NCBI GenBank assembly: GCA_965218195.1
Contig: OZ244593.1
Location: 1,204,873-1,268,872, forward strand
DNA: 64,000 nucleotides
Direction of reading: 5' to 3'
Source of the DNA: Chloroflexota bacterium
GTDB lineage: Bacteria; Chloroflexota; UBA11872; VXNJ01
Shown: positions 1 through 64,000 of the stretch, piece after piece
How positions within the stretch are numbered: position 1 is the stretch's first letter
Layout: each line of letters begins with the position of its first letter
Made by a program: the position numbers and the translations under genes
The notes under the pieces: model-generated
Told to the model about the DNA's origin: nothing
What the model saw: the letters and a program-made list of their open reading frames with translations, nothing else
Database searches by the model: none

Positions 1-981
1 AATCGCCGCCCGGCTGTGACTTTTCCCGCGCTTCAGGCGGAACATCGACTCGCGGCCGGTCCAGCGTATCGCCGGCGGCCAGACTTCCATACGGTGGACC
101 CCCCGACCGAGCTGAGATTCAGGCGCGTTCTCCATATCCAGCGTTGACTCCCACACTCTGCCGTATGCCTGGACATCGAAAAACATATCCTCCGGATAGG
201 AGTACCCGGGGCCTCCAGACTTTCTGGCGCGTATGTGAATATCGTCCAGGAAAGCAGTGCCGACACGGAGCCGTTCGAGCTGTCCGGTGATACGTTTCAG
301 GAACGGAGCATAGCTGTAACCCGGATCTGTGTGGATGGCCGCTATCTCGACTGAGAATCCGTTCGATTCCAGCAACCGGGTCAGCTCGGACTTCGTAAAT
401 TCCCGATTGTGACGGCTGGTTATCCCCCAGCCCGAGTAGGGCGGGTAGATGTTTCTGCCCCGAGCGACCTTCCAGAAGTTTTCGAGCCGCATTGCGTTTG
501 GAGTGCTGAGAATGATGCGCCCGCCCGGTTTTAGCACCCTGTTGATTTCGTGAATTGCGTGAACGGGATCGTGGCCGAGATGCTCGATGACTTCGCATAG
601 AAATACGACGTCGTAGGTCTCGTCCTCGTACGGGAAGTCGTCGAATTCGATGTTGAAGCGGTCGTACTCGATATCCAGCGGTTCGTCGAGGTCCCGCCGC
701 CGCAGCTCGAAACGGCCGTCCTCACCGCCGCCGCGATCGTCTTCGTTCACGCAGCGCACCTCGGCGGGAAAGTGCTTTAACAAGAGCGCGGTCATGAAAT
801 AGGGCTGGGCGCCTATCTCCAACACCCGGGAGTCGGGCCCCAACGGCGGCAGCAACGACAGGCTCGTCAGTATTCGATCGACCGCCGTTTCAAGAAAGCC
901 CTCCAGCCCGTGGCCGGTTACGTGCTCGAACTCGTACAGGTATCGGCTCGCCGTCGCGGGGGATGGCAAAAGCGGCCGCAT
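1..981 (-). CDS. Class I SAM-dependent methyltransferase, C-terminally truncated by the window edge (start codon ATG at 981-979). It is the last gene of the glycan operon. Its C-terminal region carries a GxGxHxxExWPPxxRWxGxE motif that is also present in Wzt and the GT4.
   Basis: I translated the minus strand by hand. The frame is open from 981 to position 1 with no stop. Motifs: VLEIGAQPYF (motif I-like), DFPYEDETYDVVFLCEVIEHL (motif II/III) and NRVLKPGGRIILSTPN (post-II). It lies 8 nt downstream of the GT4 stop. It is absent from the supplied ORF track because no stop codon falls inside the window. Confidence 0.8.
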   Translation of the reverse strand, partial: MRPLLPSPATASRYLYEFEHVTGHGLEGFLETAVDRILTSLSLLPPLGPDSRVLEIGAQPYFMTALLLKHFPAEVRCVNEDDRGGGEDGRFELRRRDLDEPLDIEYDRFNIEFDDFPYEDETYDVVFLCEVIEHLGHDPVHAIHEINRVLKPGGRIILSTPNAMRLENFWKVARGRNIYPPYSGWGITSRHNREFTKSELTRLLESNGFSVEIAAIHTDPGYSYAPFLKRITGQLERLRVGTAFLDDIHIRARKSGGPGYSYPEDMFFDVQAYGRVWESTLDMENAPESQLGRGVHRMEVWPPAIRWTGRESMFRLKRGKSHSRAAI

Positions 982-988
982 CGCGAGC

Positions 989-2572
989 TCAGGCTACCGA
1001 TTCGACAAGTTCTAGAAAGTGCCGCCGAAACCGGTCCTCGCGAAAACGCGACGCGGACCGGACCGCCTTTTGCGAAAGGCGCTGGAGCATTTCGGGATCT
1101 CTGGTCAGCTTGGACGTCATATCGATCAACTCACGCCGCGAATCCCATAGAAGCCCGTCTGATCCATGACTCACCAGCTCCGGCTGGCCGCCTTTGTTGA
1201 TTACGACCGGCACACATCCCGACGCCATCGCTTCCACCGTGGTAATCCCGAAGTGCTCAAATTTAACGGGGTTCTTGTTTGGATTCTCGCCGTAACCGCT
1301 GGCGTGCCAGTAGATCGAAGCGCGCGCATAGAGCTTCTTCAGCTTGTCGAATGAAAGATCGGGGTGAAGGGTTACCGGCAATCCAGCGGCAGCTCGTTTC
1401 AAATTGTCGAAGTATTCCTCGTCTACCTTGCGAGGCCCCTTGTTGCCCGCCAGGTGAAGCTCCCATCCGGCCAGTCCCCGCCGCAGCATCTTTCCGAAGG
1501 AGCGAATCATGAACTCATGGTTCTTCGAATGTCCGCCTTCGCCGAAGAAACGGCCGACACTCAAGATAACCCGGTCTTTTTGCCCCGGCTCGTAGTCGGT
1601 AACGGCTACCGGCGGGTACAAGATCGGGCCTTCACGATTCCAATAATGACGCATCCAGCGCAGCGAGAATTCCGATATCGGACACATCAGCTCGTAGCTG
1701 TCGAGGAAATCGAGCGAACCGTATTCTGGCAGCCCTTCGAGACGTAGCCCAAGCCGGGGGAATAGCCGCCGGAAAAGCAGCTCGTAGACCCGGCGCCGCG
1801 GAGTTGCAATGGCTACGTCGGAAACAGCCAACCCGATATTGCGATTGTCGTCCTCATTCAAGGCCGATTCGGGATTGTAGACGTTGCAACGAAAGTCCAA
1901 ATCCAGCGTCGAGTCCCGCGCCATCGCCGCCGGAACTCTCAAACCCCACCGCACGTACTTACCTTCGTCAGGCTCGATGCTTATGGTCCCGATGTCTCGG
2001 GAGCCAACGCGGCAAGACGCCGAAATCGCGCCCAGCCCGGCCGGCCGGAAGTTACCGCAGATCATGTCGATCTCAAGTTCGCCGGAATTCCGGGGAGTTC
2101 GGACTCGCACCGTCGATTCGTCCGAGGCATATCTGAACCAGCCGCGCCCGAGCTCCTGAATGTCGTAGAAACCGTCGCGGTATTCGGCCAGCAACAGCTC
2201 CTTGATCAGGAACATGCCGGCGCTTCTGCGAATCCGCGCCCAAAGGGTGTTTTCGATAGGCGACGGAAACAAGACCAGCATTATGCTCTTTCGCGCCGCC
2301 GACGGTTGAGACGACATGAACGACGCGTTGACGAACAAGTCGTAGTCGCGGGTAAAGGCGATGAATCGATTGGGGGGCAGCGCCGGAATCACCTTCAGAG
2401 TTACGTTGCTCAAATCGATGTTCAGTCTCGCCGCAAGCTCGTCGCGGTCGACCGCCCGATGAGTGACGAGATCGACCGGGCGGTCTCCGGCGAGCACCGC
2501 GGCGGCCATGCACGAATGTCTTTCGCCGCCACCCATCGTGTGCAGCCAGCGGTTGTATACAGCCGCCCTCAT
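989..2572 (-). CDS. Glycosyltransferase with a C-terminal GT4 (Glycos_transf_1) domain and an N-terminal extension. The likely start is ATG at 2572, overlapping the upstream stop in an ATGA arrangement.
   Basis: The C-terminal region reads ...DRVILSVGRFF...GITTVEAMASGCVPVVINKGGQPELV, the GT4 donor-binding signature. The first ~216 codons of the 743-aa track ORF are Arg-rich out-of-frame read-through of the overlapping upstream gene. An ATG at 2572 overlaps the TGA of the GT2 gene at 2569-2571. Confidence 0.8.
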   Translation of the reverse strand: MRAAVYNRWLHTMGGGERHSCMAAAVLAGDRPVDLVTHRAVDRDELAARLNIDLSNVTLKVIPALPPNRFIAFTRDYDLFVNASFMSSQPSAARKSIMLVLFPSPIENTLWARIRRSAGMFLIKELLLAEYRDGFYDIQELGRGWFRYASDESTVRVRTPRNSGELEIDMICGNFRPAGLGAISASCRVGSRDIGTISIEPDEGKYVRWGLRVPAAMARDSTLDLDFRCNVYNPESALNEDDNRNIGLAVSDVAIATPRRRVYELLFRRLFPRLGLRLEGLPEYGSLDFLDSYELMCPISEFSLRWMRHYWNREGPILYPPVAVTDYEPGQKDRVILSVGRFFGEGGHSKNHEFMIRSFGKMLRRGLAGWELHLAGNKGPRKVDEEYFDNLKRAAAGLPVTLHPDLSFDKLKKLYARASIYWHASGYGENPNKNPVKFEHFGITTVEAMASGCVPVVINKGGQPELVSHGSDGLLWDSRRELIDMTSKLTRDPEMLQRLSQKAVRSASRFREDRFRRHFLELVESVA

Positions 2573-4011
2573 CGGTCGTCTATCCAGGGCCCGAACAGCT
2601 CCCGTCCAGGCAGACCGGCGCGCCGCTCTTCGACCCGTCTGGCCAGCGCCGCCGGCAACATTCGAAGGGTCCAGAACAGCGCCCTGAGTCTGGCGGCAAA
2701 GGCCGCTAGCTCTCCCGGCTTGTGGAGCGGCCGTCTGATAGCTTGCCTGGCCAAAACCGAGCCTGACCGGAGTGTTTCGGCAACGTGGCCGACGAGCGCG
2801 CGAAACACCACCGCGGGCGGCCAGTGCTTGAGAATGACGTAGAGCCTGCTTCGGGATACATGCGAAATGAAAAAGGGAGACCACTCGACCGCCACGCCGC
2901 TGTGGTGATGCCTTACCATCGAATCGGGCGTGTAGACGACGCGCCAGCCTCGACGCCTGGCGCGGATTGCGAGATCGGTGTCTTCGTAATACATGAAGAT
3001 ACTTTCGTCGAAGTAGCCGATTTCCCTTAACATCGCCTTCCGCAGCAAGACACCCGCCCCGTTGAATGAGAATACTTCCCGCTTGTCCGAGTAAACCGGT
3101 CCGTCCCAGTCGTAATAGACGTTGCCGTGAGAAATAACGGTCCCGCGGTCCCGCGACGAGCCGTCGGGGAGTGGAAAGCTCCCGGCATTTTGGACCACCG
3201 GCCGGGCCAGGCCGCGGCAATCGGCCGGCAGGTCGAACTCGAAGACTTCAGTCTTGCCGCCAGCTTCTCCCTCAAACACTCGTTCGTTCCCGACCTGGAC
3301 CGAAAAGCGTACTTTGGCTCCGTCCGGCCGCGGGGCGGAAGCCTCCAGACGTAGACGAATCGACTCGCCGTCCAGGTCGGGCAGCCCCAACTCGGCGTGC
3401 CCGAGCGACCATCTGAATTCGCATCCATGCTGGTCCAGCTCGGCGCCGCCGAAACCTGACCGGAACTCGACAGGCACACGAGCGCCGTTCGAGACGGCCC
3501 GCGCGCTTCGCACGCGCAGTCCGAGAGCGCGTTCATCCCCACTAATGCCGGCGCTTCTGGGAGTGAAGGTCGGCGATTGAAGCTCGACCGGAATACGATC
3601 ATGAAAAAGAAATAACTTCGGCTGCGCCGCGCCCGCAGCGGGATCGTTCTCCAATGTCTCGACCAGCGGCCATAGCCAGTCCCGTTCGACCTCGGTATCG
3701 GGGTTGATCAGGGCGACATACGGCCCCGGCGCCTCGCGCATTGCAAGGTTGTTGCCCGCCGCGAATCCGCGGTTCGAGCCGGCTTCGACTAAGCGAACGG
3801 CATCTGGAAATTCCGCTCGAATCAAATCGGGGGATCCATCGGTGGAGGCGTTGTCTACCACGACTATTTCCATCGAATCGTGCGGGTATTCCGATGCAAG
3901 AAGCGATCTCAAACAAGGTCCAATGAAACGCCCGGCGTTGTAGTTCAGCACGATAACGGTGACGAAGGGCGCACTGGGCCCGGCGCGGCTCCCGGCTGGG
4001 GATGTCGTCAT
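2569..4011 (-). CDS. Family 2 glycosyltransferase (GT-A fold).
   Basis: The N-terminus reads VTVIVLNYNAGRFIGPCLRSL...VVDNASTDGS and there is a DxD-containing region, typical of GT2. Its start overlaps the wzt stop by 4 nt. Confidence 0.8.
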   Translation of the reverse strand: MTTSPAGSRAGPSAPFVTVIVLNYNAGRFIGPCLRSLLASEYPHDSMEIVVVDNASTDGSPDLIRAEFPDAVRLVEAGSNRGFAAGNNLAMREAPGPYVALINPDTEVERDWLWPLVETLENDPAAGAAQPKLFLFHDRIPVELQSPTFTPRSAGISGDERALGLRVRSARAVSNGARVPVEFRSGFGGAELDQHGCEFRWSLGHAELGLPDLDGESIRLRLEASAPRPDGAKVRFSVQVGNERVFEGEAGGKTEVFEFDLPADCRGLARPVVQNAGSFPLPDGSSRDRGTVISHGNVYYDWDGPVYSDKREVFSFNGAGVLLRKAMLREIGYFDESIFMYYEDTDLAIRARRRGWRVVYTPDSMVRHHHSGVAVEWSPFFISHVSRSRLYVILKHWPPAVVFRALVGHVAETLRSGSVLARQAIRRPLHKPGELAAFAARLRALFWTLRMLPAALARRVEERRAGLPGRELFGPWIDDR

Positions 4012-5708
4012 TCGACGTGGATGCTGCGAACCGCTAGACCTAACTCTCGAGTGTCTGGATCGATGCCGACCGCGGCCGGGACGAACGTCTCCTGGATTTC
4101 GAGTTCGACTTCAATCGGGGTGGGATCGATGACCGGCTCCAGGGGCACTACTATGTCCTCGAAATCCATTCCCACCAGCTGGAATCTGGTTATCTCCTCG
4201 CCGTCTATTTTTATACTACCGATGGCCGGACTGTCGGAATGAAAGGGACGGCAGGCAGATATCACAAGCGTTCCCTGACCGACGTCCTGGGTAAGCGACA
4301 ACGACGCGCGTTCGCCGATCCATCTGACCGATGGCGGCCAGCTTTCGACCGGATGCCATCCCTTGCCGAGATGTTCCTCCTCGCCCCGGCCCATTCGAAT
4401 CTCGCTCGGCGGTTTTGACCATCTAACCACCACGCCGGGCGTAACCATATCGGGCTGAGCGGTTTCGCCGACCCCGGACGGCGACGCGGCATCCGCCAAA
4501 CCGGCGCCGAACCGCCAGGAGCTCGGAATGAACGCCAATCCGCGCTGGTGGGCGGAAGCCTTTCCAACGAAGATCGTTATCGGGTCGCGCAGCAAGTGAT
4601 AGGGCGCTCCCTTCTCGTCGACCGGCCAAACGGCTATCGAGACGTGGTATATCCCCGGTCCCAGCGAAATCGGCCCGAGCGAACACTCCACTACTCCGCG
4701 GCCGGGCTGTACGGATACGGGACCGTGGCTCACCGCCGAGGACGCGTCGTGGATGTACAGCCCATCGCTGCGCCGGATCGAGCAGCCGAAGACCACGTCA
4801 TCCAAATACCCGTCTGACAGATATTGAATTCTCAGGGTCAACGACTCTCCTGGAATGACCGAGTGCGACCGGCGCGAAGCGGCGCCGCGAACGCAAACGT
4901 CGCTGATTTCGAGCGGGCCGCCGCCGCCCGCGTCACCGTCACTCGCCGCGGAAACCGCGTCCGTCGACGTCGGTGTGAGTGAGGCTTGCAGATATGCCTG
5001 GACGACATCTCTGGTGCTTCCGAAGCTCTGAACCGTGCCCTGGTCGAGCCATAGAACCGTGTCGCAGAACCGCCTGACCTGGATCGGGTCGTGGGAAACG
5101 AAGAGCATTGTGCGGCCCGATTTCTTTACCTCGCCGAGCGCTTGATAGCACTTGCGCGCAAACGCCGCGTCGCCCACGGCAAGGACTTCGTCGATAACCA
5201 TCACCTCGGGGCGCACGGCGATTGCGATCGCGAAACCGAGCCGCATGTACATCCCGGACGAATAGTGTTTGACCGGGGTGTCGATGAACCGCTCGAGTTC
5301 GGAGAACTCGACAATCCAGTCGTACAAGCGGCTCATCTCGTGACGCCCTATTCCAAGGAACGACCCGTTAAGGAATACGTTTTCCCTTCCGGTGAGGTCG
5401 GGATGGAATCCGGCTCCAAGCTCCAGGAGACCAAAAACGTTTCCACTGGTTTCGATAGTGCCCTCGTCCGGCAGCAGCGTTCCGGCGAGCAGTTTGAGAA
5501 TTGTGGACTTTCCAGACCCGTTAGGGCCGATTATCCCGAGGGTCTTGCCGCTATCAACCTCGAAACTTACGTCTCTCAGCGCCCAAAAATCTTCGATTTC
5601 CCGATTTCGGACGCCCAGGAAGCCGACCAGACTCCCAAGCATCGAGCGCCTTTTTTCGTGCGACAGCGCGAAACGCTTTGAAACGCCCCGAAACCGAACC
5701 GCCTTCAA
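4008..5708 (-). CDS. wzt: Polysaccharide/O-antigen ABC exporter ATP-binding protein (Wzt-like). It has a Wzt_C-type carbohydrate-binding domain plus a further ~125-aa C-terminal domain.
   Basis: Walker A GIIGPNGSGKSTILKLLAG, ABC signature YSSGMYMRLGFA and Walker B VMVIDE are present. Residues ~255-400 are a beta-rich Wzt_C-like region. Residues ~440-566 contain GKGWHPVESWPPSVRWIGERASLSL ... DTRELGLAVRSIHVE. Confidence 0.85.
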   Translation of the reverse strand: MKAVRFRGVSKRFALSHEKRRSMLGSLVGFLGVRNREIEDFWALRDVSFEVDSGKTLGIIGPNGSGKSTILKLLAGTLLPDEGTIETSGNVFGLLELGAGFHPDLTGRENVFLNGSFLGIGRHEMSRLYDWIVEFSELERFIDTPVKHYSSGMYMRLGFAIAIAVRPEVMVIDEVLAVGDAAFARKCYQALGEVKKSGRTMLFVSHDPIQVRRFCDTVLWLDQGTVQSFGSTRDVVQAYLQASLTPTSTDAVSAASDGDAGGGGPLEISDVCVRGAASRRSHSVIPGESLTLRIQYLSDGYLDDVVFGCSIRRSDGLYIHDASSAVSHGPVSVQPGRGVVECSLGPISLGPGIYHVSIAVWPVDEKGAPYHLLRDPITIFVGKASAHQRGLAFIPSSWRFGAGLADAASPSGVGETAQPDMVTPGVVVRWSKPPSEIRMGRGEEEHLGKGWHPVESWPPSVRWIGERASLSLTQDVGQGTLVISACRPFHSDSPAIGSIKIDGEEITRFQLVGMDFEDIVVPLEPVIDPTPIEVELEIQETFVPAAVGIDPDTRELGLAVRSIHVE

Positions 5709-5711
5709 CTG

Positions 5712-6551
5712 CTATACGACCTCGGCGAATCGGGGTGAGAAGTGGCGAATCAGCCACCAACCCGCGGAAATCGCAACAGCGGCGGTTGCCAGAGTCACGG
5801 CCGTATGACGGATGGGCATAAAACCTTCCATGACAACGTAGCGGTAGTCGGTCACCAGAGTTGCCATCGGGTTTAGTGAAAACACCCACCTATGTATGTC
5901 GAGCCCGAGGAACTGATCGTTCGGGACGATCGCCAGCGCATAGAAAATGGGCGTGAGGAAGAACCACGCCAGGAGCCCCACGTCAACAAGCTGCTCCAGG
6001 TCGCGCATCATCACGTTGGCGGCGGCGAGGATCATCGCAAGTCCGGCAACAAGCCCCAATTGAAGCAACATAATCCCTGGAATCAGGAGCAGGGTCGAGT
6101 GAAACTCCACTCCAAACGCCGCCATCCCTACCAAGAGCAGAGCGAACGCCAGAACAAAGTGCACGAAGGCGCCCAAAACAGCCGAAAGTGGCAGCAACTC
6201 TCTGGGGAAGTAGACCTTGGTGATGAGCGCCGGGTTGCTTGTGATGCTTCGGAGCGCGGACGATAGCGCCGAGTGAGTAAAGTTCCAGGGCAGCAGGCCG
6301 GTCAGCAGGAACAGCGGATAGTTTGGAATCTCCGTCCTCGAGAGCACCTTAAACACAAGCGTGAAGACGAGCATCATCATCAACGGCTGTAGGAGCGACC
6401 ACCCGAAACCCAGAACCGAGTTCCGGTAGCGGACCTTGAGGTCGCGGACGACCATATTCCGAAGCAACTCCGTGTGGGAGGCGAGCTCCACGGCCGCGCG
6501 CCAAACGGCGGTGGGGAATCGATCGCGGGAGTGTGTAGCTACAATTCGCAT
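5712..6551 (-). CDS. wzm: ABC-2 type polysaccharide exporter permease (Wzm-like).
   Basis: The 279-aa protein has six predicted hydrophobic helices. It sits immediately upstream of wzt (3-nt gap), the typical wzm-wzt arrangement. Confidence 0.8.
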   Translation of the reverse strand: MRIVATHSRDRFPTAVWRAAVELASHTELLRNMVVRDLKVRYRNSVLGFGWSLLQPLMMMLVFTLVFKVLSRTEIPNYPLFLLTGLLPWNFTHSALSSALRSITSNPALITKVYFPRELLPLSAVLGAFVHFVLAFALLLVGMAAFGVEFHSTLLLIPGIMLLQLGLVAGLAMILAAANVMMRDLEQLVDVGLLAWFFLTPIFYALAIVPNDQFLGLDIHRWVFSLNPMATLVTDYRYVVMEGFMPIRHTAVTLATAAVAISAGWWLIRHFSPRFAEVV

Positions 6552-6717
6552 ACAAGCCTCATCACAGCGACCGTCATGTTATCACGCAGTCCGGACACGA
6601 TCTTAGAGTGTAAGTCGCCTGCGCAAAGTCGAGGCGCCCACGAAATGGCAAAGCGTTTCATTGTGCTAGAGTCTAGTAACATTCGGTCGTTCGAATGCTA
6701 TTTGCTTTAGAGGCGGA

Positions 6718-7401
6718 ATGGAGATTGCGTGGTACGGAAGCTCATGCTTCCGGCTTCGGGACAGAAACACAATCGCACTAGCCGACCCCTACCTACCGGG
6801 GACGAAATTCCAGAATCTCCAAATCAAGACCGACCTCATAACCGTAAGCCGGCCCGGCCGCGAAATCCGCAACATCGTGCCTAACGTCAGAAAGTCCCCG
6901 TACGTGATTGACGGCCCCGGGGAATATGAAGTTGGGGGCATTTTCGTGAACGCCGTCTGGAACGGTCCTAACAACGGCCAGCCGGACGGCGTCCCGCCGA
7001 GTCTGATCTGCACGTTTGCCATCGACGGCGTCGCCATTTGCCATCTCGGGCAGTTGGAAACTCCGCCATCGAAAGAGCTTCTCGAGGCGATTACGCCGGT
7101 CGACGTTCTCATTATCCCGCCCGGCGGCCGGGGCAAGCTGAGCGGCGTGCAAGCGGCCAGGATCGTGTCGGCGACTTCGCCAAAGGTCGTGATTCCCATG
7201 GAGTACGCCTCCGGCGAACGCGAAAATGGCGACGACGGGATCGATTCATTTCTGAGGGAGGCAGGGCTGGAAGCGGGAGAGCCCGTTCCAGCCATCAGCT
7301 TTAGCCGCACTACTCTCCCTGACGACAAGACCGAGACGGTGCTTCTCGAATCGCGCACCAGGCAAAAAAGGCCCGCCGGTGCAAGGTTGTTAGCGCAATA
7401 G
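6718..7401 (+). CDS. MBL-fold metal-dependent hydrolase (UPF0173-like).
   Basis: The N-terminus MEIAWYGSSCFRLRD... resembles the UPF0173 / beta-lactamase-fold hydrolase family. Length is 227 aa. Confidence 0.55.
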   Translation: MEIAWYGSSCFRLRDRNTIALADPYLPGTKFQNLQIKTDLITVSRPGREIRNIVPNVRKSPYVIDGPGEYEVGGIFVNAVWNGPNNGQPDGVPPSLICTFAIDGVAICHLGQLETPPSKELLEAITPVDVLIIPPGGRGKLSGVQAARIVSATSPKVVIPMEYASGERENGDDGIDSFLREAGLEAGEPVPAISFSRTTLPDDKTETVLLESRTRQKRPAGARLLAQ

Positions 7402-7409
7402 AAAATCCG

Positions 7410-9122
7410 GTGAGAAACTCCCCGGCATCCAATGGGTCAGACGGCGCCGCGACTCAGGCTGGCGCGTCAAAGCGCCCGTCGAAGTACATTTTCATAACCG
7501 GCGGCGTTGTTTCAGGAGTCGGAAAGGGCGTCACCAGCGCTTCCATTGGTCGCCTGCTTAAAAGCCGCGGTCTGAGCGTTGTGATCGTCAAGCTCGACCC
7601 CTACATAAATGTCGATCCCGGCACGATGAACCCCGGCCAGCACGGCGAGGTGTTCGTGACGGAGGACGGCGCCGAGACTGATCTCGACCTGGGGCACTAC
7701 GAGCGCTTCGTAGACGAGGATTTAGCAAAAGGCAGCAACCTTACCAGCGGCCAGGTATACGAGTCGGTAATACAAAGCGAGCGGCGCGGCAAGTTCCTTG
7801 GAGGGACGATCCAGGTAATTCCGCACGTTACCGACGAAATCAAGCGCCGGCTCAAAGCGGTGCGGAGCCCCAGCCATCCGGATGTCGTAATAGTTGAGGT
7901 CGGCGGCACGGTGGGCGACATCGAGGGACTGCCATTCCTGGAGGCGCTGCGGCAGTTGCGCCGCGAGATAGGCCTGGATAACACGTTGTTCATCCACGTG
8001 ACGTTCCTTCTCCACATAGGCGCCACGGGCGAACTGAAAACCAAGCCCACGCAGCACAGCGTGGCTGAACTGCGCAGCATAGGTATTCTTCCCGACATCA
8101 TCGTCTGCCGTTCGGATCACCCCTTTCAGCGGGATACGCGTGAAAAGATCGCACTGTTTTGCGACGTGGAAGAGCGCGCAGTCATATCGTTGACGACCGT
8201 CGATAACATCTACAGAGTTCCGCTCACTCTCGAAGATGCCGATACAGGCGACCTGATAACCGAAAAGCTGGATCTGCCCCGGAGCGAATCCGATCTCGTC
8301 GACTGGCGCCGGATGGTCGAGTCGATCGAGCGTCCGCGCCGCGAGATCGAGATAGCGCTCGTAGGGAAATACGTTACCGCTCCGGACGCCTACATAAGCG
8401 TCGAACATGCTCTTTTACACGCTGTGGCTCAACAGCGGCGCAGACTGCGAATCAGATGGATCGATTCCGAAGTTCTCGAGACCCGTTCCGTCGAGGAGGA
8501 GTTCGAGGGCGTTGATGGAGTGGTCATCCCCGGCGGGTTTGGTCCGCGGGGCATCGAAGGCAAGATAGCCGCCGCTCGGTACGCGCGTATCCACGGACTT
8601 CCATTTTTTGGTCTATGCCTGGGAATGCAGGTTGCCTTGATTGAATTTGCGCGCAACGTACTCGGCATCTACAAGGCCAACAGCTACGAGTTCGATCCCG
8701 AAGTGAAGGACCCTGTTGTCTGGCCGATGCTCGACTACTACGACCAGGTCAACATCGGCGGGACGATGCGGCTCGGCTCACATCCCTGCCAGCTCCGACC
8801 CGGCACTCGCGCAGCGGACGCGTATGCCGCTGACACGGTGGGAGAGCGGCACCGCCATCGCATGGAATTCAATAATGTCTATAGGGAAGTGATGCAGCGG
8901 AATGGCGTAATTTTCAGCGGACTTTCGCCTGATGGAGAGCTGGTCGAAATCGTCGAGCTTCGAGACCACCCATGGTTCGTGGGAGTACAGTTCCATCCTG
9001 AATTCAGGTCGCGCCCGTTTCGACCGCATCCACTATTCACCGGGTTCGCCAAAGCATGTGTAAGCCGCGAGGCTGCTCCTTTGGAGCAAAGCGTGATAAG
9101 ACAAGAGAGCCGGGTTTCGTGA
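7410..9122 (+). CDS. pyrG: CTP synthase.
   Basis: YIFITGGVVSGVGKG ATP-binding motif. C-terminal glutamine amidotransferase domain with GLCLGMQ (catalytic Cys) and HPEF. Length is 570 aa. Confidence 0.95.
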   Translation: MRNSPASNGSDGAATQAGASKRPSKYIFITGGVVSGVGKGVTSASIGRLLKSRGLSVVIVKLDPYINVDPGTMNPGQHGEVFVTEDGAETDLDLGHYERFVDEDLAKGSNLTSGQVYESVIQSERRGKFLGGTIQVIPHVTDEIKRRLKAVRSPSHPDVVIVEVGGTVGDIEGLPFLEALRQLRREIGLDNTLFIHVTFLLHIGATGELKTKPTQHSVAELRSIGILPDIIVCRSDHPFQRDTREKIALFCDVEERAVISLTTVDNIYRVPLTLEDADTGDLITEKLDLPRSESDLVDWRRMVESIERPRREIEIALVGKYVTAPDAYISVEHALLHAVAQQRRRLRIRWIDSEVLETRSVEEEFEGVDGVVIPGGFGPRGIEGKIAAARYARIHGLPFFGLCLGMQVALIEFARNVLGIYKANSYEFDPEVKDPVVWPMLDYYDQVNIGGTMRLGSHPCQLRPGTRAADAYAADTVGERHRHRMEFNNVYREVMQRNGVIFSGLSPDGELVEIVELRDHPWFVGVQFHPEFRSRPFRPHPLFTGFAKACVSREAAPLEQSVIRQESRVS

Positions 9123-9244
9123 GCCAGGTCGCCGGATTCCGGTCAACACTCGACGCCGCCGGCCGCGGCCCGCGCCACTAAACTCTCATCGCGGTTGTAA
9201 ACATGTGCTTCGACTGCACTTCGTACGGTTTTGAGGGATTTTAA

Positions 9245-10540
9245 ATGAGCGTGGTTTGCGTGATCGGGACACAGTGGGGCGATGAGGGCAAGGGCAAGAT
9301 CGCCGATCTCCTTGCCGAACGAGCCGACTATGTAATTCGTTTCCAGGGAGGCGACAACGCCGGTCACTCCGTCGTCAACGACGTCGGCGACTTTGGCCTG
9401 CATCTGGTGCCGGAGGGGATCTTCCGCGAGAACGCAATCAACGTCCTCGGTCCGGGAACCGTTGTCAACCCCGATGCTCTCCTCAAGGAGATCGACGACC
9501 TTCGGGGCCGCATTCCGGGAGTGGATTTCGAAGCCCGGTTCCGGATAGCCGAGCGAGCCCACGTCGTAATGCCCTACCACGTGGCCCTGGACGGCGCACT
9601 CGAAACCAGCCGCGGCGCCATGGTTCAGGGCAGCACAAAACGCGGCATCGCCCCCGTTTATTCAGATAAGGCGGCGCGGTCGGGAGTGCGCATCGGCGAC
9701 CTGCTGGCGTCCGATTATCTGCGCGAGTATCTGCCGCATATCGTCGAAGCCAAGAACCGCTTGCTCGAATCGGTTTACGGCATCGAGCCAATCGACCTGG
9801 ACGTGTTGATTGAAAAATGCCGGGAATGGGGCGAGGCGCTGCGGCCCTATGTCGTGGACACGTTCCCGATGGTTCAGGGCGCGCTGGCGGCTGACAAAAA
9901 CATTCTGCTGATCGGCCAGTTGGGAATCATGCGCGACCTCGACTGGGGACACTACCCCTACGTTACCTCGTCAACTCCGACGGCCGCGGGCGCCTGCGTG
10001 AGCCTTGGCATCCCGCCTAACCAGATAGGCACGGTGGTCGGCGTTGTGAAGGCTTTCACGTCTTCCGTCGGCGAAGGACCGTTTCCAACGGAGCAGGACA
10101 ACGAGATCGGTAACACGCTTCGAACCAAAGGCGATGAATTCGGCGTCTCGACCGGACGCCCCCGCCGCTGCGGATGGCTGGACCTGGTGGCTGTAAACCA
10201 CGCGGTGGCGATCAACGGCCCCGCCAGCATCGCGCTGACCAAGATCGACATGCTGGACGGGTTCGATCCCGTGGTGTTCGCGAAAGCCTACCGGCTGAAC
10301 GGGAACACCATCGACGCCGTGCCCGATACGCGAGTCCTGGAGACCGTCGAGCCCGTTTACGATTCCGTGGCCGGTTGGGACGAGGAGACCGGCGGCGTTC
10401 GGACCTGGGACGACCTGCCGGCAAACGCTCGCCGCTATGTAGAGCGCGTCGAAGAGGTTGTTGGAGTTCCTGTTTCACTTGTGGGAACCGGCAGACACCG
10501 CGATCACGTTATCGTGCGCGACCTTCCAGAAGGCTGGTAG
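9245..10540 (+). CDS. purA: Adenylosuccinate synthetase.
   Basis: VVCVIGTQWGDEGKGKIADLL P-loop, GGDNAGHSV and the overall 431-aa length are typical PurA. Confidence 0.95.
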   Translation: MSVVCVIGTQWGDEGKGKIADLLAERADYVIRFQGGDNAGHSVVNDVGDFGLHLVPEGIFRENAINVLGPGTVVNPDALLKEIDDLRGRIPGVDFEARFRIAERAHVVMPYHVALDGALETSRGAMVQGSTKRGIAPVYSDKAARSGVRIGDLLASDYLREYLPHIVEAKNRLLESVYGIEPIDLDVLIEKCREWGEALRPYVVDTFPMVQGALAADKNILLIGQLGIMRDLDWGHYPYVTSSTPTAAGACVSLGIPPNQIGTVVGVVKAFTSSVGEGPFPTEQDNEIGNTLRTKGDEFGVSTGRPRRCGWLDLVAVNHAVAINGPASIALTKIDMLDGFDPVVFAKAYRLNGNTIDAVPDTRVLETVEPVYDSVAGWDEETGGVRTWDDLPANARRYVERVEEVVGVPVSLVGTGRHRDHVIVRDLPEGW

Positions 10541-10578
10541 CTTCGCGGTGTTGACAGAAGGAGCGGCGCTTACTCGTC

Positions 10579-10652
10579 ATGCCCGACTTGATCGGGCATC
10601 CAGGGGATGGGGCGCGCGGATCCTGTAGGGGCGGTTCGCGAACCGCCCCTAC
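10579..10652 (+). terminator. Two GC-rich hairpins downstream of purA. One is atgcccga-cttga-tcgggcat at 10579-10599. The other is the 28-bp perfect palindrome GTAGGGGCGGTTCGCGAACCGCCCCTAC at 10625-10652. They may act as a terminator or as repeat elements.
   Basis: Inverted repeats read directly from the sequence. No U-run follows, which is common in high-GC genomes. The second palindrome belongs to a repeat family also seen at 61.6 and 61.98 kb. Confidence 0.4.
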
Positions 10653-10687
10653 TCGCTGTCTAGCATCTGGTGAACCAGCACGGATAG

Positions 10688-10717
10688 TTTCCGAATCCGC
10701 CGGCAGCCGCGTATAAT
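10688..10717 (+). promoter_or_regulatory. Candidate sigma70-like promoter for the pyr operon: -35 TTTCCG, 18-nt spacer, -10 TATAAT at 10712-10717.
   Basis: A perfect TATAAT hexamer lies about 115 nt upstream of pyrR, with a weak -35 at suitable spacing. No other support. Confidence 0.35.
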
Positions 10718-10726
10718 TTCCTCGGT

Positions 10727-10756
10727 CCTTTAATCCAGCCCCGCGAGGCGGAAAGG
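10727..10756 (+). ncRNA. PyrR-binding loop (pyr attenuator RNA element) in the pyrR leader.
   Basis: The RNA CCUUUAAUCCAGCCCCGCGAGGCGGAAAGG has the UCCAG...GAGGC core of the PyrR binding-loop consensus (ARUCCNGNGAGGYU) embedded in a CCUUU/AAAGG stem. It sits in the leader of pyrR and is followed by a terminator. Confidence 0.6.
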
Positions 10757-10789
10757 AATCAGGGATAGCAATGCCCTTGAGTGCAATAG

Positions 10790-11401
<612 letters not shown>

Positions 11402-11404
11402 TCT

Positions 11405-12340
11405 ATGCCACTCAATCGCAAGCATCTCCTCGACCTCGACGACTTTTCGAGAGACGAGATAACGCATGTCCTCGACACGGCCGAGTCGATGTCGGAGATT
11501 CTCGCCAGGCCCATCTCACGGGTGCCCACTCTGCGCGGAAAGACGATCATCAACATCTTCTTCGAGGCGAGCACGCGCACCCGGGTCTCGTTTGAGCTCG
11601 CCGGCAAGTATCTGAGCGCCGACGTTATAAACGTGGCGGCGTCCGGCAGCAGCGTGGAAAAGGGCGAATCGCTTGTCGACACGCTGCGGACCATTCAGGC
11701 GCTGGGCGCCGACATGGTCGTCATGCGGCACAGCAAGTCAGGCGCTCCCTATCTTGCCGTCGACGAACTCGAATGCTCGGTCATAAACGCCGGCGACGGC
11801 TGGCACGCGCATCCGAGTCAGGCGCTGCTCGACCTGTTTACCGTCCGGCGAAAGCTCGGCGATCTGGAGGGCAGGAAGCTGGTTATCGTCGGCGACATCC
11901 TCCACAGCCGCGTCGCGCGATCGAACATCTGGGGATTTACGCGCATGGGAACGCGCGTCGTCCTGTGCGGTCCGGCGACCTTGCTCCCACCGGGTTTTGA
12001 AGACATGTGCGACGCTAACGGACTCCTCTCGATAGAGCTGGACGCCGACAAGGCAATCGACGGCGCGGACATCGTTATGGCGCTGCGCATCCAAAAAGAG
12101 CGAATGGAAGGCGGCTTGCTGCCCGACCTCCGGGAATACTCCAACCTTTACGGAGTCAACCGAAAGCGCCTCGCAAACGCCAGTCCCACGGTCCTCGTGA
12201 TGCATCCGGGGCCAATGAATCAAGGCGTCGAAATATCGCCGGAAGTGGCTTACGGCCCTAATTCGATCGTGGAAGACCAGGTCGCCAACGGACTCGCCAT
12301 CAGAATGGCCATCTTCTATCTGCTGGCCGGAGGAAGATAG
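11405..12340 (+). CDS. pyrB: Aspartate carbamoyltransferase catalytic subunit.
   Basis: STRTRVSFE carbamoyl-phosphate binding motif, HPSQALLD and HPGP motifs, 311 aa. Confidence 0.95.
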   Translation: MPLNRKHLLDLDDFSRDEITHVLDTAESMSEILARPISRVPTLRGKTIINIFFEASTRTRVSFELAGKYLSADVINVAASGSSVEKGESLVDTLRTIQALGADMVVMRHSKSGAPYLAVDELECSVINAGDGWHAHPSQALLDLFTVRRKLGDLEGRKLVIVGDILHSRVARSNIWGFTRMGTRVVLCGPATLLPPGFEDMCDANGLLSIELDADKAIDGADIVMALRIQKERMEGGLLPDLREYSNLYGVNRKRLANASPTVLVMHPGPMNQGVEISPEVAYGPNSIVEDQVANGLAIRMAIFYLLAGGR

Positions 12341-12345
12341 TTTCC

Positions 12346-13704
12346 GTGCGCAACGAGACTCGCGACCTGCTCATCCGCGGCGGCAGGGTTATCGACCCCG
12401 CCTCCAATCGCGACGAAGTTTGCGACGTCCTGATCAGAGACGGCCTGATTGAGCAGGTCGGCCCCAAACTCGGGTTGCCCGACGGCGCTTCGGAGCTACC
12501 GGCCGAAGGCCTTGTCGTGGCTCCGGGTTTCGTGGACCCTCACTGCCATTTGCGGCAGCCCGGTTACGAATACAAAGAGACCATAGCCACCGGAACCGCC
12601 GCCGCCGCCGCGGGAGGATTCACCACGGTTTGCGCAATGGCCAACACCAAGCCCGCCGTCGACACAAGGGCGACGCTGGAAACCGTATATGAGATCGCCT
12701 CCGGTCAGGGATCGGTTCACGTCTACTCGCTAGCCGCGATCACGATGGGACTCGAAGGCAAACAGCTAGTCCAGATGGGCGAGCTAAGCGAGGCGGGCGC
12801 GGTCGGATTTTCGGACGATGGAATATCCGTGGCGAGTCCGGCGCTGATGCGCCACGCGCTCGAATACGCCAAACGGTTCGACCGGCCCGTCGCCAACCAC
12901 TGCGAGGACCCCGCGTTGACGGCGGGCGCCGCCATGAACGAAGGCCCCGTTTCCATGCGCCTCGGGCTGACAGCGACCCCGGTACAGGCCGAGGAAGTAA
13001 TCGTTGCGCGCGATCTGGCGCTCTCCGAACTGACAGGCGGCCCGTATCATGCGCTGCACGTCAGCGCCGCGCGGTCCGTGGATTTGATACGCAGCGCGAA
13101 AGATCGCGGAGTAAACGTCACGGCCGAGGTAACTCCGCACCATCTCACGCTCACCGATGAAATCGTTGCCGGACGCTGGGACCCCATTAGCGCGTCCCTC
13201 CGGCCGTACGATCCGGTCACCAGGGTCAATCCGCCTCTCCGGTCGGCGGAGGACGTCCAGGCATTGCGAGAGGGGCTTGCTTCCGGCGCCATCGACTGCA
13301 TAGGCACCGATCACGCTCCGCACGCCGGCCACGAGAAGCACATGGAATATGCCGAAGCCGCGCCGGGAATCTCGGGCCTGGAAACCGCCTTCGGCGCGCT
13401 CATGCAGCTCGTTCACGGCGGCGACATCGATTTGCCGCGGTTGATCAAGCGCCTGACTCGGGGGGCCAGGGTGTACCGGCTGCCGCGCGGCTCCCTCGCC
13501 GGCGGAGCGGCCGGTGACGTAGTCGTGCTCGACCCCGAACGAGAGTGGGTTGTCGACGCCGCGGCTTTCAAATCGCGAGGCAAAAACTCTCCGTTCCACG
13601 GGCTGACCTTCCGCGGAAGGGTCCTCAAGACGATCTGTGACGGCCGCGTTGTATTCGATCTGAACGAAGATCCGGTCGAGACGGTAGGTGCGCTTGGCAT
13701 CTAG
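12346..13704 (+). CDS. pyrC: Dihydroorotase (class I, long form).
   Basis: DPHCHLR metal-binding motif, amidohydrolase fold, 452 aa. Operon position is between pyrB and carA. Confidence 0.9.
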   Translation: MRNETRDLLIRGGRVIDPASNRDEVCDVLIRDGLIEQVGPKLGLPDGASELPAEGLVVAPGFVDPHCHLRQPGYEYKETIATGTAAAAAGGFTTVCAMANTKPAVDTRATLETVYEIASGQGSVHVYSLAAITMGLEGKQLVQMGELSEAGAVGFSDDGISVASPALMRHALEYAKRFDRPVANHCEDPALTAGAAMNEGPVSMRLGLTATPVQAEEVIVARDLALSELTGGPYHALHVSAARSVDLIRSAKDRGVNVTAEVTPHHLTLTDEIVAGRWDPISASLRPYDPVTRVNPPLRSAEDVQALREGLASGAIDCIGTDHAPHAGHEKHMEYAEAAPGISGLETAFGALMQLVHGGDIDLPRLIKRLTRGARVYRLPRGSLAGGAAGDVVVLDPEREWVVDAAAFKSRGKNSPFHGLTFRGRVLKTICDGRVVFDLNEDPVETVGALGI

Positions 13705-14893
13705 GCGCCGGGCGGTCCTTTCCCTGGAGACTGGCGAGCACTTTTTCGGGTTTGGGTTCGGGGCCGATACCGAAGCGGCCGGTGAGCTTGTGTTCAACAC
13801 CAGCATGACCGGCTACCAGGAAATCTCGACGGACGCCTCCTACGAGGGGCAAATCGTCACCCTCACCTATCCACTGATCAACAACTACGGAGCCAATCCG
13901 CTCGATGTCGAATCACGGCGGCCATGGATCGCCGGCCTGATCGTCCGGGAGCTGTCCCCGACGAGCAGCAACTGGCGCGCCAGCGAGAGCCTCGACGCGA
14001 CCTTGCAACGTGCCGGCATTCCGGGACTCTCAGGCATCGATACGCGCAAGCTCGTCCGAATTCTGCGGTCCGGGGGAGTGCGTCGAGCCGTGCTGACAAG
14101 CTTTCGCGCTGAAGAGATTCCCCATATCAGCGACTTTGAATGGATGACGGGCCGCACCGAGGGCATCGAGTCGCAGCTCAACGAGCTTACGGCGCGCGCA
14201 AACTCGGTTCTGCCGCTCTCAAGTCAAAAGCTGGTCGAAAACGTAACGACGCCCGACCGCTACGCCTTCGATCACAACGGTCTGTGGGAACCTTGGCCAG
14301 CCCCTCGCGTGCGCGAATCAAGACCGCGAATCGCGCTGCTCGATTGCGGCGTGAAGGAGAGCATTCCCCGCTCGCTCGCCATCCGTGGATGTGAGGTCTC
14401 GGTGCTCCCGTACGCTTCGACGGCGAGCGACATATCCGCACTTGATCCCGACGGAGTTCTGGTAGCCAACGGCCCTGGCGATCCCGAGCAAGCGGACGCG
14501 GCGGTGACGACGATAAGCAAGCTCATCGGACGCTACCCTCTAGCCGGGATTTGTCTCGGGCATCAGCTCCTGGGACTCGCAATCGGCGCCTCGACCAGCA
14601 GGCTCAAATTCGGGCACCGGGGCGCCAATCATCCTGTAAAGGACCTGAAGACCGGGCGGGTGCACATCACGTCCCAAAACCACGGGTTCCAGGTGGACGC
14701 CAACTCCATTCCCGCCGGGAGCGGCTTTCACGTGAGCCACGTAAATATGAACGACGGCTCGGTCGAGGGACTCGCCCACGAGTCGCTTCCGGTATTTTCG
14801 ATCCAGTACCACCCGGAGGCCTCGCCCGGCCCCCAGGACAACCAGTACCTGTTCGAGCGCTTTCTCGACATGGTCGAGCGGGAACCGCTTTGA
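13688..14893 (+). CDS. carA: Carbamoyl-phosphate synthase small (glutaminase) subunit. The precise start is uncertain; the ORF overlaps the pyrC end.
   Basis: LSLETGEHFFGFGFGA N-domain, class I GATase triad region GICLGHQLLG ... HPE. Confidence 0.9.
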   Translation: MRLASRRRAVLSLETGEHFFGFGFGADTEAAGELVFNTSMTGYQEISTDASYEGQIVTLTYPLINNYGANPLDVESRRPWIAGLIVRELSPTSSNWRASESLDATLQRAGIPGLSGIDTRKLVRILRSGGVRRAVLTSFRAEEIPHISDFEWMTGRTEGIESQLNELTARANSVLPLSSQKLVENVTTPDRYAFDHNGLWEPWPAPRVRESRPRIALLDCGVKESIPRSLAIRGCEVSVLPYASTASDISALDPDGVLVANGPGDPEQADAAVTTISKLIGRYPLAGICLGHQLLGLAIGASTSRLKFGHRGANHPVKDLKTGRVHITSQNHGFQVDANSIPAGSGFHVSHVNMNDGSVEGLAHESLPVFSIQYHPEASPGPQDNQYLFERFLDMVEREPL

Positions 14894-14968
14894 AACCCGG
14901 CGTGGTTTGTTCCGTTATGCACCGGAAGCGGGCAGGAATCAGGCGGCCGTTTAAGCGGCGGGGCCGCG

Positions 14969-17900
14969 ATGCCTGACCTTGAGAAAGTCCTGATAATCGG
15001 CTCAGGCCCCATCATCATCGGGCAGGCCGCCGAGTTCGACTACGCCGGCACGCAAGCCTGCAAGGCCATGCGCGAGGAGGGCATCACCTCCGTACTCGTC
15101 AACTCCAACCCGGCCACGATCATGACCGACGAAGACATCGCCGACATCGTTTATATCGAGCCGCTAACCGTCGAGGTCATCGAGCGAATAATCGAAATGG
15201 AGCGGCCAGACGGACTCTTGCCGACCCTGGGAGGACAGACGGGCCTCAACCTTGCCAAGGCCCTGAGCGACGCCGGCATCCTCGAGAAATACGGCGTGCG
15301 GGTGCTGGGGACTTCCATTGAAGCCATTGAGCGCGCCGAGGACAGAGACCGCTTTCGAAGCCTGATGCGAGAGATTGGCGAGCCTATCCCAGGCAGCGGC
15401 AGCGTCGGGTCGCTTCCCGAGGCCTGGGAAGTCGCTTCCGAACTCGGGTTCCCGCTGATCATCCGCCCGGCCTACACGCTGGGCGGCACGGGTGGCGGCA
15501 TTGCCCGAAACGCCGACCAGTTCGACTCGGTGGTAACCCTCGGTCTGGACACGAGCCCAATCGGTCAGGTGCTTGTGGAGGAGTATCTGGACGGCTGGAA
15601 AGAGATCGAATACGAGGTCATGCGTGACGCCGCGGACAACTGCATAACCGTATGCAACATGGAAAACCTCGATCCAATGGGCGTCCATACGGGCGACTCG
15701 GTTGTCATCGCTCCCAGCCAAACGCTGAGCGACAAGGAGTACCAGATGCTCCGCTCGGCGTCGCTGAAGATCATCAGATCGTTGCGGATCGAGGGCGGCT
15801 GCAACATCCAGTTCGGCCTCGATCCCGAGTCGTTCGATTACTGCGTGATCGAGGTAAATCCTCGGGTGAGCCGGTCGTCGGCGCTGGCGTCGAAGGCCAC
15901 CGGATACCCGATAGCGCGAATAGCAGCCAAGATCGCCGTCGGCAAACGGCTCGATGAAATCGCCAATCCGATTACCCGCGAGACGACCGCCGCCTTCGAA
16001 CCCGCTCTCGATTACGTGGTGCTCAAGATTCCGAGATGGCCTTTCGATAAATTCCCCGCCGGCGACCGCAATCTGGGTTCTCAGATGAAGGCCACGGGCG
16101 AAGTTATGGCGATCGAGCGTACGGTCGAGGCTGCCCTGAACAAGGCCGTCCGGGGTATGGAGCTCGGCGGCCGCACCCTGCTCTGGCAAGATGCCTCCTG
16201 GGCCGACGAGGTGACGGCCTGGCGGCTGGTCGAGAACCCCAACGACCAGCGTCTTTGGGCCATTATGGCCGTCCTGCGCCAAGGCGCGTCGCCCGAAGAA
16301 ATCGCCCGCCGCTCCCGAATAGACGTCTTCTTTATCGAGAAGATGGCCAACATCTACCGAATGGAGCTGCGGCTGCTCGAGGAACCGCTCGACGCCGGCC
16401 TGATGTGGGAGTCGAAGCGGCTGGGGTTTTCGGACGCGATGATCGGCGAGCTGAGTGGCGAACTGCCAATGCGCGTCAGGGAGATGCGCGCCGATTGGGG
16501 GCTGCGCCCCACGTACAAGATCGTGGACACTTGCGCCGCTGAATTCGAAGCCTATACGCCGTACTACTACAGCGCTTACGAGATGGAAAACGAGGCTCAC
16601 GCTTCCGACCGCCCCACAGCCGTGGTCATCGGGTCCGGACCCATTCGAATCGGCCAGGGCATCGAATTCGACTACTGCAGCGTTCACTCCGCGTGGGCGT
16701 TGGAGGAAGCCGGATTCCGAAGCGTGATAATCAACAGCAACCCCGAAACCGTCAGCACCGATTTCGACACGTCCAGCCGCCTTTACTTTGAGGCTCTGGA
16801 TGAGGAAAGCGTCGCCGACGTGATCGAAAACGAGACCAACGGCCTGCCGCCGCAGGTCGTCGTTCAGTTCGGCGGTCAGACGGCGATAAACCTGGCGTCG
16901 CCCCTTTATAGCCTGGGCGCGGTGATAGCCGGCAGCGACTTCAGCTCCATAGACATGACCGAGGACAGGGAGAAGTTCGACGCGCTGCTGGAGCGGTTGG
17001 GAATCCTGCGCCCGCCGGGCGCCACCGTGCGAAGAATCGAGGACGCGCTGGAGGTTGCCGAGCGGCTCGGATATCCGGTGCTGGCTCGTCCCTCTTACGT
17101 GCTCGGCGGCAGGGCGATGGAGATCGCCACCGACCGCGAGAGTCTCGAGCGCTACGTGACCCGGGTAACCCAGCCGTCTCCGCGGCACCCTGTGCTCATC
17201 GATAAGTATCTGGACGGAAAGGAAGTCGAAGTCGACGCCATCTCGGACGGCTCCGAAGCGCTGATTCCGGGGATCATGGAGCACATCGAGCGCGCGGGGG
17301 TCCACTCGGGCGACAGCATGGCGGTCTTCCCGGCGATGGACATCAGCGACTCGGCCCGGCTGAAAATCGTCGAGCATACCGAAAATATCTGCCGCGCCAT
17401 CGACGCCAGGGGCCTCGTGAACATCCAGTACGTCATCTGGCGCGACGAGGTCTACGTAATAGAGGTAAATCCGCGCGCGAGCCGGACGGTCCCCTTCCTG
17501 AGCAAGGTAACGGGTGTGCCCATGGTCCGGCTCGCCACCAACGTAATGCTCGGGAAAACGCTGCGCGATCTCGGATGCGAGGGCGGGCTTTTGCCAAGCC
17601 CGGACCTGGTGGCGGTAAAGGCCCCCGTGTTTTCGATGTCGAAGCTGTCGGGAGTCGATACGTTTCTCGGTCCGGAGATGAAATCGACGGGTGAGGTGAT
17701 GGGGATAGACGTGGATTTCGCGCCCGCGCTGTTCAAAGCGATGGCGGCCGCCGGGCTTGCGCTCGCGAGCGAAGGCTCCGTTCTGCTTTCCATCGCCGAC
17801 CGGGATAAACCAGAGTGCGGCGAAATCGCGGCGACGTTGTCGAAAATGGGTTACTCGCTGCTTGCGACGGAAGGCACCGCCCGATATCTCCGGGAACGGG

Positions 17901-18190
17901 GTATGGAAGTACAGACCGTCAGCAAGATGAGGACCGGAAAACCATCCGTTATCGACGCCATTCGCAGCGGTTCAACCACGCTCGTCGTAAACACGCTCAC
18001 CGGTGAGCGAGACATCCTGCAAGACGGTTTCCACATGCGGCGCGCGGCCGCCGAATCGCACGTCCCGTGCCTGACCTCGGTAGATACCGCCCGCGCCTTG
18101 GCGAGCGCGCTCGCCACCGGCCGGCAGGGCTATCGAGTGATGCCGCTTGCTGACTACACAAGCTCAGCGCGCGGAGCTAACGCCGGCTGA
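14969..18190 (+). CDS. carB: Carbamoyl-phosphate synthase large subunit.
   Basis: 1073 aa with duplicated ATP-grasp halves ([25 protein letters not shown] and [19 protein letters not shown]) and a C-terminal MGS-like domain. Confidence 0.95.
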
Positions 18191-18993
18191 TGCCGGTCCT
18201 TGCGCCGGCTCGGGTCACGAGCAACGCGCAAATCTCGGACATCCTGTACTGGATCACCTTTCAATCTCCGGAGATAGTCTCGTCGTCGCGCCCCGGGCAG
18301 TTCGTGCACATGATCAACTCGGACTCGCAAGACCCGCTGCTCCGGCGTCCCTACAGCCTGTCGGCAATCGACTCACAGTCGGCGCGCGCGTCGATCCTCT
18401 ACCACGCGGTGGGCCGGGGTTCGGAGTGGCTTGCGCGGCGGCGGCCGGGCGATCTCGTAGATTCGCTGGGCCCGTTGGGCAGCACGTTCGAATTCGCCCC
18501 CGGCTCCCAGCGCATCCTGATGATCGGCGGAGGCATCGGCATGGGACCGCTGATCGCGCTCGCCGGCGACGCCGAGACCGCGGGCATCGAGTGCGTGATG
18601 CTAAATGGGGCCAGGACGGCCGAGGGACTCGTCCCACCCGAGTTCATTCCCGTATCGACGGAGTTCCACACCGCTACCGACGATGGCAGTTTCGGCGCGA
18701 GGGGCAGCGTCGTCGATCTCGTCGAATACTGGTTCGGCTGGTGCGATCAGGTCTTCGCCTGCGGGCCGAACCCGATGCTGCGGGCGCTCGAAGTGAGCGT
18801 AAGACGACTGAGTCCCGTCCGTTCCTCGGCGCGGAAGCCCGTTCAGATGGCTCTGGAGGCCCGGATGGCGTGCGGCGTGGGGGTCTGCTATAGCTGCGTG
18901 CATCCGACCCGCCGCGGACCGAAACGCGTATGCACCGAAGGCCCCGTATTCGACATGGGCGAATTGCTGTGGGACTGGGAATCCGGCGTCTGA
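18190..18993 (+). CDS. pyrK: Dihydroorotate dehydrogenase electron-transfer subunit (FAD / 2Fe-2S). Its ATG overlaps the carB TGA (TGATG).
   Basis: Ferredoxin-reductase-like fold with RPYS FAD-binding motif and C-terminal CGVGVCYSC [2Fe-2S] cysteines. Confidence 0.85.
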   Translation: MPVLAPARVTSNAQISDILYWITFQSPEIVSSSRPGQFVHMINSDSQDPLLRRPYSLSAIDSQSARASILYHAVGRGSEWLARRRPGDLVDSLGPLGSTFEFAPGSQRILMIGGGIGMGPLIALAGDAETAGIECVMLNGARTAEGLVPPEFIPVSTEFHTATDDGSFGARGSVVDLVEYWFGWCDQVFACGPNPMLRALEVSVRRLSPVRSSARKPVQMALEARMACGVGVCYSCVHPTRRGPKRVCTEGPVFDMGELLWDWESGV

Positions 18994-19027
18994 GCGGTCC
19001 GGATCGGTCGCGGGCGCGCGCCGCTCG

Positions 19028-19909
19028 ATGAATTCCGACGAGGCCCGGGGATTCGCTCTCATCGGCTCCGGGGCGGTTCTTCTAGGCACCGCCTCGATAC
19101 TGGTGCGCATAGCGTTCCCGATATCGGCCCTCGAAGTGGCGTTCGGGCGTCTCGCGGTGGCCGCGGTCTTCGTCGTGGCAATAGCGCTCGTCCGGTCGGA
19201 GCTGCGGGGATGGGTCCGCGACGCCCGACCTTATTCGCTGTTCGGGGCGATAATGGCGCTTCACTTCATTACGTTCGTCGGCGCGCTGGCGCTGACCTCG
19301 ATTGCTCACGCGCTATCGATCGTCTATCTGGCCCCAGCGATAATCGCGGTCGCTTCGATTCGCGTGCTCGGTGAGCGTCTTCAGCCCGCGCAGATAGCCG
19401 GTATCGGCTTGTCGATCATAGGAATAGCCGTGCTTACCGGATTCGAGCGTACGCTAACCGGGCGGATGTTCGCGGGCGATGTCCTTGCGTTCGCCTCCGC
19501 GATATTCTTCGCCGCCTATTCGATCATCGGCCGTATTCGCCGGGCCTCGATGCCCGTTTTCGCGTACACGTCGCGGGTCTATGTTTGGGCGGCCATCTGG
19601 GCGCTGCCGTTTGCGGTTTTCGGCGCCTTTTCCGACTTCGACCCCAGCGACTACACGTGGGGAAGAGCGGGGGCCATCGCGCTCAGCGGCATTCTTCCGA
19701 TTGGGATCGGGCACACGCTGTACAACGCTTCGATGCGCTACATATCGGCAACCAAGACCAATCTGGTCGCGACTCAGGAGATCACTGGCGGCGTGATTTT
19801 GGCGGCTATCGTGCTCGCCGAAATCCCAAGCGTCGTTTCAATAATCGGCGGCGCCATAAACCTGTTGGGGATATTCCTGGTAATTCTCGGTGGGCGGAGC
19901 GACGACTAA
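19028..19909 (+). CDS. EamA/DMT-family transporter (10 TM).
   Basis: 293 aa, ten hydrophobic segments arranged as two EamA-like halves. Confidence 0.6.
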   Translation: MNSDEARGFALIGSGAVLLGTASILVRIAFPISALEVAFGRLAVAAVFVVAIALVRSELRGWVRDARPYSLFGAIMALHFITFVGALALTSIAHALSIVYLAPAIIAVASIRVLGERLQPAQIAGIGLSIIGIAVLTGFERTLTGRMFAGDVLAFASAIFFAAYSIIGRIRRASMPVFAYTSRVYVWAAIWALPFAVFGAFSDFDPSDYTWGRAGAIALSGILPIGIGHTLYNASMRYISATKTNLVATQEITGGVILAAIVLAEIPSVVSIIGGAINLLGIFLVILGGRSDD

Positions 19910-19955
19910 TTCAGCGCCGTCAACCTGGCGGAGCCGCTCGTAGACGCTTCTCCGG

Positions 19956-21998
19956 CTAAGGCGTGAACGCCACCGTCGCGATGGTGCCGGAATCGGACCG
20001 AATATCGAACGTCCCGGCCATGTCTCTCGTCACTAGCTGACGGATGATCTCCAGACCAAGCCCGGCGTCCCGGCTCACGTCAAAGCCCTCCGGCAGACCA
20101 GGTCCGTCATCGCGCACGATTACGCAAACTCGGCTGCCATCCAGTCCGATGGCGATCTCTATTGAACCCCGTTCACGACCGGCGAACGCATGGATGATGG
20201 CATTCCATATCAGCTCGTTTACCACCAAAGCCATTACCATCGCCTTGTCGGCGTCAATCTCGACCCGGTCGCCCTCGACGTCGAGCGAGATGTCCTTGCC
20301 AGCGGCGGAAACGTCCGACCTCACCATGTCCATGATCGCCTGAACGATCTCGACAATCGTGGTCACGTTTAGCTTCCGGCCTGAGAGCAGGTCGTGCACG
20401 GCGACCATGCCGGCGATTCGCCCGGCGCTCAGATTCAGGAGATCTGCGGCCTCGTTTGAATTCGTGTGCCTGGCCTGCAATGAAAGCAGCGACGCGACCG
20501 TTTGAAGATTGTTCTTCACGCGATGATGCAACTCGCGGAGCAGCAGGCTGTTCCGCTCGAACCCATCCCGGGTTTCTTGATACAGGCGCGAGTTCTCCAT
20601 TGCTATGGCGGCCTGATCCGCAAACGCCTGCACCAGCCTTACCGTATCCGAAGGGAACTCGTGGAACTCATTTGTGTACACGCTGATTCCGCCCAGCGCC
20701 TTGCCGCGAGCGGTCAGCGGTACGCACAACATCGACCTGTATCCCTCCCGATGGATGAGCTCCTTGGAAACTGCGAGCCGCGGGTCCTCCAGAGCATTGG
20801 CGACGATGATGGGCCGTCGAGTCTCGAACACGGTTCCCATAACGCCCTCGCCGATTGCAAGCGTCAGCCCGCGGTACGGCTCGGAAAGTTGATGGGCGGC
20901 GACGATGGAAAGCCGCCCGGTCTCCTCGTCCAACTCGAATATGGCCGCCTTGTCGGCGTCGACAATGGCCGCCGCCCGGTGCACGATGGAGTCCAGCACG
21001 TTACGGTAGTCGAGACTTGAAGTAATGGTCTGCCCGGTGCGCTGCAACGTGGTTAGTTCATCGATGCGCCGGTGCAGCTCGGCGTCTGTTTGCTCGTAGA
21101 TGCGGGCGTTCCACATCGCCATGGCAAGCTGTCCGGCCGCCGTCTCCACGAACTCGATTTCGACTGCCGTGAAGTCCCGATATTCGCGGCTGTGCATGCT
21201 CAACACGCCCAGCAGGCGGTTTACGGTGAACAGGACGATCGGGACGACCAGGATGCTTCGATACTTTTCTTCGTACAGGTCGGGAATGAAATGGAATCGG
21301 GGATCGTTCCAGGCGTCGCGGACGGCTATCGGCTTACCCAGCTCGGCCGCCATTCCGGATATCCCCTCTCCGATCGCCAGCGACACCTTGTCAACAAGCT
21401 CCGGATTCATTCCGTCAGTCGCGTGAAGGACCAGCCTGTTGGTCTGCTCGTCGAGCATGAATACCGAGCATTCTTCCACCTGCATAACGTCCGTTATCGC
21501 GCGCGCGGTTAGCTGCGTCGTCTCCCTGAGATCGAGCGAAGAGTTGGCGGCGGCGTTGATTTTCTTGATGGCGTCGAGGCTGGCCTCGACGCTGCTTCTG
21601 GATCGGTTGTCGCCATTCAGACTCGGCTGACCGGCGTCGCGCCAGGCCTCGGAGATTGCCTCCAGCACTACCTTTGTCAGCCGTTCGTGCTGGTCTAGGA
21701 GCTCTCCGCGGGCATTCGCCGCGCCATCGACGGTAAACGCTTCACCGACACCGGAATTCAAAGCCGCGCAGGCGTTGGACAAGACTGCGCTCAACGGCGT
21801 TCCGGCCGCGGCCTGCTCTTCCGCCGCGAGCTTGAGCCGGGCCAGGAAATCAGGATCGCCGGACTGATCGAGGGCGATTGCAAGCAGCTCGGCTGGGGCC
21901 ATGCCGGTCCCGTCGAGTCTGCCTCCCGTCAACCAGGCGCAGATAAAAGGATAGCTATTCCGTACCGCTTCGATGGAGATGCTGAAGGTTGAAGACAT
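19956..21998 (-). CDS. Multi-sensor histidine kinase: two GAF domains, a HisKA_2 H-box and an HATPase_c domain.
   Basis: H-box LHHRVKNNLQTVASLLSLQ (HisKA_2 family), C-terminal GLGLEIIRQLV G2-box, two GAF-like regions. No cognate response regulator is adjacent. Confidence 0.8.
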   Translation of the reverse strand: MSSTFSISIEAVRNSYPFICAWLTGGRLDGTGMAPAELLAIALDQSGDPDFLARLKLAAEEQAAAGTPLSAVLSNACAALNSGVGEAFTVDGAANARGELLDQHERLTKVVLEAISEAWRDAGQPSLNGDNRSRSSVEASLDAIKKINAAANSSLDLRETTQLTARAITDVMQVEECSVFMLDEQTNRLVLHATDGMNPELVDKVSLAIGEGISGMAAELGKPIAVRDAWNDPRFHFIPDLYEEKYRSILVVPIVLFTVNRLLGVLSMHSREYRDFTAVEIEFVETAAGQLAMAMWNARIYEQTDAELHRRIDELTTLQRTGQTITSSLDYRNVLDSIVHRAAAIVDADKAAIFELDEETGRLSIVAAHQLSEPYRGLTLAIGEGVMGTVFETRRPIIVANALEDPRLAVSKELIHREGYRSMLCVPLTARGKALGGISVYTNEFHEFPSDTVRLVQAFADQAAIAMENSRLYQETRDGFERNSLLLRELHHRVKNNLQTVASLLSLQARHTNSNEAADLLNLSAGRIAGMVAVHDLLSGRKLNVTTIVEIVQAIMDMVRSDVSAAGKDISLDVEGDRVEIDADKAMVMALVVNELIWNAIIHAFAGRERGSIEIAIGLDGSRVCVIVRDDGPGLPEGFDVSRDAGLGLEIIRQLVTRDMAGTFDIRSDSGTIATVAFTP

Positions 21999-22326
21999 TC
22001 TGAAAGCTTACAGCCGCGGTTTCGCGAATCTGCGAAATCAGGGGCGTTGCCGTGACTCGAACCTGCCGAAAGACTACACCACCGACGAAGCAAACCGAGT
22101 CCGTCTCTCCGTTTGTCCCGAGCCTGTCAAATGGACGAACGACGAACCCGTAGGCGTAAGCCTGCTCGCTCTCAGCTTCAATCCCCGCCTTCGCGGGGAC
22201 ATGCGCAATACTTCAGCGTGAACAGGTCCTGGCCGGTTGACAGCCTGACCCAATCGAACGCCTGCGGCGCGTGGCAAAGCTGCATCGACGCCCCAGGCCG
22301 CGGCAAAGATCGTTCCGCCGCGCGTG

Positions 22327-24315
22327 TCAGTCCGGCGGCGTGCCCTGACCCTTGTTATTCGCCCCCCAACAGACGATGGAGCCATCGGCCCGCACCCCAC
22401 AAGTGTGGGTCAGGCCGGAGCTGATTGACCGAAAGGTGGTGAGCGGTGGGTCGACTTGGCCGGCAGCGAAGGGGCGATGACTTCCGTCTGCTCCCCAACA
22501 CACGGCAGCCCCGCCGGTCCTCAGCCCGCACGTGTGGTGGAAACCGGCGCTCACTGATCCGAACGCCCCTGCTGGCGCGGTGACCGCACCGTATGAGTTC
22601 GATCCCCAACAGGCCATGAAGCCGTTGGTGCGGATGGCGCAGCTGTGGTAACCACCCGAGCTGACAGAGCGAAACTTGCCTGCTGGCGGCGTGGCCCGAC
22701 CGTCATCGTTGTTTCCCCAGCAGGCGAGCGTTCCGTTGGTCCGTAGGGCACAGGCGTGATTATGGCCGGTGCTAACGATAGTGAATGTGCCCGTTGGCGG
22801 TTCGTGCGCATCCGCTGAACTCCCGCCCCAGCAGGCGATGACGCCATCGGTGCGAACCCCACAGGTGAAAGCGCCACCGATACTCACTTCAGAGAAGCGC
22901 CCCGATGGGGCCGTCGCCCTGCCAGCGCGATTGTCTCCCCAGCAGGCGGCAGTATCGTCCGTCCGAACACCGCAGGTGTAGTAGCTGCCGGCGCTTACGG
23001 AGCGATACCTGCCCGGGGGCGGCGCGGTTTCGCCGGCGACATCGTATCCCCAGCAGGCGATGCTGCCGTCCGTCCGGATCCCGCACGTGTGGTCCCAGCC
23101 CGCGCTGACTGACGACCACTCGGAAACGGGTTCCGGAGGTCTGCCGGCCCGGTGGCGCACTATCCACTCGTCAACGGTCTGCCGCGTTTGATCGCCGTCG
23201 ATCAGGAAATTCGCGCCTTCTACACCCTCCACGGCGCCGCCGCCCAGCTTCGCGGTTGTGACCCCGATCACGCCGCCGCGCAGGTTGAGACCCGGCCCGC
23301 CGCTATTGCCGGGGTTGGCTGTGGCGTCCGTCTGAAGCCAGCCGGGATGGCGGGCGGACAGGATGCCGCGGGTGACCGTGAGCGTTTCCAGGCAGAGCGG
23401 ATAGCCCAGGATAACCAAGTCCTCGCCCAATTCCAGGCTGGCGGAACTGCCAAACGCCAAGAATGGATGGCTACCACCAGGCAACTTGAGTAGCGCCACG
23501 TCTGCGTCGGGGTCGTCGGCGACAACCATCGCTTGCTGTTCCTGGCCGTCGTACGTTCCGACGACCACCTGACGCGCGCCGTCGAGCACATGGCTGTTCG
23601 TGACAACGTAACCGTCCGCCGTCACCACGAACGCGCTTCCGCAACCGTCGTCTGCCGTACGGATGTATCGGACGGCTGCCTGCGATTGCTTGACCAGTTC
23701 ATTGATAGCCAGCGGCGGCCCGCTGGCGCTGGACGTCGCGGCGTCGAACGCCCAGCCGAACACTCCGCGCACGTCGTCCCGGTGATCGTTACGGCAGGCC
23801 CCTTCCGCCTGCGTGCCGAACGTGCGTTGATAGATGCCGACGTTTCCATGATTGCCCAGGTGGTTCTCCACGATGTCGTTGAGTGCCACGCAGTCGGACG
23901 GCCAGGCCATGGCTGGCAAGTTCGGGTCGGTGGATCCCTCCGCGCGGTCAAAGGCCCAGCCGAACACTCCGCGCACGTCGTCCCGGTGATCACTCTGACA
24001 GCCCTCTTCAGCCTCGTCGCCGAAGACGCGCTGATAGATGCCCACATTGCCGTCGTTACCGAGGTGGTTCTCCACGATGTCGTTGAGCAGCACGCAGTCG
24101 GTAGGCCACTGCGCTGCGACGGGCGAGGCCAGCGCCAACGCCGCTACTAGCAGCGCCAGGCTGATCAGCGCCGGAGCAAGGACGGAGCGCGCGCGTTTCA
24201 GAGCGCCGGCGCCTCTAGTGACGCCCGTCGGCGGCATCTGGCTCATGTAAGAAGAGTGACGGGGGAGATAGCACGCAGCCCTGACTTCTGACTGTCTGCG
24301 CCAGTCCGCTACCAC
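22327..24315 (-). CDS. Secreted multidomain protein: signal peptide, 2 x ~68-aa novel Cys-containing tandem repeat, trypsin-like S1 serine protease domain, then seven RCC1_2-like beta-propeller repeats. The start may be ATG at 24246 rather than GTG at 24315.
   Basis: Signal region KRARSVLAPALISLALLVAALALASPVAA. Two near-identical repeats WP(T/S)DCV(L/A)LNDIVENHLGN.GNVGIYQR.FG..AE..C..DHRDDVRGVFGWAFD. Protease motifs TNSHV (His), D, GNSGGP (Ser). Seven repeats of the form S(V/I)S.G..H(T/S)C(G/A)(I/V/L)R..G...CWG.N, i.e. RCC1_2-like. Confidence 0.75.
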   Translation of the reverse strand: MVADWRRQSEVRAACYLPRHSSYMSQMPPTGVTRGAGALKRARSVLAPALISLALLVAALALASPVAAQWPTDCVLLNDIVENHLGNDGNVGIYQRVFGDEAEEGCQSDHRDDVRGVFGWAFDRAEGSTDPNLPAMAWPSDCVALNDIVENHLGNHGNVGIYQRTFGTQAEGACRNDHRDDVRGVFGWAFDAATSSASGPPLAINELVKQSQAAVRYIRTADDGCGSAFVVTADGYVVTNSHVLDGARQVVVGTYDGQEQQAMVVADDPDADVALLKLPGGSHPFLAFGSSASLELGEDLVILGYPLCLETLTVTRGILSARHPGWLQTDATANPGNSGGPGLNLRGGVIGVTTAKLGGGAVEGVEGANFLIDGDQTRQTVDEWIVRHRAGRPPEPVSEWSSVSAGWDHTCGIRTDGSIACWGYDVAGETAPPPGRYRSVSAGSYYTCGVRTDDTAACWGDNRAGRATAPSGRFSEVSIGGAFTCGVRTDGVIACWGGSSADAHEPPTGTFTIVSTGHNHACALRTNGTLACWGNNDDGRATPPAGKFRSVSSGGYHSCAIRTNGFMACWGSNSYGAVTAPAGAFGSVSAGFHHTCGLRTGGAAVCWGADGSHRPFAAGQVDPPLTTFRSISSGLTHTCGVRADGSIVCWGANNKGQGTPPD

Positions 24316-24469
24316 GCGTCAACGATGCAACCTCCGACTCAAATGGCAGAAGCAGTCTACGCGCTCTTGGGAATTCGACAGTGCGACTGCTCTCAATACG
24401 TCCAGCGGGCGGGCACCGAGTTGAGGCGCGGTCCCTTCTTAGCGGGACTAGCCGCATCCTCTCAGGATG

Positions 24470-25765
24470 CTACGTGCGATGCCGCCGGCGAATGAACGCG
24501 GGGACTCGTACGTCGTCCGAGTCGACCGGGTACCTCATGTCGAGCCGGCGCATTACAGGTTCGGGAGCGACCTGCGCGGGCCCGGGAGCCTGATAAGTCT
24601 CGGACGGGGGGACAGGTTCCTGCTCGGCCGCAGTGGGCGCGGGGTCGGCGAAGCGGCTCTGACGGCTTACCGGCTCCGCGCGGGTCGACGCAGCCGCCGG
24701 GCGCAGCGCATCCGTCACCGGCCGCGTCTGGGGTTCGCTCAGCCCGGTCGCGATTATCGTCACCGTGAGCGTTTGAGTAGGTCTGGGATCGACCACCGCG
24801 CCGAAGACGATGCGGGCGTCCGGCAGGGCCAGTTGCGAAAGACCCTCTACAACCGTCTCGACTTCGTGAATTCCCAAGTCCTCGCCGGCGGTGATATTGA
24901 CGAGAATCGCGGCCGCCCCATCGAGCGTCGTGTCGATGAGCGGAGACCGAATCGCCTCTTCCAGAGCCGTCCTGGCGCGCGATTCGCCCGCGGCCGATCC
25001 CACGCCGAGCAGCGCCGATCCGGCGTTTCGGACGATGCTCCTCACGTCCGCGAAATCGACGTTGACGAGACCGACGTTCGTTATAAGGTCCGTAACTCCG
25101 CGGACGCCGCTCAGCAACATGCCGTCGGCGTGAACGAACGCGTCGGACATGGTCGTTTTCCTATGTACGGCGCCGAGAAGGCGGTCGTTGTTGATGACGA
25201 CGCTCGCGTCGACGTTTCCGATCAAAGCTTCGATTCCCATCTCGGCGTGAAGCCGCCGGCGCGAGCCTTCGAACGAAAAAGGCGTCGTGACGACGGCCAC
25301 CGTCAAGGCTCCGGCCTCCATGGCGAGCCGCGCAATGACCGGCGCGGCGCCCGTTCCGGTTCCGCCGCCCATTCCGGCGGTGACGAAGACCATTTCCGCT
25401 CCGGCGACCGCCATTTCCAGCTCCGCCTGACTTTCGGTCGCGGCGCGTTCTCCGAGTACGGGATCACCGCCCGCGCCGAGGCGGCGCGCGGTGCGGTCGC
25501 CAATGGCGACCTTGTGAGTCGCGCTGCACCGGGCGAGGTCTTGCGCGTCGCTGTTGACCGCCACGAAATCCACGCCCGACAACCCGGCGTCGACCATGCG
25601 ATTGATGGCGTTATTGCCGGCCCCGCCGACTCCGAAGATACGGATTTCGGTAAGTCCCTCACCTGCCGCGTGGTCGCCGCTGAACATTCTGCCCACTACG
25701 TTTTCCGGACGGCGGCGGTCGCCCAGCCGGCGCGGATCAAATGGAGCGCCTCTCTTCTCAGGCAC
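24470..25765 (-). CDS. ftsZ: Cell division GTPase FtsZ. The true start is likely ATG at 25687; the listed ORF starts at GTG 25765.
   Basis: [13 protein letters not shown], the tubulin signature [10 protein letters not shown], and the C-terminal conserved tail VPAFIRRR. Confidence 0.9.
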
Positions 25766-26519
25766 GCGCCACGACCTCCTCTACCAATGCGTCGTATATT
25801 CCCTTGGCTTTCTTGGCGCCCTTGTAGGCGTATACCGAAACTCCGGCGCTCGACGCCTCGAGAATCTTGCTATTCACCGGGATCGGAGTCTCGAAGACCG
25901 CCCGTCCCCACTTCTCACGCAGAAACTTGCTTACGCTGCTTTCTTCGCGTAGTCGCCGGTCGAATTTGCTTAGAACGACCCCTAGGATTTTGAGCTTCGG
26001 GTTTAGGTACAGCACCTCGTTGATGCTTTCATCCAGCATTTCGAGGCCCTGCAGGGAGAAGAATCGCGCCTCGGTCGGGATTATCACCCAGTCGGCTCCC
26101 ACCAGAGCGTTGACTGTCAGCAAACCAAGCGAGGGCGGAGTATCGATGAGAATGAAGTCGTAATTTGAAACGACCTTGCTTAGCTGGTCGCGAAGCCGAC
26201 TGTCACGCCCGACCTTGTTGGCCAGGCTTGTCTCAATCGACGCCATATTCAGGTCCGAGGGCATAACGTCGATCTCAACCCCTATGACGTCCGCGACGCG
26301 CAGGATCGGCGGATCGGCGCTTCGATCCATTAACGCGTCGCCGATAGTCTTGTCGACGCTGCGTTCGAGTCCAAACGTGGCGGTAAGATTCGCCTGTGGG
26401 TCCATGTCGATGAGAAGCACTCTGTACCCCCGCAAAGCCAGTCCCGCCCCGAGATTCGCGGTGGTCGTGGTCTTGCCGACGCCCCCCTTCTGGTTGGCGA
26501 CCGCTATGATTAGTCCCAC
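25758..26519 (-). CDS. parA: ParA/Soj/MinD-superfamily ATPase (deviant Walker A), immediately upstream of ftsZ.
   Basis: IIAVANQKGGVGKTTT deviant Walker A. 253 aa. GTG start. No parB ORF is adjacent. Confidence 0.8.
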   Translation of the reverse strand: MGLIIAVANQKGGVGKTTTTANLGAGLALRGYRVLLIDMDPQANLTATFGLERSVDKTIGDALMDRSADPPILRVADVIGVEIDVMPSDLNMASIETSLANKVGRDSRLRDQLSKVVSNYDFILIDTPPSLGLLTVNALVGADWVIIPTEARFFSLQGLEMLDESINEVLYLNPKLKILGVVLSKFDRRLREESSVSKFLREKWGRAVFETPIPVNSKILEASSAGVSVYAYKGAKKAKGIYDALVEEVVARA

Positions 26520-26835
26520 CTAAGCGACCTTTAATGCAGTGACATTAAATGCTGTTGACCCCACGGGGGTCGATGTTAACATAATGTCCGTGTGCCAAAC
26601 GCTTCTCACGCCGGACACACTCAACATATCGTCACTAGTCCGCTGGTCGCGCGTGTGCATACCACATATTGCGCACACCCCGTAGACACCCCTCGCCGGC
26701 GCATATACGCACCGAACTTACCGTGACTGATTCGAGGCCGCCGACCGCCCCCGCGGCAAGGATTGTAACGACATCTCTATCGGAGTAAACATCGCGCCCG
26801 GTCATCCGGCGGGTCTGACTCTCAAGAACCCCGTA

Positions 26836-27702
26836 ATGACCGCTTCCGGCACGTCGGGTTTCGGAGCCGAATATGCGCGGATTGTCGAACTCACGAAGTT
26901 GGGGGCCGTAGTCACCAAAACGGTTACGCCCCGTCCGCGCAGAGGAAACGTCACCCCCAGGACCGTCGAAACGCCGTCGGGGATGCTCAATTCCATAGGA
27001 CTGCCGAACCCCGGCATCGAGGGATTGCTGGCCCGTGAGGGCAGGGCGTGGGAGTCGCTGGGGATGCCGGTCATCGTCAGCATCGCGGGCGGTTCGGCCT
27101 GGGAGTTTAGAGACCTGGCGGCGGCGCTTGAGGGCTATCCGGGCGTTTCGGCAATCGAGGCCAATTTCTCGTGCCCCAATGTCGAGGACGGCATGGAGTT
27201 CGCCACCGATCCCGAACTACTCGCCCTGGCGACCGGGACGATTCTCGAAGCGACGAGCCTGCCGCTGATCGTCAAGCTCTCCCCGAACGTGACCGATATC
27301 CGTCCGCTGGCGGTGACGGCTCAGAAAGCCGGCGCTCACGCTCTGACTATTATGAACACGATTCTGGGAATGAAGATCGACGTTCATAATCGCCGTCCGT
27401 TCATCGGCGCGAAATTCGCCGGCCTGTCCGGCCCGGCGGTGCGCCCCGTGGGGGTCCGCCTGGTCTACCAGGCATGGCCGGAAGTCGATATCCCCATCAT
27501 CGGCGCGGGGGGTATCGGCAACGCGGAGGACGCGCTCGAATACATTCTCGCCGGAGCGTCCGCCGTCCAGGTAGGGACCGCCAGCTTCGTCAGACCGACC
27601 GCCGCGCTGGAAGTCGTCGATGGAATCGAAACCTACCTACGAAACAGCGGAAGCGCCTCCTTCGACCGGCTTGTCGGACTAGCCCATTCAGGGCCTGCAT
27701 AG
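26836..27702 (+). CDS. pyrD: Dihydroorotate dehydrogenase catalytic subunit (class 1B). The true N-terminus probably lies upstream of the first ATG.
   Basis: Motifs ASGTSGFG, NSIGLPNPGIE, NFSCPNV, LSPNV and IIGAGGI. The conserved LTLKNPV segment is encoded in frame just upstream of ATG 26836, with no canonical start between it and the in-frame stop at 26728. Confidence 0.85.
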   Translation: MTASGTSGFGAEYARIVELTKLGAVVTKTVTPRPRRGNVTPRTVETPSGMLNSIGLPNPGIEGLLAREGRAWESLGMPVIVSIAGGSAWEFRDLAAALEGYPGVSAIEANFSCPNVEDGMEFATDPELLALATGTILEATSLPLIVKLSPNVTDIRPLAVTAQKAGAHALTIMNTILGMKIDVHNRRPFIGAKFAGLSGPAVRPVGVRLVYQAWPEVDIPIIGAGGIGNAEDALEYILAGASAVQVGTASFVRPTAALEVVDGIETYLRNSGSASFDRLVGLAHSGPA

Positions 27703-27714
27703 CCCACAGCCCGC

Positions 27715-28791
27715 TTACCGCGAAAACAGGATCTGTACGATGTCACCATCCTTGACGAGGTAGTCGCGGCCTTCTTTTCTTACTAGGCTGCGGCGCCTCG
27801 CCTCCGGGTATGCGCCGGCCGCCGCCAGCTCGTCGTATGAGACCGTTTCGGCGCGAATGAATCCGCGAGCGATGTCACTGTGAATCATCTCGGCGAATCC
27901 GACGGCGTTAGTTCCCGCCGGGATAGGCCACGCCTGAACCTGCGAGGCGTTCCACGTGTAAGCGGTGGACATGGAGGCGGCTTGGTAAACCGCCCGGCTC
28001 ACCCTTGCGATTGCGCTTCCGGCGATCCCGTAGGAATCCAGCAGCTCCCGGCGGTCGTCGGGTTCGAGCTGGTCCGCCTCCGCCTCGATCTGGGACGAAA
28101 CCGCGGCGGCGGCTGTGTGCGGATAATGCCAAACTCCCCCCACGAGCTCCACGAATCGACCCCAGTTCATCACGGCGTCTTCACCGGTGTTTATCAGAAC
28201 GACGGCCGGTTTGAGAGTCAGAAAGCCGAATCCGGTCATTAGCCGCCGGTCCTGATCGCCTACGTTGATCGCGCGGACGTGCTTTCCCGCGTCGAGGCCC
28301 TCTTGCAACGAGACCAGCAAGGCTTGCTCGCGTTCAAACCCGGCGCGCTCGGCCCTTGGCGCGCGCCTGATTTCGGTCGCCAGCCGCTTGAGGCGCGATT
28401 CGACTATCAGCAAGTCGGCGACGATCAGTTCGGCGGCGACCTCTTGCAGCCGCGCCCCGATCGCTTCGGGTCCGTCGCCGTCGAGAAAGGCCGGAATCAC
28501 CGGCGCGAGCAAGTCCACCGTACGGATGGCGCTGATCCATTCCGCCTGCCGGTCGCCCGCCTCGCCGAAGCCTATGGAGCTGTAATCGACCAGTGTGAAC
28601 GTAGCCGGCGTGGTCTCTTTCACACCCAACAGAGAACCCAGATTCGCCAGGCGCTCGTCGGGCGGCGTGACGTGGGATACGAGCTGGTCGATGCGTCCCA
28701 GGCTCGCCGAAAAGCTCGCGCCGGCTGCCAGGAGCTTTACAATCTCTGTCCGGCCCGACCCACGAATTCCAACAAGACCGACCGTAATCAC
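27715..28791 (-). CDS. ychF: YchF/Ola1-family ribosome-associated ATPase homologue with a degenerate G1/P-loop.
   Basis: The C-terminal half aligns with YchF: FLTLKPAVVLINTGED, QAWPIPAGTNAVGFAEMIHSDIARGFIRAETVSYDEL, EGRDYLVKDGDIVQILFSR (TGS domain). The N-terminal P-loop reads GLVGIRGSGRTE instead of GLPNVGKST. Confidence 0.7.
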   Translation of the reverse strand: MITVGLVGIRGSGRTEIVKLLAAGASFSASLGRIDQLVSHVTPPDERLANLGSLLGVKETTPATFTLVDYSSIGFGEAGDRQAEWISAIRTVDLLAPVIPAFLDGDGPEAIGARLQEVAAELIVADLLIVESRLKRLATEIRRAPRAERAGFEREQALLVSLQEGLDAGKHVRAINVGDQDRRLMTGFGFLTLKPAVVLINTGEDAVMNWGRFVELVGGVWHYPHTAAAAVSSQIEAEADQLEPDDRRELLDSYGIAGSAIARVSRAVYQAASMSTAYTWNASQVQAWPIPAGTNAVGFAEMIHSDIARGFIRAETVSYDELAAAGAYPEARRRSLVRKEGRDYLVKDGDIVQILFSR

Positions 28792-28955
28792 GGTTTGGAG
28801 TCTACTCTTACTAACAGTCCATTAGGCCATTCGTTCTTCGACCATTCGACAGGCTCATGGTGAGCCATGTCGAACCGCTCATGGCTCAGAATGTGCTCAA
28901 AGACAAGCTTAAGGAAATCGCATTCCTGAGATTCGGGAGGTAGAGGTACCGCGTA

Positions 28956-29495
28956 TTGCCCGCTGAATGGTTCGAAAAGCACAAGCTGGCGCTGTTCGGG
29001 ATTTTGCTGGTTACGATAATCGCTCTTCAGATCGTCCAACTCATAACCGGCCGGTCCGACCCTCCCGCGTATATCTCGACGCCGGGACAGGACGCCGCCC
29101 TGCAGCGCAAGATCTACGTATCGGGCGCGGTAAACAATCCGGGCGTATACGAGGTCCAGCAAGGAGACAGGGTGAAGCAGGCCCTGGAGCTTGCGGGCGG
29201 CAGCGCGGCCAATGCGGACCTGGACCAGATAAACCTCGCTGTCCTGTTGGTCGACGAGCAGCAGGTGCACGTTCCCGAGCAAGGCGGCGCTTCAGGCGAA
29301 TCTCCAAAGATCGACCTCAACCGGGCGGAGCTTGATGAGATTACGACGCTGGACGGCATCGGCCCCGTCAGCGCCGAAAAGCTGATCGCCTACAGAAGGC
29401 TGAACGGCCCGTTCAGATCGCTCGATGACCTGCTGGCGGCGGGCCTGACGAGAAGCCAGGTGGAAAAGATCAAAGACCGCGTACTATTTCGCTGA
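28956..29495 (+). CDS. comEA: Competence protein ComEA (TM, SLBB domain, tandem HhH DNA-binding domain).
   Basis: N-terminal TM helix, SLBB region KIYVSGAVNNPGVYEVQQGDRV, and HhH region INLNRAELDEITTLDGIGPVSAEKLIAYR. Confidence 0.85.
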   Translation: MPAEWFEKHKLALFGILLVTIIALQIVQLITGRSDPPAYISTPGQDAALQRKIYVSGAVNNPGVYEVQQGDRVKQALELAGGSAANADLDQINLAVLLVDEQQVHVPEQGGASGESPKIDLNRAELDEITTLDGIGPVSAEKLIAYRRLNGPFRSLDDLLAAGLTRSQVEKIKDRVLFR

Positions 29496-29663
29496 CCCAG
29501 ACTTGAGCGGCACCGCGGAACTTCCGCGGCGAGTGAGCGCGCCTGGATGATCTGGGCGAGACGCCCTCTCCCTCTCCGGCAATCTGCAAAAATCAGACCC
29601 CCCCGCCGGATCGGGTGAAACAATAGGGTGTTACGGTAACCGCGCATCGCTTTTCCCCGTCGC

Positions 29664-30176
29664 TCAACGCGCAGGCAGTTCGGGCGCTTCTGACGGTTCC
29701 TCAGGGGCGCCAGGCGTCGGGCTGAGGGTTTCCCCAAGGCGAGCCGCCCGCTCTTTATTCCGACTGTGGGTTCCATAGACGAAGACACCGGCGAGTGAGG
29801 CGATGGCTGCAAGTACGGCGGCTATGCCATACGCCGGCTGCTCCCGCACAACGAACAACCCGGCAACTACAAGCGCGGCCAGCACGACGACACCGCCCAC
29901 CACCATTCCGGCCATGCTTTGCCGCGCATCGCTATTGATTACCGCCGTCTCGAGCTTCTGCCGATGCGCCTGCTGGCTTTCGGCCATTGTCAGGAGTCGG
30001 TCGGCAGACCCTGACAGAGTCTTTTCATACCGGGCTAGCGTGTCGGGATCCGGAATCGGACCTTGATGCAGCGACGCCACAATCGATGCCAGATGAGTGT
30101 CGCGTTCGGGCGGTTGGATCGCTTCGCTGGACTCATCCTCCGGCTCGTGACGCTGGACTGCCGCGTCCTCAGCCAA
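29664..30176 (-). CDS. DUF2335-family predicted membrane protein.
   Basis: GPIPDPDTLARYEKTLSGSADRLLTMAESQQAHRQ matches the DUF2335 core as I remember it (LPxPExLxxYxxIxPGxAxRIxxMAExxQxHR). It is followed by two TM helices. Confidence 0.5.
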   Translation of the reverse strand: MAEDAAVQRHEPEDESSEAIQPPERDTHLASIVASLHQGPIPDPDTLARYEKTLSGSADRLLTMAESQQAHRQKLETAVINSDARQSMAGMVVGGVVVLAALVVAGLFVVREQPAYGIAAVLAAIASLAGVFVYGTHSRNKERAARLGETLSPTPGAPEEPSEAPELPAR

Positions 30177-30187
30177 GCTCTTTCTAC

Positions 30188-30442
30188 CTAGTCTCGTGAT
30201 GCCTCGGCTGGCTGCGCGGTATCCATTATGTGCCGGTCTTCGTAGGTTCTGAACGCCGTCCGTAGGTCGTCGCCAACCGCTAGCCAGTCAGCCCAGGCGG
30301 CCAGGAGATCGGCCTGCTCTTCCGAATTCGCTGTGTTGTACTCGTTCAGCGTGCCGCCAAAATCCAGGATGCGCGCTATGCCGCCCAGCGCCGAAGGGTG
30401 TGCAAACAGGAGCGACGCACGCATCGTTGCCCGCTCTCTCAT
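30188..30442 (-). CDS. Hypothetical 84-aa protein.
   Basis: ORF with reasonable codon usage, co-oriented with the DUF2335 and HNH genes. No recognisable motif. Confidence 0.3.
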   Translation of the reverse strand: MRERATMRASLLFAHPSALGGIARILDFGGTLNEYNTANSEEQADLLAAWADWLAVGDDLRTAFRTYEDRHIMDTAQPAEASRD

Positions 30443-30580
30443 TACGGAACGGTTCCTTTCTCTAACTGCAGTTAGTTCTCTTGACTAAAGCGGAGTGTTT
30501 ACCTAGCCCTCTATCTATTTTATACGCGTTTGACATACCCAGTCGCACGCGGGACTTTCCAGCCTCGTCTTATCGAGACC

Positions 30581-30784
30581 TCATGACGTGATCTCGTTTA
30601 GGCGAGCGATCAAATACGCTCGGGACCTGTTGCCCTTCGTTCGATTGCAGTGCGAGCACAGAAGTTGAAGGTTATCCGGATGATCGGTCCCTCCCCTTGA
30701 TCGGGCTATTACGTGATCGACCTCGAAGACTCGGAAAGGGAACTCCGTCTTACAGCCGTTGCAGTGCCCTTCCCGCTCCGGCAA
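30581..30784 (-). CDS. Small HNH endonuclease (TTG start; may be a remnant).
   Basis: CNGCKTEF...EVDHVIARSRGGTDHPDNLQLLCSHCNRTKGN is a canonical HNH motif (two Cys pairs, His-Asn-His). Confidence 0.7.
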   Translation of the reverse strand: MPEREGHCNGCKTEFPFRVFEVDHVIARSRGGTDHPDNLQLLCSHCNRTKGNRSRAYLIARLNEITS

Positions 30785-30875
30785 TGTAGGATTTCGAGTT
30801 CCCTGAAAGACGCGCCGCCGGCGCGCGGAGCGTGGATTACAGGTGCCCTAACTGCAACTGCTTCTGGCTGCCGGC

Positions 30876-33077
30876 GTGATGGCCGGCGCGGCCGCTATGC
30901 TCCGCTGGGGGCCGTCGCTGGGAATGATCCCGGTGCTGGCCCTTATTGCTATCGCACTCGGACTGTGGAGGCGGCCCAAGGCCACGATAGCCGCGCTCAC
31001 GCTGTTGGCTTTCGGCGTGGGGATGGTCCGGGCCGCAACCCACCAATCCGTACAACCGCCCTTGATCGATACGTTCGAGCAAGGGATCGAGGTTCGCGTC
31101 ACCGGGCACGTAATCCGGCTCCCCGATCCCGATAAACGGCGGCCGCTTACGCTTGGAATCCGGTCCGCCGACCCTATTTCCGACGATCCCGACGGGGCTC
31201 GAACCGTTGGCGGAAGGGTCCACCTCTACTCGTTTTCGCCTTTGTACTCCGAAGGCCAGGATTTGGAAGTCAGCGGGATACTTAGGCTGTACGATCCGCC
31301 GCCCTCCGATCCCAAGCGATTCCCGATAGGCCGAATCGACCGCCCCGTGGTCCAGATTGTGCCGGGTTCCGGCGGGGGCGCGACCGGCCTGCTGGCCGAA
31401 GTTCGCGGTCGCGTCGACCGCGCCATCAAGCAGGCGCTTCCCGAGCCTCACTCGGCGCTGCTCTCGGCGATTCTGCTCGGAATACGGGCCGACATTCCCC
31501 GCCCGCTTATAAACGATATGAACGCCGCCGGCCTGACGCACCTCATAGCCATTTCGGGTTACAACATCACGCTGCTGGCCATGGTAATTCGGCGTCTTGC
31601 CGGTGTCTTGTTCGGCAGAAGAGCCGTGTTCGTCGTTATGGCAGTACTGCCGATGTATGCCGCCCTGGTTGGAGCGGACCCGCCTGTCGTCCGGGCGACG
31701 ATCATGGCGGAGCTCGTCCTGTTTGCCTGGATCGTGGGGCGTGAGAGTCATCTTCTGACGACCCTGATGCTTTCGGCGGCGGCGATGACGCTTGCAGACC
31801 CCGACATCCTGGGACAGGTGAGCTTTCAGCTTTCGTTCGTGGCCACGCTCGGACTCGTCACGCTGGCGCCGAGGATATCCGCGGCTCTCGGTTTCATGCC
31901 ACGACTCCTGGCGGAGGTCATCGCCGTGGCCGTGGCGGCGCAAATCTTGGTGTCGCCCCTGCTGGCCATTCATTTTGGCAGGCTGAGTTTGCTGGCCGTG
32001 CCCGCGAACGTGATGGCTACGCCGATATCGCCGTGGGTCATGTCGACTGGAGCCCTAACGTCGATCTGGTCGCTGGTGGGACTGCCGGGCCGGGAGCTCG
32101 CGGGGTGGACGGTCTGGATGCCGCTGGAATACCTGATCTGGCTGTCACGCTTCTGGGGAAGCATACCCCTGTCGCAGATCCGGATACCGCCAATCCCCGA
32201 TTGGGCCGTCGCGATGTCGTATGCTGCGATCGCCGGCTCGATCTGGTTCGCCTCCCGACCCGCTTTTCGAGAATCCCTCAAGCGGTTCAAGCTGAGAAAA
32301 TGGACGGCCGGTTCGGTCGCGGTGGGCACCCTGCTGATTCTGCCCTCCGTGGCGGCGGTAGGCGACTTGGCGCCCGAGTATTCGGGACTACGATTGATCG
32401 TCTTGCTCAACGGACGAGCGCCGACCGTCTACGGTAGAACTGAGTCGGGAGCGAATTTCGTGATCGCGGGCTCGACGCACGACGCGTACCTGATCGACCG
32501 TCTCTTCCCCTTCCATGATTCCGATATCGACGTTTTGATGCTTCGCGACACCGGCCCCAGCTCGACCGATCTGACCGCCGCCGTCGCTGAGCGGCGCCGA
32601 ATATCCCGAATCTGGGCGGCCCCGCTGGACATGCCCCGCCAAGTGCGGATGGAGGGATCTCCGCCGAGCATCGAGATCGACGGACAGATCACCGTCGAGG
32701 CGCTGTGGAGTCCGGGCCGGTCCGCCGACCCGGCCCTGCGGATCAACGCGAACGGATTCTCAATTCTGATCCCCCCCGTTCGACGCGCCTCCCATCACCC
32801 CTCCCCCAGCCTGGCGGGCGACGGTCTTGTTGCTGCCCGAGCGTTACCATCCCGGATACACCGAGCCTGGCTTCTTGAGGCGGACGGGCGTGGAAACCGT
32901 AGTGGCGGCCGGCGGACCTCGTGGACGAACGGTTATCGTCCCGGCCATGGCGCTGGGCCAAGGCACGGCACACACGGCGCTGGGCGTACGCTCCAAAACG
33001 GGCGCTCCTGTAGCATTTACGTGGGACGGCAGCACCTACACAATCGAATTCTCCGAGTAGAGCGCGAGCCTAAATAG
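30876..33077 (+). CDS. comEC: DNA internalisation competence protein ComEC/Rec2 (DUF4131 + Competence + MBL domain). The 3' end shows a probable +1 frameshift at the C7 run 32771-32777. The alternative C-terminus ends at 33060.
   Basis: LTHLIAISGYNITLLAMVI competence-domain motif. The tail of the annotated frame is R/G/H-rich low complexity. The +1 frame from 32770 encodes ...TVLLLPERYHPGYTEPGFL...VAFTWDGSTYTIEFSE, resembling the genuine ComEC C-terminus (VLxVPHHGS...). Confidence 0.8.
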   Translation: MMAGAAAMLRWGPSLGMIPVLALIAIALGLWRRPKATIAALTLLAFGVGMVRAATHQSVQPPLIDTFEQGIEVRVTGHVIRLPDPDKRRPLTLGIRSADPISDDPDGARTVGGRVHLYSFSPLYSEGQDLEVSGILRLYDPPPSDPKRFPIGRIDRPVVQIVPGSGGGATGLLAEVRGRVDRAIKQALPEPHSALLSAILLGIRADIPRPLINDMNAAGLTHLIAISGYNITLLAMVIRRLAGVLFGRRAVFVVMAVLPMYAALVGADPPVVRATIMAELVLFAWIVGRESHLLTTLMLSAAAMTLADPDILGQVSFQLSFVATLGLVTLAPRISAALGFMPRLLAEVIAVAVAAQILVSPLLAIHFGRLSLLAVPANVMATPISPWVMSTGALTSIWSLVGLPGRELAGWTVWMPLEYLIWLSRFWGSIPLSQIRIPPIPDWAVAMSYAAIAGSIWFASRPAFRESLKRFKLRKWTAGSVAVGTLLILPSVAAVGDLAPEYSGLRLIVLLNGRAPTVYGRTESGANFVIAGSTHDAYLIDRLFPFHDSDIDVLMLRDTGPSSTDLTAAVAERRRISRIWAAPLDMPRQVRMEGSPPSIEIDGQITVEALWSPGRSADPALRINANGFSILIPPVRRASHHPSPSLAGDGLVAARALPSRIHRAWLLEADGRGNRSGGRRTSWTNGYRPGHGAGPRHGTHGAGRTLQNGRSCSIYVGRQHLHNRILRVEREPK

Positions 33078-33083
33078 ACGGTC

Positions 33084-33923
33084 GTGACGCCTCTTCGCGG
33101 GGCGGAGGAATACTTGTCCTCAAGAATCTGTTTCGTGGGAGCCGGCGCGATGGGAAGCGCGGCGATTCGCGGCCTGCTGAAGAACGAAGTCTATTCAAAG
33201 AGCCAGGTCGTCGCGTGCGACGTCTCCGGCGAGATTCGGGCCAGAGTCGAGTCGGACCTGGGCGTCCTGGCGACCGGTAATTTAGAAGAGGCGATCGACG
33301 GCGCGGACACGGTGCTCGTCGCGGTAAAACCTCAGGACCTGGCCGCGGCGGGCGCGTCGCTGCGCGCGGGTCTGCTGCCCCACCAGCTAATCATCTCAAT
33401 CGTCGCCGGGGCGAGTCTGAGCACGCTGCGCGCGGTCACCGGGACCGACCGGGTGGTCCGGGCCATGCCGAACACGCCGACGCAAATCGGCCGCGGCGTT
33501 ACGCTCTGGACGGCTGCCCACGGAGTCGACGAGGGCGATCTCAAGAAGACCATCCGCATACTGGGAGCGCTTGGCGCGGAGATATTCACCAACGACGAAC
33601 GCCATCTCGACATGGCGACCGCCGTAAGCGCCAGCGGTCCGGCCTACGCGCTGCTAGTGCTCGAGGCGTGGATTGACGCCGCCGTGGGCATAGGACTTCC
33701 GAGAGACCTCGCTTCCCGCCTCGCCATCGAGACCATCCAGGGGACTATGGCGCTGGTCGAGAGCGCGGGAAGGCATCCCGCCGATCTTCGCGGCGACGTT
33801 ACCTCGCCCGGCGGCACGACGGCGGCGGCGCTGGACGAGATGGAGCGGGGGGCGCTGAGGGCGACGTTCTCGAAGGCTATTCAGGCCGCTTACCGCCGGT
33901 CGCGGGAGTTTGGCGGCGGCTGA
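33084..33923 (+). CDS. proC: Pyrroline-5-carboxylate reductase. The likely true start is TTG at 33114, preceded by GGAGG.
   Basis: ICFVGAGAMGSAAIRGLL NAD(P)-binding motif, 279 aa, and a C-terminal P5CR dimerisation region. Confidence 0.85.
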   Translation: MTPLRGAEEYLSSRICFVGAGAMGSAAIRGLLKNEVYSKSQVVACDVSGEIRARVESDLGVLATGNLEEAIDGADTVLVAVKPQDLAAAGASLRAGLLPHQLIISIVAGASLSTLRAVTGTDRVVRAMPNTPTQIGRGVTLWTAAHGVDEGDLKKTIRILGALGAEIFTNDERHLDMATAVSASGPAYALLVLEAWIDAAVGIGLPRDLASRLAIETIQGTMALVESAGRHPADLRGDVTSPGGTTAAALDEMERGALRATFSKAIQAAYRRSREFGGG

Positions 33924-34038
33924 GCGGCGAGAGCCGTTTCGTAAGGAAACAGCCGCCAAAACACGGCCCTTCTCGCCCGTATCCGCCCGCGCCAATAGAC
34001 TTGTTGGTTGAGAGCATCCGCGGAAGCGAGCTGAGCGC

Positions 34039-35379
34039 TTGTCTGATTCAATCGAAGACCTCGCGACATCGATAGCGGACGCCGTGGCGGGGCGAAAAGT
34101 GGCTTCGGGCGCCGCCCTCGACGAATGGCCGGTGGACGGCCTGGCGCCGCGAATTTACGTTGAGCCGCACACCGCGGAGGAGATGGCGGCCGTCCTAAAG
34201 GCTGCCAACGACGCGCGGGCGGCGGTCATCCCGCGCGGGTCCGGAACCAAGCTGGCGCTCGGCAACGTTCCTTCGGACTACCGGGTATGCGTCTCCACCA
34301 TACGTCTCGACAAGGTCCTGGAGTACACTCCCGCCGACATGACGGTATCGGTGCAAGCCGGCATCAGGCTTGCGGAGCTGCAAAAGACTCTGGCCGAAGA
34401 GAACCAGTTCCTGCCGCTCGACCCGCCCAACGGCGAGACCGCGACGATCGGCGGAATTCTTGCCAGCAATAGCAGCGGTCCGCTGCGCGCCGCCTACGGC
34501 AGTGCCAGAGACCTGCTGATAGGCATCAGGGTCGCGCATCCCGACGGACTCGTAACCAAAGCCGGCGGCAAAGTCGTAAAGAACGTCACGGGCTACGACC
34601 TCAACAAGCTCTACACAGGCTCCCTGGGAACTCTGGGCGTGATTGTCGAAGCGAATTTCAAGCTTCAACCACTGCCGGCGGTCCAGAAGAGCGTTCTGGC
34701 GGCACTGCCGGCAAAGGCCGCCTCGAAGGCGGTTGACGCGCTGGTGGACTCGGTCCTGATGCCGAGCTCGGTGGAGCTTTTCGACTCCCAGGCCTTCAGC
34801 CGGGTCTCCGCCAACGGGACCGCGAGCGGCGAGCGGGGGCTGCTCGTAAGATTCGGCGGCAACGCCAAGGCGGTGGACAGGCAGATTCAGGACACAAAAT
34901 CGATTTGCTCCGAAGCCGCCGGACTAGAGGTCTTGACCGGCGAGGAGCAGGAGCTGATCTGGAAGAATGCGCGTGAGATGCAGGTCTCGGCGGCCGCCGC
35001 CGGAGCGGCAATCTGCAAGATATCCGTTCTGTCGTCGGAAGTTCCCGGCGTGTTCGACGAAGTCCGGGCCGTGGCGGAGCCGGCCGGTCTGAATGCAATG
35101 GTCTGGGGAAGGGCCTTGAACGGAATCTGCCACGCGGCGATCTACGAGGCCGACACCAGTCCGGCCGCGGTCAGGTCGGCGATAGAGCTGCTGCGCGGCC
35201 GTCTCGGCGGCGGTTCGAGCTCTGTCGTCGTGGAGTCTTGCCCGCCCGCCGTTAAGGACGGCCTCGACGTTTGGGGCGGGACCGTGGATCCCGTCGCGCT
35301 TGAAATCATGAAATCTATCAAGGAAAAGTTCGATCCACATAAAACCCTGAACCCCGGGCGGTTCGTGGGGGGAATCTGA
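34039..35379 (+). CDS. FAD-binding oxidoreductase, glycolate oxidase GlcD/GlcE-like subunit (TTG start).
   Basis: FAD_binding_4-type N-domain (RGSGTKLALG, IGGILASNSSG), 446 aa, immediately followed by a GlcF-like Fe-S subunit. Confidence 0.7.
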   Translation: MSDSIEDLATSIADAVAGRKVASGAALDEWPVDGLAPRIYVEPHTAEEMAAVLKAANDARAAVIPRGSGTKLALGNVPSDYRVCVSTIRLDKVLEYTPADMTVSVQAGIRLAELQKTLAEENQFLPLDPPNGETATIGGILASNSSGPLRAAYGSARDLLIGIRVAHPDGLVTKAGGKVVKNVTGYDLNKLYTGSLGTLGVIVEANFKLQPLPAVQKSVLAALPAKAASKAVDALVDSVLMPSSVELFDSQAFSRVSANGTASGERGLLVRFGGNAKAVDRQIQDTKSICSEAAGLEVLTGEEQELIWKNAREMQVSAAAAGAAICKISVLSSEVPGVFDEVRAVAEPAGLNAMVWGRALNGICHAAIYEADTSPAAVRSAIELLRGRLGGGSSSVVVESCPPAVKDGLDVWGGTVDPVALEIMKSIKEKFDPHKTLNPGRFVGGI

Positions 35380-36708
35380 TTGGCCGGGGAAACTCAGATG
35401 ACGCTTGAAGAAATGGTCGGTTTTACCGATGTTGACGCGCCCGATCCCCGGCTGATCAATACGTGCATTCACTGCGGGCTGTGCCTTAACGAGTGTCCGA
35501 CTTACCGGTTGCTCAGGGTCGAGATGGACTCTCCACGGGGAAGGATCCAGCTCATCAAGGCGGTCGATGAAAGCCGCTTGTCTCTCACCGAGAAATCATT
35601 CGCCAAGCACATCTTCCTGTGCCTCGACTGCCGGGGCTGCGAGACCGCGTGTCCGTCCGGGGTCCAATACGGCCCGCTGGTCGAGGCGGCGCGCAGCCAG
35701 TTGACGGCCGCCGGAAACGTGCCGAAAGGCATCCGCGTCGCCAACTTCGTTCTACGCCATCTGTTTCGAACTCCCCGACGGCTCAAGCTGGCGGCCCGGT
35801 TGCTGCGGTTCTACCAGCGTTCGGGGTTGCAGCGCCTCGTCCGGTCCAGCGGCGTTCTAAAGCTCCTGCCCGGCAAGCTTGCGGACGCGGAGGCCCTGAC
35901 TCCGGTCATTTCGGACAGGTTCGTGGACGCCGGTTCGGTCGAGTTCGTACCCGCCGAGGGCGAGGCCCGTCACCGGGTGGCCTTCCTGTCCGGGTGCATC
36001 ATGAGCATTGCTTTCTCTGAAGTCCACGAAGCCTCGCTGCGCGTCTTGGCCCGCTCCGGCTGCGAGGTGGTCCTGCCGAAAGCACAGGTCTGTTGCGGCG
36101 CGCTGAGCTTTCACAACGGCGACCGCGAGACCGCGCGCGATCTCGCCCGCGCGAACGTGCGGGCGTTTGAAAAATCCGACGTGGAAGCGATAGTCGTCAA
36201 CTCGGCCGGATGCGGATCGACCATGAAGGAGTGGGGGGACATCCTGGCGGACGATCCCGACTACGCTGACCGGGCCAAGGCGCTGGCCGCGAAGGTCAAG
36301 GACTTCAGCGAGTGGCTGGCCGAAACAGGCGTTGGCGCCGATCTGGGGACCGTCGACGCGCGCGTAACCTACCAGGAGGCGTGTCACCTGAGACACGCGC
36401 AGAAGATCGTGGACGAGCCGCGCGAGCTCATCAGGTCGATACCGGGAGTCGAGCTTGTGGAAATGCGCAACTCGGTCCTGTGCTGCGGCAATGCCGGCAT
36501 CTACAGCGCGCTCAACACGGAGATATCGATGGGGATCCTCGACGACAAGCTCGACAACATCACGGCGACCGAAGCCACAACCGTCGTGACCACGAACCCC
36601 GGCTGCCAGATGCATGTCGCCGGCGGCCTAAAGGCGCGGGGCGTCAACGCCCGCGTCGTCCACATCGCGCAGCTTCTGGACGAGGCTATGACGGGGGGCC
36701 AACCGTAA
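35380..36708 (+). CDS. Fe-S oxidoreductase, glycolate oxidase GlcF-like (two 4Fe-4S ferredoxin motifs plus two CCG domains).
   Basis: CIHCGLCLNECP and CLDCRGCETACP cluster motifs. Cys-rich CCG-type repeats in the C-terminal half. 442 aa. Confidence 0.75.
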   Translation: MAGETQMTLEEMVGFTDVDAPDPRLINTCIHCGLCLNECPTYRLLRVEMDSPRGRIQLIKAVDESRLSLTEKSFAKHIFLCLDCRGCETACPSGVQYGPLVEAARSQLTAAGNVPKGIRVANFVLRHLFRTPRRLKLAARLLRFYQRSGLQRLVRSSGVLKLLPGKLADAEALTPVISDRFVDAGSVEFVPAEGEARHRVAFLSGCIMSIAFSEVHEASLRVLARSGCEVVLPKAQVCCGALSFHNGDRETARDLARANVRAFEKSDVEAIVVNSAGCGSTMKEWGDILADDPDYADRAKALAAKVKDFSEWLAETGVGADLGTVDARVTYQEACHLRHAQKIVDEPRELIRSIPGVELVEMRNSVLCCGNAGIYSALNTEISMGILDDKLDNITATEATTVVTTNPGCQMHVAGGLKARGVNARVVHIAQLLDEAMTGGQP

Positions 36709-36717
36709 AGAAGCAAT

Positions 36718-36740
36718 CGGGCGGGTCCGAGACCCGCCCC
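36718..36740 (+). terminator. GC-rich hairpin GGGCGGGTC-cga-GACCCGCCC just downstream of the glcF-like gene.
   Basis: Perfect 9-bp inverted repeat read from the sequence, with no U-tract. Confidence 0.35.
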
Positions 36741-36776
36741 TACCGTGCACCGCACGTATGGGACGGATACAGAGCG

Positions 36777-36805
36777 TTGACCGGCCAATGCTTGCTACTT
36801 AGACT
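36777..36805 (+). promoter_or_regulatory. Candidate promoter for rplY: TTGACC, 17-nt spacer, TAGACT.
   Basis: Hexamers with canonical 17-nt spacing lie about 120 nt upstream of the L25 start. Confidence 0.3.
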
Positions 36806-36924
36806 TTAGTAGTTGGGTTGCATGACTTGTCAGGCGGCGAATCCGCGCGGCCCGGCAATCCGAAGTAACCAGAACTCGAATACGAGTTCGCGCTCAATCG
36901 ATCTTCAGTGAGAGGCGTTTAGGC

Positions 36925-37602
36925 ATGGCGGGACGTCCGTCGGTGATGGTTCAGGACCGGGACTTGTTCGGAAAAAAGGTCGGACGGTTGCGGTCGCAGG
37001 GCATGGTCCCTATCAATCTGGTGATACCCGGCGACGATTCGCGCGCATTGCAGACGGATGAGCGCGAGCTGGTCGGCATCCTCAAGCAGACTGGTCAGTC
37101 CGGGCTGATCGAGCTCAACTTGCGAGATGCGATGGATATCGTGCTGATTGCCGACGTCCAGGTCCATCCTGTCACCCGACGCGTTCTTCACGTGGCGTTC
37201 AGGAGGATCGACCTGACAAAGTCCATAGAGGTGGCGGTTCCGATTGAATACGTGGGCGCTGCGCCGGCGGTGCTGGCCAGCGACAGGTTCGTGGTGAACG
37301 AACTACTCGAGGTGAACGTTCGCTGTCTGCCCGATGTTCTGCCGAGGTCCATCGAGGTGGACGTAAGCGGTCTCGATCAGGCGGGCGACGTTGTTCGCAT
37401 AGCTTCCATTACGCCGCCGGAGGGCGTAGGGATACTCAACGATCCCGACCAGGTAGCGGCGCGCGTCGAGTTCGAACGAGCTGAGGAGGAGGGGCCCGAA
37501 GCTGAGGATGAGTTCGGGCTTGCCGATGACGTTGCCGGCTTGGCCGGAGCGGCTGAAGAAGACGGGCAAGCCGGAGCAACGGCGCCGGGCTCGGGGTCTT
37601 AG
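36925..37602 (+). CDS. rplY: 50S ribosomal protein L25 / general stress protein Ctc (long form with acidic C-terminal tail).
   Basis: Ribosomal_L25p N-domain plus Ctc-type beta-barrel C-domain and an acidic Glu/Asp-rich tail. 225 aa. Confidence 0.8.
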   Translation: MAGRPSVMVQDRDLFGKKVGRLRSQGMVPINLVIPGDDSRALQTDERELVGILKQTGQSGLIELNLRDAMDIVLIADVQVHPVTRRVLHVAFRRIDLTKSIEVAVPIEYVGAAPAVLASDRFVVNELLEVNVRCLPDVLPRSIEVDVSGLDQAGDVVRIASITPPEGVGILNDPDQVAARVEFERAEEEGPEAEDEFGLADDVAGLAGAAEEDGQAGATAPGSGS

Positions 37603-37668
37603 GGACCCAAAAAACAGGCGGGCGCGACCGCCGCAATCGTCTATAGAACCCGGCCGGCCAGCCGTAAC

Positions 37669-39408
37669 CTAATCGTCGCCAAACAACTCCCGCGCCAGAT
37701 CGACCTCGGCTGAGCCGTCCGACCCGGGGAACAGCGCTTCGTCCGTCTTGCGGCGGCGCACCTTTTCGGGCTGGAAATAGCCCGTCCACGTTTCGGCGGA
37801 TTTCGAGCTGGCTCCGCCGTGTGTGGTTTCGCGCTGGCGCACCCGGCAGAGAACCGTGGTGTTGACGGCGGCGCCGGAGACGATGGCCTGGCCCTTCGAG
37901 AGCGCCGGCAATTCAGCCAGCAAGTCGCGGCCCATGCTTTCCACCGCCGACGCTACCGCGTTCTGGTCGACGGGATTGACGATTCGCATGATGCACTGGG
38001 TCATGCATTGCGACAGCACGTCCTGGTCGAGCTTTCCGGGGCGTTGAGTAATAAGACCAATCCCCATGCCGAATTTGCGTCCCTCGGCGAGTATTTCGGC
38101 GAGAAGGTTGCTTGTTGCAACTCCCCCGCCGGGCGGAGCGAAGCGGTGTGCCTCTTCGATCAACACGAATATGGGGAACGGTACGTGCAGCTCGTCTTGC
38201 GGGTCCGTTTCGCCGCGTTTGGTCTGCTGCCGCCCCTCGAACGCGCGTCTCAGAATGGTCGCGACGACGATCTGCTGGCTTCGACGGTCCATTCCGCCGA
38301 CCTGTAGGACGGAACACCGGCCCGGACGCAGAAGCGCTTGCATGTCGGTGTGTTTGTAGTCGTCGAACGCGCCCCGGCGGCCCAGGGTGTCCTGGAGCTT
38401 GAAGGTGAGAGCCTGTTTAGAGCTCCGATAGTCTTCCTGGCCGTCCTGGTCCGACCGTCCTCCGGAGAGGCGCGCGACATCCACTTTCTCGACGGCGCCG
38501 AGCAGATCGTCGAATATCCAGTTTTTGTTGCGGAGCGAGCCGAGCGCTCTGCGGGCGATTACCCGCTGAGGAGTGCTCACGTCTCCCAGCAGGTACAAAA
38601 TGTCATCGTGGTGCATGACGTTGCGGCGCACCACGAACTCGCCCTCGCGAAATATCTTGACCTCGGGCCGGTACTCGATTTCCGGATCGCTTCGACGAAA
38701 AGCGCTGATATTCGGTATTTGGTCCAGCGTGTCGTATTCCTCATGGGGGTCGATAATGAGTACGGCGGCCGCGTTGTTAGGACGCAGCAGCTCTTCGACT
38801 ATTACGCCCGCCAGATAGCTCTTTCCCGCTCCGGTTCCGGCGATGATCGCCAGATGCGTATTTGCGAACTCGTCGGCGTCCATCGAAACGGGCACTTCGC
38901 CATCGGCTCTCGTGAGCAGCGACCCGACGTGGACGGCGCCTGTTTCGCCGGGGTTCTTGCTGCTGAGAATCTGGGCCAGCGTTTGGGGTTCGGCGAGGTA
39001 GACGGGCAGTCCCGGCCGCGGGGCGATTCGCGGATTCACGAACCCCATGGTCTCGGAGAAATGGCCCATGATGGACACGTTGACCTCGTACAGCTCCGAA
39101 TCGGCCGACTCGAATCCCAGAATGCGGGCGACCTCGCCGGGCGGCGTGGCCGGGTCTGCCATGAACGCGTCGGGATAGAGCTTTAGATGAGTTCGGGACG
39201 CCACGCGTCCGAAGATTCGCCGACGGACGTCCTCAACGTCGTCCCAGTAGTAAATGAACTCGCCGATCTTTACGGCGCCCTCGCGATCGGGCGTAACGAT
39301 GGTGAAGTCTCCGGCGCTTTCGCCGGGGCCTTTGGTAGTGCCTATCGGAGGCGTGTAATCGCCCGCCGCGTTGAAGTTCATCTGGCCTGCTCGACCTTGA
39401 GCTTCCAC
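37669..39408 (-). CDS. herA: HerA-family hexameric ATPase/helicase (HAS-barrel + FtsK/RecA-like ATPase). The probable start is ATG 39381, overlapping the upstream stop (ATGA).
   Basis: Walker A IIAGTGAGKSYLAGVI, Walker B VFVLIEEAHRFAP, arginine-finger region LITQRPGKLDQDVLSQC, and an N-terminal barrel (KIGEFIYYWDD...IFGRV). Confidence 0.85.
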   Translation of the reverse strand: MEAQGRAGQMNFNAAGDYTPPIGTTKGPGESAGDFTIVTPDREGAVKIGEFIYYWDDVEDVRRRIFGRVASRTHLKLYPDAFMADPATPPGEVARILGFESADSELYEVNVSIMGHFSETMGFVNPRIAPRPGLPVYLAEPQTLAQILSSKNPGETGAVHVGSLLTRADGEVPVSMDADEFANTHLAIIAGTGAGKSYLAGVIVEELLRPNNAAAVLIIDPHEEYDTLDQIPNISAFRRSDPEIEYRPEVKIFREGEFVVRRNVMHHDDILYLLGDVSTPQRVIARRALGSLRNKNWIFDDLLGAVEKVDVARLSGGRSDQDGQEDYRSSKQALTFKLQDTLGRRGAFDDYKHTDMQALLRPGRCSVLQVGGMDRRSQQIVVATILRRAFEGRQQTKRGETDPQDELHVPFPIFVLIEEAHRFAPPGGGVATSNLLAEILAEGRKFGMGIGLITQRPGKLDQDVLSQCMTQCIMRIVNPVDQNAVASAVESMGRDLLAELPALSKGQAIVSGAAVNTTVLCRVRQRETTHGGASSKSAETWTGYFQPEKVRRRKTDEALFPGSDGSAEVDLARELFGDD

Positions 39409-39983
39409 TGGAGATTGTTACGTATTACGGACAGCGCCGCCGACTCCCCCGGAAACAGGCCCGCGAGCCGGTCGGACAGGTTCAGGAGCAGCTGCCCGAT
39501 CAGGGGGTGGCCGTGCGCCAGAAGATGCGGAACGTATCCGACCTTAAAGCGGCCATTGGGCATGTGAAAAGTCACAATCTCGCCGTCTTCCAGCACCCGG
39601 ACGGGAGCGCCAATGAATGGCGACGTTGAGGTGACGCCGTGAAACGCCGTGTCGTCGCGGCTCAACATGCCCAGCGCAATGATTCCCACCAGCGTCGCCG
39701 TATCAGCGTACCGGTCCGGCGTTAGACGGTCGGACTCGATCTGCGGCCTGATTCGAGGTCCCGCCGAACCGAAGTCCGGGTTGAAGAGGATGGTGTCGAA
39801 AACGACGCCCACCAACTCGGACGCGGCGTCCTCCATGCCGACGGCGACGAGAGTCCCAAACGCGTACCGCGCCGCGTCGGGCGGATCGGCAACTTCGCCC
39901 CTGGCCAGGACCTGGCAGACGAACTCGACGTGAGAATTCGATTTGACGATGGCGCCTATTTCCAGGTTGCCTATCTCCTCCAT
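39378..39983 (-). CDS. Hypothetical 201-aa protein between nurA and herA, overlapping both. Possibly a small beta-barrel (HAS-barrel-like) N-terminal fold.
   Basis: The ORF overlaps the nurA stop by 13 nt and the herA start in an ATGA arrangement. N-terminal LEIGAIVKSNSHVEFVCQV...GTLVAV...VGVVFDTIL has alternating hydrophobic beta-strand character. No known motif recognised. Confidence 0.45.
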   Translation of the reverse strand: MEEIGNLEIGAIVKSNSHVEFVCQVLARGEVADPPDAARYAFGTLVAVGMEDAASELVGVVFDTILFNPDFGSAGPRIRPQIESDRLTPDRYADTATLVGIIALGMLSRDDTAFHGVTSTSPFIGAPVRVLEDGEIVTFHMPNGRFKVGYVPHLLAHGHPLIGQLLLNLSDRLAGLFPGESAALSVIRNNLQWKLKVEQAR

Positions 39984-41161
39984 AGCTTGCTTTCGTTCTT
40001 AGGCCGCGGCCGCCGCCGGCGCAGCGGGCTTGAGTCGGGGAACCGCTGCTCGGCGAACTGGCGGAAAATGTCTCGAAACCTGTCCCTGTCGCGGGCAGTC
40101 AATACCGCAACCGCGTCGGCGGTTTCCAGCGCGTACGGGTAACCGCCGCCTTGCGCCACGATTTCGGCGCGAATCGCGTCCACCAGTTGCTCCAGCTTTC
40201 CGGAGCGCAGAATCCAGCCCGGAAACTCCAGCCTTGCCGGCAGCGCGCCTAGGCTCGAACGAAGATAGACGAAATGAACGTCGGTCTGCCGGCTCCGTTT
40301 ATCGTAGTTTTCCAGCCCTTTGGCCCTGGCGCAAACGAACGCTGGGGTCCGCTGGAGCCAGTCGCTTTCGGGCAACAAGACGCCGTCGATCAGGTGGGTT
40401 GGCGATCTGTCGTCGAGCCACGAGTACATTTGCGACAGATCGCGGGCGCGGCTGGAATCCAGATAGCCGACGACGGGCGTCCGCGTTTTCTCGGACGCCT
40501 CCATTAGGTCCAGAACGGATTCCACATACCGGGGGCGCAGACTGGTGGCGAACGAGACCACCAGACTCCCGTCGAAAATGGCGACTCTTCGGCCAGGCTC
40601 GTCCACGCGCGACTCCATCCACTCGATCAGGGTCTCAATTTCCAGGCGATGCCTGCGCTCGTTCACGGCGTCCTGAAGCGCTACGTCGTCCGAATCGTTT
40701 GCGAGTAAATCGTGCGGTAAAAGCGGCTTGAATCTGGTCGACTTTTTGTAGTCGTCTTTGCCGCGATGGGGATTCTCGAACATGCCGACCCGCACGGCGG
40801 TTACGGGGACGCTCCAGTCGCCGGACGGATATATCTGGCTGCCGTCAACGGCCAGCGTCGTGACGCCGGTCAACGCGCGCTCCGCCCACTGGCTCCACTC
40901 GCGTCGGCTCGCGTCGGATGGCAGTCGGGTTTCAAATGGAAGCCAGCTTTCCATCCCTGGGGCCCACTCCGGCGACGGGTAGGCGCCGTGTTTGCCGGAG
41001 GGCCATTCGAGCTCGGCGTTGAGGTCGTCAGCCTCACGGCCAAGCGCGGCCCTGGCCGACTTTCGCAAACGGTCGCGCTCGCGGAGGAGCTCGCCGCTCG
41101 ATTGCGATAGCTCATCGGCGTGGTCTTCCAGGAATTGCCAGACCTGGGCGGCGTCGATCAT
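39971..41161 (-). CDS. nurA: NurA-like 5'-3' nuclease (RNase H-like fold).
   Basis: TTLAVDGSQIYPS matches the catalytic VDGS motif of NurA. C-terminal GGGYPYALETADAVAVL resembles the conserved NurA tail. It is wedged between the rad50-like and herA genes. Confidence 0.6.
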   Translation of the reverse strand: MIDAAQVWQFLEDHADELSQSSGELLRERDRLRKSARAALGREADDLNAELEWPSGKHGAYPSPEWAPGMESWLPFETRLPSDASRREWSQWAERALTGVTTLAVDGSQIYPSGDWSVPVTAVRVGMFENPHRGKDDYKKSTRFKPLLPHDLLANDSDDVALQDAVNERRHRLEIETLIEWMESRVDEPGRRVAIFDGSLVVSFATSLRPRYVESVLDLMEASEKTRTPVVGYLDSSRARDLSQMYSWLDDRSPTHLIDGVLLPESDWLQRTPAFVCARAKGLENYDKRSRQTDVHFVYLRSSLGALPARLEFPGWILRSGKLEQLVDAIRAEIVAQGGGYPYALETADAVAVLTARDRDRFRDIFRQFAEQRFPDSSPLRRRRPRPKNESKLWRR

Positions 41162-41197
41162 CGGTTCGGGTTCATCCGGGCAAGTTCGCGGCGGAAT

Positions 41198-43999
41198 TCA
41201 CTGACGCCGAACACGCGAGACGCCGTTTATTTTCTCGACGTGGATCACGGATTGCAGCAGCCGCTCGAAGGTGTCGTCGTGACTGATCACGAATAGCTGG
41301 GAAAAGCCGGTAATACGCTGAATCTGTTCCGCCAGATTTTCCCTGCGGGTGGCGTCGAGGTTTTGGGTGGGTTCGTCGAGGAAAGCGGTGTCGATTCGAA
41401 GCAGGTCCCTGAGCAGGGCCAGTCTCACGGACAGCGCCGCGGTTATCTGCTCGCCGCCGGAGAGCTGTCGAAACGACCGGCGGTAGCCGCCGCTCTCGAG
41501 CCAGATTCCGTATTCCTCGTCCCATTGAAGCGATTGATCGTAGCTGCCCATGATCTCGCAGAATATCTCGTTTGCCGCGTTCGAGACTCCGAAGACCATG
41601 GCCTTCGTTACCTCCGGCCCCGCGTCGCGCAGCGAGTTGCGGATGAGCCGCGTTATGCGTTGGAGCGTCTCGGTGTGTTTGATTTTGGCGAAATTCGCCT
41701 CGAATTCCCGCTGAACCTCCAGCAACTCCAGCCGCTGCTCTTCCAGCAGCTTCAACTCGGCATCAAGCTGCTCCCGACGGCCGTGGAGCGCGCCGACCTG
41801 GATCTGTATGGCGCTCTCGTTTTCGCGAGCTTCGGTCAGACTGTCGGGATCGAACTGCTTTTCTCGCCTCTCAAGCAGCCGCCTGGCACGCTCGACCGCC
41901 TGCCCGGCCTCGTCGATTTTGGCGCGAGCGGACTCGCGCTCGTCGATCAGCACGGGCAGGTTGCTGGCAAGGGCGCTGTCCTTCAAATGCCGTTCGTGCG
42001 CCCGAAGCAACGTTTTGAGGGAACGCCGCAGGCTATCGACTCGTTCGGGCGTGTTTACCAGCGGTGCGATTTCCTCGCGCAGCGAGGCCACCTGTGAATC
42101 GGACAGCGCCACGGCATCCCGGGCCGTGGCGAGTTCGTCTTCAATTGATTGGCGCTTGCCAAGCTCCGATCGCGCGACTTGAAGACGGGTGCGCGGGTTC
42201 GGGTCGCCTAGCTCTTGAATACGCTTCACAAGCGCGGCAGCTTCGGATTCCGCTTCCAGGGCTTCGGACTCCGCGGCCCTGGCCTTGAGCGCCCGGGCGC
42301 CTTGCGCCTCCATGCGCTCGGACAGCGCCTTGATCTGGTCCTCCCAAACCGCGATCCCGGCCGCCTTTTCTTTGGCGGCGCGGGCAAGCCGCAACCGCAG
42401 GCGGGTTTCGTCGAGGATGGCTTCGAGCTCGGTCCGTTTGACCGGATCGGCGGCCTGGACGCGGACGCCGTAAAGCTCGACGAGGCGCGCGCCTCGCTCG
42501 ATTGCCCGTCTCAACGCCAGTCGCAGTCGGTGCAGGTCCGGTTCCCGGTCTGTGCGCTCCGGGCTGGACTCGATGCGCTGTTCGACGCCGGCGAGTTCCA
42601 GGCGCTCTTCGGCTACGCGCCCCGCGAGGCCGTCGACGCTCGAGCTGAAAAGTTGCAGCTCCTCCAAAGCGGTGTCCACCGAGGCGATGGACGCCGAAAG
42701 ATCGACCATCCGCCGCTGGAGACCATCGACCTGCGCGGCAAGCTGCCTGCCTTCACACGCATCGGCGGCCATGCGCTCGTATTTGTCCTTACCCGCGATT
42801 TGCTCGGCGAGTTCCGACTCGATTTGCTTCAATTGTTCCCTTGCGGTCCCAAGTCCGGCCGCTCGCTGGCGGGCTTCATTGAGCCGGTTCTCGATCTTCG
42901 ATTGCGACTTGACTGCTTGTTCCAAGGCCGGCAACCGGTCTCGCAGACTGGATAGCTCGTCTAGCTCGGCTTGAGCCCGTTCGCCGCGCTTTTGGTCGAT
43001 GTTCAGTTTGGCTTCGAGCACGCCGATTTCAGCCGAAAGACGCTGGAATTCGCCGAACCGCTCCTGCTCGATATGGAAGCGCTTTTCGGTTGACCGGTAT
43101 TCGGCGGACCGTGCGCTTGAAGCGCGTGCCCGTTCGGCGGCCCTTTCGGCCTGGCGTACCCTCGCGGCGGCCGCATCAAGCGACTCCTCGCGCAGCTTCA
43201 GAGTTTGCGAGTTGGCGCGCATCTCCGATTTCAGACGGTCGATCGACTCCTTGCGGGCGTTGAGACCGGCGGTTACGGCTCTGGCCTCTTTCAGTTCTTC
43301 GACGGCCTGATCGAGAAGCGTCGCAGCTTCACCGGCGGCGGTCCCTTTTTCCGCGATTGCCTGGACGACGCGAGGCAAGTCCTTGAGCCGCTCTTGCAGC
43401 GCCGCCAGGCTTTCACCGAGTTGCGTTTCTTGGTTTTCCAGCAAGTTCAGGGGCTGCCTTAATGCGTCGAACGCGGCGCGAAAGTCGTGGGTGCCGAGCA
43501 GCGGGTCGAACTTTCTCTTGCGCGACTGGGGTGTGTCGATGAAGTCGGCCGTGAGCCTCCCCTGGGGGACGCCGCTAACGTCGGCGAATATCGATTTGAG
43601 ATCGACGGCGCTGTCGCCGAATCCCAGACTCCGCCGAAGCAACTTGTCCACCTCCTCCCGGCCCTCGGCCAAAGCGCCGCCGCGTTTGGCGTCCATCAGT
43701 TTCGGAGTAGTGGACATGACGCCCGCTCGACTCTTTCGCAGCGACCGCACCGACTCATACTCTCGACCGTCCAACGGAGAGATGAACCCGACCCGTATTT
43801 CGGCGGACGTTTGCCCTTCGCGCATGAGCCCCGCGAGCGGGCCGTCGGCAAAACCGAACAACGCGTAGCCGACGGCCTCGACGATGGTCGACTTACCGGC
43901 GCCGTTTTCGCCGGAGATCGCCGTAAGACCCGGCGAAAGGTCGATGTACTGTTCGTCATAGCTTTTTACGTTTTTGAGGTAAACGCTAGTTATTTGCAA
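41198..43999 (-). CDS. Rad50/SbcC-like SMC-family ATPase with a long coiled coil and no CXXC zinc hook.
   Basis: N-terminal Walker A LTAISGENGAGKST. C-terminal ABC signature LSGGEQ and Walker B AFLDEPTQNLD...ISHD. The ~700-aa middle is coiled-coil heptads. Only two Cys in 933 aa, neither in a CXXC. Confidence 0.8.
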   Translation of the reverse strand: MQITSVYLKNVKSYDEQYIDLSPGLTAISGENGAGKSTIVEAVGYALFGFADGPLAGLMREGQTSAEIRVGFISPLDGREYESVRSLRKSRAGVMSTTPKLMDAKRGGALAEGREEVDKLLRRSLGFGDSAVDLKSIFADVSGVPQGRLTADFIDTPQSRKRKFDPLLGTHDFRAAFDALRQPLNLLENQETQLGESLAALQERLKDLPRVVQAIAEKGTAAGEAATLLDQAVEELKEARAVTAGLNARKESIDRLKSEMRANSQTLKLREESLDAAAARVRQAERAAERARASSARSAEYRSTEKRFHIEQERFGEFQRLSAEIGVLEAKLNIDQKRGERAQAELDELSSLRDRLPALEQAVKSQSKIENRLNEARQRAAGLGTAREQLKQIESELAEQIAGKDKYERMAADACEGRQLAAQVDGLQRRMVDLSASIASVDTALEELQLFSSSVDGLAGRVAEERLELAGVEQRIESSPERTDREPDLHRLRLALRRAIERGARLVELYGVRVQAADPVKRTELEAILDETRLRLRLARAAKEKAAGIAVWEDQIKALSERMEAQGARALKARAAESEALEAESEAAALVKRIQELGDPNPRTRLQVARSELGKRQSIEDELATARDAVALSDSQVASLREEIAPLVNTPERVDSLRRSLKTLLRAHERHLKDSALASNLPVLIDERESARAKIDEAGQAVERARRLLERREKQFDPDSLTEARENESAIQIQVGALHGRREQLDAELKLLEEQRLELLEVQREFEANFAKIKHTETLQRITRLIRNSLRDAGPEVTKAMVFGVSNAANEIFCEIMGSYDQSLQWDEEYGIWLESGGYRRSFRQLSGGEQITAALSVRLALLRDLLRIDTAFLDEPTQNLDATRRENLAEQIQRITGFSQLFVISHDDTFERLLQSVIHVEKINGVSRVRRQ

Positions 44000-45263
44000 C
44001 GTCGAGAATTCCGGCGCGCTCGAGCTCGGACGTCAGGGATTCCAGAAGAGACTCCGGCGATTCGGATTGAATGGACTGGGACTTGAGCCGGGCCGCCACG
44101 GCGGCGAGCTTGCCGGCGTGGGGTGCGAATTCGTCGTACTTTTCGAACATCTGCGTCAGGACGCTCCGCTCGATCTCGCTGCGCGTTCGTTGAAGGTCGG
44201 ACGCCGTCGATTCGCCGAGCTGCCGGTTATCCGTGTCCAGCACGACTCGGGCAATGAGGCAATCGAGCTTTTCCTGGAGGATTCTTTCGTAGCGGCCCGG
44301 TTCGACCAGACCGCGTTCGAATCTAAGCAGACCGGACAGCCGCAGTTCGACGATGGGACGTTCGGAACGCGAGTCCTGGTGGTCCTCGGCGAGTCTGGCG
44401 ATTGCCTCGGCAAGCTCCCCGGGCGTCGAGTATGAGTCGATTTTGATGCCCAGCTTTAGATATTTGCGGGCGAACGCAACGTTGCTGATTAGTCGAGCCT
44501 GCTGTTTGGGCGACGCGGCTGTATCGACCGTCACGTCATAGAAACCTTTAAGCCGCCCGACCTCTCGCGAGCTCCAGTTTTCGAGCGCGCCGGGACTGAA
44601 AAGCAGCGGCTCCTCGTCCGCGCCGTCGGGCAGGCTGAACGCGTGATGGACGTGTCCCAACGCAACGTAGTCAATGACGCCGCGAAGCACCAGCAGCTCG
44701 GCAGCGGTGCAGCCGCTGTGCAGATAGTCCACCTTGTCGTCGACGCCCGTGTGCAGGAGACAGATCGAGTGTTCGATGCCGGATGACGGCAGCTCCGCGG
44801 CGAGGCCGACGAAGCGGCGGACTATTTCCGGGAGCCGGGCGCCGTAATAACCGATCCCGAAAATGCGCACCCCGTTGAGGTCGAAATAGGTCCCTCCGGT
44901 TTCCGCCCGCCACGGACGGACCCCGACCCCGTTCTGCTCGCGGGTAATATCGAGCAGATGCAAAAGGCCTTGCCGCTCCAGGTACCAGACCCAGGTTCTG
45001 GCTCCATGCCGAAGGAACTTCTCGTGATTTCCCTCGATTGCGAAAACGGGTATTCCGGCTCTGGCAAGCCGTCGAAGGCCCGTAGCGGCGACGTTGAACG
45101 TCTCGGGATCGACGGTTTTCTGTTCAAACAGATCGCCGGCGATCAGCACGAAGTCCACGCCGGCGTCAATCGAGTATTTGACGACATCGCTGCAGGCACG
45201 GGCGAAGTCGATGGCGCGCTCGGCCCGGCCGTACTGCTGTTTGCCAAGATGGACGTCGGCCAT
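43986..45263 (-). CDS. sbcD: Mre11/SbcD-family calcineurin-like phosphoesterase nuclease.
   Basis: Motif I MADVHLG (DxH), motif II LIAGDLFE, motif III IEGNHE, and further His motifs. 425 aa. Its 3' end overlaps the rad50-like start by 14 nt. Confidence 0.85.
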   Translation of the reverse strand: MADVHLGKQQYGRAERAIDFARACSDVVKYSIDAGVDFVLIAGDLFEQKTVDPETFNVAATGLRRLARAGIPVFAIEGNHEKFLRHGARTWVWYLERQGLLHLLDITREQNGVGVRPWRAETGGTYFDLNGVRIFGIGYYGARLPEIVRRFVGLAAELPSSGIEHSICLLHTGVDDKVDYLHSGCTAAELLVLRGVIDYVALGHVHHAFSLPDGADEEPLLFSPGALENWSSREVGRLKGFYDVTVDTAASPKQQARLISNVAFARKYLKLGIKIDSYSTPGELAEAIARLAEDHQDSRSERPIVELRLSGLLRFERGLVEPGRYERILQEKLDCLIARVVLDTDNRQLGESTASDLQRTRSEIERSVLTQMFEKYDEFAPHAGKLAAVAARLKSQSIQSESPESLLESLTSELERAGILDVANN

Positions 45264-45304
45264 GTGGACGAACCGGAACTTAATGGCAATACTCCGTAAT
45301 CTTC

Positions 45305-46207
45305 ATGGCCGAGGCGCTGGGGACGCCGCTTATGAGTGACACTAGCCGGATCGTAGCCGTGACGGGAGGCGCCGGGCGGGTTGGCAGGCTGCTGGCCTCC
45401 AATCTTGGCACCTTGGGTCACACCGTGAGAATACTAGACCTGCCCGGGGCTGATTTCGTGGGGCTGGAGAAGTTTGCGACTCTGCCCGGGGATATCTGCG
45501 ACTACGGATACATGCAGTCCGCGCTGGCTGGCGCGGACGTAGTGGTGCATCTGGCGGCGCTGCTCCCGCCCATCGCTGAAGAAAGGCCGGAGCTTACTCA
45601 TCGAGTCAACGTGGAAGGAACAGAGAACACCCTCCGCGCCATGGACTCGATGGCGGGCGCGGGCGTGCTGGTTTTCAGCTCGTCGGTTGTCGTCTACGGC
45701 AACACTCAGAGCATGGAACCGCCCATAACGACCGATGCGCCGCTCAGGGGCGCGGGCGCTTACGCCGAGAGCAAGATTGCCGCGGAAGAGGCGATGGCCG
45801 AATCGGGAAGGCCGGCGGTGATTCTTCGCATATCCGGGGTATCCGTTCCCGACTTCCTGCTGCCTCCGGAAGTTTGGCCTTTCACCGCCGATCAGCGTAT
45901 GGAGTTCGTTCAGATAGACGACGTGGCGGCGGCCCTGACTTCGGCGGCGGACGGCGACTTCGCCGCCGGGACCGCCGCTCATAACATCGCCGGAGGCGAA
46001 AGCTGGCACTTGACCGGCCGCGGGTATTCGGACGCCTACCTAGGGGCGTTCCAGATTCCATCGGAAGAGGGTAGGTTTTTGGAGCGGTCAGAGGCCTTCG
46101 ACTTCTACGACATCGATTCCGCGGTCGAAGTCCTTGGCTTCAGTCCGACACCATTTGGGTACTTTCTCTCGGCGCTGGAATCATCGATCGCTAAAGCCTT
46201 GAGTTGA
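45305..46207 (+). CDS. NAD-dependent epimerase/dehydratase family protein (SDR).
   Basis: VTGGAGRVGRLLASNL Rossmann motif and a YxxxK-type region. 300 aa. Confidence 0.7.
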   Translation: MAEALGTPLMSDTSRIVAVTGGAGRVGRLLASNLGTLGHTVRILDLPGADFVGLEKFATLPGDICDYGYMQSALAGADVVVHLAALLPPIAEERPELTHRVNVEGTENTLRAMDSMAGAGVLVFSSSVVVYGNTQSMEPPITTDAPLRGAGAYAESKIAAEEAMAESGRPAVILRISGVSVPDFLLPPEVWPFTADQRMEFVQIDDVAAALTSAADGDFAAGTAAHNIAGGESWHLTGRGYSDAYLGAFQIPSEEGRFLERSEAFDFYDIDSAVEVLGFSPTPFGYFLSALESSIAKALS

Positions 46208-46590
46208 GAGTTGGGTCGGCAGTCTGGGCGAGGCTTACGCACTGCTCTTGGCTTGTGGCGAACGGCTTTTCGGTGAGCACTCGGTAGCCAGCTTCGATTG
46301 CGGCCATCGTCGAGGGTAATTGTGTGGTGTCGTTGGATGCCTTGATCAGGGTGGGGGCAAGCCGCTGGCAGTCTGCAAGGTCTTCCCAAGACCGGAAGGA
46401 CGGCTCCATGGGGATGTCGTGGGCCCGTGCGATGCGTGTCCTCAGCACTTCGCTCGGCTAGGTCGCGGCGACGATGCGGAGTTGATCGGGGTAGTCGAGG
46501 GCGTCTAGGCCGAAGTTACGGTATCCCCTCCGACCGACGCTTATGAGTACGGCGTTTACAAGACCCCTTGGGGTCATTTCGGCTGGCTCG
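46191..46590 (-). pseudogene. Gfo/Idh/MocA-family oxidoreductase remnant with an internal stop and a C-terminal truncation.
   Basis: The minus-strand translation gives MTPRGLVNAVLISVGRRGYRN...RIVAAT, then a stop, then ...FRSWEDL...AAIEAGYRVLTEKPFATSQEQ (the EKP family signature). It ends after ~130 aa where ~350 are expected. Confidence 0.55.
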
Positions 46591-46606
46591 CGCTACGGAG
46601 GTAAAT

Positions 46607-47854
46607 CTATGTGTCGCGGGTGATGCCGTTCTTGTCAATGGCCGACTTGACGTTCCTGGCGAATTTGGTCAGCTCGCCGTCGGCGGGGATGTCGTCGCCG
46701 GCAAGCCGCTCCTTGAACTGCTCGAATAGCCAGTCCTCTCGGCGGCCATGCGGGAGGTCGAAAAAGCTCCGCTCGAAGTAGGGAAGCTGGCCGGGGCCGA
46801 AGTAGCCTTTGTCGTGCAGCGAGTAGCCTTCAAGCTCGTCGGCGCCCTTGCCGAGCACCTCGCCGGTCTCTAGGTAGTGGTTCATCACAGCAGGCATGCC
46901 GAACTTCTGTATCGGACAGACCTTCATGCAGATACCGCAACCCTCGTATTTGGCCATTACGGGGCGGCATCGCTCGTAGATTAGTTTGTTCTTCTCGGCG
47001 CCGCGCCACCATACCTTATCTCCGACGAGGGCTCGTCCGGGGCAGCGTTCCACGCATACCAAGCACTTCTGACAGAAGGCGTGAATGCCATAGTCCACCG
47101 GCTCGTCGTACTTCACCGGTGCGTCGGTAGTGATCATCATCAGCCGAGCTCTGGAGCCGAAGTGTGGGGACAGGAGCTGGCCGTTGGCCCCAAGCTGCCC
47201 GAGGCCAGCGGCGACGAACATAGGGATCACTGCCGCGCTCGGATCGCGGGGGCTGTGAAGCTGCGCGTGGTAGCCCTTGTTTCGTATAAGCTCAGCGAGC
47301 CTGCCACCCCTTTCGCTCTCCAGTTCATAGGTGCCGTAGTGGGCGTGCTCGGCTTCAAGGCTGGGAAGGCTCTGGGTCTGGTCGTAGTCTTGCTCCATCG
47401 CTAGGCAGATGGCGTGGGGAAACTTTGCCCAGCTGCGCTTGCATTCGTAGACATAGCGGCGGTCGAACCTGGTGAAGCCGACCTCTCCGAACCCGAGCTC
47501 TCGGGCCTTATGCCGGATGTCTTCGGTGAGGTCTTCCCCCTCCTGCGGGGTACCTGACGGCTTCACGTCCGCCGAGACGTCGGCGGAGTCAACGAAGGGC
47601 TTCATCCGCTCGTCGTGGCCCCTGATGTAGTCGGCCACCTCGGGTGAATATACCGACCACACCCAGTCCCTGTCGGCGCCCCTCTCGATGTTCTGGCTTT
47701 CGAGGGGGTCTACGCGGCTGTAGAACGAGACGTCGACCTCGCGGAGAGGGATGCCCGGCGTGGTGGCCAAGTCCTCGGCAACACGTATTTCGACGTCCGG
47801 GTCTCCGTATGCTCGCCCGGGTCGCTTAACGGTATGGCTTATGGGCTTGGCCAT
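46607..47854 (-). CDS. QueG / reductive-dehalogenase-superfamily iron-sulfur protein (possible epoxyqueuosine reductase-like).
   Basis: Two CxxCxxCxxxCP motifs (CQKCLVCVERCP, CGICMKVCP). DIRHKARELGFGEVGF resembles the QueG/DUF1730 N-terminal region. The extra ~110-aa N-terminal region is atypical for QueG. Confidence 0.5.
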   Translation of the reverse strand: MAKPISHTVKRPGRAYGDPDVEIRVAEDLATTPGIPLREVDVSFYSRVDPLESQNIERGADRDWVWSVYSPEVADYIRGHDERMKPFVDSADVSADVKPSGTPQEGEDLTEDIRHKARELGFGEVGFTRFDRRYVYECKRSWAKFPHAICLAMEQDYDQTQSLPSLEAEHAHYGTYELESERGGRLAELIRNKGYHAQLHSPRDPSAAVIPMFVAAGLGQLGANGQLLSPHFGSRARLMMITTDAPVKYDEPVDYGIHAFCQKCLVCVERCPGRALVGDKVWWRGAEKNKLIYERCRPVMAKYEGCGICMKVCPIQKFGMPAVMNHYLETGEVLGKGADELEGYSLHDKGYFGPGQLPYFERSFFDLPHGRREDWLFEQFKERLAGDDIPADGELTKFARNVKSAIDKNGITRDT

Positions 47855-48095
47855 GACACCTCCCTGTGTAGGGCTGTCATAGTCTACGACGCTGGCAGTG
47901 TATGACTAGGGAGATTAGGTGGTCAAGCGTGGTTTCGTGCCGCTGTTTTGAATTATGGGAGAGGGATCCACGAGCGGCATAAATAGGACTGTTGCGGCCC
48001 GATCCCTGGTTGCTAGGTGGGGCGACTATTCTGTGACTGCGATGGGGTGATGTAACCTCTCTGAACACATGGGGTCAATGGAGGCGAGGTGACGT

Positions 48096-48500
48096 ATGGC
48101 CGTCATAAAGAAAGAAGTGGAAGGCGTCGATATCTATCCGGACGAGCCGGGTCGAGTCGTCCGCAAAGATCTTGTAGGCCCCGAAGACGGCGCGCCCAAC
48201 TTCTCCATGCGCCAGTTTCACCTCTCGCCCGGATCGTCGACGCCCGAACACTCGCACGACTGGGAGCACGAAGTATTGATAACCCAGGGCGGCGGGACGC
48301 TCGTGCACGAGAGCGGGAACTCGGACTTCGCGGCGGGGGATACGGTTTACGTGCCGCCGCACGAGCTGCACCAGTTCCAAAACACGGACGATGGACCGCT
48401 TGCTTTTATCTGCGTGGTGCCGAATTCCGGGCACGTGGCGGGACTGACGCGTGAGGAGCGCGATCGCCTCGCGGCTGCCGGGATCGACTGCGACGGATAG
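48096..48500 (+). CDS. Cupin-domain protein.
   Basis: 134 aa with the two-His cupin motifs (HSHDWEHEVL and GDTVYVPPHELHQF). Confidence 0.65.
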   Translation: MAVIKKEVEGVDIYPDEPGRVVRKDLVGPEDGAPNFSMRQFHLSPGSSTPEHSHDWEHEVLITQGGGTLVHESGNSDFAAGDTVYVPPHELHQFQNTDDGPLAFICVVPNSGHVAGLTREERDRLAAAGIDCDG

Positions 48501-48607
48501 AGTTTTTAGGAGAATTTAGCTCTACGAGCCAGAGCCTGCGTTTAGAATTGAATAACGTGAGTCGCACGGTCACATCGACGACTACGGGCTGAGCGACAGT
48601 TCGAGCT

Positions 48608-48805
48608 TTGGAGGCTTTTGCAATGAAGCTGATCGTTGGATTTTTGACACTTATCGGCTTGGCGGTGGTGCTGGTGTTTCTGGCCGCAATCGGCCTGTTT
48701 GCCTTCGACGAGGTAAAGCGGAAGATGGCGGAAGACGACTCCTCTTCGGTAATGCCGCCGGCTCCCGAAAAAGAAGAACCTGCCGCGGAGGGCCAGGCCA
48801 ACTAA
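48608..48805 (+). CDS. Small hypothetical membrane protein (65 aa).
   Basis: One TM helix (LIVGFLTLIGLAVVLVFLAAIGLFAF) followed by an acidic tail. Codon usage is consistent with its neighbours. Confidence 0.35.
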   Translation: MEAFAMKLIVGFLTLIGLAVVLVFLAAIGLFAFDEVKRKMAEDDSSSVMPPAPEKEEPAAEGQAN

Positions 48806-49083
48806 GGCCGGATTGCCGCCGGTCCCCCGGACCGCCGCGCGCCCCGGGGGATGCTTCGCGGGGACTACGGTAGGAGCGGACTGGCTTTTTCCGGGTTCCA
48901 GCCCCGAATTGGATTCGGGATAGGCTATTTGCTCGAATAGCGGCGAGGGCGTGGATGGCGCGCGAAGCCGGGCGCGGACCAGGTCTGGGTTGAATTTCCC
49001 GAATCGATAGCTCTCAGCGGCGAATGCGGAGTTTCGGGAAACTATCGGCTGAACTCGAACTATTGATCTGAGATTGAGGCATT

Positions 49084-50268
49084 TTGAGATCGTGGATGCG
49101 GCCTCCGTTTCTGAGGTCCGGGCGCGAATCGATTGCCCTGATCCTCATCTTCGTTGCGCTAATTGCGTTTGTACCGCCGCTATCGAAATGCTTCAGGACC
49201 GCCGGCATAGCGCTTGAGACGGTTCCGGGCGGGCCGCGTCCGCTCTCGCTTACGACAACCACGCCGCATCGTTCCGTAATTGAAATGGACTGGCGAGAGG
49301 GCGGACTCCAGGCGGACTTGTACGATCCGGGCGGGCTGGGTCTCAAGCCCGGATTGATTCTGGTCAACGGAGTGGTGCGTGAGGGGCGGCGCTACGGCGA
49401 GCTCGAGAATCTGGCCTGGACACTGAGCCGCGCCGGCTTTGTGGTGATGGTTCCGGACTTGCTGAACTATCGTGAGTTCCGGCTTGTTCCGGACGACGTT
49501 GACGTTCTCGCGGAGGCGTTCGAATTCCTGGCGGAATACAAAGCCGTCGATCCGCGCAGAGCGGGGTTCCTGGGGTTCAGCGTTGGGGGGTCGCTGGCGT
49601 TTGCCGCCGCCGCTGACGACCGCATTGCCGGCGAAGTGACGTTCGTGGGAATGATCGGGCCTTACTCGGATCTGGCCCGAGTGATAATGGCGACGACGAC
49701 GGAATCCTATTTCCGCGACGGGCGGCTCATCAGTTTTAGACCCGAGCCGTTCGTGTGGGCGGTAACGCGCAACACGCTTGTTGCAACGCTCGACCGGCCG
49801 CAGGACCGCGCAGTGCTCGGCGCGTTGTTTGCCGGACCGGGCGTCGCGCCTAGCGAGGAGGTCCAGGAGACGTTCGACCGCGGCGATCTTTCACCGGACG
49901 GTCAGCGGGTGTACGACCTTTTTGTCAATCGAGACCCTGACCGCGTCGCCGGCCTCATCGCTTCACTGCCCGAAGGCGTCGGGAGCGCCCTCCGGAGGCT
50001 GTCGCCCGTGAACGCCGCCGAGGACATACGCGCCCACGTGCTGATACTGCACGAAAACGGCGATCCCTATTTCCCAAGCTGGGAGTCGGAAGAGTTGATG
50101 CGGTGGCTGCCGCGCGATAACGCCGAGCTAACGCTGACCAGCGTCGTACAGCACGCGGAGTTGCGACTTCCGCCGCCGACGCCGGGAAACATCTTTGGCT
50201 TTTATCTGCGCGAGGGCTGGAAACTGGGGTCGTACATATTCTCGATTCTTTCGACGGCAGAGGCGTAG
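49084..50268 (+). CDS. Alpha/beta-hydrolase-fold protein (dienelactone-hydrolase-like) with an N-terminal TM anchor.
   Basis: GFLGFSVGGSLAF nucleophile-elbow-like motif, 394 aa, hydrophobic N-terminus. Confidence 0.5.
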   Translation: MRSWMRPPFLRSGRESIALILIFVALIAFVPPLSKCFRTAGIALETVPGGPRPLSLTTTTPHRSVIEMDWREGGLQADLYDPGGLGLKPGLILVNGVVREGRRYGELENLAWTLSRAGFVVMVPDLLNYREFRLVPDDVDVLAEAFEFLAEYKAVDPRRAGFLGFSVGGSLAFAAAADDRIAGEVTFVGMIGPYSDLARVIMATTTESYFRDGRLISFRPEPFVWAVTRNTLVATLDRPQDRAVLGALFAGPGVAPSEEVQETFDRGDLSPDGQRVYDLFVNRDPDRVAGLIASLPEGVGSALRRLSPVNAAEDIRAHVLILHENGDPYFPSWESEELMRWLPRDNAELTLTSVVQHAELRLPPPTPGNIFGFYLREGWKLGSYIFSILSTAEA

Positions 50269-50343
50269 CCGCGTAAACTGCCTCTAACGGCCGCGGGCGG
50301 TCAATCGCAATCCCGCGAAGGGCAGAGTCGGGTAACTCCGAGA

Positions 50344-51324
<981 letters not shown>

Positions 51325-51479
51325 TCAGGTAAACCTCCTGCTCTCGATGCCGGAGCCAGTTTAGGTGTGGACAACGGACTCGGCAAAACATCGCCTAAAT
51401 GGGCGTCGAGTGCCGTCAGACCGTCTGATACTGATAATGCCGGGGCGGCGCATTCGTGACTAATCAATCGCGGCGCCGA

Positions 51480-54266
51480 TCACCTTGTGGGTAAATCAAA
51501 GATATACGGCTCGGAAGGCGTCCATAGAATCTCTATTTGCCCGTCCGAGTACTCGTATTCGAAGAGTGTGAACCGAGCAATCACCTCAGCGCCTATCCCA
51601 AACACGAGATCAAACCGCCTCGGCCCCTGAAAATCAAACTGGCGAGCGGAGTTGGACTTGACGACCCCGGTGTCCACGGTCTCGGTCAGCTTTCTTTCAG
51701 CAACGGAGTACTCCAGCTCCATCAGGCGAGCCGCGGAAGGCAGACCGACTTCGCTTACCCAAAATCCGTGGGTATTGGACTCCTGGTAAGTGACTCCAAC
51801 CTTGAGATCTTGAAGGCGGGGATTGGCGAAACTGACTACGGCTCTGATTTTTTGGCCGTCAGCCTCGGCTCTGACGCTTATCACCGAGCGCGCGTCGGCG
51901 GTCGCCGACGCGGTCATGTCGAAGTTCGCGTCTAAAGCGCGCGCGAGAAGCACTTGTACGGGCTCGGGCCCCTGGGGCCTAACGCCGACCACGTAAGGCA
52001 CGGCGTGAGGATCGGACACGATCCAGTGCAGACCCGGCGCTATGAGGTAGTCCGTCGATTGACCGCCGATCTCAACACTAACGCCGGCACTGACCGAAGC
52101 TGGATTCAAGACGCCCAGAAATACCCGGCGGCTGGCTCCAGAGGCTCGGCTCACCGCATCGGGTTCAGACGAAATCCCGTCCGCGGCCACGGTCGCGGCG
52201 AATGGGTGCGCCCTGGTGAAGAAACTCGAACCGCCGAATGACTCCGCCACGCGAGCACCGGTCATGATATCGGCGGGGCTGTGCCGGTAGAGCGCCAGCG
52301 CGCCCTCCGGCATGAGGTTCTCGCTTTGGAGGAAGCCGTGGATGCGAGCATCCTGGTGGCTGCCGAGGATGAAGAAATCGGGATCGTCCGGCATCTCTCG
52401 TACGTTCTGCTCGAATCCGGGCGTGTGTCCGGCGGTGAAGAAATTCCGACCGTACATCTCAGCCCCGAGAATGGCCGCGGTGCGGGCGTTCCAGAGGCGT
52501 TGCGCGTGGGACTCGAAGTGAAATGCCAGCGTGATGGGCCTGAACCTGGTGCTACCGGGAACCAGCGGGTACTGGAAATGGGGCGATAGCCTTACGGTTG
52601 CGCCGTCGGGGACAAAGCGAGCGATTCGGCGCGCCTCGTACACGATTTCGCCGGGCATGTTCCACGTAAACCCCGTCCAATACCACCGGACGGTCTGAAT
52701 AGTGTTAACGGCGGTGAGAGCGCCTACCAAGAGTAAGACCACGGCAGCGGGCACTCGCAAGCTCACCATCGCGCCGTAGCGGGCCACGGCGCGCGGCCAG
52801 CCGGCGAAGGCGGGGCGGTTGACGCTGATCCAGGCGACGGCAAGACCCGCCGCGAGCAGAGTATGGCCGAGAAACGCAACATACGACAGCGTCTTGAAAT
52901 AGCCGTACTGGTATCCGGCGCCGTAACGTACCCAAAGCCCAAAAGCTGCAAAGGCCGCGGCCAGAATCAAAGCCGGTAGCCTCTCGCCGCGCATTCTCGC
53001 AAGCCCGATGACCGCCAGCGCCACAAAACCAATCCATGCCGCCAACTCGAGGCTTTGAAAAATGCTCCAGACTTCGGACCCGAGTAGACGTTCCATGCCC
53101 TCGGGATCGTTGACCATGTGATAGGCGCGGATGCCGGTCGAGGTGCGAGGCGCCGGAAACGTGAGGTCGCCCCACGCGTTCCCGAACAAGCGGTTGAGGT
53201 CGCTGGTCAGGGTGGTGATTCGCGGCAAAGCCCACTTGAGGAACTGAAGCAGCCCCGGGAACCCGGCGACGATTCCGGCGAGTCCGATAATCAGCACGGT
53301 TCGGATCCGACCAGCGCGCGGACCCTTCGCGAGCGCAAGTATCAAAGCCAGCGGGACGGCCGTGGCGGCAAACATCCCGCTTATGCCCCAAAAGTACGAA
53401 CACAACAAACCAGCCGAAACCCAGCCGGCGAATATCGCCGGTCTGACGCCGCCGCGGCGGATAGCCGCGATCACTCCGCCGAATGCCAGAGGCATAAAAG
53501 CGAAGGCAACCGTGTGGGGCCCGAATCCCATGGAACTGAACCAGAGCGGCAGGCCGTTCAACCCGTAGAGACCAGCCGCCAGGAGTGACGTTCTTGGACC
53601 TAGCTCCAGCCCCACTCTCGCAAACAGGAAGACGGAAATGACGGAAAGGCCGAGCAGCAGATAGATCGTGGGCATGTAGGCGAGGAAAGTCGGCGTGCGC
53701 GAGACGATGCTCGCAAGCGACAGCGTGTAGACGAATCCCTGCCCTCTGGATTTGAACCGGTCGGAGACTTCCACCTCGAGAAACGGACCATCGGCCGCAC
53801 CACTCATGGTGGCAGGGGAGTGTTTTAGATGCTCGGCGTAGGGGTAGTAGAGGTCTTCATCGACATTGAGCGCCAGGAGCCCCAGCGAGCCATCTCTGGC
53901 ATGTGGCAGAACCGCGATGCAGAAGAGCAGCAGACCGACAAGAGCGGATAAAGCGATCCATCGGTCGCCGAAGTCCCAACGGGCAGTCTTCAGTCGCGCC
54001 AGCGTGACCGCGGCGCCTATAACGCCGGCACCCAAAAGGAGCCAGAATATCTGGGTCATGGTGAGGAAGCGGGCGTTGAGGTAGTAGGAAATCGTTATCG
54101 CCAGGAGCCAACCGATAAATGGGGCCAGAACGAACCGGTATCTCGACCAGGGGCCGCTGGACAGCAGAATTCGAGCCGGCAGGATACCGACGAATCCAAG
54201 GAATAGAAGCAAGAGCGCCGCAACGAGCGCCGCTTGACCGAGTATCGTCCACGAAAGTTCTTGCAC
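51480..54266 (-). CDS. Large polytopic membrane protein (928 aa) with a ~400-aa extracytoplasmic C-terminal domain. Candidate GT-C-type glycosyltransferase or polymerase of the second glycan cluster.
   Basis: At least 12 predicted TM helices in the N-terminal ~520 aa, then a soluble domain. Located between gmd and a flippase. No diagnostic motif recognised. Confidence 0.45.
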   Translation of the reverse strand: MQELSWTILGQAALVAALLLLFLGFVGILPARILLSSGPWSRYRFVLAPFIGWLLAITISYYLNARFLTMTQIFWLLLGAGVIGAAVTLARLKTARWDFGDRWIALSALVGLLLFCIAVLPHARDGSLGLLALNVDEDLYYPYAEHLKHSPATMSGAADGPFLEVEVSDRFKSRGQGFVYTLSLASIVSRTPTFLAYMPTIYLLLGLSVISVFLFARVGLELGPRTSLLAAGLYGLNGLPLWFSSMGFGPHTVAFAFMPLAFGGVIAAIRRGGVRPAIFAGWVSAGLLCSYFWGISGMFAATAVPLALILALAKGPRAGRIRTVLIIGLAGIVAGFPGLLQFLKWALPRITTLTSDLNRLFGNAWGDLTFPAPRTSTGIRAYHMVNDPEGMERLLGSEVWSIFQSLELAAWIGFVALAVIGLARMRGERLPALILAAAFAAFGLWVRYGAGYQYGYFKTLSYVAFLGHTLLAAGLAVAWISVNRPAFAGWPRAVARYGAMVSLRVPAAVVLLLVGALTAVNTIQTVRWYWTGFTWNMPGEIVYEARRIARFVPDGATVRLSPHFQYPLVPGSTRFRPITLAFHFESHAQRLWNARTAAILGAEMYGRNFFTAGHTPGFEQNVREMPDDPDFFILGSHQDARIHGFLQSENLMPEGALALYRHSPADIMTGARVAESFGGSSFFTRAHPFAATVAADGISSEPDAVSRASGASRRVFLGVLNPASVSAGVSVEIGGQSTDYLIAPGLHWIVSDPHAVPYVVGVRPQGPEPVQVLLARALDANFDMTASATADARSVISVRAEADGQKIRAVVSFANPRLQDLKVGVTYQESNTHGFWVSEVGLPSAARLMELEYSVAERKLTETVDTGVVKSNSARQFDFQGPRRFDLVFGIGAEVIARFTLFEYEYSDGQIEILWTPSEPYIFDLPTR

Positions 54267-54342
54267 GACTAGGATTCTGACATTTCGATGGCGTTAGCGG
54301 CGTACCGTTTGCGTCAGGTCCCCGTTTTGGGATGTAGGCGGT

Positions 54343-55668
54343 TCAGATCGGATCACGAGTCGAGAGGTCGTCCATCGTGGCGGAGACGGTCTCGTCAAGC
54401 GAGCTGTGTTCCGGTTGAGCCGGTAGCTGCGTCCGGATTCGCCATCGAATCAGCGCCGCCGCCGTGACGGCGAGCAGCGCGCACATAGCCCCGCCGCTTG
54501 CAATAAGGATCATCGCAAAGTCGTAGGTTGATTCGGCTACGAATACGTAGAGCGCAACTTGCGCGACGGCAATGGGCAGCAACCCGTAGGCGATCCAGTT
54601 CCACCCGGCCGCGATTATCAGGTACGTGAGGAACAGGGCCGTTGTAAGCAACGCCGTACCGATCAGGTATCTCTGCAGGAGGCCGGGGTCGGGCGCATAG
54701 TTGGGGCCAACCAGGGCGTTGTGAACGAAACCGGGAATCGCGAATCCGGCGACAACGGGAATCACGGTAATCGCGGCGAGGACAGTGGCGGTTTTCGTGA
54801 CGAAACCGGGCTGGAGGACCCCACCCGCGAAAACGTGCCGGAAGCGCGGCAGCAGAAGCAGTCCCAGGACGAACCCGGCATAGAAGATGACCCGACCCGC
54901 GAGCGCGGCGGCCGAAAACGACTCCATGGGAGTGTCTGGCAGCCGGCTGTTGGCGATCACTACGTCAACGGCCTGAACGCCGAAGATCGACAGCGTCGCG
55001 GGCACCGACCTGAGCTGTTCTCGCAGCGTCGCCCAGAGGCTCTCATTGACCTCGCCTCGCAGCCCGGAGTTCGGCAACAGCAGCCAGATGGCGAGGACCG
55101 TGGCCGCCACGTAGCCAAAGGCGAATCCCGCGGTTGCACCCGCCACGCCGAATCCGAAAACCACCAGCGCCACCGCGAGGACCACCCGCAATCCGGCTTC
55201 GGCGAGCATCACCCATCCAAGCACGCTGAACCTTTGAGTGCCCTGGAGTGCTCCGCGAAACGCCGAAAGCACCAGCGAGAGACAAAACGTCACGGCCAGC
55301 CAGGCGAGCACCCAGTTTCCCTCGAAGCCGAAGATCTGCCGAATGCCGGAAGAGAAGATTCCGAACAGCGCCACAAGACTGAGTCCGGCCAATCCGCCGA
55401 ACGTGGCCGCTCGTAGTGCGAACGGCCACGACAGCAGATGGTTTCCGCGTTGAACTATGTGCCCCGTGCCCACGGCGACGGCGGCCTGAAACGCGTTGCC
55501 GGGGAACAAGAGAATGGCGATAAACGAAACGATCGCCAGGACGACGGCGTACTCCCTGGGCTCCAGCAGCCGGGCCATCGCTAGCTGGTAGACGTACGAA
55601 AGCCCGTTAGCGGACATGGCCAGCGCCAGGAAGACGACGGATTGTCGCAACATCGACTGGCGCAACAT
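54343..55668 (-). CDS. Wzx-like oligosaccharide flippase (MOP superfamily polysaccharide biosynthesis protein).
   Basis: 441 aa, ~12 TM helices. The N-terminal SVVFLALAMSANGLSYVYQLAMARLL is typical of Wzx/PST-family proteins. Confidence 0.65.
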   Translation of the reverse strand: MLRQSMLRQSVVFLALAMSANGLSYVYQLAMARLLEPREYAVVLAIVSFIAILLFPGNAFQAAVAVGTGHIVQRGNHLLSWPFALRAATFGGLAGLSLVALFGIFSSGIRQIFGFEGNWVLAWLAVTFCLSLVLSAFRGALQGTQRFSVLGWVMLAEAGLRVVLAVALVVFGFGVAGATAGFAFGYVAATVLAIWLLLPNSGLRGEVNESLWATLREQLRSVPATLSIFGVQAVDVVIANSRLPDTPMESFSAAALAGRVIFYAGFVLGLLLLPRFRHVFAGGVLQPGFVTKTATVLAAITVIPVVAGFAIPGFVHNALVGPNYAPDPGLLQRYLIGTALLTTALFLTYLIIAAGWNWIAYGLLPIAVAQVALYVFVAESTYDFAMILIASGGAMCALLAVTAAALIRWRIRTQLPAQPEHSSLDETVSATMDDLSTRDPI

Positions 55669-55773
55669 TAACGGGAACGCCCGATCATTCGGCCGGGACG
55701 CCAGGCGCGGGGAGACCGCGGAATATCCGGGGCATGGGTGGGCGGTGAGCGGAACCTGCTATGAATTCCGCTT

Positions 55774-56460
55774 CTATCGAATCAAATCGCGGAGCCACTG
55801 ATAGACGTAGCGATGCCAGGTCCTACGGATACTGATCTTAGACCGACCCGCGCCGCGCTCGAACTCGTGGCTCGGTATCTCGGCGACTCTGTAACCTTTT
55901 TTGAGGACCTTCATTACCATTTCCTGCTCAATCGTCGTCAGATTTTCTTTGAGGTCCAACTCGGCGGCAACGCGCTTGCTGATGGATCTGAACCCGTTCT
56001 GCGCGTCCGTGAGGCGCACGCCGAATCGATAGTTGATTCCAAGCTGGATGATCTGCTGACCGAACCAGCGAATGAAACGATCGAGATCGCCGGTCATTTC
56101 GTCGCTGCCGCCCCTTGGGCGCGAACCGACGACGAGGTCGGCCTCGTCGTCTCTTATGGGAGACACAAGGCTGGGAATGTCGGTTGGTTCATGCGAAAGG
56201 TCCGCGTCGACGAAAACCAGAATATCGCCCCTAGCCTCGTGGATCGCTAGGCGCACGGCGTCGCCCTTGCCCCGGCCGTGGTCTTCGATGAGCCTGGCGC
56301 CCATTTCGATTGCGATGCTCGGGGTCGCGTCCTCGGAGCGGCCGTCGACCACGAGCACCTCGTCGGCGTACTCTCGCACCGATTCGATTACCTGGCCCAA
56401 GGTCTGCGCTTCGTTCTTGGCCGGTATGATGACCGATACGCTGGCATCGCGCAGTGGCAT
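55774..56460 (-). CDS. GT2 glycosyltransferase, polyprenol-phosphate sugar synthase (DPM1/GtrB-like).
   Basis: VSVIIPAKNEAQTLGQVIESV...VVDGRSEDAT...VFVDADLSHEP (DxD). 228 aa, the soluble DPM1-like size. Confidence 0.8.
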   Translation of the reverse strand: MPLRDASVSVIIPAKNEAQTLGQVIESVREYADEVLVVDGRSEDATPSIAIEMGARLIEDHGRGKGDAVRLAIHEARGDILVFVDADLSHEPTDIPSLVSPIRDDEADLVVGSRPRGGSDEMTGDLDRFIRWFGQQIIQLGINYRFGVRLTDAQNGFRSISKRVAAELDLKENLTTIEQEMVMKVLKKGYRVAEIPSHEFERGAGRSKISIRRTWHRYVYQWLRDLIR

Positions 56461-56625
56461 TGGCTTTGGGTCGCTTCCCGAGAGAGATGTTGCGGTCGAT
56501 TATATGTGCCAATTCCAGGGAGCGGCGTCTGGCGGCAAATCGCGGTCGAAGCGAAGCTCGCCCGCGCCGAAGCCAGGGGATAATTCGGGATGATGGAAGA
56601 ATGACTTCCACGGAGCGCTTGTCTT

Positions 56626-57483
56626 ATGTTGCAGACTAATCGAGACCGTCTTGTAGCCATCTCGGTAATCGGCCAGGTTGCATCGCCCCGGGCGCCGTTG
56701 GACCCGCTGCGAGTTGGACACGACGGCGTGGCCCGCAACCTGCCCGGATCGGGCGGTATTACCTATAACGTCAAGATCGGCGATTCGGCAATGGGCTGGG
56801 CGGGCGATCACGTCGAACCCGGGGTTACGGTCAGGAACCAGGACTCGATGGAAAACGGCGCCCTTCAGTCGCTCTCCTGCGTGGGCAACCAGGCGACCGT
56901 GGTCGGCGGGGACGCGAAGGGAGCTAAGGGATACGTTACCGGAACTCACGGCGGCATCGAGGACCTGATCTGCTATTTCGACAGCGACGCGCTCGAATCG
57001 CTCGTAATCGGCGACAAGATCCAGGTGCGCGCGTGGGGACAGGGAATCGAGTTCGTCGATCACCCGGGAGTCAAGATCAAGAACCTCGACCCGGACCTGC
57101 TCGAAAAGCTTGGGCTTCGCGCCCGCGGCGACGACGTGGAAGTACCAGTCGCGGCAATCATTCCCCCTCAGTTGATGGGTTCCGGGCTTGGAGCTACTTC
57201 CGAACGCGGCGATTACGACATAGTTACCAACGATCTATCGGTCCACGAAAAATACGGGCTTGGAGACCTCCGATTGGGCGACGTCGTCGCCATCACCGAT
57301 CACGACAATACGGTCGGCCGGGCTTATCGCGAGGGCGCTGTGACGGTGGGCGTGATAGTCCATGCCGACAGCTACGCCTCCGGGCATGGACCGGGGGTCA
57401 CGACGCTTTTGACCTCCCGCACCGGAAAACTCAAGCCCGTAATTGACAAGACGGCCAACATCGCCCGCTATCTCGGCGTGTGA
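56626..57483 (+). CDS. Conserved hypothetical protein (285 aa) immediately upstream of selB.
   Basis: Clean ORF with typical codon usage and Gly-rich beta-type sequence. No recognisable catalytic motif. Co-oriented with selB, with a 100-nt gap. Confidence 0.5.
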   Translation: MLQTNRDRLVAISVIGQVASPRAPLDPLRVGHDGVARNLPGSGGITYNVKIGDSAMGWAGDHVEPGVTVRNQDSMENGALQSLSCVGNQATVVGGDAKGAKGYVTGTHGGIEDLICYFDSDALESLVIGDKIQVRAWGQGIEFVDHPGVKIKNLDPDLLEKLGLRARGDDVEVPVAAIIPPQLMGSGLGATSERGDYDIVTNDLSVHEKYGLGDLRLGDVVAITDHDNTVGRAYREGAVTVGVIVHADSYASGHGPGVTTLLTSRTGKLKPVIDKTANIARYLGV

Positions 57484-57582
57484 CGGGCGTTAGGATCAAA
57501 CCCGAGCGCCGGCTCGATGCCTGTCATGGAGGGGTAGCTAGCGTTAGCTGATTGGATCTGACTGGTACGGTCGCATTTTCCA

Positions 57583-59448
57583 ATGTTCACCATCGGCACC
57601 GCCGGGCATATCGATCACGGTAAGTCCGCGCTTGTAAACGCACTCACGGGCATCGATCCGGACCGCCTGCCCGAAGAGAAGTCCCGCGGAATGACCATCG
57701 ATTTGGGGTTTGCGTGGCTAACGCTGCCGAGCGGACGCGACATAAGCATTGTCGACGTGCCCGGCCACGAACGGTTCATCCGCAACATGGTCGCCGGGGC
57801 GGGCGGCATCGACGCCGCGCTTCTGGTCATCGCCGGCGATGAAGGCGTGATGCCGCAAACGCGAGAGCACCTGGCGATTCTGGACATGCTCGACATCGAC
57901 GCCGGACTCATTGTCATTACCAAATGCGATCTGGTCGAGCCGGACTGGCTGGAGCTTGTCGCGGCGGAAGCTCTCGAAGTGGTGGAAGGGTCGTCACTCG
58001 ATGGCTCGTCGATAGTGACGGTCTCCTCAACTCGAAGGACTGGTCTTGACGAGCTGCTCGCGGAGCTCGACGGCTTGCTCGACGGTCTTGAACAGTCCCC
58101 CGCCGGCGGGCGGCCGCGCCTGCCTGTAGACCGGGCGTTCTCCGTCACCGGCTATGGCACGGTAGTGACCGGAACGCTGATCGACGGTCCATTGAAACAA
58201 GGTCAGGGACTGGAGGTGCTGCCCTCCGGCATTCGGACGCGGGTCCGCGGCATTCAGAGCCACAAGACGGCGGTCGAGGAACTGGAGTCGGGTTCCCGAG
58301 CCGCGGTGAATCTGTCGGGCGTGGAGGTTGCCGACGTAGCCAGAGGCAGCGTCCTAGCCGTGCCGGGCGATCTTAAGCCATCGCGGCTTCTGGATGCCCG
58401 GCTCTCACTCTTGCGGTCGGCCATGAAACCCCTGAAGAACGGCACGGAAATCGCCATGCATATAGGAACGGCTGAGGTTCGGGCTGCGGTGAGGCTTCTC
58501 GACGCTGACGCGCTTGAACCGGGCGCGACGGCGTGGGTCCAGATGCGAGTCCGCCAGCCGATATCCGCCAAGCAAGGCGACCGCTTCGTCGCGCGGCAGC
58601 TCTCGCCCGCGGTCACCATAGGCGGCGGAGAGATCGTGGCCCCCAAGGCCTCAAGGCTGCGGCGGCATGACACGGGCGTGCTGGAACGGCTGGAACGGCT
58701 GGCGACCGGCGACATGGCCGATTCGATAGTGCTGGCGCTGGAACGATCGGGTCCGATGCGACGGCGGGAACTGGCCGACGCGGCGGGCGGACCCGGGGCC
58801 GAATTCGACCAGGCGCTGACCAAGGCCCGCGAAGCCGAACAGGTCGTCCATGTCGGCAACACCTATTTCGAGTCTGACGGATTGCGGAGGCTCGTCAATG
58901 CCGCCAAGTCGCTGCTGGCCGAGTTCCACGAGGCGAATCCGCTGCGCGCGGGGCTGCAACGGGAAGAGCTCAGGAACCGGCTGCGGCTAGGCTCGGGACA
59001 CTTCAACGATCTCGTATCGCATCTGGAGCTGGAGGAAATCGTGCAAGCTGACGGCGCGGTCGTTCGCTTGGCAAGCCATCGGGTCGAGTTGACCGAAGAA
59101 CAGGAGCGCGCCGTATTGGCGCTGCTCGAAGCCCTGAAAACGGCGGGATTCAACGCGCCTCCGTTGAACGAGCTGGCTAAACGATTTGGGGTGACGGAGG
59201 AGATGCTGGAAAGTCTCGGAGCCGGGGGGCGTCTCGTGCGGGTGGCGTCGAACCTCGCCTATGAAGCGGAGTCGTTTGATGGAATCAAGGACTCGGTCCT
59301 GAAGCTGATCGACGACCGCGGGAAGATCGACGTGGCCGGTTTGCGGGACCATTTTGCGAGCAGCAGGAAGTACTGCCTGCCGATTTTGGAATACCTCGAC
59401 TCGGCGGGAATAACCCGGCGCGTGGGCGACTTTCGAGTCAGGCGGTAA
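57583..59448 (+). CDS. selB: Selenocysteine-specific translation elongation factor SelB.
   Basis: N-terminal EF-Tu-like GTPase: G1 GTAGHIDHGKSAL, G3 DVPGHERF, G4 TKCD. Long C-terminal winged-helix extension. 621 aa. Confidence 0.85.
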   Translation: MFTIGTAGHIDHGKSALVNALTGIDPDRLPEEKSRGMTIDLGFAWLTLPSGRDISIVDVPGHERFIRNMVAGAGGIDAALLVIAGDEGVMPQTREHLAILDMLDIDAGLIVITKCDLVEPDWLELVAAEALEVVEGSSLDGSSIVTVSSTRRTGLDELLAELDGLLDGLEQSPAGGRPRLPVDRAFSVTGYGTVVTGTLIDGPLKQGQGLEVLPSGIRTRVRGIQSHKTAVEELESGSRAAVNLSGVEVADVARGSVLAVPGDLKPSRLLDARLSLLRSAMKPLKNGTEIAMHIGTAEVRAAVRLLDADALEPGATAWVQMRVRQPISAKQGDRFVARQLSPAVTIGGGEIVAPKASRLRRHDTGVLERLERLATGDMADSIVLALERSGPMRRRELADAAGGPGAEFDQALTKAREAEQVVHVGNTYFESDGLRRLVNAAKSLLAEFHEANPLRAGLQREELRNRLRLGSGHFNDLVSHLELEEIVQADGAVVRLASHRVELTEEQERAVLALLEALKTAGFNAPPLNELAKRFGVTEEMLESLGAGGRLVRVASNLAYEAESFDGIKDSVLKLIDDRGKIDVAGLRDHFASSRKYCLPILEYLDSAGITRRVGDFRVRR

Positions 59449-59543
59449 AGCTCGATGTTGGATTGCAGGGAATTGAGGCGGCGCTGCGTGGGATCGGTGG
59501 TGGACGTCCGTCGCGATCCGACGGCGGGCGGGACTAGAGCCAA

Positions 59544-60575
59544 ATGAGAATCAAGCAGGTAGTAATTCACGACAAAGGCAAGGTGTCGCTGGACGACGCC
59601 GAAATTCCCGACGAAGTACCCCAAGATGAAATCCTGGTGGAAACCGAGGCCACGTTTATCAGCGCGGGGACCGAGCTTTCCGGGTACCAGGGACTAAACC
59701 CCGGTCTGCCGAAACCCGGGCCTCCTGACTACCCGCTTACCCCTGGATACCTGAACGTGGGGCGGGTGCTGGTCACTGGCGACAACGTAGACGAGTTTCG
59801 CGCGGGGGACCGGGTTTTCAGCTTTGCGCGCCACGCTTCACACCACTACGCCGCTGCGAACACGGGGGCTGGGGTTGTCGTCGCCGTTCCCGAAGGGATC
59901 GACTCCCAGGCAGCGGCGGCGTCATGGCTGGCTGGGATAGCGCTGACGTCCGTGCAAGCGAGCGACGTGTCCTTGAACGATTGGGTCGCCGTGTTTGGGC
60001 TTGGTCTGGTCGGCAATCTCGCCGCGCAGCTCTTCAAGCTCTCCGGAGCGCGCGTAATCGGCATCGATCCGGTCCCGTTCCGGCGGAGGCTGGCGCGCGA
60101 GGTCGGAATCGAGCACGCCGCCGGAGGTTCGAGCGAGGAAGTTGGTGGTTATATCCGGGAGCTTTGCGGGCCTGACGGAGCCGGCATTACGGTCGAGGCG
60201 GTCGGGCACTCACGCGTGGCGGAGCAAGCCGCCGAGTTGACCGCGCCTTACGGCGAGTTGATCTTGCTGGGAACCCAGCGCGCGGACTATCAGTCGGACC
60301 TCACGCATCTGATGCGTCAGATCCACTGGAAGTGGCTGGACGTCAAGGGCGCTCAGGTCTGGCGCATACCGTTACATCCAGTCCGGGGAGTCAAGCATTC
60401 CAGCTACGAAAACGCGCTGCTGGTATTCGATTTGATCAGGTCGGGGAGGCTTGAGATCGAGAAACTGATATCCCACCGGATGCGCCCCGACGAGATAGCG
60501 CACGCGTATGAGCTTCTCCTGAATAGCAAGGACGAGTGTTCGGGAGTCGCCATCGACTGGACGCGCCAGCAGTAG
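59544..60575 (+). CDS. Zinc-type/MDR-family alcohol dehydrogenase-like oxidoreductase.
   Basis: GroES-like N-domain. Rossmann motif VFGLGLVGNLAAQLFKLSGARVIGID. 343 aa. Confidence 0.7.
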   Translation: MRIKQVVIHDKGKVSLDDAEIPDEVPQDEILVETEATFISAGTELSGYQGLNPGLPKPGPPDYPLTPGYLNVGRVLVTGDNVDEFRAGDRVFSFARHASHHYAAANTGAGVVVAVPEGIDSQAAAASWLAGIALTSVQASDVSLNDWVAVFGLGLVGNLAAQLFKLSGARVIGIDPVPFRRRLAREVGIEHAAGGSSEEVGGYIRELCGPDGAGITVEAVGHSRVAEQAAELTAPYGELILLGTQRADYQSDLTHLMRQIHWKWLDVKGAQVWRIPLHPVRGVKHSSYENALLVFDLIRSGRLEIEKLISHRMRPDEIAHAYELLLNSKDECSGVAIDWTRQQ

Positions 60576-60757
60576 TTCGCGGAGACCTTACGGCATCAAG
60601 CGAAATCGCCTTTGAAGTGGATGAAGCTGTCGAAGACGGCTATCACGCGTCGGCATTGGGATACGACACCATTACACAGGCGGACTCGTGGGATGAGTTG
60701 GAAGTCGAAGCCCGGGAAGCCTTACTGTGCTACTTCGATGACGACTGCGCGCCTTAA
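60536..60757 (+). CDS. Small HicB/UPF0150-like protein (possible orphan antitoxin-like ORF). It overlaps the 3' end of the MDR gene.
   Basis: EIAFEVDEAVEDGYHASALGYDTITQADSWDELEVEAREALLCYF resembles the HicB/UPF0150 fold consensus (ie.dedG.yva.vP.lPg....G.t.eEA..n..EAi). No hicA partner seen. Confidence 0.3.
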   Translation: MFGSRHRLDAPAVVRGDLTASSEIAFEVDEAVEDGYHASALGYDTITQADSWDELEVEAREALLCYFDDDCAP

Positions 60758-60902
60758 GTCATAAGGCTTCACCGGGTCAAGAACACTGTAATCGCGGTGT
60801 GAGGCTCCCCCGAAACGCCCCAGGCGAGCGGCGCGGGGCTATACTCGTTTGTTGCTACAACAGCGATCCAGAAGCAATTCCAGCATTCCCCAGGAGTAAT
60901 AG

Positions 60903-61325
60903 ATGACGCTAAATATCTATCTAAATTTCAACGGCAATTGCCGCGAGGTGTTCGAGTTTTACCGGTCGGTTTTCGGGGGCGAGTTCGAGATTCTGCAGAC
61001 ATTCGCCAACGGGCCGGACGACATGGAAGTCCCGGCGGACGAGCAGGAAAACATCATGCACGTGTCGTTCCCGATCGGTTCGAGCGTGCTCATGGGCAGC
61101 GACATGCCCTCCGGGTTCGGGCCTCCGGTGAAGATGGGCGACAACTTTTCGATCTCCTGCCATACGCAGAGCAGGGAAGAGACTGACGACCTGTTCGCCA
61201 AGATTTCTGACGGCGGCGCGGTTACGATGCCGCCCGCGGACATGTTTTGGGGGTCGTACTTCGGCTCCTGCACGGACAAGTTCGGCGTCAACTGGCAGTT
61301 CAACTACGATCTGCCGCAAGAGTAG
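60903..61325 (+). CDS. VOC/glyoxalase-superfamily protein (PhnB/YjdN-like).
   Basis: MTLNIYLNFNGNCREVFEFYRSVFGG... and C-terminal FWGSYFGSCTDKFGVNWQFNY are typical PhnB-like. 140 aa. Confidence 0.75.
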   Translation: MTLNIYLNFNGNCREVFEFYRSVFGGEFEILQTFANGPDDMEVPADEQENIMHVSFPIGSSVLMGSDMPSGFGPPVKMGDNFSISCHTQSREETDDLFAKISDGGAVTMPPADMFWGSYFGSCTDKFGVNWQFNYDLPQE

Positions 61326-61379
61326 TAGGCTTCCGACGCCGCTTTCAGTTGGAGCATGCTCCCAGCCTCCGGATTGCGG

Positions 61380-62000
61380 TCCGTTATCTGGGTCTGGATT
61401 CCCGTTTGCGCAGGGAGCGGTAATGCCGGGAGCCGGCGACGTGAAAAAGGCCGTTTTCAATGAATTTTTGAAAATTACCCTGTGAACTTTGAAAAAAGAG
61501 GTGTCGTTTGACGATGGGGGGAACGGGATGTATGGGGTCTCCACGTTCGCTCGATGTCTGGCTCCTTAGCTATTTGCGCCAAGGCTATCATCGGCTGATC
61601 GCGTACGACTAGGGGAGAGGGAGCGGTTCGCGAACCGCCCGAATGATGGGGTCTGGATTCCCGTTTTCACGGGAATGACGGTATGCGGCGTGCGCCCCTT
61701 CGACCCTTCGGCAAGCTCAGGGCGGGCAGGCTCAGGGGGCATGGAGTGGTGAAACCCGTACGTACGTAGTGAGCCGTTCTCTCCCGTGCGTGGTGAGCAC
61801 TTCGACAAAGCCTGTGCTGAGCCGTTCGACAAGCTCACGAGAGTCTTGCCGAAGTGCTAAGGGTGAACGGAGTGGCGACCCCGCCCGCGCATGGTGAGCC
61901 TTTCGAACCATGCACGGGCAGACGCCGCGCCACCACATCTGTCAACGAATTGGTTGACATCTACAATTTCGAGTGAGGGCGGTTCGCGAACTGCCCTTAC
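61380..62000. repeat. Repeat-rich 770-bp intergenic region. It contains two copies of the GGGCGGTTCGCGAAC(C/T)GCCC palindrome (61621-61640, 61977-61996) and an 18-bp direct repeat GGGTCTGGATTCCCGTTT (61390-61407, 61648-61667). It also has a hairpin ATTCCCG-ttttca-CGGGAAT and a ~25-bp direct repeat CG(T/C)GC(G/A)TGGTGAGC(A/C)(C/T)TTCGA (61782-61806, 61884-61908) with a third degenerate copy at ~61817.
   Basis: All repeats were read directly from the sequence. No convincing ORF covers the region. Confidence 0.7.
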
Positions 62001-62093
62001 GACGTCGCAACGACAAACGAGCTCCGAATTACGAAATAAGCCCGGATTCGCGAAATAGGAATATCCTTTGCATGGCAGCCGCGCCAGGGGCGC

Positions 62094-63089
62094 TTGCGGC
62101 TGGAACAATGGAAGGACGAGTCAAAGGTGGCGGTCTACGGAAAAACGGCACTGATAGGCACTGGTCTGGTAGGCCCGCAAATCGGGGTGGTGCTGGCGCA
62201 GGGATCGGCCGAGGTACGCGTGTTCGACATGAACGGGGAGGCTGTGGACCGCGCCCTTTCCGACATGCGCGGATACGTCGACGAGCTTTCCCGTCACGGG
62301 CTGCTTCTCGGAGGCGACGCCGACGAAGTCTACGCGCGCGTCGGACGGGCCGACAGCCTGGAGTCGGCCGTCGCGGGGACCGATATTATCGTCGAGGCGA
62401 TTTTCGAGAACGTGGAGGCCAAGCGAGCGCTTTTCAAGGAGCTTGGCGAAGTCGCCGATCCCGCTACCCCGATAGCCAGCAATACGTCGTCGATTCCGAT
62501 CAGGCACATGGCCGAGGTTTGCCGGCATCCCGCGCGCGTGGTGGGCAGTCACTTCGTGCTGCCGGCCCACATACTTCCGCTGGTTGAAGTGATAAAGCAT
62601 CCGAACGTGGACGAGGCCGTTATCGAGCGCGTGCGCGCCGGTTGGGAAGAGATGGGCAAGCAGCCCATCGTGGTGAACGTGGATATACCCGGCTTCGTGG
62701 CCAACAGGCTTCAGCATTCGCTCACGCGCCAGGCTATCGAGCTGCTGGCGACCGGCGTGGCCAGCGCCGAGGACATAGATAACGCCGTGCGCTTCGGATT
62801 CGGAACGAGATTCGTTTCCGTCGGCCCGCTCGGAGGCCGCGACCTCGGTGGAATCATCAATCATTCCAAAGTGGCCGCCTACCTCTACAAGGAGCTCGAC
62901 GGGAATGGCGATCTTGGCGCCGAGACTCTCGCCCGGATGGCCGAGCAGGGTCACGACGGAATAAAAACCCTGAAGGGCTTTTATGATTGGGAGGGCGATC
63001 CGGCGGAACTAAGAGATTTCCATTACGAGCAGATGATCGTCCAGACCAAGCGGGCGCTTGAGATCGGCTCGGTGAAGGTCAAGATCTGA
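62094..63089 (+). CDS. 3-hydroxyacyl-CoA dehydrogenase family protein (NAD-binding plus C-terminal domain).
   Basis: Divergent Rossmann N-terminus VAVYGKTALIGTGLVGPQIGVVLA, the C-terminal 3HCDH_N/3HCDH architecture, 331 aa. Confidence 0.6.
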   Translation: MRLEQWKDESKVAVYGKTALIGTGLVGPQIGVVLAQGSAEVRVFDMNGEAVDRALSDMRGYVDELSRHGLLLGGDADEVYARVGRADSLESAVAGTDIIVEAIFENVEAKRALFKELGEVADPATPIASNTSSIPIRHMAEVCRHPARVVGSHFVLPAHILPLVEVIKHPNVDEAVIERVRAGWEEMGKQPIVVNVDIPGFVANRLQHSLTRQAIELLATGVASAEDIDNAVRFGFGTRFVSVGPLGGRDLGGIINHSKVAAYLYKELDGNGDLGAETLARMAEQGHDGIKTLKGFYDWEGDPAELRDFHYEQMIVQTKRALEIGSVKVKI

Positions 63090-63157
63090 TCGGCAAGCGC
63101 GATTGGCTTTTGCCAGCGGCTCGTGAGGATTAGGACGTCAGGAATCGGGAGAAGCGA

Positions 63158-64000
63158 TTGAAAAGACAACCGTACGGAGGAACGGGTCACGACGTGACGC
63201 CCGTTGGGCTGGGCATGGTCGCGATTGGCAAATCGCCGCGCGTGACGTCGGACGAGCAGGCGGTTGAAGTCGTGCGAGCGACGTTCGAAGCCGGCATCAA
63301 CTTCATCGACACGGCCCCGTACTACGGCGAAGCGGAGCGTCGGCTTGGAATCGCGCTGAAGGAAATCGGTGACGACGCGCCCGACGATCTGTTTATCAAC
63401 ACAAAGGCGGGCTACCGGCCCGATCCGTTCGACTACTCTGAGGAACAGACGATCGCCTGCGTAGAGAAGAGCCTTGAACTGCTGGGGCTTGACCTGTTAC
63501 ACGCGGTGCACATTCACGACGTCGAGCGTTCCGATATGAAGACGGTCCTCAACGGGGCGTTGAAGGGCCTCCAAAAGCTCCAGGACCAGAGGCTTGTCGG
63601 ACATATAGGCGTCTCGGGCGGCCCGGTGGACCTGCTGACCCGGTACATAGATACGGGCGAGTTCGAAAGCGTAATAACTCATAATCGTTTCAGTCTTCTG
63701 GACCAGCCGGCGGCCTCGCTTATCGACCGGGCGAATGAGCTGGGCGTGGCGGTCATCAACGCCGCGCCGTTCGCTTCGGGAATCCTGGCGCGGCCGGCGA
63801 ATCTGGATACTCCGTACGTCTATCAGCCCGCTCCGCCGGAAGTCAGGGACCGGATCGAGCGCATTTCGGTGATTTGCCGGGAGTTCGGCGTCGAGCTTCC
63901 GGCCGCGGCGGTGGGGTTTTCGGTGGACAAAGAGAAGGTCGCGGTCACGATTCTCGGGGCGGCGGCTCCCGACGAAATCAAGTTGGCGGCGGCTGCGGCG
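63158..64000 (+). CDS. Aldo/keto reductase, 3'-partial (runs off the window end). The start is TTG 63158 or GTG 63191.
   Basis: Hand translation gives ...EAGINFIDTAPYYGEAERRLGIAL... and ...GHIGVSGGP..., canonical AKR motifs. No stop before position 64000. It is absent from the ORF track for that reason. Confidence 0.75.
   Translation, partial: MKRQPYGGTGHDVTPVGLGMVAIGKSPRVTSDEQAVEVVRATFEAGINFIDTAPYYGEAERRLGIALKEIGDDAPDDLFINTKAGYRPDPFDYSEEQTIACVEKSLELLGLDLLHAVHIHDVERSDMKTVLNGALKGLQKLQDQRLVGHIGVSGGPVDLLTRYIDTGEFESVITHNRFSLLDQPAASLIDRANELGVAVINAAPFASGILARPANLDTPYVYQPAPPEVRDRIERISVICREFGVELPAAAVGFSVDKEKVAVTILGAAAPDEIKLAAAAA

Follow-up and report, generated by a model that had tools for sequence, protein, structure and literature searches.

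An archaeal-type Mre11-Rad50-NurA-HerA operon with a fifth conserved gene, DUF8166, in a Chloroflexota bacterium

Bacterial NurA-HerA is regarded in the literature as a rare trait of Deinococcus-Thermus, and the Mre11-Rad50-HerA-NurA operon of four genes as a hallmark of archaea (PMC9960219). What, then, is the role of such an operon, extended by one gene, in a bacterium? The question is raised by a 64,000-nt stretch of DNA from a Chloroflexota bacterium (contig OZ244593.1, positions 1,204,873 to 1,268,872; hereafter the window), in which the co-directional set mre11-rad50-nurA-DUF8166-herA occupies 37669-45284 of the minus strand (Table 1). The preliminary description listed five minus-strand genes of these types, and an ORF check found all five at the coordinates first given, with the corresponding domain matches.

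Table 1. Features of the five-gene operon and its 3' flank (positions within the window)
Feature	Position	Strand	Description	Basis
mre11	43986..45284	-	Mre11/SbcD-family nuclease	Metallophos match and archaeal Mre11 profile
rad50	41198..43999	-	SMC-like ABC ATPase, 933 aa, TTG start	SMC_N/AAA_23 match
Rad50 coiled-coil apex	42515..42577	-	~residues 475-495, ...ESSPERTDREPD..., cysteine-free	aligned to relatives' CPxC zinc hook
nurA	39971..41161	-	RNase-H-like 5'-3' nuclease, 396 aa	PF09376 match and AF2 model
DUF8166 gene	39378..39983	-	201 aa; free-standing HerA-like HAS beta-barrel plus C-terminal helical bundle, no ATPase domain	predicted fold
Most conserved DUF8166 stretch	39693..39794	-	residues 64-97, NPDFGxxGPR...PD	conservation and low pLDDT
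herA	37669..39381 (GTG: 39408)	-	hexameric FtsK/HerA-type DNA translocase, 570 aa from ATG 39381	DUF87 match
Terminator-like GC hairpin and T-run	37617..37632	-	37 nt past herA stop; GGCGG-TCGCGC-CCGCC then TGTTTTTTGG	consensus match only

The genes were initially described as tightly packed by overlaps. This holds for three junctions: mre11 and rad50 overlap by 14 nt, nurA and DUF8166 by 13 nt, and DUF8166 and herA by 4 nt, the ATGA already proposed, with the ATG at 39381 used by gene callers (31 nt with the alternative GTG). It does not hold for rad50 and nurA, which are separated by a 36-nt gap. A single terminator-like hairpin was found, only past herA, and likely marks the 3' end of the operon; a sigma-70 promoter scan upstream of mre11 gave no match. 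The overlaps of 4-14 nt, the one 36-nt gap, the position of the hairpin and the kept gene order indirectly support co-transcription of all five genes. The operon and the rest of the window have equal G + C contents, and the flanking genes, encoding an epimerase and L25, are housekeeping genes.

The motor protein is a HerA, as it combines a central DUF87 domain (E 1.7e-34, 120.3 bits vs cutoff 23.2) with Walker A (GTGAGKS) and Walker B (FVLIEEAH) motifs read in the translation. Approximately 110 conserved residues precede the ATPase; they have no Pfam or PDB sequence match, and a profile of this N-domain did not match the PDB either. In NCBIfam, the archaeal HerA models (1.3e-54 and 1.2e-44) scored far better than anti-phage HerA (2e-26), and the PDB matches were the HerAs of Thermococcus kodakarensis (1e-44) and S. 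solfataricus (2e-35), whereas a phmmer search with a threshold of E <= 1e-3 did not pick up Deinococcus HerA. Mre11 belongs to the Mre11/SbcD family, having the phosphoesterase fold (Metallophos in Pfam, E 1e-12, 49 bits vs cutoff 21.5) with motifs I-V (DxH, GD, GNH[DE], H and GHxH) at residues 10, 50, 85, 176 and 210 of its 432-aa form. It matched archaeal Mre11_Pyroc (9e-28) better than sbcD (1e-10), with P. furiosus Mre11 (3e-21) as the nearest relative of solved structure. Rad50 is a member of the Rad50/SbcC family with a split ABC head around a long putative coiled coil (Pfam SMC_N/AAA_23, E 7e-20; SMC_N 71.8 bits vs cutoff 40). The Walker A, Q-loop region, LSGGE signature, Walker B and H-loop were all found in the head, and the middle of ~540 residues is by composition 65% E/K/R/Q/L/A. 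Archaeal Rad50 (2.6e-42) was preferred over sbcC (3.9e-19), and M. jannaschii Rad50 (2e-24) is the closest solved relative. The scores of these best families nevertheless lie far below the NCBIfam equivalog cutoffs (HerA 186 vs 970 bits, Rad50 145 vs 700, Mre11 97 vs 600), and the proteins are thus archaeal-like but distant, and not equivalogs.

The 396-aa protein is a NurA. It matched PF09376 over profile positions 2-253 of 254 (E 1.5e-25, 90.6 bits vs cutoff 21), its N terminus is extended by ~100 aa of helical sequence, and its C-terminal tail is basic and conserved. Single-sequence and profile searches of PDB sequences gave no match; the fold was assigned from Pfam and from an AF2 model (pLDDT 86.8), which is RNase-H-like and for which the top Foldseek match was Sulfolobus NurA (2ygk_A, E 3.6e-10, TM 0.62 on target), followed by EndoV and PIWI; bacterial NurA structures were not among the top 50 matches. 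D106 of the DGS motif, D197, E346, D349, K388, S391, K392, R395 and R396 were invariant in alignments of 13 and 17 sequences, and E129 in the former but not the latter; by analogy, D106, D197, D349 and E129 are the putative acidic residues of the active site. The proposed NurA identity is thereby upheld in profile, modelled fold and DGS aspartate, and the archaeal type claimed earlier for the four known parts is confirmed, since HerA, Mre11, Rad50 and NurA all match archaeal proteins best.

The fifth gene had been considered unannotatable. It matched nothing, even at E <= 1, in NCBIfam, PADLOC or a Pfam model set without PF26500; precomputed annotation, however, places the 201-aa protein and all 16 relatives in that very family, PF26500 (DUF8166). 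None of the papers searched mentions DUF8166. The structural matches of its model (pLDDT 77.7) are the N-domain of HerA, the best being HerAs of defence complexes. In hhalign, comparisons of the DUF8166 profile with profiles of full-length HerA and of the HerA N-domain were not significant (probability 2-5% for the N-domain). The relationship is therefore limited to the level of fold, at which, on this model, DUF8166 looks like the N-terminal barrel of HerA. Compared with the HAS-barrels that crown HerA and the F1, V1 and FliI ATPases, it differs in being a separate polypeptide that bears a helical bundle of its own and a conserved insertion, a loop of 34 residues; to our knowledge, no free-standing HAS-barrel protein has been described. 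The loop, with N68, P69, F71, G72, G75, P76, R77, P89 and D90 invariant and pLDDT below 50 at residues 68-76 and 79-93 (predicted disorder), is a candidate for partner or DNA binding. Two kinds of apparent fusion were rejected: P0118 (448 aa) is a frameshifted or chimeric gene call, and the DUF8166-HerA fusions (L012, L066 and others) are over-extended greedy ORFs in high-GC DNA.

One could suppose that the 201-aa ORF is a functionless, decaying remnant of a herA duplication, given its HerA-like N-domain fold without an ATPase. We regard this as highly improbable, and it is effectively refuted by conservation: the family comprises 325 clusters at 50% identity, all of ~200 aa, the alignment has 37 invariant columns, and the gene has no internal stops and a dN/dS of 0.13-0.19, like those of NurA and HerA. 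Its position is also kept. The stop codon of the gene and the start of herA overlap in the window and in several orthologous operons, which suggests translational coupling.

The arrangement as a whole was initially thought unusual; instead, operons of these five genes in this order recur widely within Chloroflexota. Of 80 loci from Chloroflexota species, 70 have DUF8166 upstream of herA and co-oriented with it, at a distance of no more than 300 nt in 47, and about 13 of the 80 hold the full operon. The cluster was found again in dozens of genomes, a recurrence far beyond chance, and dN/dS values of 0.08-0.30 against four orthologous loci indicate purifying selection on all five genes. In L004-L013, the operon, with proteins ~40-55% identical to those of the window, is flanked by the same two genes as in the window, those for the epimerase and L25, and the five-gene order recurs with other housekeeping flanks at all five distant NurA relatives sampled. 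A common, already catalogued arrangement in the phylum had been named at the outset as a refuting outcome. Half of this holds: the arrangement is common, but no publication describing the five-gene layout was found, although bacterial operons of the four genes may have been mentioned before. The host-like composition and the synteny kept across deep divergence argue against recent horizontal acquisition, one of the origins suggested at first; a transfer from archaea, if there was one, would be ancient.

Among known systems, the end-resection operon of Sulfolobus, Pyrococcus and Thermococcus is alike in its four families, tight one-direction packing and intact catalytic motifs. The archaeal gene order is herA-mre11-rad50-nurA. 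The window operon differs in its order (mre11-rad50-nurA-X-herA), in its additional DUF8166, in the missing Rad50 hook of its clade and in its host, a mesophile-type Chloroflexota bacterium. Deinococcus-Thermus likewise has a bacterial NurA and HerA pair (drNurA-drHerA, PDB 7f6d; Thermus HepA), but in Deinococcus the pair is unlinked to sbcCD and lacks DUF8166 (PMC9960219). FtsK/HerA ATPases, as well as Thermus HepA/TdtA, have been proposed to pump DNA. Bacterial SbcCD is similarly an adjacent gene pair for a Mre11/Rad50-family nuclease and an SMC-like ATPase, whereas the window proteins score higher with archaeal Mre11/Rad50 than with SbcD/SbcC.

Taking these comparisons into account, we consider it probable that the locus is a chromosomal, vertically inherited and long since fixed operon for archaeal-type DSB end resection with DUF8166 as a phylum-specific accessory subunit of HerA; by analogy, the five genes would serve repair. 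Judging from archaeal homology, Mre11-Rad50 would bind and trim the DNA end, a HerA hexamer with the NurA dimer on its HAS-barrel face would translocate along the duplex, and NurA would degrade the 5' strand to leave a 3' tail for RecA. [quoted passage not shown] Through loop 64-97, DUF8166 may attach either to the HerA ring at its N-terminal face or to the NurA dimer docked at that site, and may tune the assembly or the coupling of nuclease and motor. A bacterial repair role is not guaranteed, however, as in Deinococcus and Thermus the deletion of either nurA or herA affects damage resistance modestly or even improves it (PMC9960219). In addition, most Caldilineaceae loci hold the DUF8166-herA pair without adjacent nurA, mre11 or rad50, so the pair may function independently of end resection.

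Two other functions deserve consideration. In an anti-phage or anti-plasmid system comparable to Lamassu, Sir2-HerA or DUF4297-HerA, the HerA motor, NurA and the SMC-like protein as sensor would break down linear DNA of foreign origin, and DUF8166 would act as regulator. In Sir2-HerA (Nezha) and DUF4297-HerA, too, a partner is bound to a HerA hexamer at its N-terminal barrel, and it is HerAs of this kind that DUF8166 resembles most closely in structure; toxin-antitoxin-like cassettes are inserted beside the pair in Caldilineaceae, and degradation of foreign DNA by HerA-NurA was speculated upon by Blackwood et al. (PMC3326311). A PADLOC check of the locus gave a divided answer: generic models matched HerA (9e-42) and the SMC protein (LmuB 2.5e-29; also mad3 and mad8), but NurA, Mre11 and DUF8166 had no match, and the cognate effectors (Sir2, DUF4297, LmuA and others) were absent. 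Since the window HerA is also nearer to repair HerA than to anti-phage HerA, no relatives were found in viral contigs, and a host-like operon at a housekeeping position fixed across deep divergence has a phylum-wide distribution that looks vertical and not patchy, we judge a defence function unlikely. The earlier argument that the housekeeping flanks favour repair over a defence island is borne out, with no defence effector in that context.

Alternatively, DUF8166-HerA might be the primary unit, a DNA pump for transfer, segregation or uptake to which NurA and Mre11-Rad50 became linked secondarily in some lineages. The persistence of the pair alone in Caldilineaceae is in line with this idea, as are the ComEC and ComEA genes 5-10 kb away in the clade of the window and the action of HerA-like ATPases in Thermus DNA donation (PMC5365140). 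The proximity of ComEC is not kept in other lineages, however, NurA of the subfamily found in the window sits in the full operon in all five cases looked up, and HerA is most like archaeal repair HerAs. We give this idea a small chance, scarcely better than that of defence.

A bolder extension of the end-resection reading, which we put forward tentatively and do not expect to hold in full, is that DUF8166 is an obligate third subunit on or within the N-terminal crown of HerA, serving as an adaptor that chooses the NurA dimer, Mre11-Rad50 or, in Caldilineaceae, neither. If this is true, HerA would be regulated in a way undescribed in archaea or defence systems, and the co-occurring loss of the Rad50 hook would make the clade a natural experiment on the purpose of the hook. 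The end-resection operon itself, with an extra conserved subunit and a housekeeping context across a bacterial phylum, would widen the known range of the pathway, supply mesophilic bacterial material for its study and give a DUF family a testable function as a HerA partner.

SbcC normally has a CxxC hook (PMC7752040). The window Rad50 lacks this central zinc hook, as first described: the protein has just two cysteines, at positions 415 and 814, and a CxxC motif is absent. Its apex was positioned by alignment with the hook-bearing operon Rad50s of L077, L084 and L086 (CPIC/CPVC). None of 17 clusters of relatives with at least 50% identity has a CxxC, and some are cysteine-free, whereas CPxC is kept in more distant five-gene operons; the loss is thus confined to the clade of the window. 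In this clade, zinc would no longer join the Rad50 arms, and dimerization at the apex would be protein-protein or absent. Losing the Rad50 hook is severely harmful to yeast; a hook-less Mre11-Rad50 may therefore work differently, which counts against the end-resection reading. Natural hook-less Rad50s beside hook-bearing sister operons would help to probe the role of the zinc hook.

A minor point concerns the start of mre11, which encodes 425 aa from the listed ATG at 45263 and 432 aa from an AUU 21 nt further 5', at 45284. The AUU is probably the true start, as locus L008 has no canonical start ahead of motif I, and the orthologues share both the upstream peptide IAIKFRFVH and a GGAG 7 nt before the ATT.

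Five open reading frames lie head to tail on the minus strand, and the preliminary description of them as a cluster encoding Mre11, Rad50, NurA, HerA and a further protein was confirmed by the ORF coordinates together with family scans that identified the four enzymes, all with intact catalytic motifs. The operon is thus real, and it is well conserved; the proposed check of NurA against its Pfam model likewise gave a clear match. The genes had also been described as overlapping, which holds for three junctions, where mre11 and rad50 overlap by 14 nt, nurA and the DUF8166 gene by 13 nt, and the DUF8166 gene and herA by 4 nt (ATGA, using the gene callers' ATG at 39381), but not for rad50 and nurA, which are separated by a 36-nt gap. 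No other terminator-like match within the cluster is formed as well as the hairpin downstream of herA: their 5-pair stems contain 3-5 G-C pairs, or the match lies on the opposite strand. Shuffled sequence yields at least as many such matches overall.

Positions of the operon genes and associated features in the window
Feature	Position	Strand	Description
mre11	43986-45263	-	425 aa; calcineurin-like phosphoesterase, Mre11 type (family scan)
rad50	41198-43999	-	933 aa; SMC/ABC ATPase, Rad50 type (family scan)
nurA	39971-41161	-	396 aa; PF09376, E 1.5e-25, 90.6 bits vs cutoff 21, full-length match
DUF8166 gene	39378-39983	-	201 aa; PF26500 by precomputed annotation
herA	37669-39408	-	579 aa; DUF87, E 1.7e-34
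GC hairpin and T-run	37632-37617	-	3' of herA stop; terminator-like
NurA C-terminal tail	39971-40003	-	invariant, basic: K388, S391, K392, R395, R396
NurA N-terminal extension	40862-41161	-	~100 aa with long helix, ahead of Pfam NurA domain
mre11 start (probable)	45284	-	non-canonical AUU, GGAG 7 nt upstream
epimerase-mre11 start region	45285-45335		divergent epimerase ORF start 45305, alternative in-frame ATG 45332
ComEC homologue and ComEA-like gene	~30876-33077	+	5-10 kb from herA
415-aa ORF	46607-47854	-	adjoins epimerase; no Pfam match

A circular metagenomic contig of 3.2 Mb encodes the exact proteins; among named genomes, the nearest are Chloroflexota MAGs. The operon has the same GC content (0.615-0.631) as the window, in which no tRNA or Rfam element was found. 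As first described, the flanks are housekeeping genes, namely those for ribosomal protein L25 and an NAD-dependent epimerase; further neighbours encode glycolate-oxidase-like FAD and FeS proteins, proC, and pyrimidine and purine biosynthesis enzymes.

The archaeal-type identity proposed for the four enzymes was upheld, as each scores best against archaeal repair proteins. The best matches of HerA were two archaeal NCBIfam models (1.3e-54 and 1.2e-44) and the HerA proteins of T. kodakarensis (1e-44) and S. solfataricus (2e-35); anti-phage HerA matched more weakly (2e-26), and Deinococcus HerA was not detected. Mre11 reached 3e-21 against P. furiosus Mre11 versus 1e-9 against bacterial SbcD, the best match of Rad50 was that of M. 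jannaschii (2e-24), and the AF2 model of NurA (pLDDT 86.8) was closest to S. solfataricus NurA (E 3.6e-10), followed by EndoV and PIWI, which are known fold relatives. All of these scores are far under the NCBI equivalog cutoffs, indicating distant archaeal-like family members rather than strict orthologues. The NurA tail and N-terminal extension are both kept across the Chloroflexota subfamily and may contact HerA or DNA.

The fifth gene had been regarded as unannotatable, and the 201-aa protein indeed gave no match in Pfam, NCBIfam or PADLOC model scans; however, precomputed annotation assigns it and all of its relatives to PF26500 (DUF8166), a name that none of the papers searched mentions. 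Searching 1.84 billion representative proteins with a DUF8166 profile gave 325 clusters, essentially all of ~200 aa. In the AlphaFold model (pLDDT 77.7) a beta-barrel at the N-terminus precedes a helical bundle, and two independent structure searches agree on its likeness, with all 46 Foldseek matches at E <= 0.001 being HerA. DUF8166 is therefore predicted to be a free-standing domain resembling the HAS-barrel, the N-terminal crown domain of HerA, but without the ATPase. As profile-profile comparison of DUF8166 with the HerA N-domain was not significant, we claim a resemblance of fold and not common descent. The most conserved segment, residues 64-97 (invariant N68, P69, F71, G72, G75, P76, R77, P89 and D90), is exactly the part that the model fails to place, a pattern typical of a loop that would become ordered only on a partner.

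To survey the phylum, the DUF8166 alignment was scanned against one genome per GTDB species, yielding 114 relatives. Among the best 80 of these, 79 are titled as Chloroflexota lineages and the remaining one, L052, simply as 'bacterium'; herA lies downstream on the same strand in 70, within 300 nt in 47 of them, window-type NurA is immediately upstream in 16, and the whole mre11-rad50-nurA-DUF8166-herA array is present in 13. Within the clade of the window, the epimerase and L25 genes flank the array throughout, even in loci whose operon proteins are only ~40-55% identical to those of the window. The relatives of the window NurA (864 clusters, several named 'DNA double-strand break repair nuclease NurA' by NCBI and assigned to Chloroflexota or Anaerolineae) give the same picture: all five of the distant ones that were looked up (39-45% identity) belong to an identical five-gene operon with other housekeeping flanks. 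The arrangement is thus common in Chloroflexota, contrary to its preliminary description as unusual, but it is not evidently catalogued, as we found no paper describing it. Bacterial NurA-HerA is still described as limited to a few bacteria, e.g., Deinococcus-Thermus (PMC9960219).

At their DUF8166 loci, Caldilineaceae retain only the DUF8166-herA pair. Its neighbours are unrelated, for instance sugar ABC transporters, and small cassettes sometimes sit between the two genes. The inserted gene pairs encode ~89 + 100 aa or ~79 + 120 aa (L015, L022, L023, L035, L048, L049, L059, L074 and other loci) and resemble DUF4160/DUF2442 and DUF433/PIN-like toxin-antitoxin cassettes; some loci also carry an inserted gene for a 412-aa type I phosphodiesterase. 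Such insertions are thus tolerated by the pair, which nonetheless remains linked. In L088, a forest-soil contig with a distant DUF8166 member, a sigma-70 factor, IS605 OrfB/TnpB, an N6/N4 methyltransferase and a 507-aa partial gene follow (1520-7255), and insertion of a mobile element seems to have broken up its usual adjacency to herA.

Homology with the complexes of archaea and Deinococcus (PMC3326311, PMC9960219) suggests that Mre11-Rad50 recognises and trims DNA ends, and that the HerA hexamer, with a NurA dimer on its HAS-barrel face, then resects the 5' strand. DUF8166 is inferred to be an accessory subunit of HerA that would act at the same face; its HAS-barrel-like fold, its conserved disordered loop, its persistent pairing with herA and the start/stop overlap of the two genes, seen in the window as well as in several orthologous operons, all point to this role. 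We regard the operon as the archaeal MR-HerA-NurA machinery in a bacterial variant that is phylum-wide, contains a HAS-barrel-like fifth subunit and, in the window's clade, has a hook-less Rad50.

Three other readings were weighed. That the DUF8166 gene is a decayed remnant is excluded by its sequence conservation and by purifying selection like that on its neighbours (dN/dS 0.13-0.19; herA 0.08-0.14, nurA 0.13-0.17). A defence system, raised in the preliminary description, is disfavoured: the PADLOC check revealed neither an effector partner nor a system-level match, HerA fits repair HerA better, the housekeeping position is fixed, and no relative was found in a viral contig collection. The Caldilineaceae pairs keep alive the possibility that DUF8166 and HerA form an independent DNA-pumping unit.

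Rad50 lacks the zinc-binding hook (CPxC/CxxC) at its coiled-coil apex, as had been noted: it contains two cysteines and no CxxC. At the hook-aligned position the window's clade has ...ESSPERTDREPD..., with two prolines, and CxxC is missing from each of the 17 clusters found in the database at >=50% identity, some of which have no cysteine at all. More distant Chloroflexota with the same operon type carry CPVC or CPIC at the Rad50 midpoint, and some match Pfam Rad50_zn_hook. The loss of the hook is clade-specific, with the ATPase otherwise intact. It is not unique, since a central CxxC is likewise missing from many more distant SbcC/Rad50-like matches (in P0304-P0328), among them proteins of 913 aa with a Halobacteriota label. 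The Rad50 apex at locus L069 has a CPx6C variant, and Rad50s that naturally lack the hook or carry a variant of it may be commoner than usually assumed.

In the window's clade, the ComEC homologue and ComEA-like gene lie close to herA (16924-20606 in the related locus L001), a closeness not seen in the other operon-bearing lineages. The region of the 415-aa ORF is called as three small ORFs in L002, a 3x low-coverage contig of the same population, pointing to strain variation or assembly errors. Upstream of the annotated mre11 ATG, the peptide IAIKFRFVH, which forms the first beta-strand preceding motif I, is conserved in the related loci L001 and L004-L008; mre11 of L008 has no ATG, GTG or TTG ahead of motif I, whereas in L007 an ATG lies another two codons upstream. 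The operon showed no sigma-70-like site, and with only ~20-47 nt between the epimerase and mre11 starts, the promoters of both must overlap coding sequence.
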